Assembly: GCA_002269645.1 (NCBI GenBank)
Contig: NIVC01000006.1
Span: 310,001-374,000, forward strand
Source of the DNA: Macrostomum lignano
Taxonomy: Eukaryota
DNA length: 64,000 nucleotides
Reading direction: 5' to 3'
In this document: positions 1 through 64,000 of the stretch, in pieces
How the letters are laid out: each line of letters begins with the position of its first letter
Position numbering within the stretch: position 1 is the stretch's first letter
Notes under the pieces: generated by a model
Database searches by the model: none
What the model was told of the DNA's origin: nothing
What the model saw: only the letters and a program-made list of their open reading frames with translations
Made by a program: the position numbers and the translations under genes

Positions 1-19
1 TGCAACTTAATTTTCATTT

Positions 20-130
20 TGTATATGACTTTTCTTGCCTTTTTCTTTTTTTCTTTTTCCTTTCTCCTTTCCCTTCTCTTTTTTCTCTTTCCTTTTTTCT
101 TTTTCTCTTCCTTTCTTTTTTTCCATCAAT
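20..130 (+). repeat. Pyrimidine-rich (T/C) low-complexity tract
   Basis: Almost pure T/C runs. The short ORFs 14-229 are translations of this tract. Confidence 0.8.
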
Positions 131-539
131 TTTTTCATTTTTTGGATTTTCAATTTTGCAATTTTGAAACTGCAAAATTGCCAGCAGCCATTTCACCTGT
201 CCACTTTAGATAGGTCAGATAGGTATTAGGCATGTGCATGTATGGTAATTAGGTTCTCTATCTAGTATCTGGCCACTAGGATAAAAATTTTGTAGAGCAA
301 AGGCCTACCTCTGCTCTATATACTAATATAGGCCTAGCCTCACATTATTATCTACACACTTACATAAAGTTATGTCGTAGGGCTCTGTCTCTCTATAAAA
401 TCTCAATTGCTAACACCAAAGTTGTACCAGGCCTTTTGACTCCCTATGAGAATCCCACTAAATGCCACCAAAAGCTGTCCTAGGGCTCTTATTTATTCTT
501 TTGTTTAGCCTTACTTGCTGCCACCAAGCTGTTGCAGGG

Positions 540-1202
540 GTTATTCCTTCTTGTTAATATTGCTGGTTATTACTTGCCCTTTACTCGTAGTGCATGTACT
601 TCTATTGGTAGCATCTGTATTTCTATTGGTAGCGTATGTACTTTTATTGGTAGCGTCTGTACTTCTATTGTACTTTCTGGCCTGAGCGGTCCTTTTAGGC
701 ACTGTCTATCCTATTCCTATATTCGTCTAAAGATATTATTCTCTCAGTCCTGGGCGTTCCCGGGATCAGAGGGTCACAGCGCACTTCGCTGGGTATTCTG
801 CCCTGAGGCAGGTTTCTCAGACTCTAGGCCTGGATTTCTCTACCCTGTGGTAGAAATTCTGCCTTCTAAAGGCGGGTTACTAGACTCCTAAGTCTAGTGT
901 TTCTCGTCCTCTGAGAACGGACTGAACTCCTAATCTTGGGGCAACTCTTATGTCATTATCCACTACTCGAAATAAGTAACACAAGTGCTCACAAGCCCAA
1001 GGCTGATTTAAAGCTTGATCAATGGTACAAGAAAGGTTCACAAGGTTCACCAGATGATGCGAGGTATATTTATTTCTGCTCCTAGCTGACTCCTATTTAT
1101 AGTAAAATTTTCTTAGTATTTAAAACAAAGTATAGAATATTTGGAATATTTTGTATATAAGAAATATTTTCAATATTCGCAGAGTTAAACAACAGTAATA
1201 CA
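540..1202 (-). mobile_element. Possible decayed LTR retrotransposon fragment (candidate LTR ~951-1202 plus a stop-riddled internal region with 21-bp repeats)
   Basis: On the minus strand, TGTATTAC...TATAAATAGG...AAATAAA...ATAATGACA has a TG..CA frame with a TATA box and poly(A)-like signal in order. It is followed by a degenerate frame with four 21-bp KYRRYQ* repeats. No recognisable PBS. Confidence 0.25.
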
Positions 1203-3854
1203 TTTTTTAAATTCAACTTTTCTAAGAACTTTCCATAAAAACTGGAGGCCTATTATAGTTAGTTACTCAAGAAATGATAGTATAGTCCTATAAGCATTTG
1301 TTTTACATGTTAAATAGAACCATTGTGCTATTTATATTGTCACCATAGCAATAAATAGGCCTAGCAATTGGCCAACTGAAAAATTAAATAATAGACAGCT
1401 TGTTCTCTAAAATAGAGTTTTTTCTAATGCATATAACTTTGGCAATTGTTTTTTACTCATTACTGACATGACACTAAACTGACAAAATATGATAGGTAAT
1501 TAGCCTATTATTCTACTAGATGATTTTTTTAAACCAAAAGTTTAATTTTATTGGTGCTGGCAAAATTATAACTGAATAAGCACTGTCATTACATTACAAT
1601 TCTTGATATGTTGTCGTGGTTGCATTTTCAACCTTATGCGTATGGCTTGACCGGGCTTGAGTTGAGAATTTAGTTTCAGTTTCAGATAATCAGATAAAAA
1701 GTAAACAGTAAAGTAATCATTCCGACATTTGTATCTGAGAAAATGTAAGTAGAAAAAAGAAAAAATTAAAAAAAAATAACTTACTTTAATATACTACTTG
1801 CTATATAGTATACTGGATAGGCCTTTTAGATTGAGCCTTTTCGAATTCAGGGAATGTTTGCCGTAAATCGAATTGGATGCCTAACGCTAACGTTAACGTC
1901 GACTATATAGCTTTGTAGAAAAAGGTAAATTTAAAAAAATTACATATTACGTACGATGTAGAATAACACTACGCATGTTATCAGAAAATATATGCATATA
2001 GTTGGAATTAACTAGTTCAACATAACATTAAATTTCTTATATCAAAGAGAGATAATTTAATTTTAACTGGGTTTGAGTGCAGACTAGACCTGTATTGTAA
2101 TGCATTTTTAATTTAATAAATAATTAAATTTCAAACCAAAATCTTTCTCGTTCGGTATAATGAATTATCCATTTTTCAATTGTTAAAAAAGACCTGACCT
2201 GAATAGTGATAGGCATGATAAGTTTCAATTATAGTGGTCATTTGTGATACTGATAGCAACACGGGATTGACATAATCGATACGACGATATGTATAATGTA
2301 ATGTATGATTTACTGTGGTCGTGGATAAATACCTACACTCAGACTCAGCTCAGTCAGTCCAGTACCAGTCATGTGCATTGTGTAGCAGTGTAGGCAGTAG
2401 GCATATATATTATGGTGCTCTTACTCTCATAATTAAAATCTGCTCTGCTCCCTCATTTATATTTCTAATCTGCCTCGGGACTCTGTTTATAAGCCCTAGG
2501 CCCTAATATAAGTGTTTTAGGCTAGGGCCTAGGCCTAGTATTAAATTATTAATATCAATGATCGATTAGGCCTATGCTATGTTCTCTTAAAATGGTTAAT
2601 TATATGCTTTTATTAGGCCTAGTAAGTAATATTTATTATATATAGGCCTAATTGGTAGCAAAAATATTTTATTATTCTTGCTTGGTTATATATATTGTAT
2701 ATAAATTTGCTAGTAGCATATATTATATTTAGCCTAATATAAATAATAAGTAGTATTAGGCCTATAGACAATAGGGTGCCAGTCATTTCCTCTGCTGACA
2801 GTTCATCTGCTAAGTAGACAAAAGTTTTCTATTTCTAAAACTGTTTATCTACCAAGAAAGAGGAGTGGGGTAGAGAGTTGCCTAACCCACAACCTCTTCA
2901 TTAACATTGTTAAACTGCTACAGGGATGGTTGGTCTCTTCAAAATGAATCTCTTCAAAATATGTCATCTATGCTGACTATTGAGGCGGAAGGCCTTTTTG
3001 TTTCAATAGATAGAATGGCAGCAAAGATTTTGCATTGCATTGCGCATATATTTATACAAGTGAAAACAGCGCGAGATTATTGAGGGGCCAAGGAAGGTGC
3101 ACACATGTGGCATGGCGTGATTGGCTACGCCAACCCCCCTTGGCTTAGCGAGCCGGCTAGCACGGTGCGCCACCATCCCACCTCAGCTAGACAGAGGTTG
3201 GCGGGGGGTTTCTAGTGCGGCTGCACTGGTGCTGCCAGTCGCGTAGTCTAGCCGCCACACTATGCATTATATATAGTGCCTACTAGAGATTTTGTCAATT
3301 TTTAAATGTATGCCCTAGATACGGCTATAATAGGGGCCTATAGAGCAAATTCAAGTTTACTAGGGAGAAAAGTTGTTTAGAGAGTGGGACAATGGTATGT
3401 GACAGCTATAGATGATTTGAAAGCAAGTAAAAATTGTTTTTTTTTCATATTAGGATCATTTATCTACAAAGTGTGTTGCGTGATTATTTTTTGAATTAAA
3501 TTTAGTTTGTTTTATTTGCAATATTTTGCTATAACAAATATACCTTGAATTATAAATTGAACAAGCTGTTGAAACCCTAGATTTTGAACCTAGACAATTC
3601 CAATCCCCAGAATTTTTTTGCATATATTCTGAAATCTGAGGCCATACTCAAACAAGACTTGTTAATAGGCCTAGTTATAGTAGGATAGAGATAAACATAA
3701 AATCGAGTACATTTGTGTAAAATTAGGATTTGAGCAAAACATTTGATTTTGTAAGCTGGGGTGCTACGCAGAATGTCAGGCAGTGTCTGTATTTTGGCAA
3801 ACTCTGGCCTCTGTCTCTGACTGACCCTATATCCCTTAGATCCTTTGAAACATA

Positions 3855-4170
3855 TCTTCTCTTCTTTTTCCTCTCTTCTCTCTTCTCTCTTGTCTTTCTT
3901 TTCTTCTCTCTTGTCTTTCATCTTTCCTTCTTCTTTCTCTCCCTCCCCCCCTCTCTCTCTCTTTCTCTTTCACTCTCACTCTCTCTCTCTCTTATCTCTC
4001 CTTTCTCATCTCTTTTCTCCTCTCTATTTCTCTCCCCTCTCTATTCTCCTCTTTCCTCTCCTTTATCCTCACTTACTTCTCTCTCCCTTTGTCTATCCTC
4101 TCTCCTCTCATCTCTAATCTTTTCTCCCTTATCTCTCCTCGATCTGTACTCTCTACTCTCCCTTCTCTTG
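3855..4170 (+). repeat. (CT)n-rich polypyrimidine tract
   Basis: Degenerate CT/CTT microsatellite. Confidence 0.85.
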
Positions 4171-4229
4171 TCTATTCACTTTAACAGACTTAGACAAGAT
4201 ACAGCTACAACTTGCCTACTAGCACTTTC

Positions 4230-4700
4230 CAATGTTTGCAATTGATGGGCTTGAAGAACCCCCGAGGTAGCCTGCTGAGCTAGCAGATCTGCCAAGGCAT
4301 AGAGATTTAGGTTGCCATTTCTTGCTCTCCTGTTGAGGGCCATGTGCTATCCTTTGATGATTGTTAGTATGCTCTCTCTTGCAGTAGACTAAAAGCTCTT
4401 CGTGACTCCATATGCTACTAGAGAGCCACATTGTGTCTACGTAGCAGCAGAGTGCTACCAGTGCTTCAAATCAGTTTGCCTCTTTAGCGAGAGTGCTAAA
4501 TGCCACGTAGATATGTTTGGCAAGAAGGTGGATTAGCATTATCAACTTTCGGCAAAAGAGTCTTCTGCCTCTGTCTGCTGCTCAAGTATATATTGCAAAA
4601 CTTCTATGTAATCATACTTTGATTTTCCCGACATTAGTGCAAAGAACAGAGGCACTTGTTTTTGCTTTCTATCCTTCTGAAGAAGTCCATGAACTGAAAC
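4230..4700 (-). pseudogene. Decayed Mutator/MULE transposase C-terminal fragment
   Basis: Minus-strand frames read QVPLFFALMSGKSKYDYIEVLQYI, then after a frameshift FCRKLIMLIHLLAKHIYVAFSTL..YVDTMWLSS..VYCKREHTNNH. These match MULE motifs (PLvfALMsgK..DY; RklmaLpfLP..I..F..L; Y..tW; RTNN). Stops and frameshifts are present. Confidence 0.6.
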
Positions 4701-4771
4701 GAGAAAAATAGCTAGATGATAAATAATTACCACATTTTGTGAGTGAATGGGGGTGATAGTAAATTAACCTG

Positions 4772-6066
4772 ATTGAGTGGTTGACTGGGTGAAAGTGAAT
4801 TAAGTGGGTGAGTGGCTGGCTGAAAGTGAATTAAGTGGGTGAGTGACTGGGTGAAAGTAAATTAAGTGGGTAAACAACAACAACAACAAAATACGCTGTC
4901 ATGATGGTAAAAGTCAGCGTCACAGGGCGCGCTTCATGGCTTGGGCGCGAACAAAGGCCGCGCCACCGGCAGTGTCCGGGGCGCCGGCGTCAGCCAGCAG
5001 ACAGTCGACATAACGCCGAGTTCGCGCTTGACCTCGCCGGTAGGGTGCCTGCAGCGTGAGCAGCAGCACCTCCTGCACCGGCTGTGGGCAGTACGACTCG
5101 GCGCGGATGAGATGGCCTGCGAGCTGGAGTCGCCGACGGCGCAGTAGATCACTTGGACGTGGCAGGCCAGCGCGGCGATAGAGTGCCGCGTTGGTGACTC
5201 GCTCGACGCCGATGTTGAAGGCGGCGCGCAGCAGACCAGCGTGCGCCGCATCGACTTGCTGTTCGAGTGAGTCCGTCAGCGTCCAGGTCTCGGCGTTGTA
5301 CAGCAGGACGGTCTCGATTACCGCCTGGAACAGCGCCGCCCTCTGGCGGTCCGGTAGGGCCTCGGACTGCAGGACTGCCCTCACAGAACGAAAGGCAGCC
5401 CAGGCAAGCCCGCGGCGGCGTCGCAGGTCCTCGCGAGCGTCTGGAACCAGACCGCCGAGGTAGACGAACTGCTGACATCGCGGGAGTTCGGTCGCCTGCC
5501 CGTCAGCGCCTCGGCAAAAAAAAAAAAAAAAGTGGGTAAGTGGCTGGGTGAAAGTGAATTAAGTGGGTGAGTTGCTGGGTGAAAGTGAATTAAGTGGGTG
5601 AGTGGCTAGGTGAAAGTGAATTAAGTGGGTGAGTGGTTGGGTGAAAGTGAATTAAGTGGGTGAGTGGCTAGGTGAAAGTGAATTAAGTGGGTAAGTGGCT
5701 GGGTGAAAGTGAATTAAGTGGGTGAGTTGCTGGGTGAAAGTGAATTAAGTGGGTGAGTGGCTAGGTGAAAGTTAATTTAGTGGGTGAGTGGTTGGGTGAA
5801 AGGGAATTAAGTGGGTGAGTGCTAGGTGAAAGTGAATTAAGTGGGTGAGTGGTTGGGTGAAAGTGAATTAAGTAGGTGAGTGGCTAGGTGAAAGTGAATT
5901 AAGTGGGTGAGTGGCTGGGTAAAAGTGAATTAAGTGGGTGAATGGCTAGGTGAAAGTGAATTAAGTGGGTGAGTGACTGGGTGAAAGTAAATTAAGTGGG
6001 TGAGTGGCTGGGTGAAAGTGAATTAAGTGGGTGAGTGGCTGGGTGAAAGTTAATTAAGTGGGTGAG
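4772..6066 (+). repeat. 31-bp minisatellite (GTGAAAGTGAATTAAGTGGGTGAGTGGCTGG)n, interrupted by a LINE
   Basis: About 3 units at 4772-4873 and about 17 units at 5530-6066. Confidence 0.95.
4874..5529 (-). mobile_element. 5'-truncated RTE-like non-LTR retrotransposon, 3' end with (TTG)n tail
   Basis: ORF 5384-4920 (ETVLLYNAETWTLT..RRRRLQLAGHLIR) is homologous to the C-terminus of the RT element at 36.7-39 kb. It has a (TTG)n tail and a 10-bp TSD, AAGTGGGTAA, at 4864-4873 and 5530-5539. Confidence 0.9.
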
Positions 6067-8581
6067 TATGATCAATGTGTGGATGATGTATAGAGTGTGG
6101 ATGATAATGTGATCAATTTTACTTTGCTTACCTTTTCCTATTTATAGCGGGAGCAAATTAATCCAGTTAAATAAAGCATTGTCTTCTAGAATCTAACAAT
6201 ACTCCTTTTGGCTTATGCCTGAACCACATATTCGGTGCTGCCATTGACTGCAATCATCACATTGCAAAGCTTGCTGTTGAGAAAGCTCACACACTTTCTA
6301 CAAATGACACATGTCTTGCATCCAACAAATTTTGAATGAGAATAACTATTTGCCAATATTTTTATCTTTATCAAATTTTTAACAATTTCTGTTCCACTGG
6401 TTTTAGTTAAGCTTTCTTATTTTAGGTGTATATTGTAAAAGTTTGTTAAAATGATGAAAGACCCATATACATGCAGATGCAGTGCTTTATAACTATGTTA
6501 ATGGACAGAGTTGTCCAGACAGAGGCAGCTCATTAGTCCCCCAGCTTCCTAGTCCCCATCCCACTCCTCATCCCCACCCCATTTCCTAGCAGACAAACAG
6601 TTTTAGAAGGAAAAGGGCATTTTGTCTACTTAGCAGATGAACTGTTGGCAGACAAATGAACTAGAAACCTAGACAATAGATAGGCCTATTGTTTCATCTT
6701 ATTCTTAGACTATATCTATCTAAGCATTTTGGTTACTTTTATAAAGAATTTCTCTATATTTAGCCTAGGCACTAACTAAAATAAGATCAAAGAGAAAATT
6801 ATGGCTCTTAGGCATTATAGGACCCCTATACTGCTCAAAGTGATTCTGCTTAGACTATTTTTAGATGTTTCTCATTCTATAAACAATTATCAATTCTCCT
6901 AGATCTAGTGCTTAGGCTGAGGGTTTTTTATATTTTAGGCCTATCAAAATTAACCATGTCTTAAAATTCTACTTGGAACAATAGTTTTCTTACTAAACTA
7001 TGGTTTAAAGATCTTGCAAAGACCAAGCTTTTCAAGTTCCTAAAAGAATATAAAAAGAGCATTGTGGCAGTCTTTTATTTTTGCATTTTATATTTATTTT
7101 CTTTAATTTTTATAGTTTTTATTAAATGATAAATACTAAAAATAATAGATTCATAGAATGATTAATAATTTTCAATAGATAGATTGTCAATTGTCAACTA
7201 GTGAAACTATTAATCAAGTAGTAGTCTTACACATAGATCTTAAGCAACAATAATCAATAATTATAGTTGTAAATACCAATAAGCTAGTCATGGTTTTGGT
7301 AATATACTGCAATATGGTATTAGGCACCATTACTAAAAATCTTAACTTCTATTAATGTCAAAAGCATTAACATTAAAACAAAAAATGTTAGCTTATCAAA
7401 TCTTAGTTTCATTAAGTTAACTGAAAGTTAACTAATAATTATTAATAAATAATAGTCTATTATAGTTAACATAGAAAATATAGAAATCTTGCACTTTTTA
7501 TAAAACAGATTTTGTAATGCACCATGTATTTGCTTTTTTATATACTTTAGCAAAACACAAAAAGTCATTCAAGCAATTTACAAGCTAAAAAATACTAATT
7601 GTAAAAACTTGTATGCATCTAAATAGGCCTATACTAAATAATACTACTAAAAGTAAGCATACAATAAAGAAGTACCTTATTTATTTTAAACTTGAAAGCT
7701 ACTTAGTTAATAATAAGATTTAAATAGGAAGGTTGTTTTAGTACAATAGCATTAGCAGGTGAAGCAGAAAGTTACAAAAAATTAGGAAAGAAGTGAATCA
7801 AAGCAATCAATGGATGCTCACAATTGAGCAGTGTGAGCAATAAACTTCACAATTTTAATTATTTATTAAAGTTTATTAATAAAAAGTTGTTGCATTTGCA
7901 TGATCATCATCATAAACAAGGAGATTAATCAGGCACTTAGGTAAATTCAGATACATTCATAATGTTGTAACTTCTTGTTAGACATCTTTTTCTTTGTCTT
8001 TGGTCATTGACATTGTCATTAATGTTAACAATAAATTTGTTCTTAACTTACAAAATTATTAATACAATTTTGTTAATCTATTAGTGTAAAAAATCTTAAT
8101 GGTAGTCTGTTAATTCTAATAAAAATCTTAACACTTATTAAGGCTTATTAAAGGATTAACACTTATTAATAGACTGGTGCCCAACACTGCTGCAACAATT
8201 AAGTTGCATGACTGCTTGAGTTATGAGTCTGCTGTATCTGTCTATCTTCTACTCAACTAATAGTTAGACTCTGTGCTATAGATAAATCAATTAGCTACAT
8301 CATTGTACTCATATTTGAACTGCAAATTTAAAAGAAATCTTTAATTGTGCAAAAGTAAACAATCAAAAATTTGCACCCAGGATACCAGATGACATTGTGA
8401 TTCTGATTGCTTTTTAACCCAGTTACAAACCTATTGATTAAAAGTACATCAGCTCATTGAAATCTTGCATTGTCTGTAAGATAAGTATTGATATACTTGT
8501 TTACACTATATTAATGCTAAACATTTCTGAGAATATTAAAATCTGCTGAGTATCATTAATCAAGCTGCAATAATATTGGCA

Positions 8582-9181
8582 ATGTTACACCACTTGCTGT
8601 TTTCACTCTTGGCTGGCGCTGCTCTGATGCAGCTGGTGCTGGCGAATCCACTTGACTCGGCAAGCCTACCTGCTGGCTGTCCACCAGCTGGATCGCAGCC
8701 CACCATTATGCCTGGCACACTGCCAAACAGCACCGCCTATCTTGACTATGTCCTAGCCGAGACAGGTCAACGAGTGCAGTTTTATTACAATCAAAGTCTC
8801 GGCTTGGCCGCTCAGCTAGTTAGAAATTCAGCTAGCGAAACTGCCGGCCCTAATGAATACCAGCTTTATGACCATGCTCACGGTCAAGATGTGAGCCATA
8901 TGCTCAACTGGCCAACTGGCCGGTGCAATGTCAGCAATGCTACTGGCCTGAGTGACTCGCTGGCCGAAATTCGCAATACTGTCTTTTTGAATAGTAGCGC
9001 CTCCCCCTGTCTGCTGCTGCTGCTGGCTCCTGAACTGGCCGATGCTCATAACCACAGCGGCAAAGGTGGGCAGCCGCTGAGCACTCTGGCCTGGGAGAAC
9101 AACACCGCCTGTTTCAATGGGACCAAAGCGCATGATGGCCAAGTCTGGCGAGTCAAAATTCAGCTTTTCGGAGATGCTAAG
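8582..9181 (+). CDS. Exon 1 of a 632-aa type I membrane glycoprotein (signal peptide, many N-glycosylation sequons)
   Basis: ATG at 8582 followed by the hydrophobic signal peptide MLHHLLFSLLAGAALMQLVLA. Donor AAG|GTGAAG at 9182, phase 0. Confidence 0.8.
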
Positions 9182-9219
9182 GTGAAGCTTTTGTGTTATA
9201 TGATCATTTTGCTTGGTGT

Positions 9220-9690
9220 TTAAAAAAGGGCCGTTTTACCACCATTAAATAGGTGTTCTAAAAAGGGCCGTTTTATATCTACTGAATGTTTTTTAAAAAG
9301 GCGGTTTAACCCCCATCGAATATATGTTTTCAAAAAGGCCGTTTTATTCGTTATTAAATAAATGTTCTAAAAGTGCCGTTTGACCCATATTTTATAGGTA
9401 TTCTGAAACGGGCCGTTTTACAGATACTAAGTGAAGCTTTTGCGTTATATAATCATTTTGCTTGGTGTTTAAAAAAGGGCCGTTTTACCACCATTAAATA
9501 GGTTTTCTAAAAAACCGTTTTACATCTACTGAATATTTTTTTGAATAGGTGTTCTCAAAAGGGCCGTTTTGCTCTTATCAAATAGGAGTTCTAAAAAGAC
9601 GTTTTTACCGTATTGACTAGTAGGTGTTCTAAAAAGGGCCGTTTTGGCCTATCAAATAGGTGCTCTGAAAAAGGACCGTTTAAATCGCTA
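9220..9690 (+). repeat. Degenerate ~35-bp intronic repeat (AAAAGGGCCGTTTT...) with a ~250-bp higher-order duplication
   Basis: Recurring aaaagggccgtttta / ataggtgttct motifs. The sequence from 9174 is recopied from ~9423. Confidence 0.8.
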
Positions 9691-9752
9691 ACAGTTTCAG
9701 GTGTTTAAATTTCCAAGAGTGACCTAGGTGTTTTTTTGCACTCACCCCACAG

Positions 9753-10271
9753 GCCGATGTGTCGAGCGTTACCTTCGAACTGCTCTCGCCACCAACAAAG
9801 GAGAATGCCACGTCGTGGACTGTGTCGGAGCGTCGCACCTATCGATTCTTGGCCAGCCAGCGTGGCGCGTCTCCGCCAGGCGCGATTTCAGCTCTGGCCA
9901 ACCCGCCATCGTTTGTAGCCTGCGGCGCCGCCCGCGAACGGGACAGCCGGCCACCAGCTGTGCCAAATTCCATGCTTAAGAATCTTCGCCTAGCAACCAC
10001 CGATAAAAGTTCTGCTTTAGTTGTCGAGGATTCCGCCGCCAGCGCACTCGAATTGGCGCCTCAGATTGGCGCCAGGCTGCGCCAATTCTATGGCCCGAAC
10101 CGCTTGAGACTGGTTGCCGACCGAGCTCTGGCTGGGGTTGAATTTGTGCAAGATTTGGAGGCCGGAAATTGCAGTTTGGATTGGGTGGACAAGTCCGCAC
10201 TTGGGGGGCCGCTGCCATTCAATTTGAGCGCTGACGGCTGGCTGTGGACTGGGGAAAGCGCCGAGTTTCAG
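9753..10271 (+). CDS. Exon 2 of the type I membrane glycoprotein
   Basis: Acceptor tttttttgcactcaccccacAG| at 9752, in frame (ADVSSVTF...). Donor CAG|GTGATT at 10272, phase 0. Confidence 0.8.
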
Positions 10272-10288
10272 GTGATTTTGTTATTAAT

Positions 10289-10509
10289 GTGCGCACGGCT
10301 GTTCAGTCCAAGGACTGGGGAGGAGGGTCGCCACACACACCCTCAAATACCCCAGCTAATGCTGGCACCCATTTTACAGCTGGGTTAACTGAAGCAATGC
10401 AGAGTGTCTTCTTAAGTGTCTTGCTCAAGGACACAAATTGTTCCGAGTGGGTCGAGAATCGAACCCCCGACCTTCCAGTCGTGAGTCCGACCCTCTAACC
10501 ACTCGGCTA
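10289..10509 (-). mobile_element. tRNA-derived SINE with a CORE-like body
   Basis: The minus-strand head TAGCCGAGTGG..GGTTCGATTCT has pol III A and B boxes. The body GTGTCCTTGAGCAAGACACTTAA..CTGTAAAATGGG resembles the CORE-SINE domain. A second copy lies at 17733. Confidence 0.85.
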
Positions 10510-10669
10510 GAACCCGTTCTAACCTAACCTAAGGTATTAGATTAAATAAATTTAATATTTCAACTGCTACTATTGCAAACTTTTTCTCTGTGTATGTTCA
10601 ACTATTCAATTTGTCTTTGTTTATTCATCCGAAATTGAAAAAGTTCTAACAAATAAATCATTTTAACAG

Positions 10670-10954
10670 GGTCGCCAATGCTGCCGCCGTTACCTGCGAT
10701 TGGCTGCGAATTCCCTAATAGACTACGAAGTGTACTTTTGCGGAGGCACAAACTTTACCAATCTAGTAGGCTACAGTCGGCGGCGTCGTCATGTCAGCAA
10801 CCACTCGGCGGTTGAAGTGGCCAACTATCTGGTGACAGAGATTGATAGCGCCACCGAGCGGCCCATTGAATACGACTTGACCGCCTGCGCTTTGCTGCCT
10901 GGCGGAGGCGGCGCCAAACGGCTGTTGATGCGGGTTTTGGCCGCCTATCATGTG
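10670..10954 (+). CDS. Exon 3 of the type I membrane glycoprotein
   Basis: Acceptor ttttaacAG| at 10669, in frame (GRQCCRRYLRLAANSLIDYEV). Donor GTG|GTGTGT at 10955, phase 0. Confidence 0.75.
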
Positions 10955-11420
10955 GTGTGTGTCACTTCCGGTTTATGAGGCTTAAATAGTGTGTCACTTC
11001 CGGTTTATGAGGCTGCATTAGTGTGTCACCCGGTTTATGAGGCTGCATTAGTGTGTCACCCGGTTTATGAGTCTATTATTTTGTGACTTCCGGTTTATGA
11101 GGCTTAATTAGTGTCACTTCCGGTTTATGAGTCTTTATTAGTGTCACTTCCGGTTTATCAGTCTATTATTTTGTCACTTCCGGTTTTTGAGGTTTAATTA
11201 GTGTCACTTCCGATTTATGAGTCTTTATTAGTGCCATTTCCGTTTTATGAGGCTGCATTAGTGTGTCACCCGGTTTATGAGGCTGCATGAAACTGTCACT
11301 TCCAGTTTATGAGTCTTTATTATTTTGTCACTTCCGGTTATGAGGCCTAATTAGTGTCACTTCCGGTTTGACTATTAGTGTTACTTCCAGTTCATAAGAC
11401 TAATTAGTGTCACTTCCGGT
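10955..11420 (+). repeat. ~30-bp intronic minisatellite (GTGTCACTTCCGGTTTATGAG core)
   Basis: About 15 units fill intron 3, starting at the donor. Confidence 0.9.
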
Positions 11421-11445
11421 AAAACTGTCTTTCCTCTCACTGCAG

Positions 11446-11940
11446 GTCGCCAACAGCAAACCTGCCGATTTAACCGCTTTGGTTCGTTCTACCGTTACCA
11501 AGGCAACCGGGATCTCTCCCCTACGCTTAGCTCAGATATCCGTTGCTAAGGACGTCAACGCCAGCCTTAGCCAGGTTTGGCTGACCCTGCTGGGGCCGCC
11601 TACAAACGCTAGCAGTTCCGCCGGCGCCGCCAAGCCTTTGACGCTCGATGCCAGCTTGAAGAAACTGCTGCTTGCCGCCTCTGCCGGTGGATTGGATTTC
11701 AAGGTCGGCGACTGGCCCGTTGCCAGCCTGGAGCTGGGCAGCAACGCTACCGACACTGCTGGTCGCGGTGGCGGAGGAGGCGGCGGCGGCAGCACGGTGT
11801 ACATTCACGACGGTCACTCTGGCGGAGCCATGGCTGCCCTGGCCTTCTTCATGCTGCTGCTTGGCGGCGGTGGCGGCGTCCTTGGCGCCTGGTGCGTCTG
11901 GAAGCGGCGGCCAAACATGCCGTACTATGTGCAGGATTGA
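11446..11940 (+). CDS. Exon 4 (terminal) of the type I membrane glycoprotein: stalk, TM helix and short Tyr-containing tail
   Basis: Acceptor ctttcctctcactgcAG| at 11445. TM segment AMAALAFFMLLLGGGGGVLGAWCVW followed by KRRPNMPYYVQD*. Confidence 0.8.
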   Translation, partial: VANSKPADLTALVRSTVTKATGISPLRLAQISVAKDVNASLSQVWLTLLGPPTNASSSAGAAKPLTLDASLKKLLLAASAGGLDFKVGDWPVASLELGSNATDTAGRGGGGGGGGSTVYIHDGHSGGAMAALAFFMLLLGGGGGVLGAWCVWKRRPNMPYYVQD

Positions 11941-12040
11941 TGTACTATGTGCAGGATTGATGTACTATGTGCAGGATTGATGTACTATGTGCAGGATTGA
12001 TGTACTATGTGCAGGATTGATGTACTATGTGCAGGATTGA
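11921..12040 (+). repeat. Six copies of a 20-bp unit, (C/T)GTACTATGTGCAGGATTGA, that includes the stop codon
   Basis: The first unit is the last 20 nt of the CDS; five exact copies follow. Confidence 0.95.
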
Positions 12041-12157
12041 TGTCAGCGGGGCAGGAATTGACTGACTCGGTGATGTAGAGAATAATCTGGTGGGGAAGTT
12101 GCGTTTTAGTCTCTCAGTGAGTTTTGGGATTCCAGTGGGTTAATTTTTTATAAAGAT

Positions 12158-14020
12158 AGGATTTCAGAGAGTGTATGGTTTTAGGTAATGGGATTTCAGT
12201 GAGTGTATGGTTTTAGGTAATGGGATTTCAGAGAGTGTATGGTTTTAGGTAATGGGATTTCAGTGAGTGTATGGTTTTAGGTAATGGGATTTCAGAGAGT
12301 GTATGGTTTTAGGTAATGGGATTTCAGTGAGTTATGGTTTTAGGTAATGGGATTTCAGAGAGTGTATGGTTTTAGGTAATGGGATTTCAGTGAGTGTATG
12401 GTTTTAGGTAATGGGATTTCAGTGAGTGTATGGTTTTAGGTAATGGGATTTCAGAGAGTGTATGGTTTTAGGTAATGGGATTCAGTGAGTGTATGGTTTT
12501 AGGTAATGGGATTCAGTGAGTTATGGTTTTAGGTAATGGGATTTCAGTGAGTGTATGGTTTTAGGTAATGGGATTTCAGTGAGTGTATGGTTTTAGGTAA
12601 TGGGATTTCAGTGAGTGTATGGTTTTAGGTAATGGGATTTCAGTGAGTGTATGGTTTTAGGTAATGGGATTTCAGAGAGTGTATGGTTTTAGGTAATGGG
12701 ATTCAGTGAGTGTTATGGTTTTAGGTAATGGGATTTCAGAGAGTGTATGGTTTTAGGTAATGGGATTTCAGTGAGTGTATGGTTTTAGGTAATGGGATTT
12801 CAGTGAGTGTATGGTTTTAGGTAATGGGATTTCAGAGAGTGTATGGTTTTAGGTAATGGGATTCAGTGAGTGTATGGTTTTAGGTAATGGGATTCAGTGA
12901 GTGTATGGTTTTAGGTAATGGGATTTCAGTGAGTGTATGGTTTTAGGTAATGGGATTTCAGTGAGTGTATGGTTTTAGGTAATGGGATTTCAGTGAGTGT
13001 ATGGTTTTAGGTAATGGGATTTCAGTGAGTGTATGGTTTTAGGTAATGGGATTTCAGTGAGTGTATGGTTTTAGGTAATGGGATTTCAGTGAGTGTATGG
13101 TTTTAGGTAATGGGATTTCAGTGAGTGTATGGTTTTAGGTAATGGGATTTCAGTGAGTGTATGGTTTTAGGTAATGGGATTTCAGTGAGTGTATGGTTTT
13201 AGGTAATGGGATTTCAGTGAGTGTATGGTTTTAGGTAATGGGATTTCAGTGAGTGTATGGTTTTAGGTAATGGGATTTCAGTGAGTGTATGGTTTTAGGT
13301 AATGGGATTCAGTGAGTTTATGGTTTTAGGTAATGGGATTTCAGTGAGTGTATGGTTTTAGGTAATGGGATTTCAGTGAGTGTATGGTTTTAGGTAATGG
13401 GATTTCAGTGAGTGTATGGTTTTAGGTAATGGGATTTCAGTGAGTGTATGGTTTTAGGTAATGGGATTTCAGTGAGTGTATGGTTTTAGGTAATGGGATT
13501 TCAGTGAGTGTATGGTTTTAGGTAATGGGATTTCAGTGAGTGTATGGTTTTAGGTAATGGGATTTCAGTGAGTGTATGGTTTTAGGTAATGGGATTTCAG
13601 TGAGTGTATGGTTTTAGGTAATGGGATTTCAGTGAGTGTATGGTTTTAGGTAATGGGATTTCAGTGAGTGTATGGTTTTAGGTAATGGGATTTCAGTGAG
13701 TGTATGGTTTTAGGTAATGGGATTTCAGTGAGTGTATGGTTTTAGGTAATGGGATTTCAGTGAGTGTATGGTTTTAGGTAATGGGATTTCAGTGAGTGTA
13801 TGGTTTTAGGTAATGGGATTTCAGTGAGTGTATGGTTTTAGGTAATGGGATTTCAGTGAGTTATGGTTTTAGGTAATGGGATTTCAGTGAGTGTATGGTT
13901 TTAGGTAATGGGATTTCAGTGAGTGTATGGTTTTAGGTAATGGGATTTCAGTGAGTGTATGGTTTTAGGTAATGGGATTTCAGTGAGTTTTTGGTTTTAG
14001 GTAATGGAATTTCAGTGAGT
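12158..14020 (+). repeat. 32-bp minisatellite (GGGATTTCAGTGAGTGTATGGTTTTAGGTAAT)n, ~58 units
   Basis: Highly homogeneous tandem array. Confidence 0.97.
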
Positions 14021-14844
14021 TTAGTTCCGGTCTTATTTTTGAGATTCTTGAAATGAGGATCTGTCAACGAGAACTGTTTTAATCAAAATAATTAACAACT
14101 GTCGCACGCTAACGCCAACCCTTCGTATTATTCTTATTTATAATGCTTTTCATGTTTCACAGAAACTATATTTCTCATTTTCTGGTGAGCAGATTTTTTG
14201 AATTCCATGAAAAATATTATTGTACATCCAGCCAGCGCTTCTATTGCTGTATTGCATTGTAAATTATTCTGTCTAAACTGACAATAATCCCGACGCGTTT
14301 TAATCAAAAATCCCAAAATCCCATTTTTGTGTCTATTATTCGTTAAAGTACTCGTATTTTCTATTACTGACTATCCTTTACTACTTACTTCGATGCGATG
14401 CGAGTAGTATAGCCATTCAGTTTGGTGGCGTATTAATTCCTTTATTTTCACAGCTGATCGCTTAACCAGACTACTGACATTTCTTTTTTCTGCAGTAGTA
14501 TCAAAGGCGTTGGCGTCCATCTCGTCAGTCTATATTATTTTTCTTTTTTGTATTTAGTCTACCAAATCTATCAATATTTTGTGTTTATCCAGAGTAGGAA
14601 GGAGTGTTGGCTTTTTGTTTTAATGTTGTTTTTTTCCCCAAGTCATTTATTTATTTACTGTAAACTCGCACCCGCTTTAACAAAATAAAATAGGTCGTGT
14701 GTCTGCTGCACCAAAACGAATCCAGCAGTTCTACTTTAATCGGCTATTTACCAGCTCATGATTAGTTGAATCGTTGCTGTTTTCAATTTCAATTTTGTTT
14801 TTCCTTTATGTCCGTCTTGCATGGTTCACAATTTTGCTCACTGC

Positions 14845-15750
14845 CGCTCTCTCCGTAGCCTTTTCCGCTCTCTCCCTGTTTATTTTCGCTCTCTCCCTGT
14901 TTCTTTCCGCTCTCTCCCCGTTCCTTTCCGCTCTCTCCCTGTTTCTTTCCGCTCTCTCCCTGTCCCTTTCCGCTCTCTCCCTGTTTCTTTCCGCTCTCTT
15001 CCTAGACTTCCGGTCTCTCCATGTCCCTTTCCGCTCTCTCTCTGTTTCTTTCCGCTCTCTCCCTGTTTCTTTCCGCTCTCTCCCCGTTCCTTTCCGCTCT
15101 CTCCCTGTTTCTTTCCGCTCTCTCCCTGTTTCTTTCCGCTCTCTCCCTGTCCCTTTCCGCTCTCTCCCTGTCCCTTTCCGCTCTCTCCCTGTCCCTTTCC
15201 GCTCTCTCCCTGTTTCTTTCCGCTCTCTCCCTGTTTCTTTCCGCTCTCTCCCTGTCCCTTTCCGCTCTCTCCCTGTTTCTTTCCGCTCTCTCCCTGTTTC
15301 TTTCCGCTCTCTTCCTAGACTTCCGGTCTCTCCATGTCCCTTTCCGCTCTCTCTCTCTGTTTCTTTCCGCTCTCTTCCTAGACTTCCGGTCTCTCCATGT
15401 CCCTTTCCGCTCTCTCTCTCTGTTTCTTTCCGCTCTCTTCCTAGACTTCCGGTCTCTCCATGTCCCTTTCCGCTCTCTCCCTGTCCCTTTCCGCTCTCTC
15501 CCTGTCCCTTTCCACTCTCTCCGTCCCTTTCCGCTCTCTCCCTGTCCCTTTCCGCTCTCTCCCTGTCCCTTTCCGCTCTCTCCCTGTCCCTTTCCGCTCT
15601 CTCCCTGTCCCTTTCCGCTCTCTCCCTGTCCCTTTCCGCTCTCTCCCTGTCCCTTTCCGCTCTCTCCCTGTCCCTTTCCACTCTCTCCGTCCCTTTCCGC
15701 TCTCTCCATGTCCCTTTCCGCTCTCTCCCTGTCCCTTTCCGCTCTCTCCC
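14845..15750 (+). repeat. 21-bp pyrimidine-rich minisatellite (CCCTTTCCGCTCTCTCCCTGT)n
   Basis: Tandem array with a recurring variant block CTTCCTAGACTTCCGG. Overlapping ORFs in several frames are repeat translations. Confidence 0.95.
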
Positions 15751-16206
15751 TAGCCTTTTCGGCTCTCGTCTTGCCCTTTTCTACCTCTACAGTCAGAGGG
15801 AAATTTTGCACTTTTATTCTGTCTGCAGTCTTTTCTTGGCCGTCGGCTAATGAAATTGAGTTCACGGTAGGCAATGCAGATATTTCGATATTAGATTCGG
15901 CATCGGCTACGGTTTAGCAGTTTCACGGTTTCATAGAATTGCAGCTGGCCTTGCTAGTTAATAAAGCTGATTAACTGTCTCTTTGTGGTCTGATTCTTCT
16001 GAAAGGTTAGAATAGCTGATAATACAATTAATTATTCTCCGTGTAGCTAATCCTGGATTCAGCCTGACTAGAATTTGTGTCTCCCCTAATTGCATCAAGG
16101 AATTCCCCCAATTCATTAAGAAGACTTCGAGATTCTTCAGAGATCGAACAAAAGAACGCCTTTGGCTAGTCAGGGTATGGCTCTCTCCAGGCTCAATGGG
16201 CTGAAA

Positions 16207-16872
16207 CCGACAAGCAGACAGACACTAAGACAGACAAGCAGACAGACACTAAGACAGACAAGCAGACAGACACTAAGACAGACAAGCAGAGACACTAAGA
16301 CAGACAAGCAGACAGACACTAAGACAGACAAGCAGAGACACTAAGACAGACAAGCAGACAGACACTAAGACAGACAAACAGACAGACAGACAAGCAGACA
16401 GACACTAAGACAGACAAGCAGACAGACACTAAGACAGAAAAGCAGAGACACTAAGACAGACAAGCAGACAGACAAGCAGACAGACACTAAGACAGACAAG
16501 CAGACAGACACTAAGACAGACAAGCAGAGACACTAAGACAGACAAGCAGACAGACACTAAGACAGACAAACAGACAAGCAGACAGACACCAAGACAGACA
16601 AACAGGCAAGCAAACAGACAAGCAAACAGACAGACAGACAGCCAGACAGCCAGACAGATGGGCAAATAGGCAGACAAACAGACAGACAGGCAGGCAGACA
16701 GACAGACAGCCAGACAGCCAGACAGATGGGCAAATAGGCAGACAAACAGACAGACAGGCAGGCAGACAGACAGAGAGACAGACAGACAGACAGACGGGCA
16801 AATAGGCAGACAGACAGACGGGTAAATAGGCAGACAGACAGAGAGACAGGCAGACAGACAGACAGACACAGA
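16207..16872 (+). repeat. GACA-derived complex microsatellite (GACAGACAAGCAGACAGACACTAA variants)
   Basis: GACA tetramer with CACTAA and AAGC interruptions. Confidence 0.9.
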
Positions 16873-17732
16873 CATCGGCATACAGTCATTCACTAATGCA
16901 GGCAAAAACAAACGAACCGACATGCAGACGCGAATACAGACTTAAATGCTATACATGGTACAGACAGACAGGCAGGCAACATCCGATGCAAAATATGATT
17001 CGAGCGCAAGAGACTGATTAACTACTCGAAGCAACAGAAGACTCGGAGGCTAAAGCAGCGCTCCTCTATGCGCAAAGCCGATCAATCAGGGAAACGCATG
17101 ATATGGAAAATTTCGATTGACAGAATTGCTAATAAAATGAAACTATGTATCTGTGAGTTTCTATAGCTTCTGACTATTAAACTTCTGCATGCTGTATGGT
17201 ACGAATCGCTTCAATGAACAGCAATGCAGTATATAACAGAGTCGAGAGAATCGGTTCACTCGGATTTAATTTAAGTCCTCACGGTTAGTTTGAACTCGGG
17301 CTCTGAAATAAAAGTCCGAGTCGTACTTTCTACAGATTATGCCTGGGTAAATAAACATTCATTTCCTATTTTTTAGCTATCTAAAAGATTCAGAAGAAGT
17401 TCTAGAAGAGAGAGGAACGAGGGGAGATTAGAGAGAGAGGAGAGGAGAGAAAGTGAGAGAAGAGACAAGCCTTGCGTGGGCCGGATTGATATATTGTGAA
17501 GTTTCAAAGGACCCAAAGTCTCAGTGAGGCATCAGTGTTCCTTCTGGAAGTTATGAGCATATTCGCTGCAGTCCGGGTCTTTCACAAGAAGATCCATGTA
17601 CAAAACGATTGCTATACTATAGAGACTTTTTCACTTCATTGTCAGTTGATAGCAAATTGGGAGAAGCTCCGTGTTGATGGAGCACCATGATGCTGTCAAC
17701 AGCTGTCGCTGTTGGTGCTTCATGATGGACTG

Positions 17733-17868
17733 CAAGACGCTTAACTCTGCATTGCTTCAGTTCACCCAGCTGTAAAATGGGTGCCAGCATTAGCTGGGCG
17801 GTAATTGAGGGAGTGTGTGGCGACCCCCCCCCCACCCCAGTTCTTGGACTGAACAGCCGTACGCAGCA
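17733..17868 (+). mobile_element. 5'-truncated copy of the same CORE-like SINE
   Basis: CTCTGCATTGCTTCAGTT..CCCAGCTGTAAAATGGGTGCCAGCATTAGCTGGG..GTGTGTGGCGACCC..TTGGACTGAACAGCCGT matches the reverse complement of 10289-10410. Confidence 0.85.
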
Positions 17869-18112
17869 TTCAGATGCGCCGTGCAATAGCTGCGGCTGAG
17901 CTGTCGGTTGCACATCTGCCCAATAGGGCAGGTGTAATGAATTATTATTATTATTATTATTTCCATGATATATTATCAGTTCGGCGTTGGTCTACTTGTG
18001 AATGGCGGACACCACCAGCTCGGTGGTGTGAGAAAGTGTTGCAGATGTGTTGCAGATGTTGCAGCCATTTTAATTACCAGGATCAACAGGTAGTATCAGG
18101 AAAATTTTATCG

Positions 18113-18805
18113 CCTTCCTTCGTAACTATTCTGCATAGCAACCAATTCTGCCTTCGTAACTATGCTGCATAGCAACCAATTCTGCCTTCGTAACAATGCT
18201 GCACAGCAACCAATGATTTAAATCTTAGTAACAATGCTGCATAGCAACCAATTCTGCCTTCGTAACAATGCTGCATAGCAACCAATTCTGCCTTCGTAAA
18301 AATGCTGCATAGCAACCAATGATTTAATTCTTAGTAACTATGCTGCATAGCAACCAATTCTGCCTTCGTAAAAATGCTGCATAGCAACCAATGATTTAAA
18401 TCTTAGTAACTATGCTGCATAGCAACCAATTCTGCCTTCGTAAAAATGCTGCATAGCAACCAATGATTTAATTCTTAGTAACTATGCTGCATAGCAACCA
18501 ATTCTGCCTTCGTAAAAATGCTGCATAGCAACCAATGATTTAATTCTTAGTAACTATGCTGCATAGCAACCAATTCTGCCTTCGTAAAAATGCTGCATAG
18601 CAACCAATGATTTAATTCTTAGTAACTATGCTGCATAGCAACCAATTCTGCCTTCGTAACAATGCGGCATAGCAACCAATGATTTAATTCTTAGTAACTA
18701 TGCTGCATAGCAACCAATTCTGCCTTCGTAAAAATGCTGCATAGCAACCAATGATTTAATTCTTAGTAACTATGTTGGATAGCAACCAATGCTGCCTTAG
18801 TAACT
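18113..18805 (+). repeat. Minisatellite of alternating ~34/37-bp units (ATGCTGCATAGCAACCAAT core), ~71-bp higher-order repeat
   Basis: Units alternate between TCTGCCTTCGTAA and GATTTAATTCTTAGTAA linkers. Confidence 0.92.
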
Positions 18806-19223
18806 ATTTTACTACGAAAATACAAATGTAATAAAATGAAAATTGCAAGAGAGTAGCAATATGACTTTCTGTGACGAAAGATATGCTTGCAAGCAAATTA
18901 AACAGCAAACTCGTATTTCAAGTTCAGCGCTCTATTTCAGAACTGCACAACTTCAACATATCCGGTATGAAGAAGCTCAAGTATTTTTACACGCTTAGAT
19001 TGTTTGCTTATGTCATGATGTGAGATTATAGAAAACTATTCAGAAGTACATGGCTCACTTGTAGTTGGGCTGCATTGGTTTGTAGGGCGCAAAACAAAAG
19101 TTTACGGATTACTGTGATAGCTGACAGTATTACAGGTTTCAACATTTGTACGTGTGAGGTGTGGATGCGGTGTCCGTAGATAGAAGCCATCAGCTGTTCT
19201 GGGACTAATTCTTGTCAGCTGCT

Positions 19224-19380
19224 AGACTAGAGTGTCACCTGTGTTAGACTAGAGTGTCACCTGTGTTAGACTAGAGTGTCACCTGTGTTAGACTAGAGTG
19301 TCACCTGTGTTAGACTAGAGTGTCACCTGTGTTAGACTAGAGTGTCACCTGTGTTAGACTAGAGTGTCACCTGTGTTAGA
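19224..19380 (+). repeat. 22-bp minisatellite (GACTAGAGTGTCACCTGTGTTA) x~7
   Basis: Exact tandem copies. Confidence 0.95.
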
Positions 19381-19676
19381 CACGAGTTTCTCGGCCCTGG
19401 TTAGATGTACATCGTGACTGATTTAAATTGAGGGCTAGTTCATTTGTTGGCTGTTCTCAAACGCCTAAAAACATTTCAACTTTCCTACTGTCAACTCACA
19501 GCTGAGTGCAGCTTTAGAATATGCAAATTTCATGTGCAATCATTATACATGCTTGTAAAAGACATTATCTCTGATATCTATGCATTGCATAGGGGCTAAA
19601 TGAGATTGAGAATATCTCACAAGAATTCTGTACTTTTATCAGCTCAGCCATGCGGACGCACTCTTAACGATTATCT

Positions 19677-20018
19677 TCACGGCTTCAGGAACTGCGGGTC
19701 CACCGCTGTCAGCTTGCTGGATAGGAACGAATGCAGCACAATCAACAGTAGCTGAAGATCGGGCACCTCGACCTCCTTGACGATGGCAACGCCGCTGACG
19801 CAGCCATCTGCTGTCGAAGAAGTGGTGGCAGCGTCGGTCAGTAACGACGTGGAGCTTCCGGGATCCTGGAAGTGCAGAAACAGCTTCCTGTCTCGATCGT
19901 CGTAGCTTCGCTTCAGACAGGCGAACCTGTATGTCCACAGGCACTGCTGGCCGACCGCAAAACTGATGCCTTTGTCCAGGTCGAACACCAGCTGGCCTTC
20001 TTGGCCATTGTGGCTCAC
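19677..20018 (-). CDS. SNTG1: Gamma-type syntrophin, terminal exon (syntrophin-unique domain)
   Basis: VSHNGQEGQLVFDLDKGISF..LWTYRFACLKRSYDD..KEVEVPDLQLLLIVLHSFLSSKLTAVDPQFL matches the gamma-syntrophin C-terminus. Acceptor at 20019, stop at 19677-19679. Confidence 0.85.
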   Translation of the reverse strand: MSHNGQEGQLVFDLDKGISFAVGQQCLWTYRFACLKRSYDDRDRKLFLHFQDPGSSTSLLTDAATTSSTADGCVSGVAIVKEVEVPDLQLLLIVLHSFLSSKLTAVDPQFLKP

Positions 20019-20084
20019 CTGACATCGGGGAAATGGGCGATGAACTGTGATAATATAAACAGTAATTGCACGAGGCTTGAGGCT

Positions 20085-20855
20085 AAATGTCAAGGCTACG
20101 GACAAGAAGTCAAGGCTACGGACAAGAATGTTTAGGACACGGACAAGAAGTCAAGGCTACGGACAAGAATGTTTAGGACACGGACAAGAAGTCAAGGCTA
20201 CGGACAAGAAGGCAATGGACAAGAATCTAAGCTGGCCATGGACATAAATTAAAGGCTACAGACGTAAAGTTTAGGCTACGGACAAGAATTTAAGGCTACA
20301 AACAAGAATTTAAGGCTACGGACAAGAATTTAAGGCTACAAACAAGAATTTATAAGGCAACAAACAAGAATTAAAGGCTACGGACAAGAATTTAAGGCTA
20401 TGAACAAGAATTTCAGGCTATGAACAAGAATTTAAGGCTATGAACAAGAATTTAAGGCTATGAACAAGAAGTTACGGCTACAGACAAGAGTTTAAGGCTA
20501 TTAACAAGAATTCAAGGCTATGAACAAGAATTTAAGGCTGTGAACAAGAAGTTAAGGCTACAGACAAGAATTTAAGGCTACAGACAAGAATTTAAGGCTA
20601 CAGACAAGAATTTAAGGCTACGGACAAGAATTTAAGGCTACGGACTATAATTTAAGGCTACGGACTATAATTTAAGGCTACGGACTATAATTTAAGGCTA
20701 CGGACTATAATTTAAGGCTACAGACAAGAATTTAAGGCTACAGACAAGAATTTAAGGCTACAGACAAGAATTTAAGGCTACGGACAAGAATTTAAGGCTA
20801 CAGACAAGAATTTAAGGCTACGGACAAGAATTTAAGGCGACGGACAAGAATTGAA
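20085..20855 (+). repeat. 20-bp intronic minisatellite (AAGGCTACGGACAAGAATTT)n
   Basis: Tandem array in syntrophin intron 2. Confidence 0.95.
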
Positions 20856-20919
20856 AGCGGCATGTCATGTTAGGAAACAAAAAAAAGCTCAGAAAAACAA
20901 AACGCAATTCAAACGCCAC

Positions 20920-22452
20920 CTTAAACAGCACGGGCGACCCGACCGCGGACTTCTTCGCCAGCGAATTGGACGTGGCCCGAAACCAGCACCGCTCGAGGCG
21001 GCTGACGTCTCCCACCGTCTCGGCGCTCATGTAGAACGTGTGCGCGCTGCCGCAGTGCAGGAAGAACGCATTCAATCGCTTGTCCAGCAGCTCCTCGTCG
21101 TCAAGGACTCTGATGACGCATTTGTAGACCTTCTCCTTGACCGAGGCGCTCTTCCAGTCGTCCAAGAAGATTGGCGGCACCTCAAACAGCATCAAGTCGT
21201 CGCCTCGCAGCGCCAGGAACACGTCCTGCCACAGCCGGCTGAGCTGCGGTGAGTCGTGCAGAGTCAGGCCCAGCCAGCCCATGTAGAGCAGCGGCTCCGT
21301 CTTCGGAGGAAAATCCGTCCCGATTCGCTCGTTGAATCTGGACACCTCCAACTCCATGAGCTGGCGGATGTTGCTGTGCACCACTGAGAACCATTTGTTG
21401 AACTCCTCGAAGCTGGAGAACAGCAGACAGCCGGTAGAGTGACCGTTCAAGCCGACGACTTCGAAGCTGCACCGCCGCAGCTGGTCGGAGTTCGGCTGAT
21501 AGCGCGTCACCCGGCCGTACTTCAGCGGCACCGTCATCACGTCGATCCAGGAGCGCTCCTGACAGGGCCGCTGCGGCTGCTGGCAGTGGTTCTGCTGCTG
21601 CCAGGCTTCAGTCAGCGAACAGTCTCCAACTTGCTGGCTTCGGCGATGGTTCCTGCCGCTGCCTCGGCTGCTGTTGGCATTGCGGTTGGCGAAGACTGTG
21701 CACCGATCGGTGTCGTTGGTCGGCGCCAGCAGTGAGGCCTTTGACGAAGTTGACGAGGAGCGGCTGTGCCGAGCGGCGGGCGGCGGCGGCAGCGGAGGCG
21801 GCGGTGGCGGCAGCTGAGGCGGTGGCTCCGTTGGCGTCTGGTGCTGCTGCTGCCAGAAGCCGGAGCCTGTGGACGAGTTGCTACGCACAGTCGAGAACGA
21901 CTCCGATGCGATCGGCGCCCGAGCTTCAGCGATCGTCGCGCCGCCAGCTGACGGAGTCCGCAGCACCCACGGGTTGGCCGGCGGAGGCGGCGCCAGGCCC
22001 GCCTCGAAGCCATCAAGATCGTCGTCAACGATTTCTCCGTTGCTCCGGTTGTTGTTGAAGGCGCCGCCAATGGAGAAGCCGCCGAGGTTGAGTCGGGCAG
22101 CCGCCGAGCTCGCGGCCGGCTCGTCCACTACCGGATCAAGGAGGAGATCCTCGCTGGACGAGCACCTTAACTGCGGCTGCGAAGGCTGCGGCGGCGGCGG
22201 CGGCGGCGGCGGCGAAGGCTGCGGCGGCGGCATCGGTGGCGGCGGCGGCGGCGGCGGCGGAAGCGACGGCGGACTTTCTGGCGCGGAGGTCACGGCTGCG
22301 TTCGACGAAGTTCTCCGCGACGAGTCCCGACGATTGGCCGACGTGGCGCCGCTGCCGGCAGCGCGACCAGCGCTGGCCGTGGAGTTCGAGGAGCCGGCCT
22401 GCTCGTGCAGCAGCTTGGCGGCCTCGCGGAAATGCTTCACCACCAGAGTGAC
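20920..22452 (-). CDS. SNTG1: Gamma-type syntrophin, middle exon (end of PDZ, long Pro/Ser/Gln linker, PH1b, PH2)
   Basis: Acceptor CAG|GTCACT gives VTLVVKHF. It encodes WIDVMTVPLKYGRVTRY..FEVVGLNG and LLYMGWL..WQDVFLALRGDDLMLFEVPP..LERCWFRAT. Donor AAG|GTGGCG at 20919, phase 0. Confidence 0.85.
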
Positions 22453-22507
22453 CTGCCGGGGCGGCGGTGGCGGGTGCCGCTGCAGCCTTCCCGACATCCT
22501 TAATGAA

Positions 22508-23098
22508 AATCTGACATCATCACTACGGACAATCTGACATCACTACGGACAATCTGACATCACTACGGACAATCTGACATCACTACGGACAATCTGACAT
22601 CACTACGGACAATCTGACATCACTACGGACAATCTGACATCACTACGGACAATCTGACATCACTACGGACAATCTGACATCACTACGGACAATCTGACAT
22701 CACTACGGACAATCTGACATCACTACGGACAATCTGACATCACTACGGACAATCTGACATCACTACGGACAATCTGACATCACTACGGACAATCTGACAT
22801 CACTACGGACAATCTGACATCACTACGGACAATCTGACATCACTACGGACAATCTGACATCACTACGGACAATCTGACATCTTTGCTAACAACCTGACAC
22901 CCTCAATGACAATCTGACATCTTCAATGACCATCTGACATCCCCACGGACAATCTGACATCCTCGCTGACAATCTGACATCCTCGATGACAATCTGACAT
23001 CCTCGCTGACAATCTGACATCCTCGATGACAATCTGACATCCTCGCTGACAATCTGACATCCTCGATGACAATCTGACATCCTCGCTGACAATCTGAC
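22508..23098 (+). repeat. 20-bp intronic minisatellite (CTGACATCACTACGGACAAT)n grading into (CTGACATCCTCGCTGACAAT)n
   Basis: Tandem array next to the acceptor of the syntrophin middle exon. Confidence 0.95.
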
Positions 23099-23349
23099 TG
23101 TTGTGTTTGAATTGAGCTTCAATGATTTGTTAATAGAAAGTTGCGATTTGCTATATATTTATACTAGCGTACTGCACGTTAACAAGTTAGCACGGTGGAA
23201 TCGCGTACGATAGAAATAACTCCAATGCTGTACGATGAGAGATGAGTCGGTGGATGACGCAATCAGACTGAGAGTGAGTGACAATTAGATGGGTGACGCA
23301 TAGCGTACTTTAAATTAACCCCCTAAGCACTGGTGTGCGCCCGCAATAA

Positions 23350-23660
23350 CACTGACATCCCCGCTGACAATCTGACATCCCGCTGACAATGTGACATCCC
23401 GCTGACAATCTGACATCCCGCTGACAATCTGACATCCCGCTGACAATCTGACATCCCCGCTGACAATCTGACATCCCCATTGACAATCAGAAATCCCCGC
23501 TGACAATCTGACATCCCCACTAATAATCTGACATCCCCACTGACAATCTGACATCCCTGCTGACAATCTGACATCCCCGCTGACAATCTGACATCCCCGC
23601 TGACAATCTGACATCCCTGCTGACAATCTGACATCCCGCTGACAATCTGACATCTCCACT
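23350..23660 (+). repeat. 19-20-bp minisatellite (CTGACATCCCCGCTGACAAT)n
   Basis: Same family as 22508-23098. Confidence 0.92.
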
Positions 23661-24124
23661 GAGAATATCTGACAAATCGCAGCTTGATATCTATTCCAAA
23701 CGCTTGCTAATGATTAATTTTTCGCACTACACTCGTAGCACTGATCGCATCATTTTTCATATAAAAATTCAGTATAGCAGCATATATTGGCAGAAAAATC
23801 TCAGAGTGCAGAGACCAGATTGATACGCAGACTTATATGCAAATGAAGATTAGCCAGAATGGCACAGACGAGCAAAATGTTGCAAGCAGCAGTTGATGTA
23901 CTTTCTTAGTAAATTGGAGCAGAAAGTCGATTTCTTATCTTGGTCAAATAATCTATTGCTTAAATCCAGCAGGAATTGCTCAAAACTACGAGTATAATTC
24001 AATCCCAGGCCTAGAAGATGCTCTGATAGAGTCTTGATCATCTCTGTTACACTTTTAATTATTGAAATACACTGGAAATCCATTATAGATGTCTTACAAA
24101 CACACACACACACACACTGGTCCC

Positions 24125-24758
24125 TGATCTCAGACCCCCATCATCCCAATCCCAAAGTTCCCCATCACCCCAGCTTCAAATCCCCATCACTCCAGCCTCA
24201 GACCCCCATCACCACAGCCTCAGATCCTCGTCACCACAGCCTCAGATCCTCATCACCACAGCCTCAGATCCTCATCACCCCAGTCTCAGATCCCCATCAC
24301 CCCAGCCTCAGATCCCCATCTCACATCAGTCTCAGAACCCCATCACATCAGTCTCAGATCCCCATCACCCCAGCCTCAGATCCCTATCACATCAGTCTCA
24401 GATCCCTATCACATCAGTCTCAGATCCCCATCACCCCAGCCTCAGATCCCTATCACATCAGTCTCAGAACCCCATCACATCAGTCTCAGATCCCCATCAC
24501 CCCAGTCTCAGATCCTCATCACCCCAGTCTCAGATCCCTATCAACCCAGTAGATCTTCATCACCCAGCCTCAGATCCGCATCACATCAGTCTCAGATCTT
24601 CATCTTCCCAGCCTCAGATCCCCATCACTCCAGCCTCAGATCCCCATCACCCCAGTCTCAGATCCACCATCACCCCAGGCTCAGATCCCCATCACCCCAG
24701 TCTCAGATCCACCATCACCCCAGCCTCAGATCCCCATCATCCCAGTCTCAACTCCCAT
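24125..24758 (+). repeat. ~21-bp minisatellite (CAGCCTCAGATCCCCATCACC)n
   Basis: Begins about 8 nt inside the donor of the syntrophin PDZ exon. Confidence 0.9.
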
Positions 24759-24766
24759 CAGCTCAC

Positions 24767-25210
24767 CTGCTGTCCAGCATTCTTCAAGCGCTCCACCACC
24801 TCGTCGTGCGTGGCGCCCTCAACGCTGGCCTGGTCGATCCGCAGTATGGCGTCGCCGATGAACAGCGCTTTGGTTTTGAAGGCCGGCATGCCTTTCTGCA
24901 CGTGAGACACCAGCACCGGCAGGCGGTTCTCGCTGCCGCCGCGGACGCTGAACCCGAAGCTGCCGCGGTGGTCGCGGCACAGAGAAATCTCGCGGAGCAC
25001 GGGCAGCCCAGACTGATCAAACTGGTTGGTGCTGCCCTCCTGGCTCACCACCTCCTCCTGGACCGTCAGGCAGTCGGGCGTCAGCCGCAGCCGGATGATC
25101 CGCTCCAGACCGCTGTCCGCCTCGCCTGACGCCAGCGTGCACAGACCGGTCATGGAGGTCATGCCGCTGGTGCTCGGCTCCCCCTGCTGCCTGTGTGCGG
25201 AGCGGCTGCT
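24767..25210 (-). CDS. SNTG1: Gamma-type syntrophin, PH1a + PDZ exon (ATG at 25162; exon may start at acceptor 25210)
   Basis: TGLCTL..IRLRLTPDCLTVQE (PH1a) and GSFGFSVRGGSENRLPVLVS..LFIGDAILRI..THDEVVERLKNAG (PDZ). Donor CAG|GTGAGC at 24766, phase 0. Confidence 0.88.
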
Positions 25211-25261
25211 CTATGAGTATGTAGGTCTACTCTCCCTCTACTTCTCAGCCATCTGATTCTC

Positions 25262-25445
25262 ACCCTATACTTCTCAGCCCTCTACTTCTGATCCCTCTAC
25301 TTCTAACCCCTCTACTTCTAACCCCTCTACTTCTAACCCCTCTACTTCTAACCCCTCTACTTCTGACCCCTCTACTTCTGACCCCTCTACTTCTGACCCC
25401 TCTACTTCTGACCCATCTGCTTCTGACGCCTCCACTTCTCACTTT
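25262..25445 (+). repeat. 15-bp minisatellite (CCCTCTACTTCT(A/G)AC)n
   Basis: Tandem copies. Confidence 0.9.
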
Positions 25446-26559
25446 CTACTTCTCATCACTACTTATCTGCTCTCTAATTCTAACCCCTTCTATTTTTCAG
25501 CCATCTGCTTCTTACCCACCAACTTCTACCCCTATACGTCTCACCCCTCTACTCCTCTCTCGTCTCCACGTCTCAACGATAACAGATTACAGAAGAACTC
25601 GCCTTACCTTCAACTCAGTAGCTACAGATGACGCCTCCGCAGGGCCTGAGGAGGTCCTCTGACAATTTTATCAGAGAATATTCATTCCATCCATCACATC
25701 TTGTCAGCCGTCTGCTAATCGCTCGATTTCACGTCTTGAAGTTTTTAAAGAATGAATTAAGCTTCAGGTTTGAACACACCTGACTGACTAACCTTACCAA
25801 AGCCTTCAGCGCCTGATGCGTGACTCGAGGCTTGCTTAGCCTGTGCGCGGTGTGGGAAGGCGAGACGGGGAAGAGACACGAGGCGGGGGGTGGGTATAAT
25901 CCCAGTATCCTAGGGGAGAAAATACAGCCACGCAATGGGGATGGCCAAAGATCGTTGGCTGTGGAGCTGAGGGAGGAAGGGCAGAGGGGCATAAGTAGAC
26001 ACAGCGGGGGCCTGGCTTAGAATAGGCGAGAAGGAGACTGGCGGTCCTCACACACACTCCATCTAGAATCCCCTCCACTCCCCTGTCCCCCTGCTTACCC
26101 CCTGGCGTCCCTAACCGCCGTCCCACCCTCAGGGGAGAATCAGCCGCCCCCGCCTCCGCTCTCCCACCCGCCCCCAAACGCTCTCAGCCTCTGTCTCTGC
26201 AGGCGTGCTCCCCCCCAGACTGAAGCCTAGCCATGCTGAATGGTCCCACCCCAAATGCTTTGCACTTCTCCCACTGCCTTCCGCATCCCTCTCCATGTTT
26301 CCCATCCGGGGGGCCCCATCTCCTACCTCACCACCACCCATCATCCTCTCCCTCTCCCCGGCGTTCCTGGAAAGCAGCAAACAAATAAGAGCGAATTGGG
26401 ATCTGAATTTAACGTGGAGGGGGCGGGGAGTTCGGCCAGCGAATGCTCCCGCTTTTAGAGCTGCTGTGACAAGTGCTGCTCTGCCGCTGCGCTTTCCAGA
26501 CCGAATTGGATTGCAAATTGGGTTACTCTTCCTTATCTAGACTTGAGCCGCCTCACTTC

Positions 26560-27106
26560 CTGCATTCTACTCTCCCTTTCCGTCTTCCTCTACTTCTCTC
26601 GCTCCTCTCTTTCCTCTCCCTCCTCTCCCTCCTCTCTCTCCTCTCTCTCCTCTCTCTCTCTCTTCTCTCTCCTCTCCCTCCTCTCCCTCCTCTCTCTCCT
26701 CTCTCTCCTCTCTCTCTCTCTTCTCTCTCCTCTCTCTCCTCTCCTTCCTCTCGCTCCTCTCGCTCCTCTCGCTCCTCTCGCTCCTCTCATCTCTCTCTCT
26801 CTCTTCTCTCTCCTCTCTCTCCTCTCCCTCCTATCCCTCCTCTCTCTCCTCTCTCTCCTCTCTCTCTCTTCTCTCTCCTCTCTCTCCTCTCCTTCCTCTC
26901 GCTCCTCTCGCTCCTCTCGCTCTTCTCGCTCCTCTCGCTCCTCTCGCTCCTCTCGCTCCTCTCTCTCCTCTCTCTCCTCTCCCTCCTCTCCCTCCTCTCT
27001 CTCCTCTCTCTCCTCTCCCTCCTCTCCCTCCTCTCCCTCCTCTCTCTCCTCTCGCTCCTCTCCTCTCTCTCTCTCTTCTCTCTCCTCTCTCTCTCTCCTC
27101 TCTCTC

Positions 27107-27178
<72 letters not shown>

Positions 27179-27344
27179 CCCTCTCTCTCTCCTCTCCTTC
27201 CTCTCGCTCCTCTCGCTCCTCTCGCTCCTCTCGCTCCTCTCGCTCCTCTCGCTCCTCTCGCTCCTCTCGCTCCTCTCCTCTCTCTCTCTCTTCTCTCTCC
27301 TCTCTCTCCTCTCCTTCCTCTCGCTCCTCTCGCTCCTCTCGCTC

Positions 27345-27376
<32 letters not shown>

Positions 27377-27461
27377 CTCTCTCCTTCTCTCCTCTCTCCT
27401 CTCGCTCCTCTCGCTCTTCTCGCTCCTCTCGCTCCTCTCACTCCTCTCTCTCCTCTCTCTC

Positions 27462-27503
<42 letters not shown>

Positions 27504-27835
27504 CCTCTCCTCTCCTCTCTCTCCTCTCTCTCCTCTCGCTCCTCTCACTCCTCTCTCTCTTCTCTCTCCTCTCTCTCCTCTCTCTCCTCTCGCTCTCGCT
27601 CCTCTCGTTCCTCTCGCTCCTCTCTCTGCTCTCTCTCCTCTCTCTCTTCTCTCTCCTCTCTCTCCTCTCGCTCTCGCTCCTCTCGCTCCTCTCGCTCCTC
27701 TCTCTGCTCTCACTCCTCTCTCTCTTCTCTCTCCTCTCTCTCCTCTCGCTCTCGCTCCTCTCGCTCCTCTCTCTGCTCTCACTCCTCTCCCTCCTCTCTC
27801 TCCTCTCTCTCCTCTCCTCTTTCTCCTCTCTCTCC
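26560..27835 (+). repeat. (CT)n / CTCCTCTC(T/G) polypyrimidine array
   Basis: About 1.3 kb that is nearly pure C/T. Confidence 0.95.
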
Positions 27836-28434
27836 ACACTGCCACTTCAATCTAAGACATAGAAACCAAAAGTCTAGCCTGGAAATTATGGAACTGCCAA
27901 TCAAAATAATTACGAGTAATGACAACGCATATACCTGCCGCGCAGTTTTTTCTGGTAATGCCAGCTCGTGACTACCAGCCCGTGGATCTGATGAAAGGCT
28001 TTTTAATTGGTGGGCGCATTTCGATTGGCAGCCGGAGGGATCTAAAGCACTTTTATTTGAATTCTCGCTCATTTTTTCAAATAAGCTTTGTTAAATTGCC
28101 ACGACTTTGCACTATTCAAATTCGTCAGTTGATTGATCAGGCAAATGGGGTTTCTGTTTAAATCTGTTTAGAAAAGAGCTGGACGTAGAAAGTCTGTCAC
28201 AAATGGATGCACTTAGGAACTCAGGAGTTGCAGGTTTGGGTTTAGGAAGAAAATTTAGAAAGAAGGAAGAGACGAGTGTTGCAGTCACAATTCAAGCAGA
28301 TTAAGTGGCATCAGATTCAGACTCTGGATTTGTTGACAATAATGCATTGAAGTTAGTGGGGCTAAAGTGGGCGCCACTGAAGTGGGCTGAAGTGGGCTTG
28401 AGTACACCAAAAGTACTCAAGGATGAAGAGTAAG

Positions 28435-29225
<791 letters not shown>

Positions 29226-29972
29226 CAGACAGGAATGGCAGCGAAGAGCTGATGCTGCCGTATTGAATTTCGCATTAAAGGCCTCTCAGAGCAGCTGATG
29301 AGGCGCACAGCTGGCAGAGAAGCTGCGCTGGCATCTTGCTGCACGCCCAGCCGGGAGAAAAGTAAATTAGCGAAGCGAATTGTGTCGCCCTCAGTGAATT
29401 AAAGATGCCCGTCTGCGTCAGTCACCGCAAGACTCTCCAGTCTGAGTGCGGCAGGCACACCGGTAGCAGCTGAGGCAGTCTGCACTTTTCCTATCAGCTC
29501 AGCTGTAGCGACTCCATTCCCTTCCCTGCTAAGCTCTGCCCCGCAGCTCAGATCTTCACATAAAATAAATTTTACGAGTATTTTTTTCATTTTTAATCGC
29601 CGCTTAGACCCTGGGCATTTTTCCGGTTTGAATGAACCGTATAGAGTTAACGTTTGAAATCAGCAAAGATATATCTGCAGGCTTCTCCTAAAACATTATC
29701 CTGTATATTTATTTAATATATGCGATTCATTTTAGCAAAAACCTTTATTCTAAAAGTCTCTAAAAACTGCACGTTTAAACATCCTTATATCGAGGGGGCT
29801 TGAAGTGGTCCTCTGGCTCACTTCTGCAGTGCTGCAGACTGCGTCTCTTCTGGTTTTTAACTGAAAAACCATTGTAAACATCAAGAACTTGATTGATTAG
29901 TACAGGACTGGTGGGGCAGTTTTTTCTGCAGATTTTAAAGAAAAAAATTAGTTGATAGCATTGTGCATTGCC

Positions 29973-30622
<650 letters not shown>

Positions 30623-30629
30623 TGTTGCT

Positions 30630-31199
30630 TCAGTTGCTTATCAGGCACTCAAAAGTCTTCATGGAGTACGATACAACGAACACGGTTCCCGGGTTATTCA
30701 GCAGGTAGTAAAGTCCTCTGGTGTAAACGTTGGGAAATTCCCTGTAGATTCCGTTCGGGTCCATGGATGAGCAGCGGCCGTACCACCAGCCAGCGGACCT
30801 TTCCTGACAGCAGCTGCCACCGCTCCAGTTGTCATTGTCGGAGTCCGGAGTGCTGAACTGCCAGTTGTTCGGCGACAGATCCAAATCGGCCCGCTGTCCG
30901 ACACTCGACCTGTTCGCGTCCAGTGGTCCCATCGAGCACCTGTACTTATCGGTCGCTGGGCCAACAGAGAACGGAGCATTCTCAGCCCAGTACCAGTTGT
31001 CATTCCAGTCGCTGAACTCCCAACGGACTCTCCACAATCCAGTGGCGGTGAGCTGGTGCAGCTGCTCCAGTCCCATCCAGTAGTTCAGACTCTCGCCCTG
31101 ACCGAATCCGCTTGCATAATCCGCCCAGTTCCGGTTGAAGCTGACGGAGCCGTCGACTCGGTGCTGGAAGGTCGTCCAACACTTTACCGGCTTTCTCAT
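30630..31199 (-). CDS. Fibrinogen-related protein (FReD), exon 2, fibrinogen C-terminal domain
   Basis: [61 protein letters not shown] are canonical FReD motifs. Acceptor ttgcAG| at 31200, phase 0. Confidence 0.9.
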
Positions 31200-31289
31200 C
31201 TGCAAGCGCGCAAAAGTTCTGCATTTGTTTTTCCGGATCAAACTTATCCGATATTTAATTTAGAAGTTTCCAAGTGCACATAGGCTGCA

Positions 31290-31552
31290 TGGAGGTTTCC
31301 CCGCTGGAGGTTTCCCGCCGAACTTTTCCCTCCGAGATTTCCCCGCCAAGATTTTCCCGCGGCGAGGTTTTCCCGCGAGATTTTTTACAGTCGGACTTTC
31401 AAGTCAAATCCAATCGGATTTGAAATCTAGTCTAGTTTTAATAAAGTCTAGTTTTTAATCTAGTCTAGTTTATGTCTAGTCTCGCCTAGCGTCTAGTCTA
31501 GTCTAGTTTAGTCTAGTCTAGTCTAGTCTAGGTTAGTTCTAATCTAGTCTAG
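31290..31552 (+). repeat. Intronic short repeats: TTTCCCGC-type block followed by a (TCTAG)n block
   Basis: About 6 degenerate TTTCCCG units, then many TCTAG/CTAGT units. Confidence 0.6.
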
Positions 31553-31842
31553 CACCAGCACATGACAAGCTGGTTGTCATGGTGACGAAAGTCGCTCATG
31601 CTCAACAACGCCGATTCTGGGATTTTATAAAAACTTTCGCTAGGTGGTTCTCGGATATAGATTTCTGACATTTCAGCCTCATTGAAATGACCCTAAAGTA
31701 TGAGTCAACTGGCATCCAGAGCACACTTTTGCTGCTATCTGACCTCAGACTGTGAGACAGTACCCTATCAAATTTGAGTTTTGACCCTCAGATATTCCAT
31801 TTAAACTTCAATCGACAATCTCCACCCACAGCGCTCACTCAC

Positions 31843-32139
31843 CCACAGCTGAGGCAGGCTGGAGTCGCTGGCGTGCCGGCACTTCCTGCAGGCGTCCATT
31901 GCTCCCCGATTGCAGGCCAGCAGCGAGCAGGAGCCCGAGGCCGCGTCGAAGCGGACGGCATCCGCGTTCTCAGCAAGCATCGTACAGTGAATGTCGCTGA
32001 TGGCCAGCTTCACTGCCAGGACCCGGTACTCGGCGAGGTCGCCTCGCTGGCGTTTCCAGCCGAAGTCTGCGGCCACAACGGTTGCCATGACAGCGCAGAT
32101 GAAACCATAAGTCAATGCTTGGGCCATTGCCATTTGCAC
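31843..32139 (-). CDS. FReD gene exon 1: signal peptide plus a degenerate PAN/apple-like module
   Basis: Hydrophobic leader ALTYGFICAVMATVVAA and SDIHCTML..VRFDAASGSCSL. Donor TGG|GTGAGT at 31842, in frame with exon 2 (288 aa total). Confidence 0.72.
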
Positions 32140-32504
32140 TAGAGCTGCTTTGGAGAAGTGGGAAAGAAAACTTAAGAGGGAAAGAGTTGGAGGTAGCTAC
32201 GAGCTGGTTAAATTTTCGCTTGGGTTGAGGTTGAGGACCTGGTTGCTGGGCAATGAAGAACAAAGCTCTGGAAGATGAGTCTGCTGAGACCCTGCTTGCA
32301 GTGAAAAAGGCATTTTAAACTGCAACTCTTCTTCTTGGCCCAAGTAGCAGCTGCCTTGGATCGATTTTTTTAACAAAACAGTGAATAGTCTTTAGCTAGA
32401 ACTTCTCGTATTCATTCTATTGTTCGGATGACTTCTTGCTGCATGACAAAAAGACTCTTTCAATGCAGCCATTGTAATAGTAGCGAATAGGCTCTCTGGA
32501 GGAA

Positions 32505-33050
<546 letters not shown>

Positions 33051-33320
33051 GCACAAGGATACCGACTGACAATCGTACAGTAATGGAATTTCGAAAGCCC
33101 CGCATGCTGCGTCTTCAGCTGCCCAGCTTCCTAATGAAGTTACTTGACATTGTGTTTATAAGCTGTACATCTTGCAAGGTTTCTTGTCCAAGGCAAGGCA
33201 CCCTGGGAATGGAAAATGCTGGCTATATTTATAAATTCAATTCCCTCTCAAGCCAAGATCAGCTCTACAGATGGGGGAATTTTATAAATTATTTTAGGCC
33301 TAATCTATGAATTAGACAGA

Positions 33321-33752
33321 GTCTATGGTCAACTGTGGTAGAATCGGTTAAAGCGTGCATTCAACTTTGGCAAAAGTGAGCGAATTTTGGCAACTCAACC
33401 GAACAAGATGCCGAACGCGCGTATATCGCTGCAGGATCGAGAACGGCTGGTGCGCAGCTACCAAGAAGGAAGAGACTGGAGATGACTGGCGAAGGACCTC
33501 GACATAAAGAGAACCACGGCCGACACAATTATCCCCAGGTTTGTCACTGAAGATCGCGTTGCGCTGAAGCAAGGCGAGGAGCCGTGAGGCCAAAATTTAC
33601 ACCACCAATGTTAAATGCTGTGACTCGGTTTGTTGAAGAGAAGCCCACCATAACGTTGAGGGAGATGAAGTTTATTGTGTTGCCAAAATTCGCTCACTTT
33701 TGCCAAAGTTGAATGCACGCTTTAACCGATTCTACCACAGTTGACCATAGAC
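33321..33752 (+). mobile_element. Internally deleted Tc1/mariner (IS630-like) element with perfect 74-bp inverted repeats
   Basis: 33321-33394 is the exact reverse complement of 33679-33752. The internal frame from ATG 33408 reads MPNARISLQDRERLVRSYQEGRDWR*LAKDLDIKRTTADTII..GGAVRPKFT..VEEKPTITLREMK, an N-terminal paired-like HTH of ITm transposases. Confidence 0.85.
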
Positions 33753-34783
33753 ATGTTGCTGGCAGGCGTATGCTTTTTCTATGGGCTGCCAAAATTGAAG
33801 TCACTTTTGCCAAAGTCGAGCTTAAAAGGTATATTAGAGCTGCAGTTCTTGGCTGCACCGCTGCAGATGAAGAACTGATCATTGTGTCTAGTTTCGTTTG
33901 GGTCACAAACGATTGCGTCGACGGAAATTGTGAACTAAGTAAATTTTTGCGCGCCTTTCAGGCATCGAAACAGGAATACAACAGATTGCTTATCTGCGAA
34001 TAGTCTATGGTCAAGCTGCCCCCCATCTTTGGATAGCTATTCCCTACGGGTTATATTTGGATATACCCATTTGCAGATGAGCAATCTGTATATTCTTGTA
34101 TCAGTGCGTTTGCGAGGATATTTTTTATTCAATACAACAAAGCTGAATAAACAGATTGCATAAATATACGAAAACGGTAACGTGGGCATAATGAATCGTG
34201 GACCAATTGTCGGCCGAAGAAATGTCTTTAGACGTTACACTCACATCGGCCGAATTGCATGGTTGGTTCCGCATGAGATCCTCGGGGCAAGCCTCTTCTT
34301 CGCTTGGCAGTGGTGGCAGAGCATCATAGTTACCGCATTCAATGAATCGGATGAACTCCATCAACTCTTCGTCATTGGCCTCGTCACGTCCACCCATACT
34401 CAAGTCGCTGAGAAAGTTGACCTCATTTCCATTCAAGCCGTCAATGCTTTCAATCGGCAAATTCGACCAATTTATCATTCGTATGAGTGGCATGAATAGA
34501 GGTTAGGGCAGACAGAAGAAACAGGAACATGTATCCTCTGCCGCAGAGTTCCAACTTATAAGACCACAACTTCATTTAACATGTTTCGTCTATGGTAATT
34601 TCAGACTGTTCCGCTTAACTTTTCGTTCCAAACGTTTAGTCTATGGCCATCATTTGGCTTGCGCCAAGTGGAAAATGCCTATGACACAAATCCCTAGAAT
34701 CGCTTAGTGAACAATTCCCGTCTGGGAAGTTGTGTCCTAGCCGTTTTGAATTGGTTTTTGGACGAAACTAGACACAATTCCAC

Positions 34784-34924
34784 TATCAAGAGGTCACGCT
34801 TCACACACAACTGCCTTACCGCGTCTCGGCCTACCCCGAAGAGGCAATGTCATCAATTAGCAGGTGTTATTAGCGACAGGCCTCGACGCTATGGCAGTTG
34901 TGTGTGAAGCTTAACCTCTTGATA
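34784..34924. mobile_element. 141-bp palindromic MITE-like element
   Basis: TATCAAGAGGTCACGCTTCACACACAACTGCC pairs with GGCAGTTGTGTGTGAAGCTTAACCTCTTGATA (2 mismatches in 32), with TA at both ends. Confidence 0.6.
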
Positions 34925-35989
34925 ATCATACATTGTGCTTAGTCAGGCTATGATAGTCTCTTCCCTTTCAGCTCTTATAGAGATTCATCTTCCCATGCAG
35001 TGCATGTTTTGCTCTGCATGGCTCATGTTTTGCTGAGTTGATTTCCTGGCTGTCTAATTAAATTCACCTGGTACACCATTACATGTGTACAGCAGTGTTC
35101 ACAGTGGGGTACGCTATACTGGGGCAGGAGGAGGGGTGCCTTCGCCCCGATCTTCGGTAAATCAGCCCCCACAACGATTGCGCTCCTTCAGAGAAGCTCA
35201 AATTTTGCCACGTCTTAAACGTGTCATCCACTGACCCAAGAGACAGTGGCGCCCAACAAGAGACAGTGGCGCCCATCAAGAGACAGAGGCGCCCATCAAG
35301 AGACAGTGGCGCAATTCCCCTATTGAGTATTTTAATGAGTCTCTTTGTAACTTGTGCATTTTCTGATTTTCTGGGCAGCACTGAAAATGGCAGGATCGGC
35401 GAGTGTAATGAATGATTTCTAATGCAAATATTGCTGCAGCTGTAGCATGGAAAATACAGAATGCTTTTAAAAATGACCTTTTAAAACAAATATTCGACTT
35501 TCAGTGGTTAGACAGGCCGGTAAATAAAAGTACATCGATTATGTACTATTTTTCAATGAGAGCAGCAGCTGCTATACGTGTATAATTTGGATGTCTGCAC
35601 GGCCTGCAGGGGCCCGAAGGAATTTCGACGCGAGTGCGTAACTGCATTTCATGGGTCGTCTGAGGGCTGCTGTTTGTCAATCAAAAGTTTTTGGTTATTT
35701 TAATAAGCCGCAGTTTTTTACATGGAGATATACAACACAATCTTTCGACTTCATCGCATTCTGTAGAAGCTGCACAGTGCGCAGTCGACTTATTTTTTCT
35801 TAGAATTTGTTCATTTTACATTTACTATCGGCAGGACACAACCTTTTAGCTTGGTGAGCGCACTACTACTTATAGTTCAGCTCAGGGTTAGCCCCACTAT
35901 ACATACACTCTCGTATATATAATAGTCAGCCCCAAAAAGACAATGATGCTGACCGTACCGACGGCGACCTGAGAACCAGTGCTGCTGCA

Positions 35990-36430
35990 CGAACGGGCAG
36001 GCGGCGTTGCTGCCTCGCTGCAAAGACCTAGGCGGTCTAAGCATCATGCCAAGCATCATGGACGACATGGCACGGCGCAGGGCGCTGTGCGGACTGTCTG
36101 TCCTGCAGTGCCCCGCGCTGCCGGATCGGCTGAGAGGGCGGCTGTTGCAGGTAGTCATATAGAAACCGTCCTCCGCTCCTTTACAATGCTGAAACGTGGA
36201 CACTGACCGGCCCGCAGGATCGCGGCAACTCGACGCCGCTCACGCTCGACTTCTGCGAGCCGCCTTCGGTGTTCACTACTCGCCAACCGCCACCACCAAC
36301 ACCTGCAAATGACGAGTGCTATACCGACGGGCCCAGCTCTCCCGACCCAGCGAGCTGCTGCGCATCCGGCGCCTTTATATAGCTAAACTGGCCGGCAACG
36401 TCGTCCGAGCAGAGCAGACGTACTGCCCTG
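35990..36430 (+). mobile_element. Old, diverged RTE-like LINE 3' fragment
   Basis: Frameshifted translation LPRC..LGGL..ARRRAL..VLQCPALPDRLRGRLLQVVI.TVLLYNAETWTLT..LDAAHARLLRAAFG..LYRRAQLSRPSELLR aligns with the C-terminus of the other two copies. Confidence 0.75.
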
Positions 36431-36665
36431 ACAGCAACCCAGCTTGGCTTGTCCAGGCTGCTGTAGTTTGTTGATGTGGTTGTTGTTGCTCGATCATAAT
36501 CCTAACTTTCTCTACTAATGCTACGAGGTACTACTAAATTGTTCTGTAGCTGCTGGAAGGCGTCTCTCTACATATTAGTTTGCGATTTACGTCAAGATAC
36601 GTGTACATATAAAGATAATTTTATAAAGTCATTATAAGCTATTTTAGGCCCTTTTTAAGCCACTC

Positions 36666-38979
36666 TTTTTAGGGCTGCGAACGGAGGCGGCGGAACGCGC
36701 GCGGCCGGTTTGCTACACGGAGGCTAGCACAGATCGACCACGTTGCTTTTGCGCTCCCGTGAGCGCCGCCGCGCTGTCAACTGCCGCACCATCACGCCGC
36801 TGGCCCTGCGGTCCGATAATCGGCTTCTCATCTGCCACCTCAAGCTACGCGATCCACTCTACCGTTCGCTGAAGCGGCCACCGCGGCGCTACTACCGCGC
36901 TCTCAAAGACGCCGGAACGCACTGCCGCTTTGCTAGCGCCTTCATCACTGCGCTCGGCGGCAAGCGTGGAGGTGCCGAGTACGCGGATGTGAGCGCCGCA
37001 GTACGAGCCACCGCGGAACAAGCGGTCCAGTTGATGCGACCGGCCCAGCGTGGGCAGCCGGTCTGGCAGGACGACCCCGCGATTCAGCAAGCGAGGGAAT
37101 ATCTGGAGAAGCTCCGTCTGAGCAGGCGACCTACTCGCGAGGCGGAGGAGGCTCTGGCGACTGTCTATCTGCAGCGGCAGCAGGCCGCAGTTGATGACGT
37201 TGTCCAGGCCGTCTCTGCCGCTGGACCCGACGCCAGAGGGCGCGTGGCCTGGTCTGCCATTAATGCTCTGACAGGGCAGAAGCGGCGCATCCAACTGTAT
37301 CTGGCAGGCGACACTGCGGATGAGCGCAGGAACGAGCTGCGCGAGTTCTTCGCCGCCATAGTCAACGCACCGCCACCCCCGCTGCCCAGCATCCTGACGC
37401 TGCCGCCAGAGACGCCGTTGCTGTCAGAAGACAGTTTTAACTTTGCACCAGTCACCATGGCTGAAGTTGTGAGGCTCGCCCAGAAGACGCCGGGCGGCAA
37501 GGCGCTGGGTCCGGACGAGGTGCCCATCGAGGCGCTGCGCATCCACTGTGTGGCCAGTGAGGTCGCCCGTGTGATTAACCGCGTGCTCTCCGGTGAAATG
37601 GCACCCACCGAGTGGACCATGGCGCACATCATCGCCATTCCAAAGAAGCCGGGCACTACACGGCTAGACGAGCACCGAGGCATCTGCCTGCAATCCTGTG
37701 CTGCGAAGTTGTTCAACCGGATGCTGCTATCGCGGTTGCAACCCGTGCTGGATCCCTACCTGCGACCTGAGCAGAACGGGTTTCGGCCCCACCGTGGCAC
37801 AGTGGCGCAGATCCTAACTCTTCCCTGAATCATCGAGGCGGCGCGCACGCGCCAGTTGGATCTGATTGTTGTCTTCATTGACTTCATGAAGGCATTCGAC
37901 TCGGTTGCGAGGGCTGCGCTCCCACATGTGCTCCGTGCGTATCATGTACCAGAACAGCTGATCTCCGCCATAATGGCGTTGTACTGTGCTACGAGAGCAG
38001 CTGTGATGACGCCGGACGGCCTGTCGGACTCCTTCGAGACATCCTCCGGGGTGCTCCAGGGGGACACTCAAGCGCCGTTCCTGTTCGTCCTGGTGCTTGA
38101 CTGGGTGCTATAAACTGCTCTTCCTACCGACGAAGACGGCTTCCTACTGCGGCGACGCGTGGGTCGACGTCAACTGGAGAAACGGCTCAGCGTGCTTGGC
38201 TACGCCGATGACCTCGCCCTGCTGTCCTCGACCGTAGAGGGCGCCCAGCGCCAGCTGGACAAGCTGGTTAGCGCTGCAGCGAGCGTCGGCCTGGTGAACA
38301 CGAAGAAGGCCGTTGTGCTCTGCGTGCCGGGCGACATCGAGGCCGCAATTTTCTGCCGAGGCGCTGGCGGGCAGGTAACGGAGCTTCCGCGCTGTCAGCA
38401 GTTCGTCTACCTCGGCGGTCTGGAGCCTGACGTTCGCGAAGATCTGCAGCGTCGCCGCGGGCTCGCTTGGGCTGCCTTTCGCTCTGTGAGGGTGGTCCTG
38501 CAGTCCGAGGCCCTACCTGACCGCCAGAGGGCGGCGCTGTTCCAGGCGGTGGTCGAGACTGTCCTGTTGTACAACGCCGAGACCTGGACGCTGACGAATT
38601 CGCTCGAACAGCAAGTCAACGCGGCGCACGCTGGCCTGCTGCGCGCCGCCCTTAAGATCAGCGACGAGCGCGGATCACTAACGCGGCACTCTATCGCCGC
38701 GCCGGCCTGGCCCGTCCAAGTGAACTGCTGCGACTTCGACGACTCCAGCGGCGACTCCAGGCTACAACATCCGCGCCGAGTCCTACTGCCCGCAGCCGGT
38801 GCAGAAGGTGCTGCTGTGCAACGCTGCTACCGGCGCGGCCAGGCCCGAACTCGGCGTTTCCTCGACTGCCTGCTGGCCGACGCTGGCGCCCCGGACTCTG
38901 CCTTTGTTCGCGCCCAGGCTCTGAAGCGTGCCCTGTAACGCTGCTTTTTTCCACCTGACAGCGTACTTTGTTGTTGTTG
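36666..38979 (+). mobile_element. 5'-truncated RTE-like non-LTR retrotransposon (end of APE endonuclease, RT, 3' UTR, (TTG)n tail), inactivated
   Basis: QIDHVLL..RSDNRLL (APE end); KALGPDEVP, IPKK, RGICL, EQNGFR, FIDFMKAFDSV, GVLQGD, LGYADDL (RT). In-frame stops at 37826 and 38111 and frameshifts near 38.7 kb. Probable TSD TAAGC(C/T)ACTC at 36656-36665 and 38980-38989. Confidence 0.92.
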
Positions 38980-40528
38980 TAAGCTACTCGAACGCCCCCT
39001 TTGCCAGATTAAGTAATAGTTTAATTACCGTATCTAGATATCTGACGAGAAATATCTAAGTCAATCATGTACGCTCGTATGATGTATGATTGTACGTAGC
39101 TGAAGAACAAAAACGAGGTTTTTTTATAAATATCGGTAACCACGGTCTAGCTGAGTCATCTTGGAATTTCAGTTTCCGATGAATGAAGGTTTTACAAGAA
39201 ATTCTAAGTTCCAAAGACAAAGTCAATTTGACAGTTATTAGGCCCTAATTCCAAGTCATTATAGGCCCACCGAAATGTCACTTTATTCTATTACAAATTA
39301 TTTAGGTCCTAGACTCGTAAATAACTTATTAAGTCCAACCCAAAACTCTTCATTTGAATTTTATGCAGAGATGTAGTTAATTTTAATAATTTAATATGGA
39401 AAATCTATAGTATTTATTATGTTGCGAAATTAAAAATAGCAGCACAACTTAGGCCTAAATTAAATCGTGCTTAACGTTTTTTTATCAAAACCATCTGACA
39501 GCAGCCTACTCTCATCAAAGAAAACAAAAAATCTTACAATAGCTGCTCTCATCCTCATGCTCATGTTTAATAGGTTACTGAAAATATTAGTGTTTGCTGT
39601 AACTAGCATAGAAACATTTTTGAATAATTTATAAAATCCATGTACTAAAATGTTTGAAACTAATTTGAGAATGATAATTTTATTTTTATGCCTAGTAGTA
39701 AATCATTTATGTTAAATATATTTATGTTAAATTCTCAGATATATCTATCTGAGAATTCATACTTTGTGTTTTGTCTTAATCATCTTAATGGCTATCTACT
39801 ATATTCAATAGCAATTATATTGTTGAAAATTCCAATCTAAATGCTTTGCTAAGCCTAGTTAGCTGTGCAACTACTAGGTAATTACAATATTTTTATCCAT
39901 GCTTAAAAAGTAGGATTTATTTTTATTTTGTTAAGTTCAATGTCCCAGAAATTTATTGAGGAGGGAGGTAGATTCTAGAATGTAAAGACCCAAGGGGGCA
40001 GAGGAGGTGGCTCTATATTTTGGCAAAAATGCACTTAGTCTCCCTTTCAGGTCTTTGCCCAAGGCCAGGCATGGGGACAGGACAGGCCCTAGTAAAGTTA
40101 GTTAAGTTGATTTATAGTTTCATTTTAACTAATACTAGGTAGGCTAAGTTAGGGCCTAAAATATAAAAATTAAAATTGCATATATTAGCCTATCCTAATC
40201 AATATTTATTGATGCAAAATATAAAAACTACAAATTCAGCCAATAATATCCAAATAGATTTGTGATATTTTGTCTCTTACAAATTTGAATAGTTCAAGAT
40301 TGCTATCTATAGTCAGATAAGCTACAATAAGAAATATCTATGGGTCTATACTATATGAGTCTTGCAGAAAAAAACCTTTATTGTCAAAAAGGCTAATATA
40401 AGCAAAATTGATAAGTTTAAAGTTTTGATATTCAGTATGCTAGATAGCAATTGAGTTAAAAAAATGATCAGAAGCAAACTACTGTAAGTAGTTCTTTTGC
40501 AAACAATTTCTTTCTAGCTTAATAAGCC

Positions 40529-40882
40529 ATGAAACGCAACAGCAGCAGTGTTAGCAACCAGATTCAGATACTGGTTGACAGGGCCACAAATGGCTCACTA
40601 GGCAGCTCCGATGCCACCCTGTCAGCCAGCATTGTTCAGTTCGCTAAGAGCACTGATGATGCGCCAAAAGAGGTGGCGCGCGCTCTTCGCAAGCGGCTTA
40701 GCGCCATTTCATCGGCGCGCGATTTTCGTGCGGCAGATCACTGTCTGGACTTATTGGAGGCCTGCGTACAGTCCTGCGGGCCCAGGTTTCACGCGCAGCT
40801 CGCTGGCAAGCGTGACCTTCTGGATGAGCTGGTCCGGCTCATTGGGCCCAAGCACTCGCCACCGTCTGAGCTGCAGGACAGG
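40529..40882 (+). CDS. TOM1: TOM1-family adaptor, exon 1 (VHS domain)
   Basis: VDRATNGSL..DDAPKEVARALRKRL..LDLLEACVQSCGPRFH..LLDELVRLI matches a VHS domain. Donor AGG|GTGCGG at 40883, phase 0. Confidence 0.88.
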
Positions 40883-40934
40883 GTGCGGGACTGGGACTGG
40901 GACTGGGACTTGGACTGGAAATGGGACTGCGGAC

Positions 40935-41100
40935 TAAAGACAGGTAGCTGATCACAGGAAGGGTCAAAAGACACAGGACAGGGTCTAAAGACAGGTTGCT
41001 GATCACAGGAAGGGTCAAAAGACACAGGACAGGGTCTAAAGACAGGTTGCTGATCACAGGAAGGGTCAAAAGACACAGGACAGGGTCTAAAGACAGGTAG
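40935..41100 (+). repeat. 51-bp intronic repeat x~3.3
   Basis: Unit TAAAGACAGGT(A/T)GCTGATCACAGGAAGGGTCAAAAGACACAGGACAGGGTC. Confidence 0.93.
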
Positions 41101-41123
41101 CTAACCATTACCAAATCACTCAG

Positions 41124-41648
41124 GTGCTGCAGCTGCTGATGTTCTGGTCGGACACCTTCAGCGACCGGCCGGAGCTGAGAGAGGTGGACCGGGTGATCAA
41201 AGAACTGCGCAGCAAAGGCGTTCAGTTTCCCGACCCGGCGTCCACCTACGAGTCTCTGCAGACCTACTCAAACTACTCAAACCAGGAGGCCAATTCGGCT
41301 GCCTCTGCTGCAGCGACAAACTCGGCGGCAACTTCTGCTGCGGCTCCCGTGTCGCCAAGGCCTCGGCTGCCGCAGGCGCAGAGGCCGACTTCAATGACTG
41401 GCAGGCCTCAGCAACAGCAGCAGCAGCGGCAGCAGCCACCGCCCCAGCCTGTTGGTCAGCTGACGCCTCATCAGCTCGGCAAGCTGAAGTCGGACGTGGA
41501 TCAGGTGTGCACGAATTGTCGAATATTCAACGAGTTGCTGACGGAAGCTGCCAACGGCACGGCCCAGCCTGAGGATTTGCAGCTGATGCGCCAGCTCAAT
41601 TCAGTTAATAGGAAAATGCAGCAGCGAGTGATGGAGCTGCTGGGACAG
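41124..41648 (+). CDS. TOM1: TOM1-family adaptor, exon 2 (VHS end, linker, GAT start)
   Basis: VLQLLMFWSDTF..ELRSKGVQFP and QLGKLKSDVDQV..ELLTE..EDLQLMRQLN..MQQRVMELL. The exon ends at a GC donor, CAG|GCAAGT. Confidence 0.85.
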
Positions 41649-41667
41649 GCAAGTGTGCTCGGTTTGG

Positions 41668-42050
41668 AATCTAAGAGTTCATGGGGATTTATGAGGACAT
41701 GAGGTCATGGGGATTTATGAGGTCATTTGGATTTATGAGGTCATGGGGATTTATGAGGTCATGGGGATTTGCCGGATTTATGAGTTCATGGGGATTTATG
41801 AGGTCATGGGGATTTATGAGGTCATTTGGATTTATGAGGTCATGGGGATTTATGAGGTCATTTGGATTTATGAGGTCATGGGGATTTATGAGGTCATTTG
41901 GATTTATGAGGTCATGGGGATTTATGAGGTCATGGGGATTTATGAGGTCATTTGGATTTATGAGGTCATGGGGATTTATGAGTTTATGGGGATTTATGAG
42001 GTCATGGGGATTTATGAGGTCATGGGGCTTTATGAGTTGATGGGGATTCA
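41668..42050 (+). repeat. 18-bp intronic minisatellite (GAGGTCATGGGGATTTAT)n
   Basis: Starts about 20 nt after the GC donor. Confidence 0.95.
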
Positions 42051-42571
42051 TGAGATTCTAGATACCCCATACTCTATAAATAGAAAAAATGTAGGATTTC
42101 TCATGAGATATTTTAATTCACAGGTATAAGATAAATGTGACATTTTTGTAGACTCGCAAATCACACATATTGGGATATTTACAGCTCTTAAAATGAAGAT
42201 AATATGGGAATTTATGGACTTTTAATCCCGCCTATTGCATAAATCTAGAGGATTTTATGAGTTATATCTGCCTCCAATCTATGGAATTCATTAGGGAATT
42301 GAGAGTCCTAGATCCTATCAATCAATATTGGATAAATACAGAATTTGTGGGATTCTTAATCCAGAATCGGCCACATTGTGCAGGAAAATTGGCTGAGGGT
42401 TTGTCGTGCCATTCACATCCTTGAGGGCCAGCCCCAAGGCACAGAGACTGTACATGCCTGTTGTAGGTTCTCAGGAGCCAGCAGAATTGCATTCAGCGCC
42501 CATTGTAGGGGCGATGTCGCCGAAGAAGCCATTGTGCCAAGCTGTCCGCAGCCCTCCTGCGAATGGACCAC

Positions 42572-43150
42572 AATCATAAACCAGAAATATCACAACTCCG
42601 AAAGCACACTTCCCATCATAAACCAGAAATATCAAAAACCCCGAAGTGTCATAACTCCGAAAACCAAAATAGTGGTTTGACATTGCTAGAACTTTTGGAG
42701 TTATGATATTTCAGGTTTATGATATTTCGGGTTTGTGATATTTTAGGTTTATGATATTTCGGGTTTTTGATATTTCTGGTTTATGATTTTTCTGGTTTAT
42801 GATATTTCGGGTTTATAATATTTCTGGTTTATGATTTTTCGGGTTTATGATATTTCTGGTTTATGATTCTTCGGGTTTATGATATTTCGGGTTTATGATA
42901 TTTCGGGTTTATGATATTTCGGGTTTATGATATTTCGGGTTTATGATATTTCTGGTTTATGATTCTTCGGGTTTATGATATTTCGGGTTTATGATATTTC
43001 GGGTTTGTGATATTTCTGGTTTATGATATTTCGGGTTTATGATATTTCGAGTTTATGATATTTCTGGATTATGATTTTTCGGGTTTATGATATTTCTGGT
43101 TTATGATTCTTCGGGTTTATGATATTTCGGGTTTATGATTTTTCGAACTT
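42572..43150. repeat. Inverted pair of ~16-bp tandem arrays (TCATAAACCAGAAATA vs TATTTCGGGTTTATGA), foldback-like
   Basis: A short left arm (42572-42665) is the reverse complement of a long right arm (42695-43150). Confidence 0.8.
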
Positions 43151-43342
43151 GTGATGCCCCCTCCACGCGAATATTGATTTGTTGAGATTTTTAATAGAAA
43201 CATTTGATTCAATGCAAGCAGTTCCAGCTCTCATTCAATGTTTATGAAATTTAGAACGGGAGAAATAAAAGAATTGAGAGTTTGGATAAATTAGGGATCT
43301 GGAATTCATAAAACCTGTTTCTATTCGAACTCATGCGTGCAG

Positions 43343-43723
43343 GTATCCAGCGAGTCCGTTCTCAGCGAGCTCCTACGCGTCAATGACGAATTGAATTCGG
43401 CATTTCTACGCTTCGATCGGTTCGAGAACTCGCGCCCGCCGCCGCGGGGGACCGTGGATTCCCTGGCAACCAGGCAGCAGCTGCAGGAGCCGCTGAGCGC
43501 CGCCACAGTCGGGGTGAACCTTATCGACCTGTCCGAAGACGATCCGCCGCCGCCGCCGCCGCCGAGGCCCGCCGCAGCGGAGCCGGTTTCGAACCCCGGC
43601 AACCTGCCCGACTCGGAGGCTGAGCTGCGCGAGATGGAGAGTTGGATGCGCAGCGAAGGCCTGGCTGATGCTGAAGGCGACAGCAGCCAGCAGAGCAGAG
43701 TGGGGGACAAATTCCAGTTGTAG
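43343..43723 (+). CDS. TOM1: TOM1-family adaptor, exon 3 (GAT end and C-terminal tail)
   Basis: Acceptor gcgtgcAG| gives VSSESVLSELLRVNDELNSAFLRFDRF (GAT helix 3), NLIDLSED and EMESWM. About 419 aa total if this exon is terminal. Confidence 0.82.
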   Translation, partial: VSSESVLSELLRVNDELNSAFLRFDRFENSRPPPRGTVDSLATRQQLQEPLSAATVGVNLIDLSEDDPPPPPPPRPAAAEPVSNPGNLPDSEAELREMESWMRSEGLADAEGDSSQQSRVGDKFQL

Positions 43724-45026
43724 AGATTCCGCTAGCTGTGTTTTTAAGGCTCACTGATTTCATTTCACTGCTACAACTCTCACCCCAGCTAACTGAACTT
43801 TTGAAGATCAACTCTGCGTCAAAATTTGGACATTCGTGTTTGGCATGGAGTTAAACTATTATGAACTTCTGAAGTACAAGGATTTTGCTTGAGGCTGGTG
43901 CACGGTTACATTTAATTGGTTAGAGCCACAGGTACTGGAATATCTAGATGGGCCACTCATTTGCGTGTAAGCTACTTTCAGTTCAGTAGTAAGTTAAACA
44001 GAATCATTTTAATGTATTTTAAGGCCAAGGCTCATAATGGCTCTTAACCCCCCAGCTTAAACCCTACAACCGCCCCGCCCCAATTTTTATTGCCTTTCTC
44101 AGAATTCCACCCAAAGCTGCCATGTACATTTCAGAGGACTGGCCAATGTACATTACTGCTGAACCAATTAGCAAGCTGTTTACGCCTGCAAGCTTGGGCT
44201 TCTGAACTTATCAAAGTAATTTCAGCTGCCTTTTTTATAAAATTAGCTTATGTATTCTTATTTGCTACTGAACTGAAAGTAGAAAGCCTTTTTATTAAGA
44301 TGCCCGAGTGGCCCATCTACTTATTTTAGTATCTGTGATTGGGGCTTGTGTGCACGAAAATTGGCCGGGAGGTTGTCTATCGTTCAGTTGACACCCCATG
44401 ACGGCCAACCCGAAAGGCACACGCACAGAGTGTAATACATTCCTGAATGATCAGAAAGTCACAAAGTTTACAAAGATTATTTGATTGTAAGCTTTAATTC
44501 CGCGTGTTAAACAGTGCCATACGAGTATTGTGTATTTTATTTCAATCAAGTTGTAATTAATTGCGTTTGAATTATTGCAGATTTTGCTCAGTCAGTTGCA
44601 CTTGAAATTTCGGAACACATCGGGTTTTTTTCGGTCTTCCAACTGAACCATTTATTTTTCTAATAAATTGCCGAGTTTCTCAATCAGTTTTTATATTTGT
44701 ACGCTTTTCTTGGCTCAAACACAGAGTTGTAGGTTTTTTCAAACTCGTGATTTTATTGAGAAGCTTTGCTACATTCCATAAATTGATCAATTCCTGCTGC
44801 TTACTCCAGTTAACATTCCAATAAATAGACTCTAGCAGCTAGTTGTGAAATTTATTACCATTCACTATCAGTTTAAATAGATTAATAAATATTTTAATTA
44901 ACTGTGTGTAGAACTATGTGGCTTAATAAGCTTCATTGAAAGATGTCAACAGTTTTATAATTTGAGAAATTGAATTCTTATTTTTTTCTACTGCTTTGCT
45001 TTCCTTCCAGTCCGTTAAATCATTAC

Positions 45027-46660
45027 AATTCCAACCCCTCACCCCGGCCCCATTCCAACCCCTCACCCCAGCCCCATTCCAACCCCTCACCCCGGCCCCA
45101 TTCCAACCCTCACCCCGGCCCCATTCCAACCCCTCACCCCAGCCCCATTCCAACCCCTCACCCCAACCCCATTCCAACCCCTCACCCCAGCCCCATTCCA
45201 ACCCCTCACCCCGGCCCCATTCCAACCCCTCACCCCGGCCCCATTCCAACCCCTCACCCCGGCCCCATTCCAACCCCTCACCCCGGCCCCATTCCAACCC
45301 CTCACCCCAGCCCCATTCCAACCCCTCACCCAGCCCCATTCCAACCCCTCACCCCGGCCCCATTCCAACCCCTCACCCCGGCCCCATTCCAACCCCTCAC
45401 CCCGGCCCCATTCCAACCCCTCACCCCGGCCCCATTCCAACCCCTCACCCCGGCCCCATTCCAACCCCTCACCCCAGCCCCATTCCAACCCCTCACCCCG
45501 GCCCCATTCCAACCCCTCACCCCAGCCCCACTCCAACCCCTCACCCCAGCCCCATTCCAACCCCTCACCCCGGCCCCATTCCAACCCCTCACCCCAGCCC
45601 CATTCCAACCCCTCACCCCGGCCCCATTCCAACCCCTCACCCCGGCCCCATTCCAACCCCTCACCCCAGCCCCATTCCAACCCCTCACCCCAACCCCATT
45701 CCAACCCCTCACCCCGGCCCCATTCCAACCCCTCACCCCAGCCCCACTCCAACCCCTCACCCCAGCCCCATTCCAACCCCTCACCCCGGCCCCATTCCAA
45801 CCCTCACCCCAGCCCCATTCCAACCCCTCACCCCGGCCCCATTCCAACCCCTCACCCCGGCCCCATTCCAACCCCTCACCCCAGCCCCATTCCAACCCCT
45901 CACCCCAACCCCATTCCAACCCCTCACCCCAGCCCCATTCCAACCCCTCACCCCGGCCCCATTCCAACCCCTCACCCCGGCCCCATTCCAACCCCTCACC
46001 CCGGCCCCATTCCAACCCCTCACCCCGGCCCCATTCCAACCCCTCACCCCGGCCCCATTCCAACCCCTCACCCCGGCCCCATTCCAACCCCTCACCCCAG
46101 CCCCATTCCAACCCCTCACCCCGGCCCCATTCCAACCCCTCACCCCGGCCCCATTCCAACCCCTCACCCCAGCCCCATTCCAACCCCTCACCCCGGCCCC
46201 ATTCCAACCCCTCACCCCGGCCCCATTCCAACCCTCACCCCAGCCCCATTCCAACCCCTCACCCCGGCCCCATTCCAACCCCTCACCCCGGCCCCATTCC
46301 AACCCCTCACCCCAGCCCCATTCCAACCCCTCACCCCGGCCCCATTCCAACCCCTCACCCCGGCCCCATTCCAACCCTTCACCCAGCCCCATTCCAACCC
46401 CTCACCCCAGCCATACATGCGCAACCTTGGGAATCACTCGGCCGTTTCTATTGGCAACACACACATGTAAGTGACAGTAAGTCGCTATTGGCTGAGAGCA
46501 GTCACGTGACTACTATTCCGTCCAATAGCGACTTACATGTGTGTGTTGCCAATAAAAACGGCCGAGTGAATCCCAAGGTTGCGCTTAAGCATGACCCCAG
46601 CCCCATTCCAACCCCTCACCCCAGCCCCATTCCAACCCCTCACCCCAGCCCCATTCTAAC
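45027..46660 (+). repeat. 24-bp C-rich minisatellite (CATTCCAACCCCTCACCCC(G/A)GCCC)n, interrupted by a MITE
   Basis: About 57 units to 46411, resuming at 46594 after the MITE. Confidence 0.96.
46412..46593. mobile_element. MITE family A copy 1 (CATACATGCGCAAC / CATGCTTAAGCGCAAC ends), 8-bp TSD ACCCCAGC
   Basis: Long internal inverted repeats; TSD at 46404-46411 and 46594-46601. Confidence 0.88.
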
Positions 46661-47224
46661 CATCCAGCTTTTGAACCCTTTTAAATTTATGCAGAAAAAA
46701 GGAAAGCCACGTGTCCATATTCAGTTATCCACAAACAAGCACATGCAAGAGTTTGCACTTATGAAAAAGAGGAAAAGGTCAGATTTTACGGTCAAGAAAT
46801 TCTTATATTTGTTCTGAAGACGCGTTCCATTTTAGTGACGCTTGTCCTGTGTACCACATAAGTAAATTCAAATATTTAAAATCATTGATAACTATTTAGC
46901 TAGTTGATTGATGCCAGGTGTTATTGTGACTCAACTGCTAATACCTCAGACTTCGAGTGAAAACAGAAATAAATGATTCTATGAATACAACTGTAGCAAT
47001 GCAAATGATTCTATTAAACACAGTATGAGAATTGGAATAAAATAATAATCAAGAGCCAGCAAGCTTCTATAATTTCTAATCAATAATATACTTTATCATG
47101 CGATAAAATTAGTAAAAAGTGCGCCGACAATGATAAAACTAGAAACCATCATGCACAAGGTAAATCCTTTTGATAAACAGAGCTGACAGTGTGCTGTACA
47201 TATGTACATAATGTTTTAGAGCAG

Positions 47225-47728
47225 TATGTCACTGAATAAGCCTGTCAGGTAGGGACTGTCTGACACTGGATAAGCCTGTCAGGTAGGGACTGTCTGACAC
47301 TGAATAAGCCTGTCAGGTAGGGACTGTCTGACACTGAATAAGCCTGTCAGGTAGGGACTGTCTGACACTGAATGAGTCTGTCAGGTAGGGACTGTCTGAC
47401 ACTGAATGAGCCTGTCAGGTAGGGACTGTCTGACACTGAATGAGCCTGTCAGGTAGGGACTGTCTGACACTAAATAAATAAGCCTGTCAGGTAGGGACTG
47501 TCTGACACTGGATAAGCCTGTCAGGTAGGGACTGTCTGACACTGAATAAGCCTGTCAGGTAGGGACTGTCTGACACTGGATAAGCCTGTCAGGTAGGGAC
47601 TGTCTGACACTGAATAAGCCTGTCAGGTAGGGACTGTCTGACACTGAATAAGCCTGTCAGGTAGGGACTGTCTGACACTAAATAAGCCTGTCAGGTAGGG
47701 TCTGTCTGACACTGGATAAGCCTGTCAG
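47225..47728 (+). repeat. 34-bp minisatellite (CACTGAATAAGCCTGTCAGGTAGGGACTGTCTGA)n
   Basis: About 15 units. Confidence 0.95.
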
Positions 47729-48135
47729 TTGGTCAAGCCAGCAGCTCTGCTTTAAAAAGCATGGGATGAGAGAAGTTTTCAAATTCTGCATGAGAAAAAT
47801 CGATTATTTGTAAAAGATAACTATTCAGTATAAAATGCTACAGTTCCTACTAGAAAAGTAGCTTATTAAGTAAGCTAAGAAACATAAAAACAGGGCACCA
47901 AAAATGAAGGTACGGCACCAAAGCGAGCAGAACGGCGCACAGAAATTTCAGTCCCTGCGTGGTGCAAATATTTTTTTAACTAAAACCCTCACCTCTGATT
48001 ACTACCGCATTCTGCTGGAAATATCTCCAATTTTCCCAGGCTAATTTAATTTTTACGAAGAGGCTTAGCACATAGAAAGCAAGTTTTATATAAAGAAACA
48101 ATAAACTTGGACTCCGATTGCATTGCTAAGAAACT

Positions 48136-48530
48136 TCAATTCGAAGCATCTGCAGCAGCGGCCGCCGCCGCCGCCGCTTCCTGCCGCATCTCGTCGGCGA
48201 GAAGCTGCTGCTCCCAGCTGCCACCGCCTCCGCCGCCAGCGTCGCCGCCGACGCCGGCCCCGACGCCGTCCAGATCGTCGTCGATGAAGCCGCCGTCTTC
48301 CGGCACCGCCGGGGTGGCGCCTTCGACTTCGCCAGGCATCGCTCCGACATCTCCGACATCGCCGCCGCCGCGACCGCCACCGGCGCGACGATTTCGACGA
48401 GACTTTCGGCGACGACCTCCGCCGCCGCCGCCTCTATCGGGGTCGGCATTCCGGCAGCGATCGTTTCGAATTGTGACGCTAAATGCGCCGGTTGCAGTCG
48501 GCAACGGCTCAATGTGGCGCTCAACTTGGT
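48136..48530 (-). CDS. Uncharacterised Gly/Arg/Ala-rich protein, terminal exon
   Basis: Acceptor taccgcAG| at 48531, phase 1, restores EEFEHE-Y-QVERHIEPLP. GC-rich coding composition; stop at 48136-48138. Confidence 0.65.
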
Positions 48531-48743
48531 CTGCGGTATTAATTAGTGGAGGTGAACTCTTGGTGAGCATCACGTGATCACATTCAACCTTTCAATTAGG
48601 GGGGAGGGGGGTAGCCCAGTGGTCCAGCGCGGCGCTCTGATGTGCCAGCGGCCCAGGCTCGATTCCAGGTGCAGTCACATTAATTTGGGGCTAAATTGAA
48701 ATCTCGGCTTGGCTCTGCTCATGCAATTAACGGCCTTGAGAGC

Positions 48744-48915
48744 CATGCTTGGGCGCAACCTTGGGATTCACTCGGCCGTTTCTATTGGCAACACACACAT
48801 GTAAGTCGCTATTGGACGGAATAGTAGTCACGTGACTGCTCTCAGCCAATAGCGACTTACATGTGTGTGTTGCCAATAGAAACGGCCGGGTGATTCCCAA
48901 ATTTGCGCATGTATG
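48744..48915. mobile_element. MITE family A copy 2, 8-bp TSD TTGAGAGC
   Basis: Inverted relative to copy 1; TSD at 48736-48743 and 48916-48923; intronic. Confidence 0.9.
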
Positions 48916-48964
48916 TTGAGAGCCAACACCCCAAGGCGCAGTGAAGTGTACATGCCTAACGATA

Positions 48965-49135
48965 AAATAAAGTTAGGGCCGCTGTACACTCCTGTGTGAG
49001 TGTGTGCCTGCGTACGTATCCGCGCGCTTATATGCCTGCTCAGGGGAGTCGGCGGAATGGGCAGTAATGCCTCTCGCCGGTTGTGTGACATTATGACAAT
49101 GTCGCTTAAAGTGCGCCAGGGTGCACACAACCCCC
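48965..49135 (+). repeat. Dispersed repeat fragment related to ~62430-62580
   Basis: Shared motifs GAGTG(T/C)GTGCCTGCGT, GCGCTT, CAGG..GCGGAAT and GCCAGGG(T/C)GC occur in the same order at both sites. Confidence 0.35.
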
Positions 49136-49211
49136 CTGCCTCTAATCTAAAAAACCCACTCAATTAGATCACCATATCTACCGCAGTATAAAATCAAATA
49201 TCCGCGCTCAC

Positions 49212-49650
49212 ATTCGTGCTCAAACTCCTCAGCATATTGCTGCTGCTGACGGTTCCTTCCCCTACGTCGGCCGCCGCTGCCGCCTCTGCCGTTAGCGGCC
49301 GGGCCATTGGGGCCAGCTCGGTCATCAGCAACAACCGGATTCTGCCACTCCTGTTCGGGCCGGTGGCTGCCAGCACTGGCACCGCCGTATGGATAGCCAA
49401 AACAGTACGGACGTCTAGCGGGGAACCCTGCATTGCCACAGTTTGGCTGTTGCTGTCTCTGCTGCTGCTGCAGATGCAGCTGCCGTTCTAGCCTGAGTCT
49501 TTCCCGCTCAATATCTTCTTCAGATATGCTTTGCTGCTGCAGAGGATCAGGACTATTTGACCACTGTGCGCCGCAGCCTCCCGCGCTGCCACCGCCACGA
49601 GGTTCACCGCGTCGGAGACGTGAATTGACAAAGGTTGTTGGTCTGTGCAT
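49212..49650 (-). CDS. Uncharacterised Gln/Gly-rich protein, upstream exon (start codon uncertain)
   Basis: ORF with a coiled-coil-like EEDIERERLRLERQL segment. Donor T|GTGAGC at 49211, phase 1, matches the acceptor at 48531. Confidence 0.6.
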
Positions 49651-49800
49651 TGTTGCCAGGGCCTTAGGCTGGCTTCATTAATGGAATTATGAAATGAAAA
49701 TTTGATTATATGTTTTGAGACAAATTGTGCTGTGAATTTTCAGATAAGGACTCATAAAGCCTCATTATTATTATTATTGCTAATAGGGAGGACCTACAAT

Positions 49801-50176
49801 CATAGATAAAGTATACATAGATTCCACCCCTACCCCCGCGGAGTGTCTAAATTGTGACCATCACTTTATTCACTGCGCTCCTATTGGCTGGGCCACGCTA
49901 TGCACATTGAGTCCACGTGTGTACATTCCCCCAACTCCGCTTTTCTATTATCTCCGCTTTAACTGTTGAAACTGGTAAGACATCCTTTCGTTCCGCGCAT
50001 TAAAGTTATAAAGCTTTCTTGTGTGGAAGGGGTGACGGAATGAAATCGAAGGTGTTGAAAGGAAGGCTTTCGCGCCAGCCAATGAGAGCACGGTGAGTTT
50101 TATGGTGGTCAAAGTTTGGACACGAGCGTGTGTACATTCTGGGCAGGGGTGGAATCTATGGTATACTTTATCTATG
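49801..50176. mobile_element. 376-bp MITE with CATAG-starting ~35-bp TIRs and 8-bp TSD CCTACAAT (P-element-like)
   Basis: CATAGATAAAGTATAC(C)ATAGATTCCACCCCT occurs at both ends, inverted; TSD at 49793-49800 and 50177-50184. Confidence 0.88.
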
Positions 50177-50984
50177 CCTACAATGCTTCAAGCTGCTGTA
50201 ATAGGCCTAAAACAATGTTGCATTGCCAATGTTGCCTCTTGGTAAAGACAAAGGTAGGCCCTAAACTCTATACCACAGAAAGCTAGAAAGCTTGATATCA
50301 GGTCAGGGACATAGGGGTAATGCATTCATGCTTTTAATATCTAAATTAATTTTAAGAAACCTACATTAGCTACATAACATTAACTAACAACAGTGACTTA
50401 CAATACAAGGCTTCTGCACTTTTATAAGAATACAAGGCTTTCATAAAGCTGAAACTAGCACCATCCATTTCGTAGAATTGTTACAAAGCTTAACAAAACT
50501 CATTTATCTTTTATTTTTTCTAGGCCTGTAATTAAAAACTGTTCATTTGATTTGAAGGATTTAAGAATGTCACTTCAAATAGAATTCTTTTCTGTTAAAC
50601 ACTTTAAGCTATGGATTAACCAATAATTAGTGATCAGTTGTGTACCACATGAGCACATAGACAAAAAGATAGATAGTTTTAAATTATTCAAGAATATGTA
50701 GGTACTAAGCTCTAACAAGGACTAATAGACTTTTACTAACTAGTGGTCCTTAATGCATAGGTGTGGTGGTAGCTACCTAGGCAGTCCTATACAATTATAT
50801 ATATGCTGTTAGGTGGCAGTGGAATAAGTGGGTAGATGAAATAATAATACCTACATAAGTCCCCACATGCCACACCATTTAGCATTTATGTAGGCTATTT
50901 TATTGATGCCTCACATAGAGTCCCTTAGATTGGCCATGTCAACAGATTGACCTATACCCTTGTTTTGCATAGATGTACATGTAT

Positions 50985-51276
50985 CATACATGCGCAACCT
51001 CGAAAATTCGGTCGGCCATGCGACTTAGTTTTAACAAAAATGCGACAGTTTTTGGCCAAAACTGCGACTTACATGTAAAAACCCTAAAGCAAAATTATCG
51101 CAACTTTGGGTAAACGGCAGGAGTAACTATGACTGTCTTACTAAGCCAGAATGCCTCGTCAGCTACTTAGTACAACCACTTGGGTATTTTTGGGTGGGCA
51201 TTTTTGTGACTTCTTTGGTTGGCCGCCAAATTGGTCGGCCGGATCGGCCGACTCGGCCAACTGTTGCGCATGTATG
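50985..51276. mobile_element. 292-bp MITE related to family A (CATACATGCGCAAC TIR), 8-bp TSD ACATGTAT
   Basis: Perfect 14-bp TIRs; TSD at 50977-50984 and 51277-51284. Confidence 0.88.
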
Positions 51277-52195
51277 ACATGTATCAACACAATAAATTGG
51301 CCTGGAGGGTTGATTGTGTGATTAATTCACACCCATGAGAACCAAACCCCAATGCACATAGTGAACAATAATGTCTGAAGATGCCTCTCTCAGAAAAAAC
51401 TTGCTAGTTTGCTAGCAATTCACTGGTGATTTGGTCATTTCATCTGCTAGCAATTTGCCAGCGAATTGCCGCCTTCTATTTGCCAGCATTTCACTGGCAT
51501 TTTGCAGGTGTTTTGCTAGCATTTTAGCTAATGTCTTGATGCATATTTGCAAGGAGTTGACTATTTAAAAAATGATTTTATAAGTTGTTATGATACTGTG
51601 GTAGTACTAGAAAGATTCTAATGCTAGGTTTAGAGTCAATTATTTACTAAATATAAAAAAGATATGAACATGAATAAATTATTGAATATAATATTTTTGT
51701 TTATAGTGAAGTTTTTTCATAGTCTCATAGCAGCTAGACAATGGAAAGATGAGCTTAAGCATTATAATACATTTTGATTATTTGTATTTGCCCATTTTAA
51801 ATAATTTAAACATTGCAAACAAGCAACAGTAGGAAATATCAAGACATAAAATACAGTTCTGGCTATTATAAGCCTATTAATATAGCTAGATAACCTGCTG
51901 CTAGAACACAAGCAAGCTGACTGATAGTTAGGTTGCCTGCCACCAGAACACTGTCAAGGTCAAGCAGACTGACAGAAAGCTAGATTGCTGGCTGCCAGAG
52001 CACTATTGCCTGGCATAGAATAGACTGACAGCTGGGTTGGTAATTTGGTTGCTACCAAAGCACTATTGACTAGAATTGAGTAGATTAACAGCTTGGTTTC
52101 CTGCTATGAGCACTAGGCCTATCAAGCAACTTATGGCATAGCTGTTGTGACAATGTTAAACATATACTTCAATAAATCTTTAACCATTTTCTTTA

Positions 52196-52371
52196 CATGC
52201 TTAGGCGCAACCTTGGGATTCACCTGGCCAGTTCTATTGGCAACACACACATGTAAGTCACTTTTGGACGGAATAGTAGTCATATGACTGTTCTCAGCAT
52301 AAAAGTGAAGCCTTATATTTGTGTGTTGCCAATAGAAATGGCCAACTGATTTCCAAGGTTGCACATGTATG
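52196..52371. mobile_element. MITE family A copy 3 (CpG-decayed), 8-bp TSD TTTCTTTA
   Basis: Colinear with copy 2; TSD at 52188-52195 and 52372-52379. Confidence 0.88.
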
Positions 52372-52721
52372 TTTCTTTAGATATATGATAATGATATATA
52401 ATTTGTAGACTCATTTTTAAGCTGAAAAGAATCAAAATTGTATATTTGTAGATGGCTTATCAATATATAGAGCAAAACAACAAAAAAACTTATATTATAA
52501 AGTATAAAAAATAGTTACATCAATATAACTTTTATATTAAATCATTGAAAAAATCTTATAGGGCCTACACAGAGACAGTTTAACATAGGCCCTATTGTTG
52601 TGGCATAGGCCTAGTTCTAGTTTACTTTGTTATATTATTTCATAATTCTACTTTACTTTGTTATATTAATTTCATGTATTTTCTTGCATCTGTACTCTTA
52701 CTACAACCCTTTCAGCTATAG

Positions 52722-52943
52722 GGCCTACTTCGTCTATACTTTATAAATCCGGCTGACCCAACAGTGCACACAAACCATATAGAGGGGACGTGGGCCCTCG
52801 TCAAGAGGCGCCTGCACGCCATGCACAAAACAAGCGACACGCTTTTTGAGGCCCATCTTGAGGAAAACATCTGGCGCCGCATGTACCATAACAACCCTTT
52901 CGACACCATGCTGTACTGGGCCTCTGTTTATTATCCTGTTTAG
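52722..52943 (+). pseudogene. Merlin / ISXO2-like (IS1595-family) DDE transposase C-terminal relic
   Basis: The plus frame reads FINPADPTVHTNHIEGTWALVKRRLHAMHKTSDTLFEAHLEENIWRRMYHNNPFDTMLYWASVYYPV*, matching the F.dP..g.HTn.IE..W..K..L.Ef.wR..F..YP signature. Confidence 0.8.
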
Positions 52944-53353
52944 GACTTGACTTGACCTTGAACCTGAAATTGAAATTGGGTAAAATAATTTAACGAAAAG
53001 CAAAATAATATAACAAAGTAAACTAGAACTATGCCCCTATGCCCTATTGTATTTAGGGTTTTGGGTTAACTATACAAGCCTAATCTAAATTTAAATAATT
53101 AATAATACTTTTCAATATGCATGCTATTATTATTAATATTACTAAAAAATAAATAGGCTAAAATGCTTACAATGAAACATACATCTTGGCTTGGCTAGGC
53201 CTAGGCCTAGCTTAATTTAATAAAGCCTATTATACTAGCATAACCATAGTTAGGAAATAAATTGAAGATATAACATTAAAATAAAAATAATAAATAGGCC
53301 TATCAAATAAACAGAACATAGGCCTATCTATAAAGAAGATACCAAGCAAAGAG

Positions 53354-53653
53354 GGTAATGGCTAGAGTTCCGGCGCCGGAACCTGTTTTCTAATGGCTAT
53401 GGATCCGGCAGTCTTCTGCAGGCAGTTATCTACTAATGAAGTCTTTGAACATTAGAAGTATCTTGTTTTGAATCTCATCGTTTTGTTTTGATCTTATCTT
53501 GAGCAAAATCCCAATATATCAACAACCCGTTAAAAAAGTAAAATGTTTCTGCTATATTATACCCATAAATTGCACTACTGGAATACCACTGCCGGATGGC
53601 GGATCCATAGCCGTTGGAAAATGGGTTCCGGTGCCGGAACTCTAGCCATTGCC
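53354..53653. mobile_element. 300-bp Merlin-type MITE, GG-terminal ~55-bp TIRs, 9-bp TSD AGCAAAGAG
   Basis: GGTAATGGCTAGAGTTCCGGCGCCGGAACC.. pairs with ..GGTTCCGGTGCCGGAACTCTAGCCATTGCC; TSD at 53345-53353 and 53654-53662. Confidence 0.88.
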
Positions 53654-54989
53654 AGCAAAGAGTCAAAGAACAACTAAGCCGCACTGCAAGCGCGCAATCT
53701 GCAGCTCGCTGTGAGGTAATTATGTTTTGAAAACATGTGTGGTAGGATGAGCTTCCCACTGACTTTTTGGAATTTTAATCTTCGTTCAGTTTCGGGTCGT
53801 TAATTTTTTTCCGTTGTCCCGGGTCTGGCCCTTCTCCGTCCACCTTATGGTGCTGCCCTACGTCACCCTTCCGTCATCTCCCGCTCCCTGGTTCTGGCCC
53901 TGCATGGGTTCCCCGGTTCTGGCCATTGTGCCCCTTTTTTGAACTTGTGTTTTTTGCCCATCTTCCCAGTGTTAATTTACTCTTGTTCATATTTATGATC
54001 TCAAGGTCCAGTTAAATTACTAAAGTTTCTTTTTCTGTTCAATCAACGCCATGAAATGTTCCGTTAACTACTATAAATTAAATATTACGCTGTGAGGACG
54101 TTAAATCGTGACCGTGTTTGTTCCTTATCCGTCTTTTTCTCCTTTACCGTGTTGGTTCCTTATCCATCTTTATCTCCTTTCCGTGTTTAGTTTAACCTTT
54201 GACGCATAGTAAATTCTCTCATTTGCATAGTTGATAATTTGTAGTCGCCCTCGCGGCACCATCGAATCATAACTCGTCGCATATTAATAATATTAATAAT
54301 AATTTAGCTAGTTTCATTTATTCATTTTAAAATACAGTGAACCAATTAATTTTCGTTGCTTCATTAATCAAGACCATAGTTTTCTTGAGTCATTTGCCCG
54401 TGGGGCGTAAAATCTCATCTCGAAGTCTCATCTCGAAGCAAGCTCTGAGACTTTTCAACGTTCCGTAATACGCAAATTACGGTGGTGGCAGCGCTACTCT
54501 ACTGTTAGTAACAAATCAAACATACGAAGTGCGTTGAATCTACGGTGTCTAAGGACCCGCCATCTGAACGCTCGCGCCAACTGAAGACCGCTCGCCTACG
54601 ATTAAACTACCCTCCCCCCAGAATTGAGGACCCCGGCAGACGGAGTATCTACGAGTTGTCTCTATCGGGATTCGTCCACGCAAATTTTCCGGATTTAATT
54701 CGTGCGAAATAACGACGGCGCCCATTCGAAGGCCTGAGCCGCTCAAATTCGACATTGGATCAAGTGAACACCTGACAATCCCCGACCACAACCAAGTCAT
54801 AAACCGCCCCCACCTCACATGCAGTCAGGTCATTTTTTCTTTGCAGCTATAACAAAGTGTACGTAAAGGAATATTTTTATGCCCTTGCTGTAAATTACAA
54901 AAGAAAAAGTTTTTGTTTATGTTTTTTTAAAAGTATAGCATTATTATCTACATATTGATTTTACCTTTCGATAAAATTTTTAAAAATGG

Positions 54990-56562
54990 TGCAGGAGGTC
55001 AGGAGTGAGGCTAGTCAGAGGTCAGGAGTGAGGCTAGTTAGAGGTCAGGAGTGAGGCTAATCTGAGGTCAGGAGTGAGGCTAGTCTGAGGTCAGGAGTGA
55101 GGCTAGTTAGAGGTCAGGAGTGAGGCTAATCTGAGGTCAGGAGTGAGGCTAGTCTGAGGTCAGGAGTGAGGCTAGTCTGAGGTCAGGAGTGAGGCTAATC
55201 TGAGGTCAGGAGTGAGGCTAGTCTGAGGTCAGGAAGTGAGGCTAGTCAGAGGTCAGGGGTGAGGCTATAGTCTGAGGTCAGGAGTGAGGCTAGTCAGAGG
55301 TCAGGAGTGAGGCTAGTCAGAGGTCAGGGGTGAGGCTATAGTCTGAGGTCAGGAGTGAGGCTAGTTAGAGGTCAGGAGTGAGGCTAATCTGAGGTCAGGA
55401 GTGAGGCTAGTCTGAGGTCAGGAGTGAGGCTAGTCTGAGGTCAGGAGTGAGGCTAATCTGAGGTCAGGAGTGAGGCTAGTCTGAGGTCAGGAAGTGAGGC
55501 TAGTCAGAGGTCAGGGGTGAGGCTATAGTCTGAGGTCAGGAGTGAGGCTAGTCAGAGGTCAGGGGTGAGGCTAGTCAGAGGTCAGGGGTGAGGCTATAGT
55601 CTGAGGTCAGGAGTGAGGCTAGTCAGAGGTCAGGAGTGAGGCTAGTCAGAGATCAGGAGTGAGTCTAGTCAGAGGTCAGGAGTGAGGCTAGTCAGAGGTC
55701 AGGAGTGAGGCTAGTCAGAGGTCAGGAGTGAGTCTAGTCAGAGGTCAGGAGTGAGGCTAGTCAGAGGTCAGGAGTGAGTCTAGTCAGAGGTCAGGAGTGA
55801 GGCTAGTCAGAGGTCAGGAGTGAGGCTAGTCAGAGGTCAGGAGTGAGGCTAGTCAGAGGTCAGGAGTGAGTCTAGTCAGAGGTCAGGAGTGAGGCTAGTC
55901 AGAGGTCAGGAGTGAGGCTAGTCAGAGGTCAGGAGTGAGGCTAGTCAGAGGTCAGGAGTGAGTCTAGTCAGAGGTCAGGAGTGAGGCTAGTCAGAGGTCA
56001 GGAGTGAGGCTAGTCAGAGGTCAGGAGTGAGGCTAGTCAGAGGTCAGGAGTGAGGCTAGTCAGAGGTCAGGAGTGAGGCTAGTCAGAGGTCAGGAGTGAG
56101 ACTAGTCAGAGGTCAGGAGTGAGACTAGTCAGAGGTCAGGAGTGAGGCTAGTCAGAGGTCAGGAGTGAGGCTAGTCAGAGGTCAGGAGTGAGTCTAGTCA
56201 GAGGTCAGGAGTGAGGCTAGTCAGAGGTCAGGAGTGAGGCTAGTCAGAGGTCAGGAGTGAGGCTAGTCAGAGGTCAGGAGTGAGACTAGTCAGAGGTCAG
56301 GAGTGAGGCTAGTCAGAGGTCAGGAGTGAGGCTAGTCAGAGGTCAGGAGTGAGGCTAGTCAGAGGTCAGGAGTGAGGCTAGTCAGAGGTCAGGAGTGAGG
56401 CTAGTCAGAGGTCAGGAGTGAGGCTAGTCAGAGGTCAGGAGTGAGGCTAGTCAGAGGTCAGGAGTGAGGCTAGTCAGAGGTCAGGAGTGAGGCTAGTCAG
56501 AGGTCAGGAGTGAGGCTAGTCAGAGGTCAGGAGTGAGGCTAGTCAGAGGTCAGGAGTGAGGC
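54990..56562 (+). repeat. 23-bp minisatellite (GAGGTCAGGAGTGAGGCTAGTCA)n, ~68 units
   Basis: Tandem array; GTGAGGCTATAGTC variant units occur in the 5' third. Confidence 0.97.
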
Positions 56563-56887
56563 CAGGCTATACTAGCTGAGAGAGCAAGAGATTGCACTGC
56601 GCACCTACTGCAAGAGCCAAGAGGGAAACTATTGATTTACCTCCTCCCCGATGAGAACCAATGAGCTCACAGATTAAAAGTTGACCAAGCAACAAGGAAT
56701 GATGGTGTACATTCTGCAGCACTTGTTGCGATGGAAATTTTCCTGATCCTGTACCCGCGGTCCGACAACCCCCAACCAAAAATTGTATGGCAACGAAAAA
56801 ACTTATAAAACCGGTAACAAGATAACAGAATATATAATTTCCGTTATCCAAAGTCATAACTGAAGCTGACAATTTTCAAGCCCAGAC

Positions 56888-57230
56888 ATGCTTCCTGTCG
56901 AACGCTTGCTGTTCGTCTTCTTGGCGAGCATCCTGGTGGTAGTGACGCTGTTGTTCTACCAAGCCACCGCATCCAGCTCAGGCCAAAATGAACGCTACTA
57001 CACTCAGGTGGGCACCGCTGGCGGCAACAGTTTCCCCCCAGCATTCAAAGTGCTCGAAGGCAGCAGCATTCGTTGCTCGATCTGGTGCTGGCAGACGCCG
57101 AGATGCCTCGGTTTCTACTGGACGGTGAGCTCGATGCTGTGCCAGCTGTTTAACGCTTCGGTCTACTACTGGAAACCGTCGTGGGGTGCCATTGCGGACC
57201 AGCAGAGCGAGTTCTACATGTACAACGCCA
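56888..57230 (+). CDS. PAN/apple + F-type lectin protein, exon 1 (signal or anchor peptide plus PAN module)
   Basis: Hydrophobic N-terminus; SIRCSIWCWQTPRCLGFYW..MLCQLF has the PAN C-x3-C-x5-C..C spacing. Donor A|GTGAGT at 57231, phase 1. Confidence 0.8.
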
Positions 57231-57624
57231 GTGAGTATTTCTTGTTCATAGATAGCGCGTGCGGATGTTCATAGATAGCGCGTGCGGACTAGCTGTACCT
57301 ATGGGAGCTGAGAAATGAAGATGATTTCGCCTCCAGTTTAGGGAGTTCGGCCTTTGACTATTAACAAAATGACTTACAGAAGAAGTTCATTTTTAACAAG
57401 ATATTCTCTGTTTAAGGCTACAACTGTATAACAGAATCTTCCGCGGCATCAATTGAAGACTTGTGTCTGGTAATTAGAAGCCGTCTCCGGTTGAAACGCC
57501 TGCTTCATGTGACGGGGGATGCCGCTTCTTCCTCAACAATTATTTCTAGGACTCGTTTTTAGGAAAATTCGATGTTACTTAAATTAGATTTACAGTAAAC
57601 CTCATTTCGCGCGTCTCATTTCAG

Positions 57625-58028
57625 CTCCTCAGAGGCTGCATTTCTTCAACTGCAGCCAGATTTCAGCGGCCTATAGTGCCTTTTGCACACGAGCCATGGA
57701 CAACAACACGAATACGCATTTTTTTGATGGAGGTTCTTGCATTCACACCAACAACGAGATCAAACCGTGGTGGGAGGCCGATCTCGCCCAAACAGCCGTT
57801 ATCGTCTACGCCACCATCTACAACAGGATTGACATGTCCCCAGAGCGACTGAACAACTTTGAAATATTGGTTGACAACGTTTTCTGCGGTCGAGTGAACG
57901 TGACGCAACACTTTGTTGTGACCAACGTGACCTGCGGCTTGACCGGAAGCAAAGTTCGACTGGTGAGCCAACTCACCGAACACCTGACCATGTGCGAGTT
58001 CGAGCCTTACGGGTTCTACATTCAGTGA
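57625..58028 (+). CDS. PAN/apple + F-type lectin protein, exon 2 (fucolectin domain)
   Basis: Acceptor ctcatttcAG| at 57624, phase 1. RAMDNNT..GSCIHT..PWWEADL..YNRID..ERL..LTMCEFE contains an intact H-x26-R-x-D-x4-R fucose-binding motif; 248 aa total. Confidence 0.85.
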
Positions 58029-59689
58029 GGAAGGATCGCTGCTGATGAAGTATTTGAGTTTCACTCGAGCTCAATATAGTCTATATAATAGCTGAACTGG
58101 AATGTGACAGGGTCTCCTTAAGTTTAAGTTATGAAATGAGGCCAATACAGCTCGTAATTTCGAATAGGACTTAACGCATGTTTAAAGGGCTTTAACGGCT
58201 AATGCAGCTGCTAGCTACCTGTAGAGCTTTTGAGGAGTGAAATCTGCATGCCAGAATCGATTCATGCCTCAATTTGTGAGGGGTTTGTTTGCTTTCACGA
58301 GCGCAATGAAGGACGATATGAGCAATTCTTAGCACTTTTTGTAAGCGGCCAGTGCAATTAAAGATCAAAACCAAAGCGCTAATGAAAGTTTAGGATTTAT
58401 AGTTTGAATATTTTATATTTTAGGGACTTCCCTATTCTAAACTTATGGGATGAATGGAAAAAATGTTGATTGTGCGGTATATGAAAAAATATGGCTCTAA
58501 AATGGAATTGGCGATAGCGATGGGTCTCAGGAAATGAAATTGATATGCATGGCGATCGGAATATTCGCGAGTTTTTTAACTTTTATAAACATTTAAATTG
58601 CTATTTAGACTTCTTATTATGTTTTTTAAGGTTCATATAATATTCCTTTCTAATTTAAGTTTATACTTTCTCTGATTTTTTAGATGTGTGTAATGTTTTT
58701 TCTTCTTTTGTAATGAAACAGCCAGCTAGTCGTAAAAAGTTGTTTTGATACAGGCACGTCAATTTACGGTTTACGATTGTTTTTTTGTTTTATAACTCTT
58801 AATTTTTGTTATAGCTTTATGGGTGTTTTTTCAAAAATTAAAAGCATATTTTAGAAAGCCGAATTAAGTTGGATTGTTCAAGGGCTACGCTTGTTAAATT
58901 TACCTGTGTTTTTTAGATTTGCTGCTTCACCTGAACCAAACATTAGCTATACTGTACACGTTACATGTAAGTACTGTAAATGCATCCGGAATTTTGTTAT
59001 TATTTTATAATATACACGCTAGCTTAGCTTTGACGCTTAGCAAGATCTTATTTTTCCATCGCGGTTCTATTTAATTATAGTTTTTTGCTTGATGATGAAT
59101 TATTTATTAACTTCCTGCATGCCTACAGTCAACATAGCTATAGCTTGCAGTTATGATCCGCATGTGCGGAGGCGGTTTATTTTTAATTGTTTATTAATAA
59201 AACAATAACATATATTAATTAATTTTTGCAAACCCCGCCAGGGTGTGGGGGGTCACTCGTGCCTCAGTCCTCGTCCCTTGAGGATGACTAGTTCCCAATC
59301 CAAGCAAAAAGTCTATATGCTAACACTATAACTATCAGGATGGTATATATATATGCGTTGGGTGCCTGCATTGCCAGCAACAGCTTTATGGGGGCATCCA
59401 GCTCATAAATGCCTGTCAACTGATAGCACGGATAATCAATTAAGTTTAAAAAAATTTGCCCAGAGTCAGAGAGTCAATTGTCAGGTCTTGCCGAGGCTAT
59501 CTCTCGTCTCTTTCCTAATTCTACCCTCATGCATGCAGCAGTATGAAGCCGCGCCAGACCATGCAGTTGCTTTTTGGCATCCTTAATTGGCTTCGGCCCC
59601 GTGTTAGACCTGCATGGACTGTGGATCTCTGTATATCTGGATTGGAAGCCCACCTGTAGCCAAATAAAAATATTATAATGTCCTAAAAA

Positions 59690-62392
59690 TCCTCACCATC
59701 AAGCATCCTCAGCTATCACCATCAAGCATCCTCAGCTATCACCATCAAGCATCCTCAGCTATCACCATCAAGCATCCTCAGCTATCACCATCAAGCATCC
59801 TCAGCTATCACCATCAAGCATCCTCAGCTATCACCATCAAGCATCCTCAGCTATCACCATCAAGCATCCTCAGCTATCACCATCAAGCATCCTCAGCTAT
59901 CACCATCAAGCATCCTCAGCTATCACCATCAAGCATCCTCAGCTATCACCATCAAGCATCCTCAGCTATCACCATCAAGCATCCTCAGCTATCACCATCA
60001 AGCATCCTCAGCTATCACCATCAAGCATCCTCAGCTATCACCATCAAGCATCCTCAGCTATCACCATCAAGCATCCTCAGCTATCACCATCAAGCATCCT
60101 CAGCTATCACCATCAAGCATCCTCAGCTATCACCATCAAGCATCCTCAGCTATCACCATCAAGCATCCTCAGCTATCACCATCAAGCATCCTCAGCTATC
60201 ACCATCAAGCATCCTCAGCTATCACCATCAAGCATCCTCAGCTATCACCATCAAGCATCCTCAGCTATCACCATCAAGCATCCTCAGCTATCACCATCAA
60301 GCATCCTCAGCTATCACCATCAAGCATCCTCAGCTATCACCATCAAGCATCCTCAGCTATCACCATCAAGCATCCTCAGCTATCACCATCAAGCATCCTC
60401 AGCTATCACCATCAAGCATCCTCAGCTATCACCATCAAGCATCCTCAGCTATCACCATCAAGCATCCTCAGCTATCACCATCAAGCATCCTCAGCTATCA
60501 CCATCAAGCATCCTCAGCTATCACCATCAAGCATCCTCAGCTATCACCATCAAGCATCCTCAGCTATCACCATCAAGCATCCTCAGCTATCACCATCAAG
60601 CATCCTCAGCTATCACCATCAAGCATCCTCAGCTATCACCATCAAGCATCCTCAGCTATCACCATCAAGCATCCTCAGCTATCACCATCAAGCATCCTCA
60701 GCTATCACCATCAAGCATCCTCAGCTATCACCATCAAGCATCCTCAGCTATCACAAGCATCCTCTATCACTATCAAGCATCCTCAGCTATCACCATCAAG
60801 CATCCTCAGCTATCACCATCAAGCATCCTCAGCTATCACAAGCATCCTCTATCACTATCAAGCATCCTCAGCTATCACCATCAAGCATCCTCAGCTATCA
60901 CCATCAAGCATCCTCAGCTATCACAAGCATCCTCTATCACTATCAAGCATCCTCAGCTATCACCATCAAGCATCCTCAGCTATCACCATCAAGCATCCTC
61001 AGCTATCACAAGCATCCTCTATCACTATCAAGCATCCTCAGCTATCACCATCAAGCATCCTCAGCTATCACCATCAAGCATCCTCAGCTATCACAAGCAT
61101 CCTCTATCACTATCAAGCATCCTCAGCTATCACCATCAAGCATCCTCAGCTATCACCATCAAGCATCCTCAGCTATCACAAGCATCCTCTATCACTATCA
61201 AGCATCCTCAGCTATCACCATCAAGCATCCTCAGCTATCACCATCAAGCATCCTCAGCTATCACAAGCATCCTCTATCACTATCAAGCATTCACTGGCGC
61301 AACCTCTGGCGCCATCAAGCATCCTCAGCTATCACCATCAAGCATCCTCAGCTATCACCATCAAGCATCCTCAGCTATCACCATCAAGCATCCTCAGCTA
61401 TCACCATCAAGCATCCTCAGCTATCACAAGCATCCTCTATCACTATCAAGCATTCACTGGCGCAACCTCTGGCGCCATCAAGCATCCTCTGGCGCCATCA
61501 AGCATCCTGTGGTGCCATCAAGCATCCTCTAGCGCCATCAAGCATTCTCTATCACCATCAAGCGATCTCTGGCGCTATCAAGCATTCTCTATCACCATCA
61601 AGCGTTCCCTGGCGCCATCAAGCATCCTGTGGCGCCATCAAGCGTTCCCTGGTGCCATCAAGCATCCTGTGGCGCCATCAAGCATTCTCTATCACTATCA
61701 AGCGTTTTCTGGCCCATCAAGCATTCTCTATCACCATCAAGCGTTCCCTGGCGCCATCAAGCATTCTCTATCACCATCAAGCGTTCCCTGGCGCCTCAAG
61801 CATTCTCTATCACGATCAAGCGTTCCCTGGCGCCACCAAGCATTCTCTATCACCATCAAGCGTTCCCTGGCGCCATCAAGCATTCTCTATCACGATCAAG
61901 CGTTCCCTGGCGCCACCAAGCATTCTCTATCACCATCAAGCGTTCCCTGGCGCCTCAAGCATTCTCTATCACGATCAAGCGTTCCCTGGCGCCACCAAGC
62001 ATTCTCTATCACCATCAAGCGTTCCCTGGCGCCATCAAGCATTCTCTATCACGATCAAGCGTTCCCTGGCGCCACCAAGCATTCTCTATCACCATCAAGC
62101 GTTCCCTGGCGCCTCAAGCATTCTCTATCACGATCAAGCGTTCCCTGGCGCCACCAAGCATTCTCTATCACCATCAAGCGTTCCCTGGCGCCTCAAGCAT
62201 TCTCTATCACGATCAAGCGTTCCCTGGCGCCACCAAGCATTCTCTATCACCATCAAGCGTTCCCTGGCGCCATCAAGCATTCTCTATCACGATCAAGCGT
62301 TCCCTGGCGCCATCAAGCATCCTGTGGCACCATCAAGCATTCTCTATCACCATCAAGCGTTCTCTGGCCCATCAAGCATTCTCTATCACCAG
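59690..62392 (+). repeat. CATCAAGC-core minisatellite complex (23-bp monomer, then ~83-bp higher-order repeat, then 20/21-bp dimer)
   Basis: (CATCAAGCATCCTCAGCTATCAC)n to ~60750, higher-order blocks to ~61460, then CATCAAGCATTCTCTATCAC / CATCAAGCGTTCCCTGGCGC alternation. Confidence 0.96.
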
Positions 62393-63346
62393 GCAATGGC
62401 TGTACCTAAGAAGTGTCCCAAATAGGCCCCCTCGGGTAAGCGTGTGTATATGAGTGCGTGCCTGCGTCACGCGCTTGTACATGTACATTTAAATGTATGT
62501 GCCCAGGAGCCAGCGGAATTGCCTCAGCGCTGCATGGTTGCGGGATCGGTGCCAGGGCGCCCGCAGCCATCGCAGCACGATGTCGAGAGAAGACAAATGG
62601 AATCTCGTAATAAACATCGGGTATGCGCAGATGCATGCGTAAATGAATTTCTAGTCCAGAAGTCCTTGGTCTGCTAGTAAATCTAGGAAAGGGAAGGCAG
62701 GGGCCGCATTTTTAACAGACCAATGCAGTTAATTTTCTAAATGCGCATCTACGCCCGTGTGTATGATGGGTGCCAGCATATAACTTGCCTTGCGCGGCAT
62801 CAAGGGATTTAGGAAAGCCATATATAGTGTTCTAGCACAATAAATTGGTTGGAAATTAATTGGATATTGAATTAGATTAGGGGTTTAATCGGCGCCTCTT
62901 CGTAGCCACTTGCTCCCCCCCCCCTCCCAACCACGTCAGGAGTTTTATTGCAACCAGTCTCTTCTGTCAAAAGCACATTAATATGATTAAGCCAGCTTAA
63001 AGTGACAGAATCGGCAGGCTACTCACTGGAAAGACGGAGCTGGGCTACTGGGATGACAAGAGTGAGGCTATAGTCATGAGCCGGAGTGGGTCTTCTGCAA
63101 GAGGGTCAGTAATGACTTTTACCCCTCCCTCCGATGAGAACCAACGAGCCCATTGTTCTGAGCTGACCAGGCAACAGGGAATGCTACTGTACACTCTGCA
63201 GCACCTGTTAGGATGGAAATTTTTGCTGATCCTGTACCCGCGGTTCAACATCCCCAACCAAATTGGCATGGCAACATAAAATTGATAAAAACAGACGCCA
63301 AGGTAACAGAATAATCAACGACCAAAATTAAAAACCCGTTATACAA

Positions 63347-64000
63347 AAAGTCATAACTGAAGCTGACAATTTTCAAGCCCAGACATGCTTCCTGTCGAAC
63401 GCTTGCTGTTCGTCTTCTTGGCGAACATCCTGGTGGTAGTGACGCTGTTGTTCTACCAAGCCACCGCATCCAGCTCAGGCCAAAATGAACGCTACTACAC
63501 TCAGGTGGGCACCGCTGGCGGCAACAGTTTCCCCCCAGCATTCAAAGTGCTCGAAGGCAGCAGCATTCGTTGCTCGATCTGGTGCTGGCAGACGCCGAGA
63601 TGCCTCGGTTTCTACTGGACGGTGAGCTCGATGCTGTGCCAGCTGTTTAACGCTTCGGTCTACTACTGGAAACCGTCGTGGGGTGCCATTGCGGACCAGC
63701 AGAGCGAGTTCTACATGTACAACGCCAGTGAGTATTTCTTGTTCATAGATAGCGCGTGCGGATGTTCATAGATAGCGCGTGCGGACTAGCTGTACCTATG
63801 GGAGCTGAGAAATGAAGATGATTTCGCCTCCAGTTTAGGGAGTTCGGCCTTTGACTATTAACAAAATGACTTACAGAAGAAGTTCATTTTTAACAAGATA
63901 TTCTCTGTTTAAGGCTACAACTGTATAACAGAATCTTCCGCGGCATCAATTGAAGACTTGTGTCTGGTAATTAGAAGCCGTCTCCGGTTGAAACGCCTGC
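63347..64000 (+). other. Near-identical duplicate of 56850-57503 (offset 6497 bp)
   Basis: By eye the two blocks are colinear and identical except GCGAGC vs GCGAAC (S14N). The duplicate runs off the window end. Confidence 0.95.
63385..63727 (+). CDS. Second copy of the PAN + F-type lectin gene, exon 1
   Basis: Same ORF and donor as 56888-57230. Exon 2 would lie beyond the window. Confidence 0.8.

What the first reader, a model, noticed from the sequence alone, without database searches (positions are those of the whole stretch)
6235..8616. 2.4-kb CpG-free zone ending at a start codon
I find no CG dinucleotide between 6235 and 8616, directly upstream of and just into the ATG (8582) of the membrane glycoprotein gene, although GC, CC and GG are common. 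AT-richness alone does not explain this, because the similarly AT-rich 14.0-14.8 kb and 17.0-17.4 kb regions keep many CpGs. This is the reverse of a vertebrate CpG island. Methylcytosine deaminating to T is established chemistry. The inference is that germline methylation concentrates on the first few kb of a transcription unit (5' intron or outron) and has erased CpG there.
Basis: partly seen in the sequence, partly recalled or inferred. Interest (0 to 1): 0.7.

Follow-up and report, generated by a model that had tools for sequence, protein, structure and literature searches.

The report
CpG-purged DNA upstream of flatworm genes
The 2.4-kb stretch without a single CG is real and far beyond chance: it is the largest of several AT-rich patches in this Macrostomum lignano (flatworm) locus that keep losing CG to TG/CA while neighbouring exons and retroelements do not, the pattern expected if germline DNA methylation is confined to such patches.

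Summary
Observation confirmed. The last CG is at 6233 and the next at 8617. About 50 are expected from local composition, or 34 at the window's own CpG level (P about 1e-22 and 2e-15).

The window is Macrostomum lignano contig NIVC01000006.1, 310001-374000. The other long CG-free gaps are minisatellites whose units lack CG. This zone is unique, non-coding DNA that ends 35 bp inside a real four-exon membrane-glycoprotein gene.

The pattern recurs:
- A 1.06-kb CG-free zone ends at the ATG of a TOM1-like gene (40529).
- The second genomic copies of both loci show it, and so does a distant TOM1-like paralogue.
- Three or four of eight other gene starts do not.

Copy-to-copy comparisons show a local, continuing, CpG-specific decay:
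- Outside the patches, CpG sites change no faster than other C/G sites.
- Inside a patch, CpG-creating differences are about 10-fold too few.
- A LINE fragment inside a patch has changed 44% of its CpG-context sites to TG/CA.

Best reading: germline 5mC deamination confined to these AT-rich patches (confidence 0.55). The lineage keeps DNMT1 and DNMT3. The patches also carry a 20-fold excess of the palindrome TAGGCCTA, probably transposon excision footprints.

The parts
6235..8616 (.). The CpG-free zone. It is unique, non-coding DNA of 29% G+C, with 0 CpG against 50 expected.
6068..6234 (.). Left edge of the zone, holding its only two CpGs (6148, 6233). The CpG at 6148 reads TG in the second genomic copy.
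5530..6067 (+). A 31-bp minisatellite (17 copies, unit without CG) that bounds the zone on the left.
4872..5529 (-). A 3' fragment of a LINE-type retroelement (C-terminal part of the reverse transcriptase). CpG o/e is 1.1-1.2. It lies between the CpG-poor block 1-4781 and the zone.
1..4781 (.). An AT-rich, mostly CpG-poor block further upstream. Non-repeat chunks have o/e 0.12-0.67, about 0.43 overall, with one chunk at 1.28. It carries 8 TAGGCCTA motifs and probably belongs to the same compartment.
8582..11940 (+). A four-exon gene for a type-I membrane glycoprotein, with a signal-peptide-like N-terminus, many NxS/T sites and a C-terminal TM segment plus short tail. Exon 1 is 8582-9181. The gene is not annotated on this contig. 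It is 99% identical to a 635-aa predicted protein (P0015) encoded by the second copy of the locus.
8582..9181 (+). Exon 1. CpG is only partly depleted (o/e about 0.5), against 0.9-1.1 in later exons.
6681..6688 (.). TAGGCCTA palindrome, one of three in the zone.
6936..6943 (.). TAGGCCTA palindrome.
7624..7631 (.). TAGGCCTA palindrome.
6572..6659 (.). The only dispersed-repeat piece in the zone. It is 79% identical to 2783-2870 in inverted orientation.
39475..40535 (.). Sibling CpG-free zone (1060 bp, 29.5% G+C, 0 CpG against 23 expected). It ends at the ATG (40529) of the TOM1-like gene.
40529..43720 (+). TOM1-like VHS/GAT gene. Exon 1 (VHS) is 40529-40883. The deposited annotation (BOX15_Mlig004254g1) starts only in exon 2.
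50171..52614 (.). Third CpG-poor AT-rich patch (o/e about 0-0.2), interrupted at 50985-51391. It begins about 0.5 kb upstream of the minus-strand 282-aa gene, whose start is at 49665.
36100..38950 (+). Longer, broken copy of the same LINE family, directly left of the sibling zone. Its reverse-transcriptase frame is interrupted by two in-frame stops, and no frameshift was seen between the pieces. CpG o/e is 0.9-1.4. It shows no CpG hypermutability between the two genomic copies.

Best explanation
The zone is unique non-coding DNA directly 5' of a membrane-glycoprotein gene of Macrostomum lignano. It belongs to a distinct sequence compartment of AT-rich patches, 1-4 kb long, in which CpG is removed continuously and specifically by CpG-to-TpG/CpA transitions. 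Adjacent exons, LINE copies and satellites are spared.

The most likely cause is dense germline 5-methylcytosine confined to these patches, followed by deamination. The enzymes DNMT1 and DNMT3 exist in the lineage.

Shown here:
- the depletion and its statistics;
- its recurrence at other start codons and in the second genomic copies;
- its locality, persistence after duplication and TpG/CpA product.

Inferred:
- that the cause is methylation;
- that it acts in the germline;
- what recruits it to these patches.

Whether the patch is promoter or intergenic DNA, or a transcribed 5' intron or outron, is open.
For: 1. Depletion. There are 0 CpG against 50.4 expected. TpG+CpA are 301 against 246 expected, an excess of about 55 that matches the missing CpGs (arithmetic).

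2. Two compartments. The CpG o/e of 179 non-repeat chunks of about 400 bp (window, L002, L003) is bimodal, with a peak below 0.2, a trough at 0.3-0.5 and a peak at 0.6-1.2. Among AT-rich chunks, 29 of 80 are below 0.2.

3. Recurrence.
- 39475-40535 ends at the TOM1-like ATG.
- The second copy of that locus has a 1473-bp gap ending at the same ATG (L002 8531-10004).
- The distant paralogue has 18 CpG against about 115 expected over 4 kb, then o/e 0.8-1.2 from the ATG onward (L003).
- The second copy of the target zone has 3 CpG against 51.6 expected (L005).

4. Locality. Over about 10.5 kb aligned between the two copies, transition divergence is 0.029 at 1228 CpG-context sites and 0.027 at 3942 other C/G sites. 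In the LINE it is 0.026 against 0.023. In the glycoprotein gene and downstream it is 5/702 against 21/3079.

5. Persistence. In the sibling zone, 71 differences separate the copies. About 10.4 should leave a CpG in one copy and 1 does (P = 3.6e-4). Controls are at or above expectation: LINE 50 against 40, intron 17 against 11.

6. State of the target zone between copies.
- All three CpGs of the second copy are TG or CA in the window, and the window's CpG at 6148 is TG in the copy.
- 4 of 12 CpG-context site observations differ by a transition, against 24 of 1477 other C/G sites (Fisher P = 4.5e-5).
- New CpGs arise at about the random rate (3 observed, 6 expected) but old ones are absent.

7. 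Signature on DNA of known origin. A fragment of the same LINE family embedded in the L003 patch has 12 CpG (o/e 0.27) and 145 TG+CA. The aligned window copy has 83 CpG (o/e 1.12) and 85 TG+CA. 72 of 164 CpG-context sites carry a transition against 50 of 293 other C/G sites (P = 1.4e-9).

8. Lineage. M. lignano retains DNMT1 and DNMT3 and has low global 5mC (PMC11292947, PMC9246332, PMC10658182). Low global 5mC is what one would measure if the methylated compartment had almost no CpG left.
Against: - No methylation data were available, so the cause is inferred from mutational footprints only.
- TpG+CpA excess is only weakly specific. The mean o/e is 1.14 in CpG-poor and 1.04 in CpG-replete AT-rich chunks (P = 0.046).
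- The depletion is more complete than in vertebrate bulk DNA, where o/e is about 0.2 (my knowledge). That requires a very high decay rate or an added cause.
- Methylation that spares LINEs and exons but hits unique AT-rich upstream DNA fits neither known animal pattern, gene-body or TE-directed.
- GpC is unusually high (o/e 1.67), and methylation does not explain that.
- The persistence test (point 5) was done on the sibling zone. For the target zone the two copies are only 1.9% apart, so power is low.
- The LINE fragment in L003 is also older (70% identity), so age and location are partly confounded.
Confidence: 0.55

Rival explanations
1. Selection against CpG. These upstream regions are regulatory, and any CpG, for instance as a site for a CpG-binding or methyl-binding factor, is deleterious. 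New CpGs are therefore removed by purifying selection rather than by hypermutation.
For: - The zones end sharply at start codons in two unrelated genes and in a distant paralogue.
- CpG-creating differences are missing after duplication.
- Depletion is more complete than methylation gives in vertebrates.
Against: - The zones evolve faster, not slower, than their neighbours. Divergence is 8.2% against about 4.7% in the LINE and 3' flank (arithmetic), and 1.9% against 0.6-1.2% in exons. There is therefore no sign of constraint.
- Selection on each of about 50 potential sites would have to be strong.
- The second copy tolerates three CpGs.
- A LINE fragment inside a patch shows the transition signature typical of mutation.
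- CpG-poor patches also occur away from any known start codon (1-4781, 50171-52614).
Confidence: 0.1
2. Inherited composition. The patches are built from AT-rich, CpG-free source DNA, such as old non-autonomous DNA transposons or decayed CG-free minisatellites, that accumulates upstream of genes. The lack of CpG was never 'erased' in place.
For: - About 30% of the window is minisatellite, and most units lack CG.
- Patches contain short dispersed repeats: 6572-6659 matches 2783-2870, and L002 20391-20733 matches window 5-235 and 44221-44342.
- A roughly 640-bp MITE sits in the sibling zone of the second copy.
- TAGGCCTA motifs mark the patches.
Against: - TRF at score 30 or above and the repeat search find no tandem or terminal-repeat structure in the zone.
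- Apart from one 90-bp piece, the zone is unique in about 135 kb of sampled genome. That sample is far too small to exclude moderate copy numbers.
- Inherited composition does not explain why CpGs fail to accumulate after duplication.
- It does not explain why a LINE fragment of CpG-rich origin has lost its CpGs inside a patch.
Confidence: 0.1
3. A CpG-specific mutational process other than 5mC deamination acts in open, AT-rich germline chromatin. Examples are error-prone repair at CpG, or cycles of modification and removal.
For: - The depletion is stronger than known methylation equilibria.
- The patches are hot spots of small insertions and of a transposon insertion between the copies. This suggests accessible, frequently broken DNA.
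- Overall divergence in the patches is raised.
Against: - No such process is known in animals.
- The product is the TpG/CpA pair expected of deamination.
- DNMT1 and DNMT3 are present in the lineage (PMC9246332).
Confidence: 0.1
4. A relic. The patches are the oldest DNA of the locus and record an earlier era of genome-wide methylation that has since stopped. Everything that is CpG-replete is younger.
For: - CpG-replete DNA shows no CpG hypermutability now.
- The patches carry many small motif insertions that could mark age.
Against: - After methylation stopped, CpGs would re-accumulate. About 10 are expected in the sibling zone since the duplication and 1 is seen.
- About 3 per 1% of lineage divergence are expected in the target zone (rough arithmetic). 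The two copies hold 0 and 3, with none shared inside the zone.
Confidence: 0.06
5. Chance or plain AT-richness.
For: The zone is only 29% G+C.
Against: - P is about 1e-22 from local composition and about 2e-15 at the window's CpG level.
- AT-rich segments with full CpG exist in the same window.
- The same state is found in three further sequences.
Confidence: 0.01

Closest known systems
Vertebrate-type CpG depletion by 5mC deamination, with CpG islands at promoters
   Same: CpG-specific loss to TpG/CpA, sharp borders between depleted and undepleted DNA, and DNMT1 and DNMT3 present in the lineage.
   Different: The geometry is inverted. Here the DNA just upstream of start codons is depleted, while exons, LINE copies and satellites keep CpG o/e near 1. 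Depletion is more complete (o/e 0-0.07, against about 0.2 in vertebrates). Only a minority of the locus is affected.
Invertebrate mosaic (gene-body) methylation inferred from bimodal CpG o/e (my knowledge; reviewed in PMC11292947 and PMC9246332)
   Same: A bimodal CpG o/e within one genome. One sampled gene does show a depleted body with a CpG-replete upstream region (L003 1-3738).
   Different: The zones studied here lie outside the coding part of the gene. The exons that follow are at o/e 0.5-1.1. The affected genes include an unannotated, presumably weakly expressed glycoprotein gene rather than housekeeping genes.
Methylated CpG-poor promoters of tissue-specific vertebrate genes
   Same: AT-rich, CpG-poor DNA upstream of a start codon, next to a gene that is not obviously housekeeping.
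   Different: In vertebrates such promoters simply share the genome-wide depleted background. Here the background is undepleted and the upstream DNA is the exception.
Fungal RIP and AT-rich isochores
   Same: AT-rich blocks with sharp borders that arise by C-to-T mutation.
   Different: RIP acts on duplicated DNA, prefers CpA and leaves a TpA excess. Here the DNA is unique, TpA o/e is 0.91, CpA/TpG is raised, and only CpG is missing.

Membership tests
5mC-deamination CpG depletion | CpG observed/expected far below 1 after correcting for base composition | tested here: met
   0 against 50.4 expected in the zone. Pooled over four zones (window 2, L002, L005), 3 against 159 expected.
5mC-deamination CpG depletion | Missing CpGs are replaced by TpG/CpA | tested here: met
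   - TG+CA excess of about 55 in the zone.
- All 4 copy-specific CpGs pair with TG or CA.
- The LINE fragment inside a patch has 72/164 CpG-context transitions against 50/293 at other C/G sites.
- The compartment-wide TG+CA excess is weak (1.14 against 1.04, P = 0.046).
5mC-deamination CpG depletion | CpG sites mutate faster than other C/G sites in the affected DNA and not elsewhere | tested here: met
   - Elsewhere: 0.029 against 0.027 and 5/702 against 21/3079.
- Affected: 4/12 against 24/1477, and CpG-making differences 1 against 10.4 expected.
- Counts inside the zones are small by necessity.
5mC-deamination CpG depletion | DNA cytosine-5 methyltransferases (DNMT1, DNMT3) present in the organism | not testable with these tools
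   From the literature only. PMC11292947 and PMC9246332 state that M. lignano retains both, citing Wasik et al. 2015, which is not held in the library.
5mC-deamination CpG depletion | 5mC actually present on the region in germline DNA | not testable with these tools
   No methylation data are accessible. [quoted passage not shown]
Invertebrate gene-body methylation | Depletion lies within the transcribed body (exons and introns) of the gene | tested here: not met
   The zone lies upstream of the ATG. Exon 1 has o/e about 0.5 and later exons 0.66-1.15. Whether the zone is transcribed is unknown.
CG-free tandem array | Head-to-tail repeats of a unit that lacks CG | tested here: not met
   TRF at score 30 or above finds only two trivial arrays of 15 and 42 bp in 6068-8700. 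This feature is met by the other long gaps: 12102-14028, 54969-56600 and 59600-61298.
RIP-like repeat-induced mutation | Acts on duplicated sequence, with CpA-to-TpA bias and TpA excess | tested here: not met
   TpA o/e is 0.91 and CpA 1.25. The zone is unique within the window.
   No RNA, CAGE or trans-splice data are available. No Rfam match. No significant strand asymmetry. A polypyrimidine-AG lies 11 nt before the TOM1-like ATG, which is only compatible with a splice acceptor.
   Of 8 independent gene starts, 3 have a pre-ATG desert and 1 is partial. One has a CG-free satellite upstream and 3 have none. The sample is far too small and is not random.

The most novel reading that the evidence does not exclude
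Macrostomum lignano has an 'inverse CpG island' genome. Germline cytosine methylation is aimed neither at gene bodies nor at retroelements. It is aimed at AT-rich domains immediately upstream of a subset of genes, and these domains are also landing pads for TA-targeting cut-and-paste transposons. CpG is purged from these domains at a rate at least as high as in mammals. The low global 5mC reported for the species would then be low because the methylated compartment has almost no CpG left.
Probability: 0.3. Interest if true: 0.75.

Novelty: new variant of a known kind. Interest (0 to 1): 0.58.

Why it matters
[quoted passage not shown] The mutational footprints found here predict where methylation acts, namely in AT-rich patches abutting some start codons. 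They also predict where it does not act, namely in exons, LINE copies and satellites.

That placement differs from both the vertebrate and the standard invertebrate pattern. It can be checked directly against existing or new base-resolution methylomes. It would also explain why bulk 5mC is low in this species.

In practice, promoter fragments used for M. lignano transgenes come from this kind of DNA. Knowing that it is a separate, fast-evolving, insertion-prone compartment is therefore useful.

Tried and rejected
- **Searches on exon 1.** The homologue search with exon 1 of the glycoprotein gene found nothing. Exact look-ups of the exon-1 ORF and of the syntrophin ORF also found nothing. The gene was recovered only by the exhaustive representative search with the spliced model.
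- **Tandem or terminal-repeat structure in the zone.** None was found.
- **Zone as a member of a dispersed repeat family.** There is only one 90-bp match in about 135 kb. This is not excluded genome-wide.
- **RNA genes.** No Rfam hit anywhere in the window.
- **Wasik et al. 2015,** the source for M. lignano 5mC and the DNMTs, is not held. No paper describing the M. lignano methylation pattern was found.
- **TAGGCCTA in the literature.** There were only unrelated primer and oligo hits.
- **More copies of the L002 transposon.** None was found in the window or the other loci.
- **P0016, a weak relative of the glycoprotein.** It lies on a Logan run contig (sample ERR4677219) that I did not analyse for deserts.
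- **One script call failed** without output.
- **A wasted look-up.** I first thought L003 had not been stored.
- **An apparent rate excess I rejected.** The seemingly higher substitution rate at C/G sites in the desert is largely a composition effect, because the same events are divided by fewer C/G sites. Only the overall divergence is raised, about 1.7-fold.
Full report
**1. The observation**

The window has 2285 CG dinucleotides. The longest interval without one runs from 6233 to 8617. Inside 6235-8616 the composition is A848 T840 C367 G327. Independence predicts 50.4 CpG, and the window's own CpG o/e of 0.67 predicts about 34. Zero has a probability of 1.3e-22 or 2.3e-15 respectively.

- 14021-14843 has 27 CpG against 24 expected.
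- 16875-17288 has 21 against 18.

One caution applies. About 30% of the window is minisatellite. The next four longest gaps are tandem arrays whose unit lacks CG: 12102-14028, 59600-61298, 54969-56600 and 29842-30599. So are several shorter gaps. The target zone is different. It has no tandem or terminal-repeat structure and no ORF above 53 codons. Only one 90-bp piece of it recurs elsewhere.

**2. Where we are**

A 201-residue stretch of the ORF at 20818-22497 (minus strand) is 100% identical to BOX15_Mlig029059g1 of Macrostomum lignano. Locus look-ups place the window on NIVC01000006.1. Window position 31139 equals record position 341139, so the window is 310001-374000.

The gene map from stop-to-stop ORFs is as follows:
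- a four-exon type-I membrane-glycoprotein gene at 8582-11940 (+);
- a LINE 3' fragment at 4872-5529 (-);
- a longer broken copy of the same LINE family at about 36100-38950 (+), whose reverse-transcriptase frame has two in-frame stops;
- a syntrophin-like gene (-);
- a fibrinogen-related exon (-);
- a TOM1-like VHS/GAT gene from the ATG at 40529 (+);
- a 282-aa gene ending its minus-strand CDS start at 49665;
- a PAN/lectin-like gene from about 56888 (+).

The glycoprotein gene is not annotated on this contig. My spliced model is nevertheless 99% identical, end to end, to a 635-aa predicted protein, P0015. P0015 is encoded on a second contig, NIVC01001740.1.

**3. The zone is one of a class**

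I cut the non-repeat DNA of the window, L002 and L003 into about 400-bp chunks. Their CpG o/e is bimodal, with a peak below 0.2, a trough at 0.3-0.5 and a broad peak at 0.6-1.2. Among chunks below 40% G+C, 29 of 80 lie below 0.2.

In the window the CpG-poor chunks are 137-594, 1069-1466, 2661-3058, 3457-4421, the target, 39475-40535, 50171-50984 and 51392-52614.

The second-largest, 39475-40535 (0 against 23 expected), ends at the ATG of the TOM1-like gene at 40529. That start matches the N-terminus of the full-length protein P0002 from the second copy. This is an independent replicate of 'CpG-free zone ending at a start codon'.

**4. Related loci**

NIVC01001740.1 carries a second copy of the whole region. 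I cannot tell whether it is a duplicated-genome copy or a haplotig.
- L002 is collinear with window 31.5-49.9 kb at 93-97% identity.
- L005 is collinear with window 1.7-14 kb at 96-100% identity.

In L002 a 1473-bp CpG-free gap (34 expected) ends at the same TOM1-like ATG. In L005 the copy of the target zone has 3 CpG against 51.6 expected, and its last gap ends 41 bp after the annotated ATG.

A distant TOM1-like paralogue (42% identical, L003 on NIVC01000029.1) has 18 CpG against about 115 expected over the 4 kb before its ATG. CpG o/e then jumps to 0.8-1.2.

The rule is not general. In L003 the RMP gene and the 1520-aa gene have CpG-replete upstream DNA (o/e 1.1-1.5). The 1520-aa gene instead has a depleted body. 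The PAN gene has a CG-free satellite upstream, and its duplicate exon has none.

**5. How it arises**

The copy-to-copy alignments allow mutation to be read directly. Four results bear on the mechanism.

*Outside the patches CpG is not hypermutable.*
- Transition divergence is 0.029 at 1228 CpG-context sites against 0.027 at 3942 other C/G sites.
- In the LINE it is 0.026 against 0.023.
- In the glycoprotein gene and downstream it is 5/702 against 21/3079.

Age alone therefore cannot make a desert, because the equilibrium of that process is o/e near 1.

*Inside the sibling zone CpGs do not accumulate.* The two copies differ at 71 positions. Placing the same changes at random predicts about 10.4 differences that leave a CpG in one copy. 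One is seen (P = 3.6e-4). Controls are at or above expectation. The purge has therefore continued after the duplication and is local.

*In the target zone new CpGs arise but old ones are absent.*
- The copies are 1.9% apart (48 substitutions in 2490 bp).
- All three CpGs of the second copy are TG or CA in the window. The window's edge CpG at 6148 is TG in the copy.
- CpG-making differences occur at roughly the random rate (3 against 6 expected).
- No CpG is shared inside the zone. New CpGs arise and do not last.
- 4 of 12 CpG-context observations differ by a transition, against 24 of 1477 other C/G sites (P = 4.5e-5).

*A LINE fragment shows the signature on DNA of known origin.*
- A fragment of the window's LINE family lies inside the L003 patch. 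It has 12 CpG (o/e 0.27), 49% G+C and 145 TG+CA.
- The aligned window copy has 83 CpG (o/e 1.12), 64% G+C and 85 TG+CA.
- 72 of 164 CpG-context sites carry C-to-T or G-to-A, against 50 of 293 other C/G sites (P = 1.4e-9).
- This is the deamination signature on DNA whose starting state is known. It also shows a general GC-to-AT drift that accounts for the AT-richness.

From the survival of new CpGs I estimate that the CpG decay rate in patches is at least about 20 times the average per-site rate. This is rough arithmetic with wide uncertainty. It is at least as strong as in mammals.

**6. Interpretation**

The simplest cause is dense germline 5mC restricted to these patches. M. lignano keeps DNMT1 and DNMT3 and has low overall 5mC (PMC11292947, PMC10658182, PMC9246332). 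PMC9246332 states that the genomic pattern is unknown in free-living flatworms. I could not read the primary source.

The following are inferred, not shown:
- that methylation is present on the patches;
- that it acts in the germline;
- what recruits it.

- there are no RNA data;
- there is no significant strand asymmetry;
- the CpG-poor compartment upstream of this gene reaches at least to window position 1, broken by a LINE fragment and a satellite.

First exons next to the patches are moderately depleted (o/e 0.5-0.67). TOM1-like exon 1 shows a hint of raised CpG transitions (0.069 against 0.028). This suggests that the process fades across the border rather than stopping at the ATG. The apparent sharpness is partly the coding/non-coding change in composition.

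**7. A second property of the compartment**

The palindrome TAGGCCTA occurs 20 times in the window against 1.06 expected, and no shuffle out of 100 reached that number. Nineteen of the 20 lie in or at the edge of CpG-poor AT-rich DNA, three of them in the target zone. The twentieth (33295) lies in an ordinary chunk.

Across 17.7 kb of patch DNA there are 35 copies, 5.4 times an order-3 Markov expectation. Their flanks are unrelated.

Between the copies, some motifs are present in one and absent in the other as short insertions at TA. L002 also carries a roughly 640-bp element in the sibling zone that the window lacks. That element has about 40-bp terminal inverted repeats beginning GGG, and it appears to be flanked by TA (my reading of the alignment).

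TA+GG+CC+TA is what a TA-duplicating cut-and-paste element with GG...CC ends would leave on excision. The 8-mer TACATGTA also ranks among the most over-represented, and I recall it, unchecked, as a Tc1-type excision footprint. This is a lead from one element, not a demonstration. It suggests that the patches are long-standing, accessible targets for such elements.

**8. Verdict**

CpG has been erased by a CpG-to-TpG/CpA process that is local, persistent and linked to the 5' side of some genes. 'Methylation of the first kilobases of the transcription unit' is not shown, and the link is not universal.

CpG depletion by methylation is a known kind. Its placement here, sparing exons and retroelements and striking AT-rich upstream DNA, is an unusual variant that can be tested directly with methylome data.

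Noticed in passing
window 329, 1356, 2530, 2567, 2614, 2643, 2757, 3666, 6681, 6936, 7624, 33295, 39450, 50202, 52114, 52606, 53196, 53202, 53295, 53319; also L002, L003, L005: The 8-bp palindrome TAGGCCTA is about 20-fold over-represented. It is almost confined to the CpG-poor AT-rich patches (33295 is the exception), and its flanks are unrelated. One-base variants (TAGGGCCT, AGGCCCTA) and a doubled form (TAGGCCTAGGCCTA) also occur. It fits a TA+GG+CC+TA transposon excision footprint.
   Followed up: partly
L002 about 8612-9257: A non-autonomous DNA element of about 640 bp, with about 40-bp terminal inverted repeats and an apparent TA flank, sits in the second copy of the sibling zone. It is absent from the window (empty site near 39780-39800). 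Extra footprint-like insertions of 7-10 bp flank it.
   Followed up: partly
window 8576-8584 against L005 6869-6877: The annotated start of the glycoprotein gene in the second copy is ATG GCA ATG. The window reads TTG GCA ATG, so the window copy must start at the second ATG (8582). The window copy has no gene model in GCA_002269645.1.
   Followed up: yes
window 40529-40883: The deposited model of the TOM1-like gene on this contig (BOX15_Mlig004254g1, 296 aa) begins in exon 2 and misses the VHS-domain first exon. The model on the second copy (416 aa) includes it.
   Followed up: yes
window 1.7-6.07 kb against 6.07-14 kb against 31.5-49.9 kb, compared with NIVC01001740.1: Divergence between the two contigs changes abruptly along the locus. 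It is about 0.2-0.3% up to the satellite at 6067, 0.6-1.9% over the zone and gene, and 3-8% further on. This suggests a mosaic of conversion tracts or haplotypes.
   Followed up: partly
L003 1-3738 (minus-strand 1520-aa gene) and 3739-5700: This gene shows the opposite, conventional invertebrate pattern. Its gene body has CpG o/e 0.2-0.75 (0.16 in the first 500 bp), and its upstream DNA has o/e 1.1-1.5.
   Followed up: partly
window, about 30% of all bases (for example 12159-14020, 45028-46412, 54995-56562, 59693-61264, 26596-27835): Density of minisatellites with units of 9-72 bp is very high. Many have strong strand skew, and several sit inside introns of the genes described. Most units lack CG.
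   Followed up: no
window 56870-57271 and 63367-63768: Two PAN-like first exons encode nearly identical 134-residue ORFs that differ at one residue. Their upstream 28 bp are identical. They lie 6.5 kb apart, which indicates a recent local duplication.
   Followed up: no
window 6235-8616 and other patches: GpC is over-represented (o/e 1.67 in the zone, 2.0 in 7001-8000; mean 1.68 in CpG-poor against 1.42 in CpG-replete AT-rich chunks). The methylation model does not explain this.
   Followed up: no
L002 19250-22200 against window 49770-50350: The second copy carries about 2.9 kb of CpG-poor DNA where the window has about 0.55 kb. That DNA is partly made of short dispersed repeats also seen at window 5-235 and 44221-44342. 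CpG-poor patches therefore grow and shrink by insertion and deletion.
   Followed up: partly
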